DNA of 44,971 bases from IMG/VR virus record IMGVR_UViG_3300031463_000426, positions 1 through 44,971 of that record; one strand, given 5' to 3'. Of this stretch, positions 1 to 44,971 are shown piece after piece; the stretch's first letter is position 1; each line of letters begins with the position of its first letter. This stretch comes from a virus. Taxonomy: Duplodnaviria; Caudoviricetes. The position numbers and the translations under genes were made by a program. The notes under the pieces are model-generated. The model saw only the letters and a program-made list of their open reading frames with translations, did not search any database and was not told where the DNA came from.

Positions 1-18
1 TGCTTCTGGTCAGCAACA

Positions 19-43
19 CTCAGGATGTCAATTACATCCTGAG
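19..43. repeat. Perfect 10-bp inverted repeat (CTCAGGATGT-caatt-ACATCCTGAG), possible operator or hairpin upstream of the first early gene
   Basis: Read directly from the sequence. Confidence 0.6.
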
Positions 44-106
44 ATATCACCTCGGAAGGACCTCACGAACATGTTCCCCCTTTTTGTTCTGAGGAGAAAG
101 AGACGA

Positions 107-1135
107 ATGAGCACAAGAAAAGAGCCGCTTGAAAAGGTTCTTAGGTCCGGCGTCCCGGCGCTCCTCTGGGGACCGCCGGGCGTCGGCAAGACGGCTCACG
201 TCTATGCGCTGGGTCGTCAGCACAAGATGAAGGTGGTCGGGCTCGTGGCTTCGTTATACGAACCGGCCGACTTCGCCGGTTACCCGGTGCCGGCGAAGGA
301 CAAGATGAAGTTCCTGCCGCCCTCATGGGTCGCTGAGCTCAGCGAGGGCGGCATTTTGTTTCTCGATGAGATTAACACGGCGCCACCCGCCGTTCAGGCC
401 GCCCTCCTCCGTGTCGTCCTCGAGCGACAGGTCGGAGACGTCAAGTTGCCCGATACGGTGCGCATCATCGCCGCGGCTAATCCACCCGAATTGGCCGCCG
501 GTGGGTGGGAGCTGTCTCCCCCACTCGCCAACCGGTTCGTTCATCTTCAGTTCAAGCCCTCGCCTGCTCAGTGGGTGTCCGAGTTCCCGGGCTACTGGAG
601 CAACCCTCCAGCCGTGCCGGGCCTCGAAGAGGCCCAGTGGCAGCGCCAGCGGTCCCTGGTGGCGGCGTTTATCCATCGGCGGCCGGAACTGTTGCTCCAG
701 TTGCCGAATGAGGCCGGTCAAATGACCTTTCCAAGTCCAAGGACTTGGGATTATGTGTCGCGACTTCTCACCGTCTGCAGACAAGACGACGTCGAGGAGG
801 CCGTCCTAGGCGCCGTCGGGCCGGGAGCCGGGAGCGAGTTTCTGACGTGGTGGCAGGCTCTGGACCTGCCGTCACCACAGCAGTTACTGGATGGGTATCC
901 GTTGCCCGAACGCCCAGATGCCATGCTCGCCGCCTTGATGGCCCTTGCGGCGTTCGTGCAGGACTCGCCCACCCGGGAGTCCTGGACCAGGGCGGTCGAG
1001 ATAACCGCCGCTACCCCGCCCGACGTGGCAGTCGTGGTTATGAAGGGCCTGCTCAAGGCTCGGCAAAAAGAGTGGCCGATTCCAGCCGCCATAAACAGGC
1101 TCGCTCCAAGCCTCAAAGCGGCTGGAATAATGTAA
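107..1135 (+). CDS. MoxR-family AAA+ ATPase
   Basis: Walker A GPPGVGKT, Walker B LFLDEIN, sensor AAANP, Arg finger LANRF. ATG 107 follows GAGGAG (ORF track starts at 71). Confidence 0.9.
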   Translation: MSTRKEPLEKVLRSGVPALLWGPPGVGKTAHVYALGRQHKMKVVGLVASLYEPADFAGYPVPAKDKMKFLPPSWVAELSEGGILFLDEINTAPPAVQAALLRVVLERQVGDVKLPDTVRIIAAANPPELAAGGWELSPPLANRFVHLQFKPSPAQWVSEFPGYWSNPPAVPGLEEAQWQRQRSLVAAFIHRRPELLLQLPNEAGQMTFPSPRTWDYVSRLLTVCRQDDVEEAVLGAVGPGAGSEFLTWWQALDLPSPQQLLDGYPLPERPDAMLAALMALAAFVQDSPTRESWTRAVEITAATPPDVAVVVMKGLLKARQKEWPIPAAINRLAPSLKAAGIM

Positions 1136-1149
1136 GAGGGAGGTACACC

Positions 1150-1455
1150 GTGAAACAGAGAGACGCTTTAAGAAAGGTGGTCGCGCTGGTGCTCATGCGC
1201 TGGCACGGCCGCATGGAACCCGAGGTTGTGCGGGAGGCGAACAACCTCACCCAAGTGGTCTTCCATTCGTGGCCTCAGGTAATGTCTGAGCTTGAGGCCT
1301 TGGACCGCAGCCTCGATTGGCCGACCGTCTGGCGGAGCCTGTTGCAGTTGACGGCCGACCAACTGTATGAGTTCCTCGCCAGGGAGGACCTGACGGTCGA
1401 GGATATTACGGCCGCCGGAGCGGCCCGGGCCATCGAAAAGTTATGGGAGGAGTAG
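1150..1455 (+). CDS. Hypothetical helical protein (101 aa) between MoxR and vWA genes
   Basis: GTG start after GAGGGAGG; fills the gap exactly; 3' part of ORF 745..1455. Confidence 0.75.
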   Translation: MKQRDALRKVVALVLMRWHGRMEPEVVREANNLTQVVFHSWPQVMSELEALDRSLDWPTVWRSLLQLTADQLYEFLAREDLTVEDITAAGAARAIEKLWEE

Positions 1456-1457
1456 AA

Positions 1458-2549
1458 ATGGGTATTGAAGAGGCCCGGCTCTGGTTGATCGCCAAGCGGC
1501 CCTACCTGGCCTCCGGAATTTTCCGGCTCCACTACGTGGAGTCGAAAGAAGTCCCCACGCTGGGGGTATCCCAGCGCTGGGTCTGTTACTATAACCCTGA
1601 GTTTTGCTCCGGGCTGAAGGTTCAAGAGCTTGGAACGGCTATCTGCCACGAACTTTATCACCTACTGCGCCTGCACTATGAGCGCCGAGGCAGCCGCGAC
1701 CCGGACGTCTGGAACGTTGCCGGTGACCTCGAGATTAATGACGACCTCGAACTACAACTCCACCCCAGCGCCTTGACTCCTCAGCGGTTCGGCTTTCCCG
1801 AGGGCCGAACTGCCGAGGAATACTATGAGATGCTTAATCGACCGCAAGTTGACGTGCCGTTGAAACAGACGGCTGGCGGTAGCGGCTCCGACGGCGTTGC
1901 CCGGCCGTGGGAGCAGCACGAAGACGACGGCCTCTCTGAGTCGGCCACCGAAGTGGTTCGGCGGCAAATCGCTGAAGACGTCAGAAAGGCGGCGGGCAAC
2001 GTCCCCGACGACTTGAGGCGGTGGGCCGAGGAGCTGCTGAGGCCCACCGTCAAGTGGCACCAGCTGCTCCGGCAGCAACTCTACCACGCCGCCGGTTTGG
2101 AGCGGGGCCTGGTGGACTACAGCTACCGGCGCCGCAACCGGCGGCAAACAGGAGAGGTCGTTCTGCCCTCCTTCGTCCAACCCAGGCTGACCGCGGCCGT
2201 CATCCTCGACACCAGCGCCTCTGTGAGTTCAGATGAGCTGGGCCGCTTCTTGGCCGAGTGCAAAGCCCTCATTCCCTTGTGCTCTGAGGTAACGTGCTAC
2301 GCTTTCGACATGGAGTTGCAGTGGAAGGGCAAAGTCGGCGTCGCGGCCAAGATCGCTCGAAACCTCCGCGGTGGAGGTGGAACCCGGATGGACCGGGCGA
2401 TTGAACTGGCCGTCGAGGACGGTCATCGGTTGGTCGTGGTCTTCACCGACGGGCATACCCCGTGGCCCAGGACAAGACCACGGGCTCGGGTCGTCGTGGT
2501 GACCACAAACCGACCCGGTCCGCAGTGGGCCACCACCGTGAAAATATGA
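1458..2549 (+). CDS. DUF2201-type metallopeptidase-vWA protein (MoxR partner)
   Basis: HELYH zincin motif followed by WNVAGDLEIND; C-terminal vWA MIDAS DTSAS...GGGGT...FTDG; RBS GGAGGAG. Confidence 0.88.
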   Translation: MGIEEARLWLIAKRPYLASGIFRLHYVESKEVPTLGVSQRWVCYYNPEFCSGLKVQELGTAICHELYHLLRLHYERRGSRDPDVWNVAGDLEINDDLELQLHPSALTPQRFGFPEGRTAEEYYEMLNRPQVDVPLKQTAGGSGSDGVARPWEQHEDDGLSESATEVVRRQIAEDVRKAAGNVPDDLRRWAEELLRPTVKWHQLLRQQLYHAAGLERGLVDYSYRRRNRRQTGEVVLPSFVQPRLTAAVILDTSASVSSDELGRFLAECKALIPLCSEVTCYAFDMELQWKGKVGVAAKIARNLRGGGGTRMDRAIELAVEDGHRLVVVFTDGHTPWPRTRPRARVVVVTTNRPGPQWATTVKI

Positions 2550-2558
2550 GGGCAGGAC

Positions 2559-3266
2559 ATGAAGGAACTTCGTTGCCCGGGTGTCAGAATCGAGTTTGAC
2601 AACGAGGAAGTTGCCCAAGTGGTCAACGAATTGGTTTGGATCGGCCACTTGTGGAGTGCCCTTTGGTCGCCGGTTGTTCGCTTGGCCTTTGAGCAAACCG
2701 TCAAACGGCTAGGAGGCCAAGTCAGACTGCATCCCGAACCTGAAGAGACCTGGAGCACTGACCTACAACTAGCTGTTATCGATGGCTTTTTGGTCACCAA
2801 GCTCTCGAGTGAGGCGGAAATTGTCGTCGACATACAAATGCCTCACAAGATCATGGTTCTGTATGACCGATACTACGACCACAGAAGAGTTCAGGGCACC
2901 AGCCCCAGACACAGGAAATACGACACGATTTGGGACTTCACTACAAATTGGCAATGCGTTGACGACGTGACGACGGTCACGGCCATTGCCTTTGATTCGT
3001 TGACCACGTGGGCGGCTGGCAGGGACTTCCAGTTTGTGGAAGGTCCTTGGTGGGATACCGTTATAAACAGTATCATCTACCGATACGAGCGGCTCTTACT
3101 GATTCAGACGCCCCGCTCGGATGCGCCGGTGCGGTTTGTACTGGCGGACGTGGAGTTACCGACAAAAAAAGATGAAGATACTATACTGTTTCCCAAAGAC
3201 GTGGTTGCCGGTTGCTGGGCCAAACAGTTTACCCTAATGGCGGCCGCTCTGGCTATCAACATCTAG
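2559..3266 (+). CDS. Hypothetical protein
   Basis: 235-aa ORF with RBS (AGGA), tightly packed in the operon. Confidence 0.7.
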   Translation: MKELRCPGVRIEFDNEEVAQVVNELVWIGHLWSALWSPVVRLAFEQTVKRLGGQVRLHPEPEETWSTDLQLAVIDGFLVTKLSSEAEIVVDIQMPHKIMVLYDRYYDHRRVQGTSPRHRKYDTIWDFTTNWQCVDDVTTVTAIAFDSLTTWAAGRDFQFVEGPWWDTVINSIIYRYERLLLIQTPRSDAPVRFVLADVELPTKKDEDTILFPKDVVAGCWAKQFTLMAAALAINI

Positions 3267-3282
3267 AAAACAGGGAGGTATC

Positions 3283-3495
3283 ATGAAGGAATTTCGTTAC
3301 CAAATCAACTTCGAGCCACCGGTTTTCCTGTCGATGGGCCTGAACTTTACCAGCCTGCAGACACCCTTTGGCTTCCGGAGAGCCGACTGCATGGCCGCAC
3401 CAGCCTACCGACTCAGGCTTTGGCCGCGGTCCATATTGTTAAGCTGCTTGAGTCCCGTCGTCGGAAGTGAGCCGCAAAGTGAGGAGGCGTCATGA
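3283..3495 (+). CDS. Small hypothetical protein; N-terminus resembles the next gene
   Basis: RBS GGGAGG; ATGA overlap with 3492. Confidence 0.6.
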   Translation: MKEFRYQINFEPPVFLSMGLNFTSLQTPFGFRRADCMAAPAYRLRLWPRSILLSCLSPVVGSEPQSEEAS

Positions 3496-4511
3496 AAGTG
3501 TTCAAGCACAAGATCAACTTTAATGATCAAACGTCCTTGACGATGGACAGGGACTTTGATGACTTGAACGACGTTCGCACGTCGGCCGTAAAACTACTTG
3601 ACCACGAAGGATACTGCTCCACTCGTACGCGGAACGTTTGTGTTAAGGACCTTCCAATTCTTTACCACTGCATGAACAAGACAGCAGAGCAGTTGAAAAT
3701 ACAAACCGGTGTCAAAATTGCGGTTCATCGCGGCTATTACGACATAAACTCATTGTTCTACAGGTGTGTGTCTGAAATATGGCGACACGAAGGCACAACC
3801 GGCAATAACAAGTTTCTTATCCCATACAGCACGAAAAATGTAGAAGTGCTTATGGCGGTGGTCGACAGACTTGTATCCCTGCGGGAAGTCGTTGTCTATG
3901 ACGACTTTGAGGATACGGTTCGAGAGCTCGTTCCGGAGCCACAATTGGCAAAGTATCCACTTGACAGCGATTTGGACGCAGTTTCTCTCAGAGAGAAGGT
4001 GGCATTTCGCTGGGAAAACCTGGAGGTCTCTTCCCCGACTTCATGTGCTCGCCGAGCGCTCAAGGTGCTTGACGAAAGAATCCTGAAAGAAGACCCGACA
4101 GACGAATTTATCCACGTGCAACTGACGGATCGTGCGGAACCGGCGGTGGGCGTCTTTCCAATGAGAAACGACAGCAAGGAGTTTCCAATGAACTGCAGGT
4201 ACGCAAGAGACGTCAAAGTAATCTTTCACGACTATTTTCCTCATGATACTGCCAACAGAATCATGCGCTTTGTGAATGTGGTAATGGGCAAAATCATAGG
4301 TAAAACATATTCCAAAAAAGCGGCTATCAATGTCGGAATCTGTAGCGGCGAACTAAAGGTCGGGCCTCCGGACGCAATTTGGATTCCAGACAATAGACTG
4401 CATGGTTACACCAGTGTACCGACTCTGGCACTTGCGGCGGCACATCTTTCCCAGTTGATTGGTAAGATTCGTTCCCGCCGATCAGGAATTCGCATCGTAA
4501 GAATTGCCTGA
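3492..4511 (+). CDS. Hypothetical protein (low-GC)
   Basis: 339-aa ORF, RBS GAGGAGG. Confidence 0.75.
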   Translation: MKVFKHKINFNDQTSLTMDRDFDDLNDVRTSAVKLLDHEGYCSTRTRNVCVKDLPILYHCMNKTAEQLKIQTGVKIAVHRGYYDINSLFYRCVSEIWRHEGTTGNNKFLIPYSTKNVEVLMAVVDRLVSLREVVVYDDFEDTVRELVPEPQLAKYPLDSDLDAVSLREKVAFRWENLEVSSPTSCARRALKVLDERILKEDPTDEFIHVQLTDRAEPAVGVFPMRNDSKEFPMNCRYARDVKVIFHDYFPHDTANRIMRFVNVVMGKIIGKTYSKKAAINVGICSGELKVGPPDAIWIPDNRLHGYTSVPTLALAAAHLSQLIGKIRSRRSGIRIVRIA

Positions 4512-4542
4512 GTCTGTTCGGCAGGGAGAGATGAGAAGTAAA

Positions 4543-4562
4543 TCACGGAGGACTCACGGAGG
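4543..4562. repeat. Tandem direct repeat TCACGGAGG x2 (11-bp period), candidate regulator site
   Basis: Copies at 4543-4551 and 4554-4562 in the intergenic region upstream of a promoter. Confidence 0.45.
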
Positions 4563-4624
4563 TTAGACAAGTCAACGCTGGCTTTTGCATGCCGCCCCAA
4601 AAAACAAGACCAGGAATTTTTTGC

Positions 4625-4653
4625 TTGACAACCTTGGTTCAAAGGGCTAAGAT
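4625..4653 (+). promoter_or_regulatory. Sigma70-type promoter for the recombination/replication operon
   Basis: TTGACA-N17-TAAGAT with an upstream A/T tract. Confidence 0.8.
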
Positions 4654-4682
4654 ATGGACAAGAGAAAGGGGGATACGGTCAA

Positions 4683-5510
4683 ATGGACTCAATGACGATT
4701 GACTACACCTCATTGGCAGCGGCGAACAAGTGTCTCCGTCAGTATTACTGGCGCTTTGTTCGCCACCTGGTTCCCGACGAACCCGAAAGTACTGCAGTTG
4801 TGTTCGGCAAAAAGGTCCATGACATCCGCAGTCAGCTGGCTGGCGGAAACTTGGACTTTACCTCGCACATAAGCGAGTACGAACAGTTCTTTGCTTCGCA
4901 CGTCTCCATGAATGAGACGTTGCGGACGCCGCAGGCGCTCAAGGAAGTGATGACTCTCTACCTTGAGCGCTACCACCCCATTAAGGACATCCACACTGAG
5001 GTGGGGTTCGCCGTGGAACTGTCCGAGAGCGTGGTGTTCGTCGGACGGATTGACTATGTAACGGAAATCGACGGCAAATGGGCCGTCGTCGACCTCAAGA
5101 CCACCGGAAGTATCGCCTGGCTTCCCCACCCCAAATTGAACTGGCAACTCATTGGCTATGCCTACGCCCTGCACGCCTTGTCTGGCAAAATGCCGTCGTA
5201 TGTGAGCATCGACGGCATCGTCCTGACCAGGAAGCTGAATCCCGATTCCACCTTTCACCTCCGGGTCTCGAACGTGACGGCGCGGGACTTCGAGGAGTGG
5301 GAGCATTGGATCAACCACTGGGTCGGCATCATCTTGTTCTGTCTTGAGAGCAACTGGTGGCCGATGGCCGCCCTCAACGGTTGCAAGCAGTTCGGCGAGT
5401 GTCCCTACGCCCCCCTCTGCAAGGCACCGTCAAAAGAAATTGAGGAAAACCTTTTGCGAAACTACCGCGAAGAACGGTGGTTTCCCTATGAACAGGAGAC
5501 TGACGAATGA
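4683..5510 (+). CDS. Cas4-like/RecB-family PD-(D/E)XK exonuclease, probable 4Fe-4S
   Basis: N-terminal CLRQYYW, G..VH, EV.F, GRID, VVDLKT, QL.GY, C-terminal C-x5-C-x5-C. Confidence 0.85.
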   Translation: MDSMTIDYTSLAAANKCLRQYYWRFVRHLVPDEPESTAVVFGKKVHDIRSQLAGGNLDFTSHISEYEQFFASHVSMNETLRTPQALKEVMTLYLERYHPIKDIHTEVGFAVELSESVVFVGRIDYVTEIDGKWAVVDLKTTGSIAWLPHPKLNWQLIGYAYALHALSGKMPSYVSIDGIVLTRKLNPDSTFHLRVSNVTARDFEEWEHWINHWVGIILFCLESNWWPMAALNGCKQFGECPYAPLCKAPSKEIEENLLRNYREERWFPYEQETDE

Positions 5511-5740
5511 GTCGCATTGTGCTGACCAGCAACAACCGCCTAGCCGTCGACGGTCACTGTTTGTGCGGCCATACTCCGGCGACCGGCTCGGTCGTGGAGG
5601 TCTTTGAAGTCACGGTCGGCGACCTCCTAGGGCGGATCAACGGCGTCGTTCGTCCGGTCAGTCGTTCACCAGGTCGCAAAAAAGTCACCAAGCGCCTCAA
5701 CGAGGCCAGGCTCAAGGAGGAACAGAACGATGGCGAATAA
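5507..5740 (+). CDS. Small hypothetical protein
   Basis: ATGA overlap with the previous gene, RBS AGGAG. Confidence 0.65.
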   Translation: MSRIVLTSNNRLAVDGHCLCGHTPATGSVVEVFEVTVGDLLGRINGVVRPVSRSPGRKKVTKRLNEARLKEEQNDGE

Positions 5741-6515
5741 TCTCATGATTTTGGGAGACAGCAAGACCGGCAAGACCCAGTCGGTCTCGACTCTACCGGG
5801 GAATACCCTACTGGCTAACTTCGACCCCGCCGGGTTTCACAGTCTAACGGTCCCCTACATACTGATTGGGCCGAATGAGTTCAGTCAACTGGACAGTTGG
5901 CCCAGTGATGCTCCGGTCGTAGTCATCGACTACACCACCCTGGTGGGGCAGATTTCACTGACCCTCGACCGGGGAAACCGCAAGTCGAACTACGACATCT
6001 ACGTCAGTTTCATCAACGACATGAACGTCGCCATGGTCAGCGACTTCGTGGACAACCTCGTGGTCGATGGGCTGACTGGTCTGAGCGACGCCGTGCTGGG
6101 GGCGGTGCTGCAAATCAACAAGCGCTCCCGGCCTCAGTTCGAGGATTGGGGCCAGGCGATCGACAAGGTGGTGGAAATAGTCATGGCGCTGGCGGCCTCC
6201 AGTAAGAACTTCATCCTGTGTGCCCACCTCCAGACGGAACGCGATGAACTGACCGGCCGCCTCAAGGAACTTCCGCTGGTTTACGGCAAGCAGTTGCCCA
6301 ATAAGATCCTGGCCATCTTTGACACGGTATTTGTCACCCGGGTGACCAGCGGCATTTACCACTGGGTGACCAATCCCCAGCCGCTGCTGCAGACCATCGG
6401 CAGCCGCACCTTCAAGCAGTTGCCGCCGACCATCACCCAGGACTTTGAGTTGTTGTTTTCGAACCAGGCAAAACCGGCAATACCCGCCAGTGGGCGGAAA
6501 GAACTAAATCAGTGA
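5730..6515 (+). CDS. AAA_24-family phage NTPase (Sak4-like recombinase)
   Basis: Walker A GDSKTGKT, Walker B LVVDGLT, ILCAH, FD.V; lies between exonuclease and SSB-like gene. Confidence 0.8.
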   Translation: MANNLMILGDSKTGKTQSVSTLPGNTLLANFDPAGFHSLTVPYILIGPNEFSQLDSWPSDAPVVVIDYTTLVGQISLTLDRGNRKSNYDIYVSFINDMNVAMVSDFVDNLVVDGLTGLSDAVLGAVLQINKRSRPQFEDWGQAIDKVVEIVMALAASSKNFILCAHLQTERDELTGRLKELPLVYGKQLPNKILAIFDTVFVTRVTSGIYHWVTNPQPLLQTIGSRTFKQLPPTITQDFELLFSNQAKPAIPASGRKELNQ

Positions 6516-6530
6516 CGGGAGGTTTGAGCC

Positions 6531-6917
6531 ATGAGTATCATCACGTTGGATTTTGACCCGGTTGACGCTGGTCAACGGGAACCCTTGCCTGAGGGGACAT
6601 ACGAGGTAGTCGTAGGCGGCGTCAATCACAAGGTGTCCCAAGCGGGAAATCCCATGGTGGAGCTCCGCTTGGACGTGGTCAACGACCCCATTTTCTCCGG
6701 GCGGAGTGTGTTCGACAACATTGTCCTGGTACCCCAGGCGGCCTGGAAACTGGTTTCCTTCTTGCGGGCCCTGGGAATTAACCCCTCCAGGCAACTGGAC
6801 CCCGCTGACTGGATTGGAACTCCGCTGCAGGTGGACGTCATCATTGACACCTATGAGGTGGACGGCGAACGGCGCACTCGCAACAAGATTGCCAAATACC
6901 ATCGGTCCGGCTTCTGA
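6531..6917 (+). CDS. DUF669 family single-stranded DNA-binding protein
   Basis: PLPEGTYEV...SQAGNPM...GR.VFD...AWKL..F..ALG...N.I..Y pattern. Confidence 0.82.
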   Translation: MSIITLDFDPVDAGQREPLPEGTYEVVVGGVNHKVSQAGNPMVELRLDVVNDPIFSGRSVFDNIVLVPQAAWKLVSFLRALGINPSRQLDPADWIGTPLQVDVIIDTYEVDGERRTRNKIAKYHRSGF

Positions 6918-6931
6918 TCGGAGGTGAACAG

Positions 6932-8041
6932 ATGAAACTGCGGATCGAACGCCAGGCCTTGTTGAAAGGAGTTGGCCGGACTCTGGGAGTGGTGTATCGC
7001 CGAGGCCCTATGCCCGTTCTGAGCCATTTCCTTCTGGAGGCGGCTGAAGGCCAAGTCACCATTGCCGCTACCGACCTGGAGGTAAGTTTCCGGGGGGTCT
7101 ATCCGGCTCAAGTGGAAGAGACAGGTGCCTTGTGCCTACCGGCTCACTATTTCCACAACTTGGTCAAAAAGGTGAGTGGCGACTTCCTGGATCTGGCCGC
7201 CGGCGAAGACTCAAAACTGCAAATCCAGGTGGGTAAATACCACTACCAGGTTTTGGGCTTGCCCGCCGCCCACTTTCCCTCCATTCCGGAGATTGGTGGC
7301 CAGGCTATGGCGGAGGTAAAGTCCAGGCTGCTCCGGGAGATGATTGGCAAGATCATCTTTTCGGTGTGTACGGATGACTCACAACGCAATCTGTGCGGAG
7401 TCCTTTGGGAAAAGGTGGACGACTCACAACTCCGCCTGGTGTCCACCGATGGGCACCGTCTCACTCTCATTCAACGGGAGCTTCCGGTTGCGCTCGAAGA
7501 CAGGGTCCTTGTTCCCCGGAAAGGGATGGGAGAGATCTCTCGTCTGCTGGCCGGAGTGAACAAGGTGGGCTTGGGCCTGGGCAAGAAAAACCTGGTGTTG
7601 AAGACAGACCAGGAGTCTCTCTTCGTCCAGTTGCCGGACGAAAAGTTTCCGGATTATCGCCGTGTCATTCCGAAGAGCTTCGCTTTTCGCTTTCGGGTGA
7701 ATCGCCCGGCGCTTCATGACACCATCGGACGCCTTTCCCTGTTGTCCAGGGAACGGTCTCGTGGCGTCGTTTTCAATCTGGGCCATAACCAGCTGGAGGT
7801 CAACTTCCAGGATCCGGAAGTGGGCGAAGGGCGTGAACTCCTGCCACTGACGCTGGAGAAAGGCGATAACCGCCGGCTTCCCCTCCAGGTGGGCTTCAAC
7901 GCTCGGTATCTTCTGGAACCCTTGGCAGCCATGGAAGGTGAGGAGGTTCTTCTGGAGCTGAATGACCAAGATCGTCCTGTTCGTCTGACGGATGGAGACG
8001 ACCCCCACTATTTCGGGGTCATCATGCCTATGGCCTTGTGA
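6932..8041 (+). CDS. dnaN: DNA polymerase III beta subunit (sliding clamp)
   Basis: 369 aa; MPVLS, ATDLEV, VSTDGHRL, LVPRKG, FPDYRRVIP, GFNARYL, C-terminal VIMPM. Confidence 0.95.
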   Translation: MKLRIERQALLKGVGRTLGVVYRRGPMPVLSHFLLEAAEGQVTIAATDLEVSFRGVYPAQVEETGALCLPAHYFHNLVKKVSGDFLDLAAGEDSKLQIQVGKYHYQVLGLPAAHFPSIPEIGGQAMAEVKSRLLREMIGKIIFSVCTDDSQRNLCGVLWEKVDDSQLRLVSTDGHRLTLIQRELPVALEDRVLVPRKGMGEISRLLAGVNKVGLGLGKKNLVLKTDQESLFVQLPDEKFPDYRRVIPKSFAFRFRVNRPALHDTIGRLSLLSRERSRGVVFNLGHNQLEVNFQDPEVGEGRELLPLTLEKGDNRRLPLQVGFNARYLLEPLAAMEGEEVLLELNDQDRPVRLTDGDDPHYFGVIMPMAL

Positions 8042-8059
8042 GGCGAAAACCAACGGCAC

Positions 8060-8085
8060 GGGGGCGTCTTCCTGGCGACGCCCCC
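8060..8085 (+). terminator. GC-rich stem-loop after dnaN (terminator or processing hairpin)
   Basis: GGGGGCGTC-N8-GACGCCCCC, 9-bp perfect stem; no clear U tract. Confidence 0.45.
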
Positions 8086-8235
8086 AATTCACCTGAAATC
8101 AGAAGTGGATATGCGTACCGTTCGGCTGAAGTCTGTCAGCAAAAAGTTGAACCAAGTCAACGAGTTCGACCTCCAGTTGGCCGCCGATCTCCGGAGGCCC
8201 TGCAATCGGCGGGTGGTGAACGCAATCTGGTGGAA

Positions 8236-8409
8236 ATGTTCAACAAACAGTGGCGGTTGACGAACCTCAACCGAAATCGTCCCCGACCTCCGGCAAAACC
8301 CAGGAAACGCACCACAATCAGGTTTTCCTCTGAGATCCAGACTCTCTTGAGGGGAAAGACCGACGAGGAAATTCAGAGCTTGTTGGAACGGACCTTAAAG
8401 GCAAGGTGA
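8236..8409 (+). CDS. Small basic protein, possible ribbon-helix-helix DNA binder
   Basis: KRTTIRFSSEIQTLL strand-helix pattern; start uncertain (ORF open from 8038). Confidence 0.5.
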   Translation: MFNKQWRLTNLNRNRPRPPAKPRKRTTIRFSSEIQTLLRGKTDEEIQSLLERTLKAR

Positions 8410-8431
8410 AAACTTGAGGAGGTGTGCTCAC

Positions 8432-9358
8432 GTGAAACTGGTGGACCTCGACAAAATCGTCGTGGGTAAACGCCTGTGGGAAGGCAGCTACAAGGCCGAC
8501 CTCCACGAAATGGTTGCCTCGCTGCGGATGTTCGGCCAACTGGTGCCGCTGGTCGTGCGGCGAAACCCCGACGGCACTTACATTTTGCTGGCCGGGGAAC
8601 GCCAGCTGCTAGCGGCCAAAAAACTGGGGTGGAAACAAATCGGCGTCACTGAGCGGGAGGACGTGGACTTTGCCGTCCGCCAGCACCTTGCCAGACAGGA
8701 GCTCGATAAGGCAACGGTTCCTCAGTATCAACTGCATGTTGGCGACTGTGTCGAGGTCATGAAGAGGGAACTGTCAGACGCATCTGTTGACCTCATTGTA
8801 ACTGACCCCCCGTCCGACCGCCGTGAGCTGATGGGAAACTTCTTTCGGGAGGCGTTCCGGGTCCTCCGGCCCGGCCGCCACTGTTATGTATTCTGCGGAT
8901 GGGAATGGATTTTTTACTTGAGGGAGCTCGCTGAGTCGTGTGGCTTTGTCTGCCCTGGGCCTCCGGGCGTGTGGGTGCGTGACCCTGAGGCCCGGAAGCG
9001 GCCCCTGGACCGGCTGCGTCTCAACTACTACCAGATTCTGCTTGCCGCCAAACCCTATTCTGGAACGGACAAGTGGCAGGAGTTGAACGAGCCTTATGAC
9101 GCGGCCTTTTATGACATTACCCGGGTGTCCTCCGTGCGGCACCACCCCGCTGAGGCGCCGGTCGAATTGTTCCAGCGCTTTATTCAACTTTCGAGCGTCA
9201 AGCACGAAGTAGTGCTTGACCCCTTTTGTGGTTCGGGCAGTTGCGGCGTTGCCGCGATCTATGAGAAACGCCGTTTCATCGGTATTGACATTGAACCCAA
9301 GTGGATTCAATTGACCAAACTCCGTATTGAGGAGGCGATAGGAGGTCAGCAAAAATGA
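8432..9358 (+). CDS. ParB-N domain fused to N4/N6 DNA methyltransferase (beta class), with altered motifs
   Basis: ParB-like GQLVPLVV...LLAGERQLLA; MTase GDC, DLIVTDPPS, RVLRPG, HPAEAP, VLDPFCGSGS, FIGIDI; GTG after GAGGAGGT. Confidence 0.85.
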   Translation: MKLVDLDKIVVGKRLWEGSYKADLHEMVASLRMFGQLVPLVVRRNPDGTYILLAGERQLLAAKKLGWKQIGVTEREDVDFAVRQHLARQELDKATVPQYQLHVGDCVEVMKRELSDASVDLIVTDPPSDRRELMGNFFREAFRVLRPGRHCYVFCGWEWIFYLRELAESCGFVCPGPPGVWVRDPEARKRPLDRLRLNYYQILLAAKPYSGTDKWQELNEPYDAAFYDITRVSSVRHHPAEAPVELFQRFIQLSSVKHEVVLDPFCGSGSCGVAAIYEKRRFIGIDIEPKWIQLTKLRIEEAIGGQQK

Positions 9359-9540
9359 ATGGCGAATTTCGGAGCGGTAAGGTAAAACAAATTCACTTCT
9401 GTGTCGAATGGGAGCTATTTCGCCGGTTTCGCTCGCTGTTCCCCGACAAGGGTGATCTGCAGAGGGTATTCCGCCAAATGCTCATCGACTTTCTCGATGA
9501 GTACGAAAACCTTGACAAGCAGAAGGACCAGACGGCATGA
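9355..9540 (+). CDS. Small hypothetical protein, RHH/CopG-like
   Basis: ATGA overlaps at both ends; KQIHFCVEWELFRRF strand-helix pattern. Confidence 0.6.
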   Translation: MNGEFRSGKVKQIHFCVEWELFRRFRSLFPDKGDLQRVFRQMLIDFLDEYENLDKQKDQTA

Positions 9541-11759
9541 TTCGCGTGGGTGGTGACGGCCCCCTGGACGCCCAATTGGTCGTAGTGGGGGAGTCACTCG
9601 GCGCCGAAGAGGAGCGGCAACGCCGGCCGTTCGTCGGTGGGGCCGGACAACTGCTGACCAGATTGTTGGCCGCCGCCGGGCTTCATCGGGACACCCTCTA
9701 CCTCACCAATGTAGTGAAGGTGAGGCCTCCGGCCAACCAACTGTCCCGCCTCCCTGAGCTTGGCGTTTCCCTCAACGACTTCATCCCCGAGTTGGTGGAT
9801 GAGCTTAGTCGCATTCAGCCGAAGGTCGTCGTCGCCCTCGGCGACCTCGCCTGCCGCACTCTCACGGGCAAGCAGCCAATTACCAAGTGGCGGGGCAGCG
9901 TTTTGCCGTGCCCTCTGGTGTCGGGGCCGCTCGTCGTTCCCACCCTCCATCCGGCCTACATCTTGCGGGACTACGTCATGCACCCGGCGGTCATCGCCGA
10001 CTTGCAGAAGGCCAAGCGGGTGTTGAACGGCCAATATGCCCCGGAGCACTATGACATCATCATCAACCCCACCATTGTCCAAATCGAGGACTACATCACC
10101 AGATGCATTGACAACCGGGCGGTGGCGTTTGACATCGAGACGATGGTTACTGGTATTCGGTGCCTGGGCCTCAGCTGTGAGGCCGACAGCGCCTTGGTCA
10201 TTCCGGTCTGTCGGATGGCCGCGGCGGATCAGGGGCATGTATGGCGGCTTGTGCGACTTCTGTTTGAAGACAAACGGGTAACAAAGATCGGCCAGAACCT
10301 GTCGTTCGACCTCTCCTTCCTGGTGCCCCACGTCGGCTTTCCTCATCCGCCCCTTTTCGACACGATGCTGGCCCACCACCTGCTGGTGCCCGAGTTGCCG
10401 CACGACCTCGACTTCCTGGCCTCCATTTACGCCGACATGAACTACTATGCGATAAAGCCCTGGGAGTCGGGCGACCATGACACTTGGATTTACAACGGCC
10501 GGGACTGTATTGCTACCTTCCGCACCTACGAGAAGCTGGCGCATGACCTCCGGGAGTCCCACTTGAACGAGTTCTTCGAGGGCTACACCATGCCCCTGTT
10601 CATGTGCCTCTTTGAGATGCAGCACCGGGGGGTGCGGGTCGATGCCGACCGGCGGGAGCAGCTGCGCCAGTCACTGGAGGCGGAGATGACCCGCCTGCAG
10701 GTTGCCATCAACGCCACCAGTGGCCGGGAGCTGAACCCCAACAGCCCTAAGCAGCTGAAGGAGCACTTCTACGAAGAGTGCCGTCACACCCCCCGGGTCC
10801 ACCGCAAGCGGGGAACGGTGACGGTGGACAAGGAGGCCCTGGCCAAATTGGCCGCCGAAGGCAGTCAGGTGGCCCAACTCATCCTTCAATACCGCCAGGC
10901 GCAGAAGCTGCTTTCCACCTTCGTGGACATTCCCCTGAGTCCCACTGGTTGCATCCACAGTGAGTACGTCATTTCCGGCACCGTCACCGGGCGGCTGTCT
11001 TCCCGGACGCCGTTTACCGGCTTTGGCAGCAACTTGCAGAACATCCCGCCTCAGGCTCGGGAACTCATCGTCCCGCGGCCGAGGAGGTGTTTTGTCAAAG
11101 GCGACCTGTCTCAGGCCGAAAACCGGGTGGTCGCCTGGCTGACCCACGGGGTCATGAAGCGGGCCTTTCAGCGCGGAGAGGACGTGCACTCGCTGGCCGC
11201 CGCTATGCTGTTTGGTGGCCAGGCCCAGGACTACCCAAAGGGCAGCCGGGAGCGCAACGTCGCCAAGACTTGCGTCCATGCGGCCAACTACGGAAGCGGC
11301 CCGGGACAACTGGCCGCTATCCTCCATTGCCCGCAGGCAGAGGCCCGCAAACTGTTGGAGAAATACCACGGGGCCTTTCCCGAAGTGCGCCGGTGGCAGG
11401 AGCGCATTCGTGCACAGTTGGCCAAAAACCGTACGCTCACGACGCCACTGGGCCGCCGGCGGCAATTCCTCGACCGCTGGGGCGACGAACTGTTCCGCTC
11501 GGCCTACGCCTTCATTCCGCAGTCTACTGTGGCCGACTACCTCAACCTGGGCTTGTTGCGCCTGTGGCTCAAGCTTTTTCCCCTCGACTCCTGGCCGGTT
11601 CTGCAGGTTCACGACGAAGTGGTGGTCGAGTGTCCCCTCGGCCGCGAGGCGCAAGTCGAACAAATCATGAAACAATGTTTGGAAATTCCCATCGTGGTGG
11701 AGTCTGACCTCCTTATTATTCCGCTGGAGACAAAGGTCTTGTATGAACACTGGGTTTGA
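9537..11759 (+). CDS. Family A DNA polymerase with N-terminal family-4 uracil-DNA glycosylase domain (SPO1-like architecture)
   Basis: UDG GESLG.EE....PFVG.AG, NVVK.RPP, LHPAYILR; exonuclease FDIET, QNLSFD, YNGRD; polymerase TGRLSS, DLSQAE, R...K.......YG, QVHDE. Confidence 0.93.
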   Translation: MIRVGGDGPLDAQLVVVGESLGAEEERQRRPFVGGAGQLLTRLLAAAGLHRDTLYLTNVVKVRPPANQLSRLPELGVSLNDFIPELVDELSRIQPKVVVALGDLACRTLTGKQPITKWRGSVLPCPLVSGPLVVPTLHPAYILRDYVMHPAVIADLQKAKRVLNGQYAPEHYDIIINPTIVQIEDYITRCIDNRAVAFDIETMVTGIRCLGLSCEADSALVIPVCRMAAADQGHVWRLVRLLFEDKRVTKIGQNLSFDLSFLVPHVGFPHPPLFDTMLAHHLLVPELPHDLDFLASIYADMNYYAIKPWESGDHDTWIYNGRDCIATFRTYEKLAHDLRESHLNEFFEGYTMPLFMCLFEMQHRGVRVDADRREQLRQSLEAEMTRLQVAINATSGRELNPNSPKQLKEHFYEECRHTPRVHRKRGTVTVDKEALAKLAAEGSQVAQLILQYRQAQKLLSTFVDIPLSPTGCIHSEYVISGTVTGRLSSRTPFTGFGSNLQNIPPQARELIVPRPRRCFVKGDLSQAENRVVAWLTHGVMKRAFQRGEDVHSLAAAMLFGGQAQDYPKGSRERNVAKTCVHAANYGSGPGQLAAILHCPQAEARKLLEKYHGAFPEVRRWQERIRAQLAKNRTLTTPLGRRRQFLDRWGDELFRSAYAFIPQSTVADYLNLGLLRLWLKLFPLDSWPVLQVHDEVVVECPLGREAQVEQIMKQCLEIPIVVESDLLIIPLETKVLYEHWV

Positions 11760-11762
11760 CAA

Positions 11763-13040
11763 ATGGATTGGCTCGCAAAATATGTCGAGTGGTCAGCCGC
11801 GGTGTGTGAGTCGCCGCTCATCTTCCACAAGTGGGTCGGTCTGTGGCTGGCGGCAAACGCCGCGCAAAGGCGGGTGTGGGTACCGTTGCACGGTGAGGCC
11901 ATTTATTGCAACCTATACATTATGTTGGTCGGACCGAGCGGGCGGGTACAGAAGTCGACGGTGGCCGACCACGGCGTCAAACTGCTGGACCAGCTTGACG
12001 TCGTGGTGATGCAGGACCGGGTGACGCGGGCCTATTTGAGTTCATACCTGTCGGAGGCCTCGGCCCGCCTGGGGGCTAGTTGCATCTCCATTTATGCTCC
12101 CGAACTGCGCACGGCCCTCAACGAAATGACCATTGCCGAAGGCATCATGGAAATTTTGACCCGGGCCTACGACTGTCCCCGAAAGCTGGAGTATCGCTTG
12201 AAAAGCGGCGGAGTGCTGTCCGCCACCGATGTGTGGGTTTCCCTCTTGGCCTGTTCGACGCCCCAGTGGTTGACGGTAGGGATGTCTCGTGATGAGGTCG
12301 GCGGGGGCTTCGCCGGCCGGGTCGTCATGCTGTATGGCGAGGTGCCGCACCAGCGACTGCCGTATTCTCCCACGCTGCAGCGAACCGGCCAGGCGGCTCG
12401 CAGCGTAGTGGTCAACCGGCTCCTGGCCATGCGGAAACTGGCTGGCGAGATGACCGTCACGGAGGCCGCTGGTCGCATATGGAACAAATTTCGGGAGGAG
12501 GTTGACCGCACCATCCTCGAGAAGGACGCCCGGGTTCAGCCGTTCTGCGACCGCCTTCACATCCATGTCCTCAAAGTCGCCGCCCTCAGGTCGCTCACTC
12601 AACGCGACGACCTGACCATTGACGCCGATGATATGGTCTTTGCCATTGCCATGCTGGAAGAGGCCGAAAGCCACATCGTCCCCTGCCTCCAGGCGGTGTC
12701 GCCCAGCAAGGCCGTGGCGTTTGGCGATGCCGTGCTGGACATCATGCGGAAAATGGGAGGCGTGGCCACCCGAACCGAGTTGATGCGAAAGCTTTACGGA
12801 AAGCGACTGGCGCTGTCGGTTCAGGAGTTCAACGAAATTGTCGAAATGCTGGAGGCCAGTGACCTCATCATCAGCGTAACTCAACAGAGCCGCCCCGGTG
12901 TCAGGCTTGCCACCACTTACTACGTGAAAGAGTGCGCACCGCCCCGCATTCGGGAGACTGCGGCCCTCGAGAAGGAGTGGAGAGAATATGTTCGCCGACA
13001 AGTCGGCGGCGTTAACGAACAAGAAAAAGGAGGAAAGTAA
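11763..13040 (+). CDS. DUF3987-type AAA+ ATPase / putative replicative helicase with C-terminal winged helix
   Basis: ESP..FH.W, NLY..LVGPSGRVQKST, LT..YD, GGFAGR; follows the polymerase. Confidence 0.7.
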   Translation: MDWLAKYVEWSAAVCESPLIFHKWVGLWLAANAAQRRVWVPLHGEAIYCNLYIMLVGPSGRVQKSTVADHGVKLLDQLDVVVMQDRVTRAYLSSYLSEASARLGASCISIYAPELRTALNEMTIAEGIMEILTRAYDCPRKLEYRLKSGGVLSATDVWVSLLACSTPQWLTVGMSRDEVGGGFAGRVVMLYGEVPHQRLPYSPTLQRTGQAARSVVVNRLLAMRKLAGEMTVTEAAGRIWNKFREEVDRTILEKDARVQPFCDRLHIHVLKVAALRSLTQRDDLTIDADDMVFAIAMLEEAESHIVPCLQAVSPSKAVAFGDAVLDIMRKMGGVATRTELMRKLYGKRLALSVQEFNEIVEMLEASDLIISVTQQSRPGVRLATTYYVKECAPPRIRETAALEKEWREYVRRQVGGVNEQEKGGK

Positions 13041-13041
13041 A

Positions 13042-13395
13042 ATGGTTAAGAAAACTTTGGTAGGTCTGTTGTGTTTGGTCCTGTTAGCCGGTTGTGCGGG
13101 GTGGCAAAAGGTGGCGGACGTGGTGTGCAATCCCACCGACGAACAGAGGGCTGAGGCCGCCGCCATGTTACAGGCGTTGGACGCCGTGCAGGACGTGGTG
13201 GGCATATTTGTCGCGGATGCCGCGCTGATCAAGGCCAGCATCGTATTGACTACTATCAAAGACGGTGGTTGTTTCCTGATTTCCGACCTCAAACAGATTC
13301 TTGACCTTATGGACAAGATCGAGGCCATTCAGACCAGGATAGTGGCCAAGTCCCAAACCTATCCGGCCCTGAGGAAGTTGTGCGAGAGCCGTTAA
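13042..13395 (+). CDS. Lipoprotein
   Basis: Signal peptide with lipobox LLAG-C; RBS AGGAGG. Confidence 0.8.
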   Translation: MVKKTLVGLLCLVLLAGCAGWQKVADVVCNPTDEQRAEAAAMLQALDAVQDVVGIFVADAALIKASIVLTTIKDGGCFLISDLKQILDLMDKIEAIQTRIVAKSQTYPALRKLCESR

Positions 13396-13420
13396 ACAAA
13401 CCCGGCGGGAGGATCATCTC

Positions 13421-14185
13421 ATGAGACGCAAAGCACTTTGTGTGGGAATTAACCGCTACCACAACTTTCCTGAGGCTACCCTGCAGGGCTGTGTCCAGGA
13501 TGTCAGGACGATGGTCAAGGTGATGCGTTACCTGGACGTCCAGGCGGTGAAGACCTTGACTGATGAGGACGCCACCAAAGAGGCCATCCTGGCGGAACTG
13601 AAGAAACTGGTGAACGACGACCTCGATTGGTTCGGCTTCAGTTTCTCCGGGCATGGCACCCAGTATCCCCGGGCGGATGAACCCGATGGCCTGGGGGAGG
13701 CCCTCGCCTGTCATGACTTGGCTCAGAAGGGCGACGGGTGGGACGAAGGCACCATCATCACCGACCGGGAGTTGCGGGCGCTGTTGGACCAGGCCCATTG
13801 TACGGTGGAAGTGTGGCTCGACAGTTGTTTCTCCGGCGGCATGACTCGGTCACTTCGCCGGACGCCCCGTTTCCTGCCGTGGCCCGGCCACCGGGAGTTG
13901 CCGTTGCCCCAGCTGTCTGACTCAAAGATGGCCTCCTCCCCGGGCCGTCGGCTGGTATTTTGGCTGGCGGCCAGCGAGGCCCAGGAGGCCGCCGACGCCT
14001 GGTTTGAGAACGGAGCCGAGGGGGCGTTCACTCACTTTTGGAGCCGGAGCTTCTTCAGCAATCCGGATGACCCGCGGGTCCGCCTGATTGCCGAAACCCG
14101 CACCGAACTGGCGTCTTTCCACTTTCCGCAATTCGCCCGTCTGAAGTGCTGGAACGTGAAGGCCCAGACGACGGTCGGGACGTAA
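13421..14185 (+). CDS. Metacaspase (peptidase C14)
   Basis: KALCVGIN.Y, L.GCV.D, AT...I, catalytic FSGHG and DSCFSG, A..A.......GAFT. Confidence 0.92.
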   Translation: MRRKALCVGINRYHNFPEATLQGCVQDVRTMVKVMRYLDVQAVKTLTDEDATKEAILAELKKLVNDDLDWFGFSFSGHGTQYPRADEPDGLGEALACHDLAQKGDGWDEGTIITDRELRALLDQAHCTVEVWLDSCFSGGMTRSLRRTPRFLPWPGHRELPLPQLSDSKMASSPGRRLVFWLAASEAQEAADAWFENGAEGAFTHFWSRSFFSNPDDPRVRLIAETRTELASFHFPQFARLKCWNVKAQTTVGT

Positions 14186-14214
14186 ACCAGAATCCGCCGT
14201 GAGGTGACTCGGTT

Positions 14215-14385
14215 ATGGCCAAAGACAACGTGGAGAAACTGATTGGGGATTTGTGTCAACTTTATGAGTTGACTCCACCTGGCCTGATTACCAGCGATTT
14301 GGAAAAGTCTCTTATCGAAGTGACCAAGTGGCTCGCTTGGTTGGGTGTCTTGGGAGTCAAGCCCGAAGGGAGGATAAGCAAATGA
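14215..14385 (+). CDS. Small hypothetical protein (56 aa, MAKDNVEKLIGD...), absent from the ORF track
   Basis: RBS GAGGTG; stop overlaps the next ATG (ATGA). Confidence 0.65.
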   Translation: MAKDNVEKLIGDLCQLYELTPPGLITSDLEKSLIEVTKWLAWLGVLGVKPEGRISK

Positions 14386-14573
14386 AAACACTGATCGCCG
14401 CGCTGTTGCTGTCATTTGCCCTGGTGTCCGGTTGCGTCCACCGCGTTGACCCGCTCCAGCAAGCGTACGACGAGGGCAAACTGACGACCTTCGAGTATCA
14501 CTATCTGAAGATGATGCGGGACTGGCGACACACCGATAACCAAAGGCTCATGATGGAGATGCTTAAACGATGA
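14382..14573 (+). CDS. Small lipoprotein
   Basis: MKTLIAALLLSFALVSG-C lipobox; RBS GGAGG. Confidence 0.8.
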   Translation: MKTLIAALLLSFALVSGCVHRVDPLQQAYDEGKLTTFEYHYLKMMRDWRHTDNQRLMMEMLKR

Positions 14574-14665
14574 ACGAAGAGGTGGAATTCAAATACCGTT
14601 GTGCCTTGTGTTCGGCACCCATACTCACGCCGAACGGAAGCTTAAAAGTTTACCGGAGAACATGA
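14570..14665 (+). CDS. Possible 31-aa CxxC peptide
   Basis: ATGA overlap; MNEEVEFKYRCALCSAP... Confidence 0.35.
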   Translation: MNEEVEFKYRCALCSAPILTPNGSLKVYRRT

Positions 14666-14714
14666 AGACATCGAGGCGCCATACTCGTGGAGTATGCGAA
14701 GAAGAGGTGGGCCG

Positions 14715-15419
14715 ATGAAAATCAACGTCATTGAAGGAACGGCTAACGCTTTCAAATATGCCGCCGTCTTGGCGGGCCTGGGGCATTCCGTCAACCTGCT
14801 GAAGCCTGACGACCCCTACACTCCGGGCGACGCCGTCGTCATCGCTTCGCCGCTGGAGGTGCGGGAGCGTCAGTTCATGACCTACGTCGGGGTGTGTCCG
14901 GTGTTGTGTGAGAGTCCGGTCACGTGGTGCCCTCCGACCAGGGGAAAACACCCCCACATGTTGGCGGCCCATTGGCTGTTTACGCCGACGGTTCGCCGTT
15001 TGCGGAGCACCGCCCAGTGGGTGACCCAGGCCCATTTGTGGTTTGACTACTACTACGGCAACCTCCAAGAGTTGCGAGAGATGGTGACTGCCCTGTATCT
15101 GTTCGGCCCCCTGCGGGACTCGAAGGTCTTCAGACGAGGCCAAGAAGTCACCGTGGCCCTGTGCCACCACAAATCAGGGGTGTTGTCCACGGTCAATTGT
15201 GGCCGCCACTCGATGACCTACGAGAGGGGCATACGGATGACGTATGACACCGGCAAGGTCGAGCAAGTTGTCTGGAGTCTACCGGAGGTGGATGACGACG
15301 CTTGCCGAGAAATGATCTCCCACTGGCTGAGGGTCATCAACGACGAGGTCACTGAGTGGCCCGCGCTGGCCCTGGGCTACGAGGCTTACGTCGCCATACA
15401 CGGAGAGGAAACGTCATGA
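14715..15419 (+). CDS. Degenerate Gfo/Idh/MocA oxidoreductase-like protein
   Basis: DAVVIASP...VLCESP...LFTPTVRRLR matches the family pattern DAV.IATP...VLCEKP...RF.P; GxGxxG and EKP Lys are missing. Confidence 0.65.
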   Translation: MKINVIEGTANAFKYAAVLAGLGHSVNLLKPDDPYTPGDAVVIASPLEVRERQFMTYVGVCPVLCESPVTWCPPTRGKHPHMLAAHWLFTPTVRRLRSTAQWVTQAHLWFDYYYGNLQELREMVTALYLFGPLRDSKVFRRGQEVTVALCHHKSGVLSTVNCGRHSMTYERGIRMTYDTGKVEQVVWSLPEVDDDACREMISHWLRVINDEVTEWPALALGYEAYVAIHGEETS

Positions 15420-16099
15420 GTTCGGACTTTCTGGATAAAACCTGGTTCATCGCCGACTTGGTGGCTGGCGCGAAAGTGGTGGATGAGGTCAGCGGTGCTG
15501 GCGGAGTCGTGAAACTGCCAGCCAGCTGGCGGCGAAAGTGGCCCGAACGCTATGTGGTGTCGTTGACTCAGCCGGGCGACCTTAAGCGCCTTCCCGAACG
15601 ACCGCTGGCCCTCGTGGTGGAGCACCCGGAACCCGACCTCCTCAGTGAGTGTCTGACCACAGAGTGCCCGCTCATTATCTACACTGGCAGGATGAATGAG
15701 GATGAAATCTACCAACTGGTTGAACAAATAGTCGACTACAAACACGGCATCTGCCTTGTCCACCGGATGGAGATGTTTCCGACTCCGCCAGCGCGGGTCA
15801 ATTTGCAGTTCGTCGAGGTGTTGGCCGACGTCCTGGACGACGTCTATCTCGACGGTTGTGTGGGCTGGTGTTGCCACACTCCTGACCTCGAACTGTGCAA
15901 GGCCGCGGTCGCCGCCCTCTCCTTCGGCAACACCAAGTTCATTTTCTATGTGAAACCCGACGGCTCTAAGGCGACGACGCCAGAAGCCCGCAGCGCCTTG
16001 ACCGTGTCACAGTTTCGGGAGCTAGTCGAATGGACCCGGCAAAACGTCAGTTGCCTCTGGAGCGACGTGTCTCTTGACGACCGGGAGGACAGGAAATGA
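15416..16099 (+). CDS. Degenerate NeuB/SpsE (N-acylneuraminate synthase)-like TIM-barrel protein
   Basis: Collinear NeuB blocks: AGG-VVK, PLIIYTGRM, LVHRMEMFPTP..VNL, VGWCCHT, AAVAA, SALT..QFREL; no SAF domain. Confidence 0.75.
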   Translation: MSSDFLDKTWFIADLVAGAKVVDEVSGAGGVVKLPASWRRKWPERYVVSLTQPGDLKRLPERPLALVVEHPEPDLLSECLTTECPLIIYTGRMNEDEIYQLVEQIVDYKHGICLVHRMEMFPTPPARVNLQFVEVLADVLDDVYLDGCVGWCCHTPDLELCKAAVAALSFGNTKFIFYVKPDGSKATTPEARSALTVSQFRELVEWTRQNVSCLWSDVSLDDREDRK

Positions 16100-16425
16100 C
16101 GGAGCGGCCGGAAATGCTGAGCGGTTACACCATCCGCACTGCGTGCGGGTGCGGCAAACTGTACGTCACCATAAACGAGAGTGAGGACAAAAACTATCGG
16201 GAAGTGTTTTTTCGCCTGGGGAAGGCGGGCGGTTGCCCCATGTCCTGGTGTGATGCCATTGGCCGGTTGATAACCTTTTCGCTCAACAGTGGGGTCAAAA
16301 AGGAGCAGATTGTCAGGGCATTGAGTGGCATTCGGTGTCCCAATCCCACGACGGTGGACGGCGAACAGATATACTCGTGCCCGGACGCCATCGCCTCCGT
16401 CTTAAAGCGCTATTTGTCCGAGTGA
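16096..16425 (+). CDS. Stand-alone TSCPD-domain protein (homologue of class II ribonucleotide reductase C-terminal domain)
   Basis: CGKLYVTIN, EVF..LGKAGGC, AIGRL, L.GIRC, SCPDAIA. Confidence 0.88.
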   Translation: MTERPEMLSGYTIRTACGCGKLYVTINESEDKNYREVFFRLGKAGGCPMSWCDAIGRLITFSLNSGVKKEQIVRALSGIRCPNPTTVDGEQIYSCPDAIASVLKRYLSE

Positions 16426-16589
16426 GTTCCTGACACGTTTCCATCCTTGGAAAAAAGCCCAATCAACGTCACCAACAGGGACAGCAAGATCTGTCCCTGT
16501 TCGTTTGTGATGACGCCGGTGTACGTGAGCCCGCCGACTACAAACGCTCCAATGCCCAAGATGGTGGTCTTCCAGCTTTTGACGAGCAT
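16410..16589 (-). CDS. Holin (59 aa, two TM segments), absent from the ORF track
   Basis: MLVKSWKTTILGIGAFVVGG...LLVTLIGLFSKDGNVSG; RBS GGAGGT; in the lysis cassette. Confidence 0.78.
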   Translation of the reverse strand: MLVKSWKTTILGIGAFVVGGLTYTGVITNEQGQILLSLLVTLIGLFSKDGNVSGTHSDK

Positions 16590-16592
16590 TTT

Positions 16593-16871
16593 TTACCTCC
16601 GGCCGAGGTTGAGCAGAACGTTGACCAAGACCGCTCCGGCAATCGAGCCTACAAAGGCCGCCAACATCAGACCTCCTTTCCACACCCATATCGTTCTCTT
16701 CATCTCCTCCATCGACCTCCTTTGTTCGTGCATTTCCGCCTCCAGCTTGTCCAGGCGAATGTCGTGGCGCTCACAGGTTAAATTCCACAGCGTCTCATTT
16801 ATTCGTTCGAGCTCCTGGGTGATCCAGGGGTGTACCGGACAGTAGGGATCAGTCTTTTTGTTCTCTTCCAC
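16593..16871 (-). CDS. Lysis-cassette membrane protein (coiled coil plus C-terminal TM, XhlA-like)
   Basis: Coiled coil followed by GGLMLAAFVGSIAGAVLVNVLL; lies between endolysin and holin. Confidence 0.65.
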   Translation of the reverse strand: MEENKKTDPYCPVHPWITQELERINETLWNLTCERHDIRLDKLEAEMHEQRRSMEEMKRTIWVWKGGLMLAAFVGSIAGAVLVNVLLNLGRR

Positions 16872-17370
16872 TTGTCAGCCTCGTCAGCCACTTTCGCGCC
16901 AGTTGGGCAATGGTCTTCGCTCGGTTCAAGGCGTTGACGCAGCGCCGGGCATTTATGAAGTCAGTTTTACTCGGGTTGACGAACTCCTCCAGGCGGCGTC
17001 CGGTGAACGTCCCGTTTTTGAAGCCATGAACTAGAATGAACCGCGCCACCTCGGGGTCAAGGGCCAAGTCGGGGTCGTTTACCAAGTCAAGGCCCAGTAT
17101 TTTGCCATATTTCTCGTAGTTGGCCTTCCAGGTAAGTTGAATGTAGCCCCGCCCGTAGTAGGGCCAATAGCGCAGGTTCTGGCGCCGCCATTCCTCGCTT
17201 TTCGAGGGGGCTTCCCGAACCGGCTCGAAGGTGCCGCGGGTTTCCCACTCGACCGTCGCCAGCACATAAGCCTTCTGGGTGGTCAACGGCAAGCCCTGGC
17301 GGTCGCACTCCTCACAGATGTCCTCGACGATATCCGTCTGACCGCGGTCGGTGGTTTCCTGGGTTTCCAT
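16849..17370 (-). CDS. Endolysin, glycoside hydrolase family 19 (chitinase class I-like)
   Basis: AYVLATVEWET, P.RE, YYGRGYIQLTWK.NY, DLV..PDLA, ARR.VN. Confidence 0.9.
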   Translation of the reverse strand: METQETTDRGQTDIVEDICEECDRQGLPLTTQKAYVLATVEWETRGTFEPVREAPSKSEEWRRQNLRYWPYYGRGYIQLTWKANYEKYGKILGLDLVNDPDLALDPEVARFILVHGFKNGTFTGRRLEEFVNPSKTDFINARRCVNALNRAKTIAQLARKWLTRLTSGREQKD

Positions 17371-17375
17371 GGGGA

Positions 17376-18161
17376 TCACCTGGTGCTTATGATTTCTATA
17401 GCTCGGTTGAGCTCTTCGATGACCCGGGGGTCGGCCTCCTCGAAGTACCTCATCAGACTACCGCTCCGCTGCTTGTGGTGGTAGGCCACGCCGGGGATGC
17501 CAAAGAGGCGCTCGCTGACTCTGCGGGCTACCCGGTTGGCAAACATCTCTTCCGGCTCATGCATCCACCCGACAAGTTGAGCCAAGTCGTCTTCCGTCAG
17601 ACGGGGATGGCGTCGGCGCAGGAACGAGATGGTGTCCAAGAGGGCTTTTTCTCCCACCTCATCGGGTATTTTTTCGGCGACCTCCCGCAGAAGTTGAGCG
17701 GACTCAGGAAAGAGCCTCTGATAGGCATGGGCCAGTTCGTGGGGAAGCGTCCACAACGTGCCATACTCGTACAACGGCGCGGCCAGTTCCAAATGCACTT
17801 GTCCCTGAGGGGTGACGAACACCCGGCCCATGGCTTCGCCGGGCAGCTTCAGTCTACCGGAGTACTCAATGTCCTTCAGCAACTGGTGCTCTCCCATGGG
17901 AGTCTTGGCGATCTTGGCTAAATCTGTCGCTAAGTCGGACAACCGTCGAAAGAGTTTCTGGGGGCTACCCGCCTTCACAAATTCTTTCGCCGCGTCGCTC
18001 ACGATGCGCTTGGCAACGCTTGGTAAAAACGCCACTTGGGTGGGTTGTTCCTCCTTCGGTGGCGGCACCAGTGCCTGCAGTAGCTCCGCCGCCGAGATCT
18101 TTCGCCGCTTGTCGGAGTTGGCCAACTCGAGCAGTTTGTCCGTCTGGGTCAGGGCCATCAC
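17376..18161 (-). CDS. Putative virion/ejected protein with zincin HExxH motif
   Basis: TLPHELAHAYQ plus downstream EPEEMFAN; directly follows the largest ejection-type gene. Confidence 0.6.
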   Translation of the reverse strand: MMALTQTDKLLELANSDKRRKISAAELLQALVPPPKEEQPTQVAFLPSVAKRIVSDAAKEFVKAGSPQKLFRRLSDLATDLAKIAKTPMGEHQLLKDIEYSGRLKLPGEAMGRVFVTPQGQVHLELAAPLYEYGTLWTLPHELAHAYQRLFPESAQLLREVAEKIPDEVGEKALLDTISFLRRRHPRLTEDDLAQLVGWMHEPEEMFANRVARRVSERLFGIPGVAYHHKQRSGSLMRYFEEADPRVIEELNRAIEIISTR

Positions 18162-20680
18162 CAGAGCTCCGTTTTTTCTGCCCGCTCGAGGCGCCTTTCT
18201 TCGAGGGGTCTCTGGCGCCGCCTGGAACGCTCTTCTGTCTCCTTAAGCACCGAATGTGCCGGGAGGGCAAGTATTTGCCGCACGGGGCTTCCGGCATACC
18301 GTGGATAAATCTCACCCTGCAGCGCCTTGCGGATGCGGCGGAACTGGGGGAATTCCAGCAACATCTGACGAAGGGCCGACTTCCAGGCCCGGACGGAGTT
18401 TCCCCGCTCCTGGGCTTTTTGAACCAAGTCCAGGGGCCAGAAGTTGATGCTGACGCCCAGTCCCCACGGTCCCGACGGGGCCTCACGGGTGAACGGGGCC
18501 ACCAGCAGAGCCTCCCGCCAGATGCTGGCGTCGAGCGTCCGCCTTGCCAGCTCCTCCAACAAGCCGATTCCCGTAACCACCGCAATCGTCGATTTGATGT
18601 ATTCGTTGCCGAACACGTCTTTGGGAAACCGCCAGGCATATTGCAGCAACTGGCCCTGCATCTCCCGAACGTGCTTGGCCGGAAGGCTCAACAGAAAGCG
18701 CTTAATGGTGGTGTCAAAAATCCGATATGGTGTGTAGCTGAACACTCCCAACATCTGTTGCCAATTTTTTTGCAGCCACAGGGGCCGGTCGACCGCCCCG
18801 ATGAATGAGTGGTTTAGCAGGAGCTCCCACATCCCCCGTAGCGCCTGGTCATACGACAGGCCTTTCCGTTGAGCTCGGGACAAAGCAGCCAACACCGCGG
18901 TGCCCCGTTCAAACATTTCGACGAAGTTCGTGGGAGAGGCCGAGATGACGTTGATGGCATTGGTCAGCCACTCTTGGTCACGGGACGACAAACCACTGAA
19001 AGTCTCAAAGAACTGGCGGGTGGCCGTCATGTTGCGCATGAGGCGGGCGGCGGCTTGCGGCTCCACCCCGGCACGCTGAGTCAACAGCTCGAAGCCGCCC
19101 CGTATCACGTGCGGCAACGCTCGCACCACATCGATGGGGTTGGTGGTCATCAGGGTCAGGAATTTCTGGGCGTGCTTTCGGGCGACGGCGGGCGACAGAC
19201 CGGTCTTGCTCAGGTACATCCACTGTGTGAAACCACGAGTGAGCTTGTCGGAGAGGCGGTCATCCGAGGCATAGTCCCGCAGCATTCCGTAGTAGTTCTG
19301 GAGGAGCTTTTGGATGCGGGGCCACTCAGAGAGTGCGGGTGTCCGTTTGCCGCCGCTTGCCAGGAAGAGTGGCCGCCACTTGTTCTCCCAGGCCCGCAGG
19401 GCCATCATTCGGCTGGCGCTCCGCAAGTAGCCTTCCGTCGCCCCATGGGCGGTGGGATACATCAGCTGGCTGCCAAGTGCTCGGGAGGCAAACTTGGTGT
19501 ACGGCGGGGCCAACTTGTCCGCCAGGCCCAGACGCTCCCGCTTGGTCAGACCCTTGGCGCCCCAATCGGCCAACATCTTGAACTGGTGCGTGATGTAGTC
19601 CTTGTCGGCCTCCAGCACATTCATGCCGAGAGACTCGGCGTGTTCCCGGATGTTCAGCATCAGTTGCCGGTGGAGCTCGGCAATCCGCTTCTCCTCCGGT
19701 GACATCAGGTGTTCGACCCAATGCCGTGTCTGCGGCTCACGGTACAGCGCAATGCGGACGTCGGCGTAATTCTCGAACCACGGTTTGAAAGCAAAATAGC
19801 GTTCGGTGGTTACGTCGGTCAGCAGCTTTTTGTACTGGTCGAGGAGGGCCTCCCTTTCGGTCTTTAGTTTTATTAGACGTTTGCTCTGTTCGGGAAACCT
19901 GATGCTTGGGGTCAATCGCTCCAGTTGGTGGTCAATTCGGTTGATTGACTCGAGCACCCGAGTGAGGGCAAAAAGTCTGGGCTGCAGGCGGACATACAAC
20001 TCGCCCATCTGTCGGTTGAACCGCCAATTCTTGCTGACGTCCTCAATGCCCCGGGCGACTGCCCGCCACCAGGCGCCGAGGTCCTTGAAGGTCGCCGCGT
20101 ATGAGGTGAATGCCGCCGCCGCGTCCATCACTGCGTTGCGGCTCATACCAAGGGCGTAGTCAAGCTTGGTCAGCACCGACACTGGCAGCTTTTGGACGAG
20201 CCACGGCAGGTCTTCGATGTAGCGCTCGCCTTCGATTTCCTTTGAGAGGCGCTGGGCAAGAGCTCGCAACTTTTCCGCGACCCCTGACTGTCCCCGAGAC
20301 TCGTACTCGGTTGCCAAGCGGTTGGACACATGGATGATGCGTTGCAGTTCAATTGACTTGGTGTCCGCAGGCAAGATGGGCTTGACCACCTTTGGCACTT
20401 CGCCTCTGGCGGCCATCTCTGTGACGCCATGGATGCCTCGCATCATGGCGCCCTCATCTTCCATCGCCTGGGCCATCACCTTGAGCATGGCCGTCATCTC
20501 ATCTACCTTCTCCTTTGACGACACATACTTGACGGCCTCAGGCAGCACCTGTTTGTTAATCAGCTTTTGAATTTCGGGCTGTTTGGCGAAGTACTGCTCG
20601 GCGTGTCGCAGAATGGGGACTACGCGACCTTCAACTAGTGGAATCGCTTTGGCGAGATATTTTGCGACGGTTGAGAGCAT
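18158..20680 (-). CDS. Large internal virion (DNA ejection) protein
   Basis: 840 aa, helical; position after nozzle/GNAT/pilot genes is typical of podoviral ejectosomes. Confidence 0.6.
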   Translation of the reverse strand: MLSTVAKYLAKAIPLVEGRVVPILRHAEQYFAKQPEIQKLINKQVLPEAVKYVSSKEKVDEMTAMLKVMAQAMEDEGAMMRGIHGVTEMAARGEVPKVVKPILPADTKSIELQRIIHVSNRLATEYESRGQSGVAEKLRALAQRLSKEIEGERYIEDLPWLVQKLPVSVLTKLDYALGMSRNAVMDAAAAFTSYAATFKDLGAWWRAVARGIEDVSKNWRFNRQMGELYVRLQPRLFALTRVLESINRIDHQLERLTPSIRFPEQSKRLIKLKTEREALLDQYKKLLTDVTTERYFAFKPWFENYADVRIALYREPQTRHWVEHLMSPEEKRIAELHRQLMLNIREHAESLGMNVLEADKDYITHQFKMLADWGAKGLTKRERLGLADKLAPPYTKFASRALGSQLMYPTAHGATEGYLRSASRMMALRAWENKWRPLFLASGGKRTPALSEWPRIQKLLQNYYGMLRDYASDDRLSDKLTRGFTQWMYLSKTGLSPAVARKHAQKFLTLMTTNPIDVVRALPHVIRGGFELLTQRAGVEPQAAARLMRNMTATRQFFETFSGLSSRDQEWLTNAINVISASPTNFVEMFERGTAVLAALSRAQRKGLSYDQALRGMWELLLNHSFIGAVDRPLWLQKNWQQMLGVFSYTPYRIFDTTIKRFLLSLPAKHVREMQGQLLQYAWRFPKDVFGNEYIKSTIAVVTGIGLLEELARRTLDASIWREALLVAPFTREAPSGPWGLGVSINFWPLDLVQKAQERGNSVRAWKSALRQMLLEFPQFRRIRKALQGEIYPRYAGSPVRQILALPAHSVLKETEERSRRRQRPLEERRLERAEKTELW

Positions 20681-21702
20681 TATTTCTGATTGGCTATCTG
20701 AGTGGCATAGTAGTCAATGACGTCGTCTTCGTTGAGAAGATATGGCACCCCACCGAGAAACACGACGCGTTTCGCCTTCATAAGCGGAGACTGCACGCCG
20801 CGTGATATTTGCTCGGCAAGCCCAGCGGCTTCACCTTTTGTGAAGTACGGAAAAGTCTCCGGTGTCCTTCCGAGACTTCCATAGCCTGGGCCATAGCGCA
20901 GCCTTGGCGGCCACGGCTGAGTCGGCGTTTGCATGAATGGAGGTGGTGTCGGCGTCGGTGCTGGTGGTGGAGTCGGCACTTGCGTCGGGGTCGGCTCATG
21001 TGACAAAGCTGGTGCCGCCGCAGTATCAGCCTCAGCTGGGGGTATATTTTTTGCCAGAAGTTCGACGTCTTCGTTGACTGACCTTGCTATGTTTGCGGCG
21101 TCTTTTGGAGTTCCTGCTGCTGCGCCCTCTGCTGCTGCGCCCGGACTTGCCTTCTCGACCACACGTGGTGCTTTCTGTCGACCAACGGAACCAGAGAAAA
21201 GTGATCCAAAAAGACCTCCCACCAAAGCACTGTGGGCAACGTCCTCCGGCGACATCTCGTGGCCGCGGGTCACAATGTCGGAAATAACTCCGGCTCCTGC
21301 TCCAACTGCCGCTCGTTGCGGCAAGCCCTTCAGCCACGGCAAAGTCACAGCCTGCTTGAGCCATGGTAGTCTAGTCAGTCCTTTGACTGACAATGACCAA
21401 GGGACCCCCATGGGCAAGAATTTACCTGCAAACTCTGCTACGTTGCCCGCGGTGTAGGCCCACGTGCCCGGAGGCGGAGCCTGCTGTTCCGCCCGCTTGG
21501 CGAAGTATTCTTTGACCCAAGAGGGCACAAACGGCAAATTGAAAAAACCGGCGGCGAGTCTGTCGACAAGAAAATTCGGGATGTTTTGTCCCTCATGACG
21601 CCAAGGTACCCATTTGCCGTCTTTTAGCTGATAAATAATGCCAGTGCGTGTATCCTTTGCCAGGTCGCCTTCCTGTGCGTCAGCCAGTGTGTTGGTAGCC
21701 AC
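20680..21702 (-). CDS. Internal virion/ejection protein
   Basis: N-terminal G..A....TG..Y..K.GKW motif, Gly/Ala amphipathic segments, Pro-Thr linker. Confidence 0.55.
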   Translation of the reverse strand: MATNTLADAQEGDLAKDTRTGIIYQLKDGKWVPWRHEGQNIPNFLVDRLAAGFFNLPFVPSWVKEYFAKRAEQQAPPPGTWAYTAGNVAEFAGKFLPMGVPWSLSVKGLTRLPWLKQAVTLPWLKGLPQRAAVGAGAGVISDIVTRGHEMSPEDVAHSALVGGLFGSLFSGSVGRQKAPRVVEKASPGAAAEGAAAGTPKDAANIARSVNEDVELLAKNIPPAEADTAAAPALSHEPTPTQVPTPPPAPTPTPPPFMQTPTQPWPPRLRYGPGYGSLGRTPETFPYFTKGEAAGLAEQISRGVQSPLMKAKRVVFLGGVPYLLNEDDVIDYYATQIANQK

Positions 21703-21723
21703 GTCGGTACTCCGTGTTGTTGG

Positions 21724-22557
21724 TTATTTTAGTGATGGTTGTTTCACTGGAACCAAGTTGAGTCCTTGCTTTCTTGCCTGTTCATCTGGCCTTATTCTCT
21801 TGGTCGATGGCGGTCCGACACCTTTCGAATCTTTTGGAAACAGGAAAAATTTGTCTCCGCCTCCAACTTTCCTCTGTACAAGGTTGAACTGAGTCATGTT
21901 CTGTTTAGCGGCTAGGGCGTTGTACTCCTCAAGCAAAATCCGAGCTTTTTCGATGTCGCCTTGGTCTACCGCATCTTTAACCGCCCTCAGCCTTTCGGCC
22001 GCATAGCCTGAAACTGATTTTATTTTTCCTCCACCACGACCACCACCACGGGTGGCCATCTTTTCCTGATGTCTTAGATTGGCCTCTATCTCTTTAAACA
22101 GTAGTTCTTCGGGAACGGTAAGCTCGAGCATCTGGTCTCCATATGGAACGGTAACTACCCGCTCTCTCTTTGCCTGCTTGCCGAGGACAATAGCGTCCCG
22201 TTCTTCTTTAGTTATTTCTCCTGCTTTATATTTCTCATTTGCCATTTTAATGACTTTAAGCATATCTTCAAAGTCTTGCACCGCTTTCGGTTTCATTGGT
22301 GGCGGCGGCGGCAACGTGACCCCTTGCTTTTGAAACACCTGGCCCAACAAATCGACCGTGTATTTAAGGGCCTCAGGGGTCAAGTTTGATGACGTTATGA
22401 CGCGAGTAAAGGCGTTCAGGGCCTCGTTGAACTCCTGCTGCTTCCGTAGGAGCTCTTTCTCTTGCAGTTCACGCTCCTTCCCTTGTAGTTCACGGGTCAG
22501 AGTAAGTCCCTGAAGTACCCCACTTGCTGCCCCGCCGAGAGGAATCAGGAAGTTCAT
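21724..22557 (-). CDS. Internal virion/ejection protein (low GC)
   Basis: N-terminal LGGAASGVLQG followed by coiled coil; ATGA overlap with the upstream gene. Confidence 0.55.
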   Translation of the reverse strand: MNFLIPLGGAASGVLQGLTLTRELQGKERELQEKELLRKQQEFNEALNAFTRVITSSNLTPEALKYTVDLLGQVFQKQGVTLPPPPPMKPKAVQDFEDMLKVIKMANEKYKAGEITKEERDAIVLGKQAKRERVVTVPYGDQMLELTVPEELLFKEIEANLRHQEKMATRGGGRGGGKIKSVSGYAAERLRAVKDAVDQGDIEKARILLEEYNALAAKQNMTQFNLVQRKVGGGDKFFLFPKDSKGVGPPSTKRIRPDEQARKQGLNLVPVKQPSLK

Positions 22558-23120
22558 TTCGCCCCCCACAAACCCAGACCCTGAGGTCCAGTAATAAACG
22601 TTCCCAGCGAGAGAATGCTGCCAATGCTGTTAGCCAACAGGTTATTTTGCGCCATCTGTGCCTGCAGTTGCAACGAATAGGCTGTCTGCAGCATGTTGCT
22701 ACCTATCTGGCTGAAGCCGAGGCCGCCCTGGGTTCCTGTTTGCAGGCCGAACTGACCGCCGCTTATCAACGCGTTCAGCATGTTGCCGATCATTGACATA
22801 GCTTGCGTTGACAACTCATTCATCCGCTCGACGTCAACGGTTGACAACAGGCGCTGCGTCTGCACTGGCCCCAAGTCGCCTTCGAGCACCTGCTGTTTGG
22901 CCTGCTCCGCCGCCTGGGCCGCCGTCTGGGTCGGCGCCGCCATCATTTTGGACGCCAGTGGCGAGGAATAGTCGCCACTCACAATCCTTTTCATTTCCTG
23001 CAGTTGCGGCACGGCGAACGTTTCGTACTGTTTCTTGCCGTAGCCATAGACGTCCTTGCCGAACTGCAGCATCTGCCGTCCCAAGTCAATCAACGGATCA
23101 ACATCAACATCTTTGCCCAT
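22554..23120 (-). CDS. Pilot/ejection protein (Gln/Gly/Ala-rich, hydrophobic C-terminus)
   Basis: Composition and position match P22 gp7-like pilot proteins; TAATG overlap. Confidence 0.55.
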   Translation of the reverse strand: MGKDVDVDPLIDLGRQMLQFGKDVYGYGKKQYETFAVPQLQEMKRIVSGDYSSPLASKMMAAPTQTAAQAAEQAKQQVLEGDLGPVQTQRLLSTVDVERMNELSTQAMSMIGNMLNALISGGQFGLQTGTQGGLGFSQIGSNMLQTAYSLQLQAQMAQNNLLANSIGSILSLGTFITGPQGLGLWGAK

Positions 23121-23572
23121 TATGACACCCACACATGTACGGCCTCAACGAGGCCCAATCGGTTCAGCACCCGCTCGACGTTTTCCTGGTCGGCCCAGGG
23201 AAAGACCTCGAGGCGGGCAAGTTTTTCCTCTTTGGCTGTGCGCAAGGCCTCCGTCAGGAGGCGCAGGCCATACAACTTGTTGCCCCGAAACGAAGGAAGG
23301 ACATACCACATGAGCAGTTGGCCGTAGGGCTCCGGGTTGAAGACGCCGACGGCCCGGTTGATGCAATAGCCGCCGACCACCTGGCCGTCGTCCGTGTACG
23401 CCAGGCGGGAAATGAACTTGTCGGGGTTGCCGACCACCAGCCGCGCCGCCCGTTCGGCATAATCCGCCCGGCCGTGGACCTGTTTCAGCCATGGTGGTAA
23501 CTCGCTGTCCCACTTGAGTATCAAGTAGGCGACCACCCCCGCGTCCGACGGCTTCGTCTCACGGAGCTTCAT
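23120..23572 (-). CDS. GNAT-family acetyltransferase-like protein
   Basis: R.....D, GQVVG, WYVLPSFRG..YG.RLL, L.RLG; a GNAT at this position is common in podoviruses. Confidence 0.8.
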   Translation of the reverse strand: MKLRETKPSDAGVVAYLILKWDSELPPWLKQVHGRADYAERAARLVVGNPDKFISRLAYTDDGQVVGGYCINRAVGVFNPEPYGQLLMWYVLPSFRGNKLYGLRLLTEALRTAKEEKLARLEVFPWADQENVERVLNRLGLVEAVHVWVS

Positions 23573-23919
23573 ACGACCTCTACACAGTGGAGCACCCGCA
23601 GGCCACTGGCATCCGAGGTGAACCAATATGATTCCCCCGGGTTGACAATGGCGCTCAAAAAACAGGGAGCATTGGCCTGGGGAATGTAACCCCGGGCTAC
23701 CATACACGTCCCATTGATGTACAGTTTGACCTCACCCGCGGCATCCGCCGTTACGGTGAGTCCCAAATGCAGTGGTTTGACCGCATTGTTTTTATACTCT
23801 TTGTTCGCCTCACGAGTGGGAAACGACCTCGTCAACAGGTTCGCTTCCACATCCTCGGTGTCAAGACGAACTTTCAGCTCCTTTCCCAAAGCTAAAAGCT
23901 GCCGACTTCCAAGCTTCAT
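23569..23919 (-). CDS. Hypothetical structural protein
   Basis: 116-aa ORF in the late operon, ATGA overlap. Confidence 0.6.
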   Translation of the reverse strand: MKLGSRQLLALGKELKVRLDTEDVEANLLTRSFPTREANKEYKNNAVKPLHLGLTVTADAAGEVKLYINGTCMVARGYIPQANAPCFLSAIVNPGESYWFTSDASGLRVLHCVEVV

Positions 23920-25603
23920 GAGTCTCGTACCTCACGCCATACAAGTCCGCCTCGACGAAGCGCAGTTCAAAAGGCGAATTCGAAGACACCCGCAACTCCG
24001 GCTGCAGGAAATAGACGCCGATTGGCGTGTTCACCTTCTGATAGCCATCTGAGAACCTGACGTTTGTCAGGGTGGTCGAGAACTTCAACTGGTCGGCGTC
24101 CCACAACTCCACGGTGAGGACGCCTTGGCACTCAACCGCCAGGCGAATTTGGCGGACGTCGGTCAACATGGTAGGGGCAAGAGTCAGGTTGAGGCCACAG
24201 GCGCTGAAAATCGGCTGATCGTCATCGAGGAGGTAGTCCCAACCCTGGAGGCCGACACTGTTTGGCAAGCCCACCAGCGGGAAAACTCCGCTGAGCGGCT
24301 TCGCCACATAGCGCCAACCGGTGTAGTGTTCAAACCTCGCCCCTGTTCTTTGCGCCAGCGACTGCTCGTCAAGCACCAGGGTGTGCCACTGGTTGTCATT
24401 TCCCTCGTAGGTCATGTAGTACTTGCCCGCGACGTACGCCCCTTTGATGGTGTCCCAATTCTTGATGGTTGACAGGCCGCCCCGGTCGATTCCCCGAAAC
24501 AGGGCATCAACCGGCTGCGAGACTTTGGTCGCCGACAGGCCGTCAATCAAGTAGATGCCGTCGTTCGACACAAAGTAAACTCCGAGGGCGCCGGTGGCGA
24601 CCGTTTGGCCCATGCAACCGCGGCCGATATCCGTTCGGATGAATTGCAAAACGTCATTTGCGGTAATCTGGATAATATACACGGTCTGTTCGCCGAACAC
24701 ATAGCCGTAGTCGCCGCTTGAGTGGATAGCTACACAGACATCCCCCGTGGCGAGCACTTGTTCGGCCATCAGCGGGTTATACTTTTCCGGGTACTTGCTG
24801 TAGGAGTAATAGACGTACCTGGGTTCGGTGGTGGTGGAATACAGGAGACGGTTTTTGTAGCGGCCACAGACGCTGGCAATGCCCGGATAGCTGAACATGT
24901 TGAGGTCGAGGGAGTCGCCCAGACCAGCGTCCAAGGTGTTGTCAGTGTAGGTTGACGTCCCCAAGGCGACCGAGGTCAGGTAATAAAACGATGACGGAAT
25001 TCCGTTGATGTTGCGGTAAATGCGCAGTTTGTCCACCTGCGGATCAGTGCACACGGTAGGCAAGGTGAGGTTGACCTTTTGGCTGGTGACCGTAACGGTG
25101 TTTGACGCCCCCGACGGCGGGCTTTCGGTACGGGTGTTGCTGTTGTAGTAGGTGACCCGATAGGAGTAGGTGCCGCTCAAGCTTCCAGAACTGCCGACAG
25201 ACGCTGACGGGGCCTCCGGCACTTCCTGAATGCCCCACTTGTCCACGCCGGTGCGGTATTTTTTCATGGCATACGGAAAGAACAAAATGTCCCCGTCGAC
25301 ACCAAGTGTTGAGCAGTCGGCCACTCGCAGCAACGAGCCGGGTTGGTAGAAGTCCAAGGACGTGGTGTTTCGGTAAATTTTGTTGTCACTCGTCTTGAAA
25401 AAGTGGGCGTCCCCCGCGTAGGTGCCGTCAATGGTGTCGGCCAGCGACAGGAAGCGGCCGCAACCGGGGCGGGTGCGCAACGAGCCGGTCTCCATGGTCG
25501 TCATGTTGACACAGTAGGTCATCTGAAACGGTCCCGCTTTGCAGGCCGGGCCGTCAGTCCACAAGCCCTGGTTCCAGTTTTGTAAAACCACCTTCTGCTT
25601 CAC
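23861..25603 (-). CDS. Tail nozzle/stabilisation protein (P22 gp10 / T7 gp12-like) with FN3-like insertion
   Basis: N-terminal GL...N......G.L.TRPG, GTYSYRVTY...ES.PS...LRIYR insert, NRL, GC...V....GVYFVS.DGIY beta-propeller pattern. Confidence 0.72.
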   Translation of the reverse strand: MKQKVVLQNWNQGLWTDGPACKAGPFQMTYCVNMTTMETGSLRTRPGCGRFLSLADTIDGTYAGDAHFFKTSDNKIYRNTTSLDFYQPGSLLRVADCSTLGVDGDILFFPYAMKKYRTGVDKWGIQEVPEAPSASVGSSGSLSGTYSYRVTYYNSNTRTESPPSGASNTVTVTSQKVNLTLPTVCTDPQVDKLRIYRNINGIPSSFYYLTSVALGTSTYTDNTLDAGLGDSLDLNMFSYPGIASVCGRYKNRLLYSTTTEPRYVYYSYSKYPEKYNPLMAEQVLATGDVCVAIHSSGDYGYVFGEQTVYIIQITANDVLQFIRTDIGRGCMGQTVATGALGVYFVSNDGIYLIDGLSATKVSQPVDALFRGIDRGGLSTIKNWDTIKGAYVAGKYYMTYEGNDNQWHTLVLDEQSLAQRTGARFEHYTGWRYVAKPLSGVFPLVGLPNSVGLQGWDYLLDDDQPIFSACGLNLTLAPTMLTDVRQIRLAVECQGVLTVELWDADQLKFSTTLTNVRFSDGYQKVNTPIGVYFLQPELRVSSNSPFELRFVEADLYGVRYETHEAWKSAAFSFGKGAESSS

Positions 25604-26037
25604 GGTTCGTTAACCTCACCGGCCGCCGCGTCGATGTCCACCAGTTCTTTGGAGTAATCGTCGTAGTCCCGAAGAAACCAGCTGTTGTAGTCCACCCTCA
25701 CTCCAGTGTATAGGTTTTGGCAAATGAAGGCGGCAATTTCCCCCGCGATTCGGTGGGGAGGAAGTTGTTTGGCCAGCTTAGCTACCAACCGGCCAAAGAC
25801 AGAGCCATCCAACTCAGCGCCCTCTTTGCCCTTTTCCAGGATCTTGATAACCGTTCCCAGGTTGGCGATTTTGTCCAGAACCGCCGGAGGCCCAGTAACC
25901 GCATAGAGACCAACCGTTCTGTCGTCGTTGTAGTTAATGAGGGCAAAGCTCACCGGCGTCGATTCCTCATCGGTCAACCCCGCCATCCACTCCGGCTTTC
26001 CGTCCACAATGTTGCCCAAAACCACGATGGTTGCCAT
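25600..26037 (-). CDS. Hypothetical protein
   Basis: 145-aa ORF with RBS GGGAG. Confidence 0.65.
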   Translation of the reverse strand: MATIVVLGNIVDGKPEWMAGLTDEESTPVSFALINYNDDRTVGLYAVTGPPAVLDKIANLGTVIKILEKGKEGAELDGSVFGRLVAKLAKQLPPHRIAGEIAAFICQNLYTGVRVDYNSWFLRDYDDYSKELVDIDAAAGEVNEP

Positions 26038-26038
26038 G

Positions 26039-26419
26039 TTACTGAGTGAACTCCCTTCTCATGCAAACAATGACCGTAAGGCTGGTAGTGCCGTCGCCTC
26101 CCGTCACTCGAGGGCGCAGGGCAAACGAATTCTGGTTGATTTGCTTCAGCCCCGCCGCGGTAAAACTGAGGGCCGTGTTGAACGAGTCCACCAAAGTGAC
26201 GTATTTGTCAAAGGTGTCCGCCTGGTTGGAGCCCTCGATGACCAGCGTGCCGCCGGTTCCAAACGTGCCATACACCTGGACAGACTTGATGGGGTATTTG
26301 GCCCCGGTCAGCACATACCATTGGCCGTCATCGCCGTTGTGAAGGTCCGACCACACCACTCGGCGGACGGCACCTCCGGCGACTGACTCGGGGTAATCGG
26401 TATAAGAAACAGTAGCCAT
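26039..26419 (-). CDS. Small beta-rich structural protein
   Basis: SVQV.GTFG.G.T..IEGSN...RP.VTGGDGTT.L.V; RBS GAGGAG. Confidence 0.7.
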   Translation of the reverse strand: MATVSYTDYPESVAGGAVRRVVWSDLHNGDDGQWYVLTGAKYPIKSVQVYGTFGTGGTLVIEGSNQADTFDKYVTLVDSFNTALSFTAAGLKQINQNSFALRPRVTGGDGTTSLTVIVCMRREFTQ

Positions 26420-26431
26420 TGTCTAAACTCC

Positions 26432-27268
26432 TCATTGGGTTTTCTTCCAGCAACTCTGCAAAATCTCCGCCCCCGCCCGGGCAATTTCCTCATAGATGAG
26501 GCTGCGTACCTGGTCGCTTTCGTCATCCTCCGAGGACAGCGCCAAACTGAGGGTCTTGCTGAGATACAGGACAGACAACAGGTCGTTGTAAGTGACGGAG
26601 TCGACCGTCGGCTCCTCGTCGGCCACCCGGCAAAAGACCGTGAGGTTGTCGCGGGTGGCGAGCAACTGGTAAAAAGCGCCGGACTGTTGGGGCCAATGCT
26701 GAACGCTTGCCGTCTCGCCGTAGGTCCAACCACCCCCATAGTGGCCTTGGCCATATATTGCCTGCCAGTAACTCCAAACCCACTCTATCCCACCCAGAAC
26801 CGGGGCACTCGACGGAATTTCCCCGTCCTGCAAGGGAGCCTGCAGGATGGTGATGACCTTGCGGCCGAAGCCCGACTGGCTGCGCATCAGCTGCAACGGC
26901 CACAGGTCATTCAGGGCCAGGTGGATGACAAACTCAGAAGACTTCGCGCTGCCTGCCTCGTCCTGCCAGTCGTCCTCCGTGTAGTAGAGAGGCGAGTCCG
27001 CCGACAACAGCGGCACTTCGTGGCCCAGCACTGGCATCAGACAACGTTTGTCATAAAACACCGCGGTGGTCAACAGGTGGTTCTGAGGCAGAAAGTAGCG
27101 GGAGGCGTCCTTTTTGCATGGGATGATGAACCAGTCTTCGAGAAACTTGCAGTCCACCGACACTTGGCGGACCGCCTGTTTGAGCAACAGACGGAGGTCG
27201 TCAAGCGACACCAACGGCGTCAGCCGCAGTTGGAGGTGACCGCGTTGCAGCAGAGTGCCGACGTCCAT
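26432..27268 (-). CDS. Head-tail adaptor/ring-like protein (paralogue 3)
   Basis: N-terminal helix pair, Y.LP...L, P.YY, C-terminal helix; same layout as 33291 and 35949. Confidence 0.5.
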   Translation of the reverse strand: MDVGTLLQRGHLQLRLTPLVSLDDLRLLLKQAVRQVSVDCKFLEDWFIIPCKKDASRYFLPQNHLLTTAVFYDKRCLMPVLGHEVPLLSADSPLYYTEDDWQDEAGSAKSSEFVIHLALNDLWPLQLMRSQSGFGRKVITILQAPLQDGEIPSSAPVLGGIEWVWSYWQAIYGQGHYGGGWTYGETASVQHWPQQSGAFYQLLATRDNLTVFCRVADEEPTVDSVTYNDLLSVLYLSKTLSLALSSEDDESDQVRSLIYEEIARAGAEILQSCWKKTQ

Positions 27269-27271
27269 AGG

Positions 27272-29128
27272 TTAACCCTTGGTCCGCATCACATGGAGAG
27301 CCAGTTCTTTCTCCCGCTTCTCATTCCGGATTTGGTCGCATTCCTCTTTGGTGTAGTCGTCGTCCCACAGGAACTGGTAGCAGTTGTCCCGCAGCCACCC
27401 GTAGATCCGTTTGATGGGAATGAAGTAACCCATGTGGGTGATGGCATCGGCGCTGTAACCGATGAAGGCTACGGTTATCCGCGACGGGATGCCGAGATAA
27501 CGCCACTTGTCGTCGTGTTTTATGAAGACGCCGCCCCCAGAGTTGTGAACCAAGACTCCATCTGCAAAGAAGGAGTGGCAAGGACTCAGCTTGAGGTCGT
27601 AAGTCTCGGCCTCACCAATGACCCTCACGTCGTTTACCTTAACGTATTGGAGGTCATCCGGGAGGAGCTGTTTGTCTCCCTCAAAGTGAGAGTTGGGGTT
27701 CTTGCTGTAGAAGCGATAGACCTGGAAGACCCATGTCTCACCTTCACCGGAGTTTCCGTTGGGAAAAGTAGTGGCCCTTTGGCGATGGTAAATGTTAGAC
27801 ACCTGCAATCCCAAATGAATCGCCATCATCCGCAACTGTTTTATCAACTTCTCATTGGCTGCCTCGAAGACCCAAGCATTGTGTTTGTTGACATATCCGT
27901 CTGCCTCAGCGTAACCCTGAAGGAAGGCCATTTGATACGGGGCAATTTGAGTCATAACCCAATCGGGAATAGTCTTAGTTTTCGACGAGCCGTCAAATCC
28001 CCAAGCAGACAGTTTGTCCACCAAACCGGTAGAAGAAACCCTCAATTGCTCATATCTCCCAATTACAGTTACTCTCACGTCAAAAAGGTCTCTGAGAACT
28101 TTTTCGTAGAACTTGCCCAACTCTTCGTCGTAAGGATAGAGGTTCAATTCCCCACCTTCACTTGGCCGCTTGCGCTTATACCCATCCCCCACAAAGAACC
28201 CCAAGAGCCGCATCAACATTTCGGGATTCTTGTCCTGGCCGATTTCTTTGGCGAAATTGAATCCCCTTCCCAACTCTCTGGTTACGTGAGAAGACATAAC
28301 GGCAATTATGTCACCAGGCTGTAGGCTATCGACCCGTTGCCAAACCGGGATGTTTCGCATCCTTCCCGTCCAGTCTTTGACAGGCAGGACTTGCACCACT
28401 GGGTGGTTTCCGGAGGCCCTCAGAGTCCGATTGCGGGTCTTCACCTCGTAAATCCTTTTCACTCCAGAGTGAATGAGTTCGTCCACCCCCGTCTGTTTGT
28501 TGAGTCCGGAGGGGCCATAAGCGAGAACCAACTCCCCGACCTGTAGGTCTTTGATTTCCTTGACGGTTCCGTCTGCCATAGAAACCAAAGTGTCACCCGG
28601 CAAACAGTTGCCAAAAATACTCGGGGCACTGGACAGCCAATACTCGTAGTTGTCAATCTCGATTTGGATTCCGTTCAGCAGCCCGGTGGTGACAATCGGC
28701 TTCTCGCCCATAGCGGCCCCGGCACAGGCCAGCTCACTGAGCAGCGGCACAGAGGAAGCTAACTCTTCTGGATAGAGTTCCGCGCCGGAGTAGGGGGTAC
28801 CGCTTCGCAGTTGCAACAAAGCGAGGTCCTGTTGTTTGTTGCCCAGGATGATGTCGCCGACATCGGTGAAGATGCCTTTGACCTCCCCGTGTTCCCCCAA
28901 GCGATAGGTGTCCACCTCCACCTGGCTGGTGAACTCCTTTTTGATCTCCCGCTTCAGCAGTTCGTCCCACACGTCCTTGTAGGTGATGTTGCCCTCAACG
29001 ACGTGGTAGTTGGTCAGCAGGAAGGTGCCGACCTCGTCCCTGGAGTAGATGATGGTTCCCGAGCCCCGGGCCTTGTCCGCCCGGATGCGGGCCACCGGTG
29101 CCAACACTTCTTTTATCAGATTTGCCAT
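27272..29128 (-). CDS. Trypsin-like serine protease interrupted by an intein
   Basis: GSGTI, LTNYHVV (His), DLALL (Asp), FGN|SGGG (Ser) split by the intein. Confidence 0.92.
   Translation of the reverse strand: MANLIKEVLAPVARIRADKARGSGTIIYSRDEVGTFLLTNYHVVEGNITYKDVWDELLKREIKKEFTSQVEVDTYRLGEHGEVKGIFTDVGDIILGNKQQDLALLQLRSGTPYSGAELYPEELASSVPLLSELACAGAAMGEKPIVTTGLLNGIQIEIDNYEYWLSSAPSIFGNCLPGDTLVSMADGTVKEIKDLQVGELVLAYGPSGLNKQTGVDELIHSGVKRIYEVKTRNRTLRASGNHPVVQVLPVKDWTGRMRNIPVWQRVDSLQPGDIIAVMSSHVTRELGRGFNFAKEIGQDKNPEMLMRLLGFFVGDGYKRKRPSEGGELNLYPYDEELGKFYEKVLRDLFDVRVTVIGRYEQLRVSSTGLVDKLSAWGFDGSSKTKTIPDWVMTQIAPYQMAFLQGYAEADGYVNKHNAWVFEAANEKLIKQLRMMAIHLGLQVSNIYHRQRATTFPNGNSGEGETWVFQVYRFYSKNPNSHFEGDKQLLPDDLQYVKVNDVRVIGEAETYDLKLSPCHSFFADGVLVHNSGGGVFIKHDDKWRYLGIPSRITVAFIGYSADAITHMGYFIPIKRIYGWLRDNCYQFLWDDDYTKEECDQIRNEKREKELALHVMRTKG
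27542..28606 (-). mobile_element. Intein with LAGLIDADG homing endonuclease (355 aa)
   Basis: Block A CLPGDTLV, block B ASGNHP, LAGLIDADG blocks LLGFFVGDG and FLQGYAEADG, block F TYDL, block G FFADGVLVHN followed by Ser. Confidence 0.95.
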
Positions 29129-29130
29129 GG

Positions 29131-29334
29131 TCAATCGTCCTTCGCGATTACGTCAATCCGGCTGGAGATGGTGTTGCCAGTTATGACAATTACCGGCACC
29201 ATCACGCAGCGTTCTTCCTCCAACACCTGTTGAACCCGCTGGATCGCCCGCGTCTCCCGGGCCTGGCGGTCAACGGCCAAAAGGGTTTTTATCTCTTCTG
29301 GAGTGAGGTTGGGTTTTTCCGGAGATTCGGACAT
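29131..29334 (-). CDS. Small hypothetical protein
   Basis: 67 aa, RBS AGGGAG, packed in the operon. Confidence 0.65.
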   Translation of the reverse strand: MSESPEKPNLTPEEIKTLLAVDRQARETRAIQRVQQVLEEERCVMVPVIVITGNTISSRIDVIAKDD

Positions 29335-29351
29335 CGACTAGCTCCCTTTCC

Positions 29352-29729
29352 TCATGAGACTATTGGAAATTTCCTTCTTCCTATTTGACTCTGCAACTGT
29401 CGCTCCGGAGGCGGCACCGGAAACACCCGCCTAGGAGGGAGAGTCTCCGAATAGACCGCAATTACCCCCGCCGCATTGGCCTGCACTCCTGAGGAAGGCG
29501 TCTCGTAGTAGACTGCAACTACCCCCGCCGCATTGGTTTGTACCCCAGGGTTTTCCTCATAGAGAACCACCGCGCCGGTGGCGTCGGTCCGCACGTACCC
29601 CGATGTGTCGTACAATACCACTACTCCAGTGGCGCTCACCCACACACTGGGTGCTTCTTCGTAGACGACCACCGGGCCCGCCGCGTTTACCCGGACATAG
29701 GCAGCACCAGCTCTTGGTTCAACCGCCAC
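29352..29729 (-). CDS. Small beta-repeat protein (five ~17-aa V...A[AT]G.VV.Y repeats)
   Basis: Repeats visible in translation; GTG start after GGAG. Confidence 0.7.
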   Translation of the reverse strand: MAVEPRAGAAYVRVNAAGPVVVYEEAPSVWVSATGVVVLYDTSGYVRTDATGAVVLYEENPGVQTNAAGVVAVYYETPSSGVQANAAGVIAVYSETLPPRRVFPVPPPERQLQSQIGRRKFPIVS

Positions 29730-29732
29730 GGT

Positions 29733-30743
29733 TTAAGCTCCAGATTGCAAGGCCAACTGAGCGGCATTCACCACCGATACGGTAAAACTGCCGCCCGCGG
29801 GATTGTCGTTCCAAATGTGTTGTACGAACGTTTGACTTGTGCCTAAGGTTTTGTTCGGCGAATAGTAATTTGTCCCTCCAATCTTGAGACCCAACGCCAG
29901 CGTAGTGGGTGAGGAGGTACTCTTTTTCAAGGCCCAAGCTTGAGCCACCACCGCTCTCACCGTAGCCGCCGCTGCGGGCAAGTCAGCAAAATTCAGCTCA
30001 TCCACTAAACCCGTTGAGCCGGCTTGCAGGTAATCCGTTCCGGAAGGCGGTGCGTCGTCCACCGTGGTGTAGTGGGTACCCGAAGGAGTGGGCGTCCATT
30101 GGAGCGTAGAGCCATCACCATTGGGAAGCAAAAGGATGCATTTGACCCCTCCGGGCCACGAGTTGTTGGAAGTCCCCGAGGTGTCGTGTATCACTATGTC
30201 GTCGTAATAAAGGGAGCCATTTGCGGCACTACCAAACATCAAGGTATCAACACTGGTGTCTGTTCCCGGTTGGGTGTCTCCTGAATAGGTGGCCACCTGT
30301 ATCGTGTCCTGGCGCAGCGTGATGACCCCGTCGGTATCGGCAATCTTGACATAGACCTCGACCACCACCCATTGGCCAGCTGGAATTGAGGCGGAGGATT
30401 CAGCAACTTTAGTAGTGAAGTTTCCTAGCCAAATCTCCAACTTATTTGCGGTATTCAGCTTCAAGCCTCCTAGGACGGTAGTTCCCTTTTTCCAGGCTAA
30501 CATTGACCGAGCATAACTTTGGGTTCCGGCCACCGAATAAAGACCAAATTGCAAATAAAGTTCCGACAAGGCAGTATCAAGAGGGACAGTAAAGTTATTG
30601 AAAAAGTCATCACCATAAGCTACCATCATACTGGCAGTACCACTTCGCACGACGCTGGTATCGAAGACACAAGTGTTTGTTACCGCAAACCCCCCTTCTC
30701 CAACCGCTTGCCAATCGAAAGTTATCACTTTTGCCAAAGCCAC
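29733..30743 (-). CDS. Tail-associated protein with ConA/LamG-like beta-sandwich
   Basis: RSG..S, GQWVVVEV.VK....G...L..D, YYDDI.I.D, P.GDG...QW. Confidence 0.65.
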   Translation of the reverse strand: MALAKVITFDWQAVGEGGFAVTNTCVFDTSVVRSGTASMMVAYGDDFFNNFTVPLDTALSELYLQFGLYSVAGTQSYARSMLAWKKGTTVLGGLKLNTANKLEIWLGNFTTKVAESSASIPAGQWVVVEVYVKIADTDGVITLRQDTIQVATYSGDTQPGTDTSVDTLMFGSAANGSLYYDDIVIHDTSGTSNNSWPGGVKCILLLPNGDGSTLQWTPTPSGTHYTTVDDAPPSGTDYLQAGSTGLVDELNFADLPAAAATVRAVVAQAWALKKSTSSPTTLALGLKIGGTNYYSPNKTLGTSQTFVQHIWNDNPAGGSFTVSVVNAAQLALQSGA

Positions 30744-30754
30744 CGTAAACCTCC

Positions 30755-33289
30755 CTAAGCAAACATCTCCGCCTTCAGGGTTATCTTGTAAGTTCCCTGT
30801 CGGCTGGAGTCATGGTTATAAATCTTCAGATGAAGCTCCTGGGTATTGTCCGCGTCCTCAACCCAAAAAGGAAGCCAGTCTTCGTAGGACGTGGTAGGGA
30901 TGATTCCCTGTGCCCTGTAGAGCAAAGTAGTGAAAGTGTCCTCTTCGTAAATTTCAACGTCATAAGTTCCGGTGACCAAGCCGCCGGTTTCCTCCACCTT
31001 GAGGTAGTGGCCCAAGCCCCGGTTAAGGAAGCCGGTCAAGTTGAACTGCTGGCTGCTATTAGCCGCCACGTTCAGGCCCGTTTGAATGAGAATCTTCGCC
31101 TGAGTCCCACCCCCGCTGGTAAAAGGGACACCGTTGAGGTAATAGCCAGTGGTGTTTATGGTCCCATTGACGTTGAGCTTGTAGGTTGAGACATCAGTTG
31201 TCCCAATGCCCACGTTGGTGCCATTGTCATAGACCACGCCAGTCGAAAGAGAGTTGGTTCCCGTCCACCGGGTCAAGTAGTTAGAAGTTCCGGTTCCTAA
31301 CGCCACGGTGCCACTAGTGGGAATGGTGAGAGTACAGGCCGCCGAAGTCGAGAAGGTAAGGTTGTTGGCCCCAAAGTTGATGGTTTTTCCGTCGCTTCCC
31401 GTGAAGGTGAGAGAGTTGTTAACAGTGAGAGTTTTCGAGTTGAGCGTGAGAGTCCCGGACCCGGAAGTGATGATGTTTCCGTTAAAACTAGTGGCAGTAA
31501 GAGCCCCAGCGTTCACTGTGCCGTCGACATTGAGCCGGTAAGTCGAGACGTCGGTGGTGCCGATTCCAACATTGGTTCCATTGAAGTAGAGGTTGTTAGA
31601 CCCAGAGAGCACCCCCTGGCCAGTGAAATAGGCCACCTGGTTGGCCGCCCCCACCCCGCCGGCAATGTAGTCAGTGGCAGGGGTCGCCAACGTCAGGGTT
31701 CCAGTCCCAGAGCCAGCTTTGACCAACCCTCCACTGGAAAGCCCCGAGAAGGTAATCGTCCCGGAAGAAGTCAGTCCCGTGAGGCTTCCAAGGGTTCCAG
31801 CGATGGTCGAGTTCCCGGTAACGGTTATCCCTCCAGCCGCGACCGTCAACGCCCCTTCGAATTTTCCGGTGCCCGCTACCTGGAGTTTGGCGTCGCTGGG
31901 AGTGGTAGTTCCTATTCCCACATTCGTATTGTTGTTGAAGAGATTGGAGGAAGCGGTCCACGCCGAACCGTTCCAATAAAGCGTTTGACCCGTGAGGGTT
32001 CCAGGGTTGGGGCCACCACCGGAGAAAGGAGCACCGTTGAGATAGTAGCTGGTAGCATTTATCGCTCCATTGATGTTGAGCTTGTAGGTTGAGACGTCGG
32101 TCGTCCCGATACCAACGTTGGTGCCGTTATCGTAAACCACGCCAGTCGAAAGGGAATTGGCTCCTGTCCACCGAGCCAGATAGTTTGAAGCCCCAGTCCC
32201 TAACGCTACGGTGCCACTGGCAGGAATGGTAAGGGTGCAAGCCGCCGAGGTCGAAAAAGTAAGATCGTTGGAGCCAAAGTTGATGGTTTTTCCATCACTC
32301 CCTGAGAAGGTGAGAGAGTTGTTGATAGTGAGAGTCTTCGAGTTAAGAGTAAGTGTTCCAGACCCGGAGGTGATAATGTTTCCGTTGAAACTGGTAGCGG
32401 TGAGGGCGCCAGTGTTCACCGTTCCATTGACATTGAGTTTGTAACTTCCGACATTAGTAGTGCCGATTCCGACATTGGTCCCGTTGTCATAGACTACTCC
32501 CGTGGAGAGGGTGTTAGTTCCGGTCCACCGGGCAAGGTAGTTAGTGGCCCCAGTCCCTAACGCTACAGTGCCGCTTCCCGGGATGGTGAGGGTGCAGTCT
32601 CCCGTCGTCGAAAAGGTGAGGTTGTTGGCGCCGAAATTCACCGTTTTGCCATCAGCCCCCGCCAAGGTCAGGGAATTGGAAAGCGTAAAGGTCTTGGTGT
32701 TGAGGGTGAGGGTGCCGGTTCCCGGAGTGATGGTAATGCCGTTGTAAGTCCCCGCGGTAATGTCGCCGGCCGTCGAGACCTGAAACTCCGTACCATTTGC
32801 CCCGGCGCGGATCCCTCCTCGAACCTCCAGTTTGGCTGCCGGATTGGCGGTGCCGATGCCGACGCTGTCCGTGCTGGTGGTCAGGCGCACCACGGTTCCG
32901 TCGTCAGTCCAGCCGCATTCACTTCCGGCACCAGGCGGTTGCCACGTCCCCACGCCACTGGCGTCCGAAGTCAGAACGTAGCCCGATGTCGGAGAAGTGG
33001 TCAGCTTGAAGCCGGTCATCTGGACCGTGCCGGAGACTTCAAGCTTGGTGGTGATGCTGACGTTGCCCGCATTGTCCGTGACCAGGGCCGTCGAGCTTCC
33101 ATCCGCCGACCACAGCTTGTAGTGTTTGTGGCCCGGCTCAAGGCTGGAAGGATGCTTAATCAGGTAGTCGAGAGAGGTAGGAACGGTGGAACCGTCCACC
33201 CCCACTTTGGCCTCCAAGTTGTTCAGATGCGCCGCCAGGATGGGCGTCTGCTTATCCACGGCATTGGTCAAAGTCTGGGGAAACGCCAT
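30755..33289 (-). CDS. Long tail fibre with internal repeats
   Basis: N-terminal AAHLNNLEAKVG anchor, GYVLTSDASG..TW, multiple NVGIGT repeats. Confidence 0.8.
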   Translation of the reverse strand: MAFPQTLTNAVDKQTPILAAHLNNLEAKVGVDGSTVPTSLDYLIKHPSSLEPGHKHYKLWSADGSSTALVTDNAGNVSITTKLEVSGTVQMTGFKLTTSPTSGYVLTSDASGVGTWQPPGAGSECGWTDDGTVVRLTTSTDSVGIGTANPAAKLEVRGGIRAGANGTEFQVSTAGDITAGTYNGITITPGTGTLTLNTKTFTLSNSLTLAGADGKTVNFGANNLTFSTTGDCTLTIPGSGTVALGTGATNYLARWTGTNTLSTGVVYDNGTNVGIGTTNVGSYKLNVNGTVNTGALTATSFNGNIITSGSGTLTLNSKTLTINNSLTFSGSDGKTINFGSNDLTFSTSAACTLTIPASGTVALGTGASNYLARWTGANSLSTGVVYDNGTNVGIGTTDVSTYKLNINGAINATSYYLNGAPFSGGGPNPGTLTGQTLYWNGSAWTASSNLFNNNTNVGIGTTTPSDAKLQVAGTGKFEGALTVAAGGITVTGNSTIAGTLGSLTGLTSSGTITFSGLSSGGLVKAGSGTGTLTLATPATDYIAGGVGAANQVAYFTGQGVLSGSNNLYFNGTNVGIGTTDVSTYRLNVDGTVNAGALTATSFNGNIITSGSGTLTLNSKTLTVNNSLTFTGSDGKTINFGANNLTFSTSAACTLTIPTSGTVALGTGTSNYLTRWTGTNSLSTGVVYDNGTNVGIGTTDVSTYKLNVNGTINTTGYYLNGVPFTSGGGTQAKILIQTGLNVAANSSQQFNLTGFLNRGLGHYLKVEETGGLVTGTYDVEIYEEDTFTTLLYRAQGIIPTTSYEDWLPFWVEDADNTQELHLKIYNHDSSRQGTYKITLKAEMFA
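31130..32745 (-). repeat. Three copies of a ~115-aa fibre repeat (approx. 32410-32745, 32035-32390, 31130-31490)
   Basis: GTLTLN.KT...NSLT..G.DGKT.NFG.N.LTFST...CTLTIP.SGTVALGTG..NYL.RWTG.N.LSTGVVYDNGTNVGIGTT occurs three times. Confidence 0.9.
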
Positions 33290-33290
33290 C

Positions 33291-33983
33291 CTATTGACCT
33301 CCCTCCGAGGTCGGTTGGAGCTTGCGGAGCTTGCGTTCAAACACAGTCAAATCCCACGGCATCGTCTGGGCATCGCGGTCAGGCGTCCGGCGATAGATGA
33401 ACTCCCGCAGCTTTTGAGTCAATTCGACAAACTGTTTGAAGATGCGCGTCGTTTTCCCGATGACTTCGTTGCCTCGCTCCTTCAGGAGTTCCCAGGCGAA
33501 GGCCCAGTAGGCCAAGGCCACATGATACTCTTCGGGAATGCGGGGGACAGAGGTGTCCGCCGCCAACCGCTGGGGGACTCCCGCATAGGTGAGGGTGAGG
33601 GTCGCCTGTTGCACCAGTTGGGGATAGAGCCACAACTGGGGATGGGTGGTAAGGGCCCCCACCGTGAAATAGTAGGTGGGCGTCCCGGTGGCGGAGGTCA
33701 GAAACCAGTCGCCATAGAGGAGGTTCAGCTCGTCCATCCGGACGGGATAAAGCCGGGTGCCCTCGAGGTAAGCGGCCACCGGGAGGAAAAAGTCTGAGGG
33801 CAACTGGTAAAAGGGACTCTGGGGCAGCAAAGACAGGGTCTTGGTGACCTCGTAGGCTTGGGTCGCCAAACAGGTCATGAGGTAGCCCTCATTGAGGGAG
33901 TCGTTCAACACTGAGGCCTCCCGGCGGATGCCGTCGTCGTCCAACCATCTGGCCACCAGTTGCCGCAACTCAGAGAGGGTCAT
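33291..33983 (-). CDS. Head-tail adaptor (P22 gp4 / T7 gp11-like; paralogue 2)
   Basis: MTLSELR..V...LDD, LNEG, Y.LPSDF, GTP.YY, LWLYP, P.IPEEYH.AL.Y.A. Confidence 0.75.
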   Translation of the reverse strand: MTLSELRQLVARWLDDDGIRREASVLNDSLNEGYLMTCLATQAYEVTKTLSLLPQSPFYQLPSDFFLPVAAYLEGTRLYPVRMDELNLLYGDWFLTSATGTPTYYFTVGALTTHPQLWLYPQLVQQATLTLTYAGVPQRLAADTSVPRIPEEYHVALAYWAFAWELLKERGNEVIGKTTRIFKQFVELTQKLREFIYRRTPDRDAQTMPWDLTVFERKLRKLQPTSEGGQ

Positions 33984-35554
33984 CAGGCTGTCCTCGTCCA
34001 CAACATCGGAGGTGGACCGTTTGGAGTGTATGGTGCCGTGGGAACAGTGTAGGTGTCGCCATACGTGGGAGTACTGTCGATGATGCGGAGTTCGTCGACG
34101 TATACGTTATAACTATCGTTAGTATCCGTGCGAGTAATAATTCGATTACTAGAACCAAAAGCGGCAGACGTGGAAGTCAACGTCTGCACCGTGCCAACCC
34201 TCGCTCCGTTCACCCACATGCTGACATAACGTCCGTTGCTGTCCCACCAATAAGCCATGGCAGTGTGATACCAAGTGTTAGTTGTAATAGCAGTTGATTG
34301 CAACAACTGGGTAGTTCTATCATAAAGAGCTATTTTGCCCCCCGTCACGAGCTGCCAGCTTATGCTCCCGCCCCACAAGTAAGCAGCTACATTAGTATTG
34401 GTAACCCTTATCCACATATCGATTTGAAGTCCAAATTGCAACTCCATCCGTGGAGGAGTGTATGTATTGATATATGGGCCGTTATAAGTGTCAAGAAGCG
34501 AAAAAGAATATCCGCCAAATTTAACCGGAGACGTTACAAAACTTCCTCCACCAATCGACAAGTAATCATAATACCCATTGTAGGCGTGGTGACTGAAGTT
34601 ATTCTCAAAATGAAAAAGACCCAGGTAAAGCGGCTGTACATAATTCCACGTCCCGTAGCGAAGAAGAGTTTGCGGGTCTGCCTGGGCAATATAGCAGCTG
34701 TTGACCGGAAAGTCGTGTGAGCGCGTCGGGCCAACAAGCATGAAACAACCAAGTGCCAAATTGTAGACGACCACAAAAATTTCACCGGCGAAGATGTCGC
34801 CAGTTTCGAGGTCAACCAGATTACCCGCGGGGTCTATCTTTTTGATGGGCACCGACGCCAAGCCACTGACCGAGAGGGAACAGGCGCCGGTGTTGCCCAC
34901 ACTGGTGTAAATGCACCAGCACTGGCCGTCCGTGTAGCTGGAGACCGCCGGCGTGGGGTTGATTACGTACGAATCCGTGCTGCTGGCGTTGGGCCAGTAC
35001 GTGTATGTTTGCTTCTGGACATCGCTTGCCTGCACCAGGTTCTGAGGGCTGACGGTGTTGGCCGACGGGCTGGTCATGATGAACTGAGTACCGTCATAGA
35101 CCACCGTGACCACCTGGCCCGCGAGGATGTCGCCAGACATCAAGTCCGCCAACGAGCCGCTGCGGTAAAGCTTAATCAACTTTGCCCCTAGGTTGTTGAC
35201 GTTCAGAGTAGCGGGGCCGGTGTTGGCATTGATGGCCCGGAAGGTGAACTGCTGACCGGCGACGTATCCGGAGATGGTGGCGTTGAGGGTGATAGAGTAG
35301 GCGTTCGGTGTCCCCGCGTCCTGGCCGTAGTTGATGGTCTGGCCCACCACCAGGTTGAGGGGATAGACGTTCAGCTTGGGAGTGCCGTCCACCAGGTTTT
35401 CCACCACGCCGTTGACGGAGTTGAACGGAACATGGCTGGCGTTGACCGGTGCGATGGTGCGCAAGCTGCCGTCGGGGGCGATATAACTAACCTGACTCCT
35501 GCCGAAGACGATGTCGTCTGCTCCAAGACGGCGCCCCAACATCACAGAAGGCAT
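33983..35554 (-). CDS. Tail fibre / receptor-binding protein with C-terminal LamG-like domain
   Basis: Duplicated AY......Y..G.......NTG..TL.V..LG...I domain, FPV.S.Y....P......GTW motif, then LFHFE...KFGG.S...IDMW...WYH.A...YVDELRI. Confidence 0.8.
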   Translation of the reverse strand: MPSVMLGRRLGADDIVFGRSQVSYIAPDGSLRTIAPVNASHVPFNSVNGVVENLVDGTPKLNVYPLNLVVGQTINYGQDAGTPNAYSITLNATISGYVAGQQFTFRAINANTGPATLNVNNLGAKLIKLYRSGSLADLMSGDILAGQVVTVVYDGTQFIMTSPSANTVSPQNLVQASDVQKQTYTYWPNASSTDSYVINPTPAVSSYTDGQCWCIYTSVGNTGACSLSVSGLASVPIKKIDPAGNLVDLETGDIFAGEIFVVVYNLALGCFMLVGPTRSHDFPVNSCYIAQADPQTLLRYGTWNYVQPLYLGLFHFENNFSHHAYNGYYDYLSIGGGSFVTSPVKFGGYSFSLLDTYNGPYINTYTPPRMELQFGLQIDMWIRVTNTNVAAYLWGGSISWQLVTGGKIALYDRTTQLLQSTAITTNTWYHTAMAYWWDSNGRYVSMWVNGARVGTVQTLTSTSAAFGSSNRIITRTDTNDSYNVYVDELRIIDSTPTYGDTYTVPTAPYTPNGPPPMLWTRTA

Positions 35555-35573
35555 GGTCAGTTACCTCACATTT

Positions 35574-35936
35574 TTAGTACAAAATGGTCATAGTGACGGC
35601 GGCTGAACCCGTGTGGTTGTTGTTCGTTATGTTCACGGTGACGGTGTCGCCGGGATAGAGGAACAAGGGCCGATTTGGAAAGAGGGCGAATTCTGTCTCT
35701 CCACTGGTAGAACCAGTGTAAAGGGTGACCTCGTAATCCGACCCGGCCGCCGGTTTCAACGTCACAGTCAGCGTCTCGTCGAGGTTTGTCACCTTGGCGG
35801 TGATGCGGTCCAGCACCGCCGGAACAGTATAAAGGATGTTGGACAGACTGAGCGGATCGGTGTTCTGGCTGAAGTCCTGCGTGACCGCGTAGCTGTCCAT
35901 CTGCATGCTGCCAAGCCACACATTTCCAATGGTCAC
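35574..35936 (-). CDS. Small beta-rich structural protein
   Basis: GTG after AGGAGGT; 120 aa. Confidence 0.65.
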   Translation of the reverse strand: MTIGNVWLGSMQMDSYAVTQDFSQNTDPLSLSNILYTVPAVLDRITAKVTNLDETLTVTLKPAAGSDYEVTLYTGSTSGETEFALFPNRPLFLYPGDTVTVNITNNNHTGSAAVTMTILY

Positions 35937-35948
35937 CGCGACACCTCC

Positions 35949-36827
35949 TTATATGTTCCAACGACGCGGGTCCAGCACATCGTGTTGCATCCAGTAATCC
36001 GCCGACACCGGAAACGAAGCCTCGTCGGTCACCACCCGCCGAGGAAGCGACAGCTTGCGCATGTCCTCCTCAATGGCCGCCTGCAGCAGGTCCTGATATT
36101 CGTTCTGAGCCAGTTGATACAGTTGCAGGTATTCCTTTCGCGTAGGAACCATCTGCATGTAAGCGGTCATCTTGGCGTGGGCCAGGACGACCCGCTCAGG
36201 GATGAGGGAGGTGTCGTCCTCCGCGGTCAACTCAGGAAGGCGGCGGTTATACCAGAGGCGCAAAGTGTACGCCTGGTCCGGAACCGGCCACAGCTCCAAA
36301 GTCGTGTCATCGAGGTCCAGCCAATATGTCGGCTCGCCTGTCGTGATACGGTCCGGCTCCAGCTGGTCAATGAACATTTTGCTGACGTTAGGCAACAGAT
36401 GCTGATAACGGACACTCAGGACGTTCTTGGCATCTGCTGGTTTGGCGTACTGGTGTTGAAAGATGACGTAATTGGCGGTGGTACTCGGGTCACCATACGG
36501 TTGTTCGAGGGTGAGCGTTTGGGCCGTCGGGTCCACCGCGGTTATGCGGTAGAACGGCGACTGAGTGCCACAGCGGAAGAAGCGGCCCACGAGTTCGGCG
36601 GTCCAATTGGTCCCAGAGCCAGTGACGGTGGCGGAGCCATTGATGACGGTGGCAGCACCAGTAGTGCAAGGGGGATAGGTCGTCAAAAGAGACTCACGTT
36701 TGAGGAAACTCCAGGGGTGCAAGTCCAGGAGGTGACTGTAGCTGCGGTTTATCCGCAGGCCCAGCTGGACGGCACTCAGCTCCGGAATGAACGACTGGAG
36801 CTCCATTTTCATGGTGCGGAAACTCAT
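35949..36827 (-). CDS. Head-tail adaptor with beta-barrel insert (paralogue 1)
   Basis: INR.Y..L....PW.FL, insert G.ATV.NGS.TVTGSGT.W...LTL..PY, G.P.YW, ELWPVPD.AY.L...Y, SLIPE. Confidence 0.75.
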   Translation of the reverse strand: MSFRTMKMELQSFIPELSAVQLGLRINRSYSHLLDLHPWSFLKRESLLTTYPPCTTGAATVINGSATVTGSGTNWTAELVGRFFRCGTQSPFYRITAVDPTAQTLTLEQPYGDPSTTANYVIFQHQYAKPADAKNVLSVRYQHLLPNVSKMFIDQLEPDRITTGEPTYWLDLDDTTLELWPVPDQAYTLRLWYNRRLPELTAEDDTSLIPERVVLAHAKMTAYMQMVPTRKEYLQLYQLAQNEYQDLLQAAIEEDMRKLSLPRRVVTDEASFPVSADYWMQHDVLDPRRWNI

Positions 36828-36839
36828 GGGCCACTCCCG

Positions 36840-37097
36840 TTAGGTGCCAATGACAATGAACTTGCCGCTGGCGTTCGCCGGAAGACCGGTCACCAACAGA
36901 TTCTTACGATCGCCAGAGGTCTCCTCACTGTAACCAGTCGCGCCATTCACAACGTAGTGAACAAGGTTGTTGAGCCCGGTTGCAATGCGGACCGTATCAT
37001 TCGCGGCATTCGAAGCAGTAAACGTCCCAATAAACAACCGCACATTGCCGATAGGCGTCTTTTTGAAGTTGCTGATTGTTGCATTGACTGTTGCCAT
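36840..37097 (-). CDS. Putative capsid decoration/minor head protein
   Basis: 85-aa beta-rich ORF directly after the capsid gene, RBS GGAGGG. Confidence 0.6.
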   Translation of the reverse strand: MATVNATISNFKKTPIGNVRLFIGTFTASNAANDTVRIATGLNNLVHYVVNGATGYSEETSGDRKNLLVTGLPANASGKFIVIGT

Positions 37098-37106
37098 GCG
37101 TAAACC

Positions 37107-37154
37107 CTCCAATCCGTGGGGTGGCACCCACCCGGACGCCACCCCCACCTGGAG
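37107..37154 (-). other. GC-rich RNA hairpin between capsid and decoration genes; base can pair with the downstream RBS
   Basis: Minus strand CTCCA-G-GTGGGGGTGGC...GCCACCCCAC-GGAT-TGGAG. Confidence 0.55.
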
Positions 37155-37155
37155 A

Positions 37156-38112
37156 TTAGTACTCAGTCAAGTTGGTGAACTTAAAGCAGTAGCGCGGAGC
37201 CTGCACAATCAGGTTGCCGATGGTGAGGATTTGGCCCACCCGCTGGTCGCTGTTCACCGGCCTGACCCAGTCGCTGAAGTAGAAGTTGCGGTCCTTGTTG
37301 ATGACCATTTTGACGTAGTCCGTGTTGATTCCGTAGACTACGCCCGTCGGACAGTGCATGTCCACCACCACCGCGGCGCCGTCGAAGTTGATGCCCTCGA
37401 AGCCGACGTTCACCAGGTCGGCGTGGCGCTCACCCAGGAAACGCTGTTGCGGCTGCACCAACCACCAAAGCTGGTCATAGATGCTTTGACGACAGATGAT
37501 GAGGTCGGGCTTTTTGTTGCCGATCGTCGCCTTGCCCATCGCCGTCCGCAACCGCTCCAGCGAGATGGTGCCCCCAGTGGAGTCCACGTAGGCGTTCAGA
37601 GCCTTGGCCCCAGTGCCGCCATACACGAAACCAGGACTGCGGGTGAAACCCCCGTAAGTGCCGAAGGTGTTGCCGTCGTCGATGCCGTTCCAGAGGCCGT
37701 CCCACGCCTTGGTGTCAGACGGGTTCGTGAGGATCCAGCCGGACAACATGTCCACCAGCGTGGCCTCGGCGTTTTGCATTTTGGCTTCGATCAACGGAAT
37801 CACCCCTTCGACGCCGTTGCCGATGGCGACCGACCAGTTGTCAATGGTGATGTTGACGTAGGCGCCCTTCCATTGGAAGGTGAGGTAGTCGTCCGTCTTG
37901 ACGTAGTTAACGTCGAAGGTATCCGCGTACTCATACGAGCCGCTGGTGAGTTTGCCATAGATGAATGGCTGCACGATTTCCCGGCCGCTGTCAATGATGA
38001 TTTGGTTTTTCGCCCGCAGACGGGTGAACAGCGGAGTTGCCACGAAGACATTGTCAACGAGCACGGGAATGTAGTACTGCCGTATGTGTGCAGCAAGTTC
38101 CCTTGCATCCAT
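37156..38112 (-). CDS. Major capsid protein (HK97 fold)
   Basis: 318 aa after scaffold; LVDNVF...PL...L, G..I..P..YG, PDLII, L.PQQRF, GF..I.F.GA.VV.D..CP. Confidence 0.88.
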   Translation of the reverse strand: MDARELAAHIRQYYIPVLVDNVFVATPLFTRLRAKNQIIIDSGREIVQPFIYGKLTSGSYEYADTFDVNYVKTDDYLTFQWKGAYVNITIDNWSVAIGNGVEGVIPLIEAKMQNAEATLVDMLSGWILTNPSDTKAWDGLWNGIDDGNTFGTYGGFTRSPGFVYGGTGAKALNAYVDSTGGTISLERLRTAMGKATIGNKKPDLIICRQSIYDQLWWLVQPQQRFLGERHADLVNVGFEGINFDGAAVVVDMHCPTGVVYGINTDYVKMVINKDRNFYFSDWVRPVNSDQRVGQILTIGNLIVQAPRYCFKFTNLTEY

Positions 38113-38116
38113 TTAA

Positions 38117-38881
38117 TTAACCCTCCCACTTCGAGCCGGACTGGCGCAAGGCCGACAACAACCCCTCACTGGCTTGGGCGTAAGTCGCGGGCTTCTCCGG
38201 TGGGACATAGCGGCGGGTCGCCTGAGTGGTTTCCACCACCGCCTGTTCACTCTTGCGGCGGCTCAACTCATCCTCCAGGCGCTTGCTCACTTCCTCGTCA
38301 ACCGCCTTCTTTCGTAACTCGTCATCGTAAGCGAGCCGGTAAGCAAGTTCAAGGTCGGTGATGCCTCGCTCCTTGGCGGTGTTCAGCACCCGGTCGACGT
38401 CCAAATCGGGATGTTGGAGCCGCAAGTTGAACAGTTCGTGTTGCAATCGCAACGCCCCTTCGAGAGTGCTGGCCTTGGACGACAACTCCTTGATGACGTT
38501 GTCGTACTGTTGCTTGGCCAGCAGGAAGTCTCGACGGAGGGCCTCAATCTCCTTGCTGTAGGCGCGAGGGTCGGCCTCCACGCCGTAGTCCTCCGCGCTC
38601 TCTTGGCGCTCACGCCCTGTAAGAAACTGGCCCTCCGATTGCCACCAGAGGTTCCATTGCTGGAGATTCTGCACCGCCTCCTGATACTGGCGCTGCAGCT
38701 GCTCCATTTCAGACTCCAGCTTCTTGCGCTCCTCGGCCAGCGAAGAGGTCTTCTTGAGGTAAGCCTGGCGCATCCGGTTATGTAGTTTTTCGTAGATTTT
38801 TTTCTCCTCGTCGGAGAGGGAGTTGACGTCAATGTCAAACTCCAGCTCTTCGACATCCGCCTGTTGTTTTTGTTTAGACAT
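38117..38881 (-). CDS. Capsid scaffolding protein
   Basis: Acidic coiled coil with Y.KKT..LAEERK and LE.AY motifs; between portal and capsid. Confidence 0.8.
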   Translation of the reverse strand: MSKQKQQADVEELEFDIDVNSLSDEEKKIYEKLHNRMRQAYLKKTSSLAEERKKLESEMEQLQRQYQEAVQNLQQWNLWWQSEGQFLTGRERQESAEDYGVEADPRAYSKEIEALRRDFLLAKQQYDNVIKELSSKASTLEGALRLQHELFNLRLQHPDLDVDRVLNTAKERGITDLELAYRLAYDDELRKKAVDEEVSKRLEDELSRRKSEQAVVETTQATRRYVPPEKPATYAQASEGLLSALRQSGSKWEG

Positions 38882-38899
38882 AACTCCTCCTACCGTAGT

Positions 38900-38928
38900 G
38901 TCTGTGCAATCCTCGAGGGGTCACAGAC
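38900..38928 (-). other. Intergenic hairpin before the scaffold gene
   Basis: GTCTGTG...CACAGAC arms. Confidence 0.45.
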
Positions 38929-38934
38929 GTCGTC

Positions 38935-39285
38935 TCAGAGGTTCGGTAATCTGCCAACTCCCGGTGAAGGAGTCGGCGGAATCATCGCTCCCAGAGCGGC
39001 GGCCTGACGACCACCAGGGCTCGTCTTCGCCATGCGCTCAATCGCCTTCTGCACGGTCTGGACGATTTTCGCTCCCGTTTCCGTAAGTCCCATCTGGTCC
39101 ATGCCCAACATGAGGGCCATGAGGCCTGACTGAATCAGTTCAATCGGATGAGGCGGCGTAGGGGCCGTACCCGCCGCCGAAGGCGCCGCACCCGCACCGG
39201 CGGCTTGCGTCGGCGCAGGCGCGCCTTGTTGTTGCTGCCGTCCGGCTAATTCCAACAATGCCTGCAACTGAGGGTTTCCATTCAT
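38935..39285 (-). CDS. Small Pro/Ala/Gln-rich head-region protein
   Basis: 116-aa ORF directly after a promoter. Confidence 0.65.
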   Translation of the reverse strand: MNGNPQLQALLELAGRQQQQGAPAPTQAAGAGAAPSAAGTAPTPPHPIELIQSGLMALMLGMDQMGLTETGAKIVQTVQKAIERMAKTSPGGRQAAALGAMIPPTPSPGVGRLPNL

Positions 39286-39311
39286 TGTATGTCCCTGAAT
39301 TTCTTAGGCTA

Positions 39312-39340
39312 ATTATATGTTTGAGTGTGTCCCAAGTCCA
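39312..39340 (-). promoter_or_regulatory. Sigma70-type internal late promoter driving scaffold and capsid genes
   Basis: TGGACT-N17-TATAAT with A7 UP-like tract. Confidence 0.75.
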
Positions 39341-39356
39341 CACTTTTTTTAGTTGT

Positions 39357-39404
39357 CTGGTGGGCCAGTATCCCAGCCCACCAGGGCCGCTACCTTAGCA
39401 GCGG
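39357..39404 (-). other. Two tandem RNA hairpins 3' of the protamine-like micro-gene
   Basis: CCGCUGC-UAAG-GUAGCGG and CUGGUGGGCUGG-GAUA-CUGGCCCACCAG; mismatches are G-U pairs only on the minus strand. Confidence 0.7.
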
Positions 39405-39405
39405 G

Positions 39406-39480
39406 TTAAACGATTACCGCGCGATGCTTCCGGGTGTGGCGCTTCCGGCCGCCCCGACGACCCCGTTTTCTCCGAGCCAT
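39406..39480 (-). CDS. Protamine-like 24-aa peptide MARRKRGRRGGRKRHTRKHRAVIV
   Basis: RBS AAAGGAGG 5 nt before ATG; 12/24 Arg+Lys, no acidic residues. Confidence 0.75.
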   Translation of the reverse strand: MARRKRGRRGGRKRHTRKHRAVIV

Positions 39481-39533
39481 CGTGTCCTCCTTTCCCGCAG
39501 GCACAAGGCGGCGCACTCGTGTCGCAAGGCAGG

Positions 39534-39713
39534 TTAGAGCCCGCGCCTCCGCTGCAGCCTGCGCATTTTGTGCCTTGCCCGCCGACGCCGCCGACGACGA
39601 GCAAAATCCCGCAACTGGTCCTCGTCCATGCCGGTTTCGGTAGGCTCACCCCGACGCAACCGGCCCAGTTCGGCTCCCATAAAACGACGTTGTCTCTCAC
39701 TCACAGGTGGCAT
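39534..39713 (-). CDS. DUF3008-like small protein with poly-Arg tail (59 aa)
   Basis: MPPVSERQRRFMGAELGR.R.GE...M.E.QL.DFA then RRRRRRR; RBS GGAGG; starts immediately after the portal stop. Confidence 0.75.
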   Translation of the reverse strand: MPPVSERQRRFMGAELGRLRRGEPTETGMDEDQLRDFARRRRRRRARHKMRRLQRRRGL

Positions 39714-41438
39714 TTAGATCCTCCCGGCAACTTTGGCCTGGCGCTCGAGCGGGCCGTAGCCGCGTTTGCTGCTCTTCTTGCCGACACCGGCTGGTTCGAG
39801 GCCCATCATTTGTTCCTGCATAGTGCGTTTAAGAATATTTTGCCAATCAGGCCACTCGACGGCCTCCAACAAGGCCTGGCGGTCAATCGCCCCCGCCATG
39901 TACAACTGCAAAGCCGTCAGCGCCCTCTGAATTTTGGTTAACGACAACGAGCTGCCAGGCAGGACCCGGAATTTGAAATCCCGATGCAAGTCCTTCAACG
40001 ACTCAGGCCCCAAAGCCTCACGCAACTGTTGGCGAATGAACATTACCTCCCGGAATTCGTCGCCAGGCCCATAGACGTGGAACAGTCGCTCTTCCGGATA
40101 GAACTGCAGCACCCGGGCCACGGCCTTCTGGCCGACCCGTTGGATGAGGCCCTCGAGGGCCCGAGCGTTGAGGCGCAACATGGCGCTGGCGGTCATCTGC
40201 AGTTGTTCGATGCCCAGCCCGCTTTGGACGTTTCCCGCTTTGCCCCGAGACAGAATCTCGGGAAAACCCCCCGCGTGGCTTTCCACAAAGTTCAACAGCC
40301 AGGTGAGCAAAGTAATGGTGGAGGAGGGAACGCCCGTGGGGTACTCCCGCCTCACCTCGGTGCCCGGGCGTTTCTTGATGATGGCGCCCGGCGCGTTGGT
40401 CAACTGACCCCATCCATCCGGACCTTCCGACGGGGGAAACGCCGTCTTGTCGCAAATCCAAATGGCGTTGTTCATCAGTATGACGTTTTCGACGCAGACC
40501 TCCGCCAGCTTGTTCAGCAGTTGCTGAGGGCTGCGGACCGAAGAGACTTCACTGTCGCCCCACGGTCCGTCAAGGTTGATGTACCAGTCCACCATGTCAA
40601 ACGGGTGAACGAGGTCAGAGTAGGGGTTTGGTTGGTCATGCAGGATGATGTCGCCATGGGCCCAAATGAGGTAGCGCCCCCCGGGGTACTTGCGCTTCGT
40701 CACCTCCCTGGTCTCACCCGTCCGGGTGTCAGTCAACTCAAGCTTTTCAACGGTGTAGTCCTTTAGCCAATAGTGGCGCAACAGAGTGCGAGGAACAGCC
40801 GCGGCCTGTTGCGCCCGGCGATAGAAGGGAGAGAAGACGCGAGAGACGAGGCCGGGTGGCTGGGAGTCACTCGGCGGACTCCACGGCTTCACCTTCCCCG
40901 CCGCCTCTGGAAAACGCATCTCCACTTCCGCCACCGTGGGCGTCTCCTCGAGGATGACGTACTCGGCCTCCGGCAGCTGCTCACAAGTGGCTACCCAGGG
41001 GTCGAGATAGAAGTTGCGGGGGTCAACAATGTCCAAAACGATGTCCTGGCGGCTGATTGACCACCGGGTCTGGGTCACCATCACCCCAAACGTCTGGGCA
41101 TACAACAGGCCCCGCACAATCGCCATGTCGAGGTTGTTCTCGTCCCACCACGCATTGAGGACTTCGTCCAACAGGGCGGCGGCCTTGGCATGGCCCGTGC
41201 CCTTGCGGGTCGGTTGCACCGTGAAGCGGGGCTTGGTGTCCGTCAGCATGGCGCACTTACGCTGGATGAGCGGCCGAATGATGTTGAGAATGGCGTCCGG
41301 TTTGTGGGGCGGCCGCCCATAGGGCAACTGACCAAAGCCACGCATGAGGTCGTTCGCCTTGTCCCAATCGCCGGACACCAGCTCCCGGGCCCGCTTGGCC
41401 TCCTCATACATTAGGTGCAGTTTGTCAATGAGCCTCAT
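39714..41438 (-). CDS. Portal protein (P22-like)
   Basis: N.I.P.I......LTD..P, VDP.NFY.DP, NPY....HPF, G.S.V..VR.PQ..LN, PG.II; follows terminase. Confidence 0.85.
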   Translation of the reverse strand: MRLIDKLHLMYEEAKRARELVSGDWDKANDLMRGFGQLPYGRPPHKPDAILNIIRPLIQRKCAMLTDTKPRFTVQPTRKGTGHAKAAALLDEVLNAWWDENNLDMAIVRGLLYAQTFGVMVTQTRWSISRQDIVLDIVDPRNFYLDPWVATCEQLPEAEYVILEETPTVAEVEMRFPEAAGKVKPWSPPSDSQPPGLVSRVFSPFYRRAQQAAAVPRTLLRHYWLKDYTVEKLELTDTRTGETREVTKRKYPGGRYLIWAHGDIILHDQPNPYSDLVHPFDMVDWYINLDGPWGDSEVSSVRSPQQLLNKLAEVCVENVILMNNAIWICDKTAFPPSEGPDGWGQLTNAPGAIIKKRPGTEVRREYPTGVPSSTITLLTWLLNFVESHAGGFPEILSRGKAGNVQSGLGIEQLQMTASAMLRLNARALEGLIQRVGQKAVARVLQFYPEERLFHVYGPGDEFREVMFIRQQLREALGPESLKDLHRDFKFRVLPGSSLSLTKIQRALTALQLYMAGAIDRQALLEAVEWPDWQNILKRTMQEQMMGLEPAGVGKKSSKRGYGPLERQAKVAGRI

Positions 41439-41461
41439 GCTGCCGCTCGCGCTCCTGCTGT

Positions 41462-41914
41462 TCAATCAGCTCGAGGAACTCCATCTCCTTCTTCCACCAC
41501 CACTCCGGTTTGGCGAACACGGGAGGTGTATCCGGCGTGCGTCTCCGGCTCAGCTGCAAGACCAACTGCATGACCCGTTCCAGCAGGAGCAGGAGGACTA
41601 CACCCAACAGAACAAAATCTTTGATTTGGCCATCTGGCATGGAAGGTTCTCCCACAGGTTTCGCACTTCGCCGTCACGAATTCCTCCGGCAAGGGCAACT
41701 CCCGCATCGTCCAAATGACGTCCAGCGCCGGGGCCGTGTACTCGCCATTTGAGTACATGCGGCGCAGCAAGGCGACCACATAGACCCACAGGGGAACCCG
41801 GAACTTGCGAGCGGTGTCCAACAGACACTGCGCGGCAAGCGGCGGCTTCAGTTGCTCCACCAGCCGTCGGGCGCACTCTTCGAGGTCGCACTCCACCTTC
41901 TTTATGGTTTTCAT
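41462..41914 (-). CDS. Zinc-finger protein
   Basis: CETCGRTF......QRFCSVGC; RBS GGGGA; ATGA overlap with the upstream micro-ORF. Confidence 0.7.
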   Translation of the reverse strand: MKTIKKVECDLEECARRLVEQLKPPLAAQCLLDTARKFRVPLWVYVVALLRRMYSNGEYTAPALDVIWTMRELPLPEEFVTAKCETCGRTFHARWPNQRFCSVGCSPPAPAGTGHAVGLAAEPETHAGYTSRVRQTGVVVEEGDGVPRAD

Positions 41915-42006
41915 TTTATGATCCCCCTGACGGGAAGACGTCGCGGCTTGTGGGGCTGATTGGCCCACTTTGCCCACCGCTTGCTGACTTTCTTTTTCCG
42001 GGCCAT
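41911..42006 (-). CDS. Basic 31-aa peptide MARKKKVSKRWAKWANQPHKPRRLPVRGIIK
   Basis: RBS GGGAGGTG; stop overlaps the next ATG; 12/31 Arg+Lys, no acidic residues. Confidence 0.7.
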   Translation of the reverse strand: MARKKKVSKRWAKWANQPHKPRRLPVRGIIK

Positions 42007-42047
42007 GCCATTCACCTCCCAATCACTTTAAAGAAAACGACGGCGTC

Positions 42048-42164
42048 TCATCTGATGAGAACTCTTCTGGTTTCGGCGGGGGTCAAACTCCTTGGAGCGT
42101 CAACGATTTGGTTGACCCACTGTCTCCGAGTCCGTTTCCGCTTCCGCTTTACAATACGAGCCAT
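42048..42164 (-). CDS. Basic 38-aa peptide MARIVKRKRKRTRRQWVNQIVDAPRSLTPAETRRVLIR
   Basis: RBS AGGAG; overlaps the terL stop; similar to the 41911 peptide. Confidence 0.68.
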   Translation of the reverse strand: MARIVKRKRKRTRRQWVNQIVDAPRSLTPAETRRVLIR

Positions 42165-43885
42165 GATTTGGTCTCCTGGTGGTGGCGACCCCGGGGGTCC
42201 CCACCGTCAATGAACGGCGCGGGCAAGATGACGTTGCCCAGGCGGTTCGAGGTTGGCGGTTTTACCAATACGGGCCGCTCCTCCGTGTAAACAAAGCTGG
42301 CGTCCGGGTCTTCGATGAAGCTGGTAACCACCGCAATCATGAAGGCACAGACGCGGTCGTCGTGGCCGCTCTCAGCCGTGTAAGTCATGGTGCCGGGGAC
42401 ACGGACGTAGAGCCACATCTCCCGCAACAGGTGCTCGCTGCGGATGCCGATGAGGCCGCTTCGCAGACAGGCGATCGTGCGGTCAATCAGAAGGGGCTTG
42501 GTGGAGATGTTGGTCTCCCAGCCGATCTTTTGGGTGTAAGTCCGGCCGACCCGGTCAAAGTATTGCCAACGATAGAAATGCCAATAATGCCGCTGGGCCT
42601 CCGACTGCGTCGTCAAGCCGTGGTTGTTGATTTCGATGGACAACATGGCGTCGTTGTAGTGACGGGCGAGGATGACCGCAAGCTGACCGAGGGCGACCGG
42701 ATCAACCTTGCCGTGCCACTCGGCCACCTGGTCGCCCAACCCTTGCGGCCACGTCCGCTTCAACACCTGCATGCACGAGTAGTCCGCCCCCGTGCCGCTG
42801 CTGGTGTCCACGCCAATCGTGTATTGGGCCTCAGGCTCCGGGTGCCCCCACACCAGCAGCAGACCGTCGTCGTTCGGTACCAGGCGCTCGTTCAGGACGT
42901 CAATGTCCCCCCGCCAAATCGGCGGCTGCGGCTTAATCTGCTTGAGGATTTTGCGGCTGAAGATCGGCTCGCCGCTGAACATCCAGCACTCCTGTTCGGT
43001 GGCCGGGTATTCCTGTTTGAACAAGTCGCTGTCGCCGTGCATGGCGTCAATCTTGTGGCGCCGCCACTTGAGCTGCTCGACGGTCAGACCCTGTTGCCGC
43101 AGCTGCTCTTCGTCTTCGTCCAGCGTCGACAAAATCTCTTCCCGCTCCTCCTCCGAGTCGAGCGGCAAAGAGTACTCGGGGATGATAGTCCAGGGAAAGA
43201 AAATCGGGTCAAACAGACTGTCGCCATTGCGGGCGGCCACCCACTCGTTGTAGAAGAAGTTGTCCACCCCGTTGGCGGTGGACTCATAGATGATGGCCGT
43301 ACCCGGAAGGTCAGGGACCATCGGAATAATGGCCGGAACGATATCCGTGGCGTTGGGCCAGAAGGCCACTTCGGAGAAGTGAACGAGGTTGAAGCTGGCG
43401 CCCCGAGGCGGCACATACTTGCCCGCCGTCTGCACTTCGATGCGAGAGCGCAGGCCGGGGTTTCGAGACCGGGACTTTTCGTCCGGGTTTTCGAACACCA
43501 GCTCCCGCCGGTTCGAGTAACGCTTCATGGGCTTCACAGCCTCCGGCAGGTTCTCGTAGAAGTTGCGGGCCATGTCAAAGATGTATCTGGTGCTGTCGTT
43601 GTCCATCGACAACACCAGAGCGTGGGTGTTGGGACAAGTGTGGACCGTCCAGAACAAAAAGGCTTCTGTGAGAGTGGAAGCCCCGGTTTGGCGAGGTTTG
43701 AGGATGATCTTGCGAATGGGCCGTCCCGCCGCCCAGTCTCGCCTGATGCTCTTCCAGATGAGCCATTGGCTGGGATACCAATGGCTGAACGGAATGACCC
43801 GCCGGTCCTTGGTGCGAATCTTGAGGCAAGTCGCACAGTAGTATTCGAAGTCCATTACCAGGCGAGTAACATCAATGTCGGTCAT
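42149..43885 (-). CDS. terL: Terminase large subunit
   Basis: ILKPRQTGAST (Walker A), HFSEVAFW (Walker B), ESTANG, FKQEYP, IGVDTSSG, E.NNHG, HDD. Confidence 0.95.
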   Translation of the reverse strand: MTDIDVTRLVMDFEYYCATCLKIRTKDRRVIPFSHWYPSQWLIWKSIRRDWAAGRPIRKIILKPRQTGASTLTEAFLFWTVHTCPNTHALVLSMDNDSTRYIFDMARNFYENLPEAVKPMKRYSNRRELVFENPDEKSRSRNPGLRSRIEVQTAGKYVPPRGASFNLVHFSEVAFWPNATDIVPAIIPMVPDLPGTAIIYESTANGVDNFFYNEWVAARNGDSLFDPIFFPWTIIPEYSLPLDSEEEREEILSTLDEDEEQLRQQGLTVEQLKWRRHKIDAMHGDSDLFKQEYPATEQECWMFSGEPIFSRKILKQIKPQPPIWRGDIDVLNERLVPNDDGLLLVWGHPEPEAQYTIGVDTSSGTGADYSCMQVLKRTWPQGLGDQVAEWHGKVDPVALGQLAVILARHYNDAMLSIEINNHGLTTQSEAQRHYWHFYRWQYFDRVGRTYTQKIGWETNISTKPLLIDRTIACLRSGLIGIRSEHLLREMWLYVRVPGTMTYTAESGHDDRVCAFMIAVVTSFIEDPDASFVYTEERPVLVKPPTSNRLGNVILPAPFIDGGDPRGRHHQETKSWLVL

Positions 43886-44396
43886 CTTCAAGCAACTCGT
43901 TCTGTCCCATGATGGTGATGAAGCGCCGCCGCCGCTGGTCAAAGTCCTCGTCAAGGTCGATGTCATCCACCTGGTACCGCATCCGGACATCGAACAGACG
44001 CTGCTCGAAGGTCTGGCCGGAGTGTTGCAGTTGTATCTGTTTGGGAGAGTTGATGCCGGTGCGGTCAAGCACCTGGATGGCGGCTTTCAGCCGCAGGTGG
44101 GGATACTCGTGCTGGTGCATGGACTCATGCAAGACGTTGACCGCGTCGGGCTGCAGTTCCCGCAACTTCCCCATGGCATCGAACAGCTGGTCGTCCGCCT
44201 GTTGCATCATCCGCTCCAGCTCCAGCTTGAACAGCGGACTATTGGTGATGACGGAGACGCGGTTCTGACTCAGACCAAGCTCTTCGGCGATTTGTTTGTT
44301 GCTCTGGCCCACCAGCTTCCGCCGCATGATCTCCCGGTGCCGAGGATTCACCCAGTCCGACCTGTGAGTCCGTTGGAAAATCCGTCTCATCGTCAT
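43872..44396 (-). CDS. terS: Terminase small subunit (N-terminal HTH)
   Basis: G.SNKQIAEELGLS..RVS HTH, RLKAA..VLDR.G; directly upstream of terL. Confidence 0.8.
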   Translation of the reverse strand: MTMRRIFQRTHRSDWVNPRHREIMRRKLVGQSNKQIAEELGLSQNRVSVITNSPLFKLELERMMQQADDQLFDAMGKLRELQPDAVNVLHESMHQHEYPHLRLKAAIQVLDRTGINSPKQIQLQHSGQTFEQRLFDVRMRYQVDDIDLDEDFDQRRRRFITIMGQNELLEDDRH

Positions 44397-44412
44397 ACGC
44401 CCTTTGGGAACA

Positions 44413-44441
44413 AGTGTGAACATAAATGTGCCAAATGTCAA
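44413..44441 (-). promoter_or_regulatory. Sigma70-type promoter for the late/packaging operon
   Basis: TTGACA-N17-CACACT (weak -10), preceded by a T tract. Confidence 0.55.
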
Positions 44442-44471
44442 GAAAAAAATGACTATGGAGGCAAAAATTTT

Positions 44472-44500
44472 TTGACTCCCAAAAGGAGTTGAGCTATCAT
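44472..44500 (+). promoter_or_regulatory. Sigma70-type promoter, divergent from the late promoter
   Basis: TTGACT-N17-TATCAT; an ACTCC-CAAAA-GGAGT inverted repeat overlaps the -35 and spacer. Confidence 0.75.
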
Positions 44501-44541
44501 ATGGTCAATAGGAGGGAAATAACTAAACAGGGAGTAAAACA

Positions 44542-44971
44542 ATGCAAAGTCTTTCGGGCATTTTTTACCAGGGTCTGGACTGGGTGTATTCCCACCTGGG
44601 CAAATACAAGACCTTAGGGGATCCAGGGTACACTACGCTTTCCGCGGCCCTGGCCACTATCGGCTCCACCGAGATCACGTTAGTTATCCCCGCCGTGACG
44701 GTCGACATCACCAGTAACACCACCATCCCGGCCAATGTCCATCTGCTGGTGCTGAGGGGTGGCAAGTTCAATATCAGCGACGGCGTCACCCTAACCATCA
44801 ACGGGCCTTTCGAGGCCGGCCTCTATCAGGTGTTTTCCTGGACCGGCAGCGGCCAGGTGGTGTTTGGCGACGGCGCCCTGGAGTGGGCCTTGCCGGAGTG
44901 GTGGGGGGCCAAAGGCGACAACTCCACCGATTGTTCCGCGGCAATACAGGCCGCCTTCAAGGCGTGGTGGC
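44542..44971 (+). CDS. Partial tailspike/depolymerase-like protein (pectate-lyase-3 type N-terminus), runs off the window end
   Basis: Open to the end; L.AAL..IG....TL.I, T.TIP.NV.L....GG, TLTING..EAG.YQ.F, PEWWGAKGD..TD.SAAIQAA. Confidence 0.8.
   Translation, partial: MQSLSGIFYQGLDWVYSHLGKYKTLGDPGYTTLSAALATIGSTEITLVIPAVTVDITSNTTIPANVHLLVLRGGKFNISDGVTLTINGPFEAGLYQVFSWTGSGQVVFGDGALEWALPEWWGAKGDNSTDCSAAIQAAFKAWW

Follow-up and report, generated by a model that had tools for sequence, protein, structure and literature searches.

The window, by which we mean the whole stretch of 44,971 nucleotides that was analyzed, belongs to a podophage (short-tailed) with a P22-like portal and an HK97-fold capsid, and the full genome is likely ~56 kb. 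The terminase, portal, likely scaffolding and capsid genes are arranged on the minus strand, and five small basic ORFs are interleaved with them, the longest four of which we refer to as peptides A to D (Table 1). Assignment of the major capsid protein is supported by a structure model of the L020 orthologue, which matches phage capsids (best E 1.5e-12). The genes are tightly packed, as the last 16 nt of the terminase large subunit gene overlap the start of peptide A, and the start of the gene for the 150-aa Cys-motif protein overlaps the stop of peptide B. Peptides A and B are located upstream of the portal, with one gene separating B from it, and peptides C and D are located downstream. In the loci examined, D is followed by an ORF of 110-155 aa. 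The promoter-like site agrees with sigma70 at 10 of 12 positions and is also present in the relative L001; with 3 such sites found against 2.2 expected by chance, the match is not significant alone. Cultured phages are distant relatives only (Mx8 and Mx9, capsid 24-28%; PK1, portal 22%), and no small basic ORF was found in the regions of these phages examined, using a filter of ≤75 aa that would miss T7 gp7.3. A search of bacterial genomes with the portal profile gave 29 pattern matches, none of which was confirmed, and a beta-clamp search gave one weak match, which was unrelated.

Table 1. Features of the head-gene region of the window, with the endolysin gene for reference
Feature	Coordinates	Strand	Basis or remark
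Terminase small subunit	43872..44441	-	phrog_2538, E 6e-7
Terminase large subunit (start inferred)	42149..43885	-	phrog_2, E 8e-21
Peptide A, 38 aa, net +11	42048..42164	-	Orthologues in L001, L087, L088
7-codon ORF, gene remnant	42028..42051	-	SD -2.4
Peptide B, 31 aa, net +12	41911..42006	-	D-type motif at end
150-aa protein, Cys motifs (zinc-finger-like)	41462..41914	-	Pfam/PHROG matches weak only
P22-like portal protein	39714..41438	-	PF16510, E 2e-23; phrog_156, E 6e-42
Peptide C, 59 aa, net +13	39534..39713	-	38-aa DUF3008-like module plus variable basic tail
Peptide D, 24 aa, net +12	39406..39480	-	Member of 16-cluster family, conserved C-terminal motif
Two RNA hairpins, directly after D stop, without U run	39357..39404	-	Spacer z -4.6
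Sigma70-like promoter match	39312..39340	-	Upstream of 116-aa, scaffold and capsid genes
116-aa protein, low-complexity, helical-looking in part	38935..39285	-	Without family match (Pfam, PHROG)
Likely scaffolding protein	38117..38881	-	Position, conservation, coiled-coil look; without direct family match
Major capsid protein, HK97 fold	37156..38112	-	phrog_9953, E 6e-32
Endolysin	16849..17379		GH19

The original prediction listed all five small ORFs from the letters alone, and their coordinates, sequences and strand are confirmed here. Four were said to have good ribosome binding sites, and pairing with the anti-Shine-Dalgarno agrees (A -7.4, B -16.1, C -10.3 and D -11.6 kcal/mol), that of B being the strongest Shine-Dalgarno (SD) measured in the window; the 7-codon ORF reaches only -2.4 kcal/mol. 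The same four had been described as missed by the ORF track, although peptide C is already called in the protein database, as P0034. When both strands of the window were scanned for ORFs of 15-70 aa with an ATG start, at least 30% K+R and an SD of -7 or stronger, only five were returned; four of these are A to D, all inside 2.8 kb. The four genes are under purifying selection, with a pooled pN/pS of 0.24 and 0.25 against two relatives (P ~1e-12) and per-gene values of 0.33-0.40 for A, 0.16-0.20 for B, 0.16-0.25 for C and 0.23-0.38 for D. Furthermore, all three indels listed inside the Arg run of C are 3, 6 or 9 nt and keep the frame, and both position and charge of the peptides are conserved among relatives, such that the lack of conservation named in the original prediction as a ground for refutation was not observed. 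It is scarcely credible that these are chance or untranslated ORFs: the 7-codon ORF is truly a relic, but selection, frame-keeping indels, synteny and motif conservation largely refute such an explanation. We conclude that A, B, C and D are selected protein-coding genes, as judged from sequence.

The small ORFs had been proposed to form one family. Peptides A, B and D do share a MAR start and an R-x-[VLI]-I-x end, and the W.NQ...PR.L likeness of A and B also holds, with a one-residue difference in spacing (shuffle p 0.0025-0.02 over 4 pairs). However, alignments of B with D and of A with D are not significant (p 0.17-0.56), and B and D have only the short end motif in common. The four ORFs therefore appear to represent three families, not one, with A and B probably local paralogues. 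Both carry Arg runs with Trp, of which B has two. Peptide A was seen only in the closest relatives and has no homologue in the database search, and no Pfam or PHROG family was matched by A, B or D. The 7-codon ORF MRRRRFL exists as described, but it is the remnant, with a weak SD, of a basic gene that is intact in L001 (41 aa, net +17). The window copy has lost ~97 nt, which is not a multiple of three, and no ORF is found at this site in L087 or L088. Like peptide A, this decayed fifth gene is an addition local to the lineage.

Peptide C was originally described as DUF3008-like, and this is true of its ESM features only. Its nearest ESM cluster is viral, scores 0.91 with 205 of 256 features shared, a level to be read against the 4-10 of 100 shuffled proteins that reach 0.9, and has PF11450 (DUF3008) in 37% of its members; the Pfam DUF3008 profile matches none of 26 members of the peptide C family at E ≤1. 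A literature search on the term DUF3008 found no paper. Peptide C has 25 database homologues and is represented at 47 viral loci. In 23 of 37 other loci it adjoins virion-assembly genes, including several unrelated portal and capsid families, and homologues are also found beside replication genes (for example, L127 and L128). The D motif was matched near C twice in the 47 loci, both times on the L001 contig. Based on these sequence comparisons, peptide C is best described as a mobile DUF3008-like module that resides beside the head genes of unrelated phages.

Among 68 portal clusters, 16 have peptide D between the portal and scaffold genes, at portal identities as low as ~30%, and D thus adds an unannotated family of 16 members. 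These are 19-34 aa long with a net charge of +7 to +15, and acidic residues are absent from all 16. The end [KR]-[GA]-[LVM]-[IV]-x, which is common to B, is kept, such that every member is a short basic chain with a hydrophobic C-terminus (16/16 by motif definition) that is aliphatic and not aromatic. Arg is exchanged for Lys with GC content (Spearman 0.79 for R/(R+K) against GC, the points not being independent), and 10 of the 16 members have 1-3 Arg, the low-GC orthologues being Lys/Gly-rich. Of 22 basic strong-SD ORFs in the portal-to-capsid zone, 16 carry the motif, as opposed to 3 of 38 outside it, all three of which are peptide B. It does not behave as a general cargo tag, as none of 360 ORFs of ≥100 aa in four genomes ends in it. 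Searches with D of L020 against ESM features and with the D profile against the PDB returned no matches. Compared with ORFs of ≥150 aa, D has a stronger SD than all of them in G001 and G003 and ranks just behind the strongest one in G002; in the window it is near the 10th percentile and not the strongest.

The family is not universal. The whole portal-to-capsid zone is in view for 54 clusters; 38 of them lack peptide D, and only 3 of the 38 contain a different small basic ORF there. The net charge of the capsid shows no difference between phages with and without D that would call for the peptide. Folding of the RNA downstream of D reaches z ≤-2.2 at 8 of the 13 D loci, and the hairpin is missing in 5. 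Hairpin sequences differ between clades, with mostly one-sided, pair-keeping changes, and they likely stabilize the mRNA. Rfam searches of 6 loci detected a group I intron in L012 and two sub-threshold matches, and no structured RNA beside D. A pRNA-like partner was also considered and dropped, as folding of the 551-nt gap that precedes D in L002 does not exceed that of shuffled sequences.

The central claim of the original prediction was that these peptides form a genome-condensation system, of a kind that tailed phages were thought to do without. The premise itself is not supported, given that T7 gp7.3 and the T4 internal proteins exist. A true protamine-like system, in which the peptides coat and condense the whole genome and phage proteases release or mature them, would be consistent with the clustering of four to five basic peptides (net +11 to +17) and with their strong SDs. 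Like the peptides described here, sperm protamines, baculovirus P6.9 and adenovirus VII and mu are small and very basic, and Arg runs occur in the window forms. Proteins of the protamine and P6.9 type, however, are about half or more Arg, as opposed to 0.26 for A, 0.16 for B, 0.34 for C and 0.38 for D, and the peptides here have no match to those families and are far from neutralizing the charge. Full neutralization of the DNA would need 7,495 copies of D (22 MDa against 29 MDa of DNA), and more for the likely 56-kb genome, whereas 415 copies are calculated to cover 5.5% of phosphates. Because of this shortfall, and because 38 of 54 relatives manage without D, bulk condensation is unlikely. 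Relatives with only a single peptide of +7 or +8 exist, and the 1-3 Arg of low-GC D orthologues do not fit the protamine label. Processing by a trypsin-like protease or metacaspase fares no better, as both families are found in the window but neither was found in the three complete genomes that contain D. We therefore consider a protamine-like system very improbable. What survives of the original interpretation is a set of selected, conserved genes with a docking-like end, without condensation, protamine likeness or protease processing.

A closer precedent may be found in small viruses. The hydrophobic C-terminus of SpV4 VP8 and of phiX174 J is buried in the capsid and the basic part binds DNA, with only the last four C-terminal residues described as structurally conserved for SpV4 (PMC11281519). 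The microvirus proteins resemble D in being ~25-40 aa long with a strongly basic body and a short conserved hydrophobic C-terminus. They differ in serving ssDNA in a T=1 capsid with no portal motor and in having an aromatic C-terminal residue, whereas the phage here has dsDNA, an HK97 fold, a portal, a terminase and several peptides, and the D profile lacks a PDB match. Among tailed phages, T4 is described as packing ~360 copies each of the small, non-essential internal proteins into its head, IPII and IPIII by way of a 10-aa targeting sequence (PMC9958956). IPI-IPIII are larger and their N-terminal signal is cut by the prohead protease, and none of the 360 larger ORFs examined here ends in the D motif.

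We tentatively favor the possibility that the basic peptides are accessory parts of the prohead, which are held at the C-terminus, line the capsid interior and contact packed DNA locally. The conserved motif would fix peptides D and B to the inner wall of the capsid; it stays constant while the rest varies, as expected of a docking end. The basic body of each peptide would lie against the outer layer of the packaged DNA and screen it in part. At one copy per capsid subunit, ~5% of phosphates would be screened. Screening on this scale could help packaging in its final stage or stabilize the filled head, but could not condense the genome. Peptide C, as a separate mobile module, would likely do a similar job via its basic tail. 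This proposal draws on the conserved position, charge and C-terminus of D, on selection, and on the association of C with virion-assembly genes; high copy number is suggested by the very strong ribosome binding sites and the hairpin after D, and we infer entry into the head, docking on the capsid wall and contact with DNA. Against it are the 38 clusters without D, a capsid charge that does not call for the peptide, the 5 of 13 loci without the hairpin, the unremarkable SD of D in the window itself and the shortness of the stretch common to B and D. Moreover, with a promoter-like site between D and the scaffold and capsid genes in the window, D may be transcribed together with terminase and portal, an arrangement equally compatible with a function in the portal or tail. 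The stronger version, that an HK97-fold tailed phage lines its capsid with hundreds of polycations of 20-30 residues on a four-residue C-terminal tag, and so reinvented the J-protein solution, is slightly less probable.

The closest rival is a role in the tail channel like that of T7 gp7.3: a small number of copies would bind the portal, adaptor or nozzle through the C-terminal motif, keep hold of the DNA end and aid tail assembly or ejection. T7 gp7.3 is a small, basic podophage protein encoded just before the portal. Its sequence closes with basic residues, glycines and Ile-Asn-Ile; the C-terminal loop is fastened to the nozzle, and lysines of the protein touch the end of the DNA (PMC11784390). 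Across 205 Autographivirales genomes, portals are preceded by small ORFs whose ends are basic (10.64898/2026.05.18.726046), and for gp7.3 and its proposed orthologues (Ar-KM gp34) docking of a C-terminal loop on a structural protein, with basic residues touching DNA, is described (PMC11784390; 10.64898/2026.05.18.726046). At our locus, A and B lie before the portal and a nozzle/head-closure-like gene (phrog_578; nozzle at 23861-25603) is present in the window. On the other hand, gp7.3 orthologues are described as 100-140 aa long with an A/Q/P core and an acidic stretch, features that D does not have, and at 24-38 aa none of A, B and D has an A/Q/P-rich acidic helical core. Whereas gp7.3 is at least 99 aa, has a low-complexity acidic core, is essential and is encoded upstream of a T7-type portal, D is accessory, missing in most relatives and encoded downstream of a P22-like portal. 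Alignment to gp7.3 gave p 0.006, 0.20 and 0.59 for three pairs, uncorrected, and Pfam provides no homology link between gp7.3 and A, B or D. Very strong SDs would also seem to exceed the needs of 6-30 copies. Overall, we consider a gp7.3-like role unlikely.

Two further explanations place the peptides outside the capsid wall. They could be non-virion or ejected nucleic-acid binders that coat phage DNA or bind RNA in the cell, shielding against nucleases or controlling late genes like arginine-rich antiterminators. Their composition fits any such binder, including the Arg runs with Trp of A and B; a patchy distribution and turnover of the fifth gene fit accessory conflict genes, homologues of C also neighbor replication genes, and T4 IPI is a precedent for a DNA-protecting internal protein. 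However, no shared RNA motif is seen, as the post-D hairpins differ between clades and the 6 loci lack a convincing Rfam match, and neither a fixed position in the head region nor a conserved non-basic C-terminus is needed for charge-driven binding, such that this role is also rather improbable. Less probable again is a host-directed function, as membrane-disrupting lysis aids or as decoys for a host protease that recognizes C-termini in which basic residues precede hydrophobic ones. Peptide B is cationic with two Trp, and basic-hydrophobic C-termini are of a protease-recognition type, but the genes are ~22 kb from the endolysin and the Gly/Lys-rich D orthologues have no hydrophobic face beyond the last residues.

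The accessory prohead proposal bears on a general view of tailed phages. A survey of 179 icosahedral viruses (PMC7096446) describes tailed phages as lacking the typical basic capsid arm and suggests that ions and polyamines help to balance the charge, with minor components left out. If D lines the capsid, it would be an exception to this rule; its gene is shorter than most annotation allows for, and the trypsin step of proteomics would destroy the peptide. Relatives that have D and relatives that lack it offer a natural comparison. The C-terminal tag would then be a minimal means of loading cargo into a phage head. If D is instead gp7.3-like, it would be far smaller than the forms described, and the role would reach phages with P22-type portals as well. 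Either way, the locus reveals a new peptide family that had escaped annotation and a widespread C module tied to virion-assembly regions.

The window is an entire virus contig of 44,971 bases with a completeness rating of 79%. Its minus strand encodes, in order, a small terminase, a large terminase (terL), a P22-like portal, a likely scaffold, the major capsid protein, SU10-type adaptors, a head-closure or nozzle-like gene and internal-virion-like genes. The predicted model of a capsid orthologue (locus L020) is a structural match to HK97-fold phage capsids. The phage is a podophage; no close cultured relative was found, and a search for its host identified none. Around the portal, the local order is terL, A, a 7-codon stub, B, a Cys-motif protein, portal, C, D, a 116-aa protein, scaffold and capsid, where A to D are basic peptides of 38, 31, 59 and 24 aa. 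Joint filtering on size, charge and Shine-Dalgarno (SD) pairing energy passes five ORFs on the two strands of the window, and A-D are four of the five.

Features of the window, with SD pairing energy in kcal/mol
Feature	Position	Strand	SD	Location or remark
Peptide A	42048-42164	minus	-7.4	
7-codon stub	42028-42051	minus	-2.4	between A and B
Peptide B	41911-42006	minus	-16.1	
Peptide C	39534-39713	minus	-10.3	
Peptide D	39406-39480	minus	-11.6	
Beta clamp	6932-8041			
Glycosylase-polymerase fusion	9537-11759	plus		
Caspase-like gene	13421-14185	plus		replication region
Trypsin-like gene, intein-bearing	27272-29134	minus		tail region
Portal C-terminus	39714-39790	minus		
LLLLER ORF	41425-41655	minus		

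The original prediction of four small ORFs with good ribosome-binding sites is borne out, and A-D are genes. All four are held by L001 (portal identity 95%) and L088 (93%), with a pooled pN/pS of 0.24 for window-L001, 0.25 for window-L088 and 0.28 for L001-L088 (Fisher P about 1e-12 to 6e-12, uncorrected and from pairs that are not independent). Single-gene values, with the same two reservations, are 0.33-0.40 for A, 0.16-0.20 for B, 0.16-0.25 for C and 0.23-0.38 for D; the portal, for comparison, gives 0.05. The differences in A-D fall mostly at third positions (52 of 83 between the window and L001), and the indels listed within the arginine run of C in three public DNA runs are of 3, 6 and 9 nt.

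Elsewhere on the contig, a uracil-DNA glycosylase domain is fused to a Family A DNA polymerase, near beta clamp, ParB-methylase, caspase-like and NeuB-like genes. In the window's clade (window, L002, L004) the portal carries a basic C-terminal tail whose last residues are AGRI or AGRM. The Cys-motif gene is overlapped in its 3' half, in a different frame, by an ORF coding for a hydrophobic, membrane-like segment (LLLLER); ORFs of this type are found at the corresponding position in relatives with 60% portal identity (L002, 5380-5658; L004, 3533-3895).

The start of A is kept in three upstream settings, overlapping the end of terL in the window, following a 108-nt spacer in L001 and following the end of a beta-clamp gene in L087 and L088. 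In the latter two assemblies (L087, 1-620; L088, 1-650), A is preceded not by terL but by the 3' end of a gene for a DNA polymerase beta clamp, with 67-69% nucleotide identity to the window's own clamp, and we take this junction to be a rearranged or host-joined form. The stub is the remnant of a 41-aa ORF of charge +17, intact in L001, from which about 97 nt have been lost; L087 and L088 have no ORF at this position, and this fifth basic gene is dispensable. A different basic ORF follows terL in L003 and L004, and another after the L004 portal may, judged by its sequence, be kin of the fifth gene (p 0.08). The peptides had been proposed to form one family. A and B resemble each other in alignment (shuffle p 0.0025-0.02) and are local and probably paralogous, but neither aligns significantly with D, and C is a separate, mobile module, so a single family is not supported.

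Database homologues of C (25) share a 38-aa core and carry net charges of +9 to +21. Profile searching recovered 47 viral loci, 39 of them distinct. Of 133 neighbouring proteins, 90 were submitted, drawn from 37 of the 38 distinct loci that remain once that of L001 is set aside, and as a raw count 23 of these 37 loci have virion-assembly families among the submitted neighbours. The families are terminase, portal, capsid, scaffold, head protease, and neck or tape-measure, and the several portal and capsid families near C are unrelated to one another. C is found in only some D phages. Its suggested likeness to DUF3008 rests on ESM features, which point to a viral cluster with 37% PF11450; a Pfam search gave no DUF3008 match. 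The module also forms the N-terminus of longer proteins of 85-405 aa (L128, L132, L142, L145, L151, L154, L156), several of which carry short repeated motifs with DK at the end.

Searches for the portal yielded 91 loci; L085 (apparently the record of the window itself) and L086 (a second copy of L001) had been excluded in advance. The 80 loci whose complete portal ORF passed the profile, together with the window, made up 68 clusters at 97%. Of these clusters, 16 contain D; 38, all showing the portal-to-capsid zone in full, lack it; and the other 14 are left unscored. The count of 16 is not blind, since the motif was set after D was seen and two of the 16 (L092, L100) came from a D-shaped DNA pattern search. 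The C-terminal motif, [GA][LVMI][IV]x(1-2)stop, closes 16 of the 22 basic, strong-SD ORFs in the 106 kb of the zone; in the 1.19 Mb outside, it closes 3 of 38, namely B and its two orthologues. In a portal tree of 66 sequences D falls in two well-supported clades with D-negative lineages between them. Members have 19-34 aa, net charges of +7 to +15 and no acidic residues; they are Arg-type in high-GC phages (MARRGRKKRGGRRHRRASRKRGLIV in L012) and Lys- and Gly-type in low-GC phages (MPKKGGKTRKPGGKKGVIA in L049), and Arg/Lys usage tracks GC (Spearman 0.79). What is conserved in D is charge and the C-terminal end.

SD energies of D range from -11 to -19 kcal/mol across the family and, in the complete genomes G001 and G003, are stronger than for all ORFs of at least 150 aa. 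At 8 of 13 loci the spacer 3' of the D stop folds with z at or below -2.2, its long hairpin being unrelated in sequence between clades; the other five have short spacers. D-positive clusters hold 5.0 small basic ORFs per 10 kb within 1.5 kb before the portal and 0.1-0.2 on the remaining sense strand and the antisense strand; for D-negative clusters the figures are 0.2 ahead of the portal and 0.5 within the zone. Across all viral contigs, a Lys/Gly start pattern gave 20 matches (seven D genes with the same synteny, eight other tiny ORFs, five starts of longer proteins), and all three matches to an Arg pattern are known D genes.

Unrelated phages (L099 and L110 at 3001; L093, L104, L105, L097, L101) have further tiny ORFs that are rich in Lys and Gly and preceded by perfect SDs, frequently with Cys or Lys as the last residue; those of L099 and L110 have 10 aa and lie between ORFs that by eye are terminase-like and portal-like. 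A further recurring small basic family, V-x-G-Y...H...A..Q (L019, 7675-7848; L175, minus strand, 3667; L179, 10666), takes the D position before a 125-aa protein in L019. At about codon 90 the capsid gene is broken, by a group I intron in L012 (6685-6933) and by a split with a homing-endonuclease-like ORF in L035/L039 and L049/L050.

The peptides were originally cast as a candidate genome-condensation system. By calculation, 415 copies of D (an estimate assuming T=7) would suffice for 5.5% of the phosphates of the contig and, at 56-57 kb, for a lower share in complete relatives; full cover takes about 7,500 copies, or 22 MDa of peptide beside 29 MDa of DNA. Bulk condensation by D is therefore very unlikely. 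Processing by the trypsin-like protease or metacaspase is likewise unsupported, as both genes lie in other regions and neither family appears in the three complete D genomes under the search that detected both in the window; one partial D genome has a trypsin-like homologue. An intein with a LAGLIDADG domain interrupts the window's trypsin-like gene.

D has the build of a flexible polycation that closes in a short, conserved, non-basic end, and two kinds of virion protein are already known with this build. In SpV4 VP8 and phiX174 J, the C-terminus is buried in the capsid and the basic remainder binds DNA (PMC11281519); T7 gp7.3, present in six copies, is anchored on the nozzle by its C-terminal loop and grips the DNA end (PMC11784390). 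It is unlikely that D would hold the DNA end from the nozzle as gp7.3 does, although the anatomy matches and small basic-ended ORFs precede the portal across 205 Autographivirales genomes, according to a preprint (10.64898/2026.05.18.726046) whose supplementary table may contain shorter examples. Against this, the translation signals of D point to a high copy number, its gene heads the scaffold and capsid genes, and lineages can do without it, as with the T4 internal proteins (PMC9958956), whereas gp7.3 is essential. For these reasons we tentatively prefer a lining of the capsid, a possible role inferred throughout, in which D would be produced in many copies, its C-terminal end anchored and its basic part contacting DNA, as in VP8 and J. 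Binding of nucleic acid by the peptides on the cell side is a real rival, if an improbable one.

A, B and D belong to no Pfam or PHROG family, and searches of PDB and ESM with D gave no match. A full-text search of a mainly open-access set of papers, to which a catalogue of small phage genes did not belong, gave no description of these peptides. That small basic virion proteins can be encoded next to the portal was already known.
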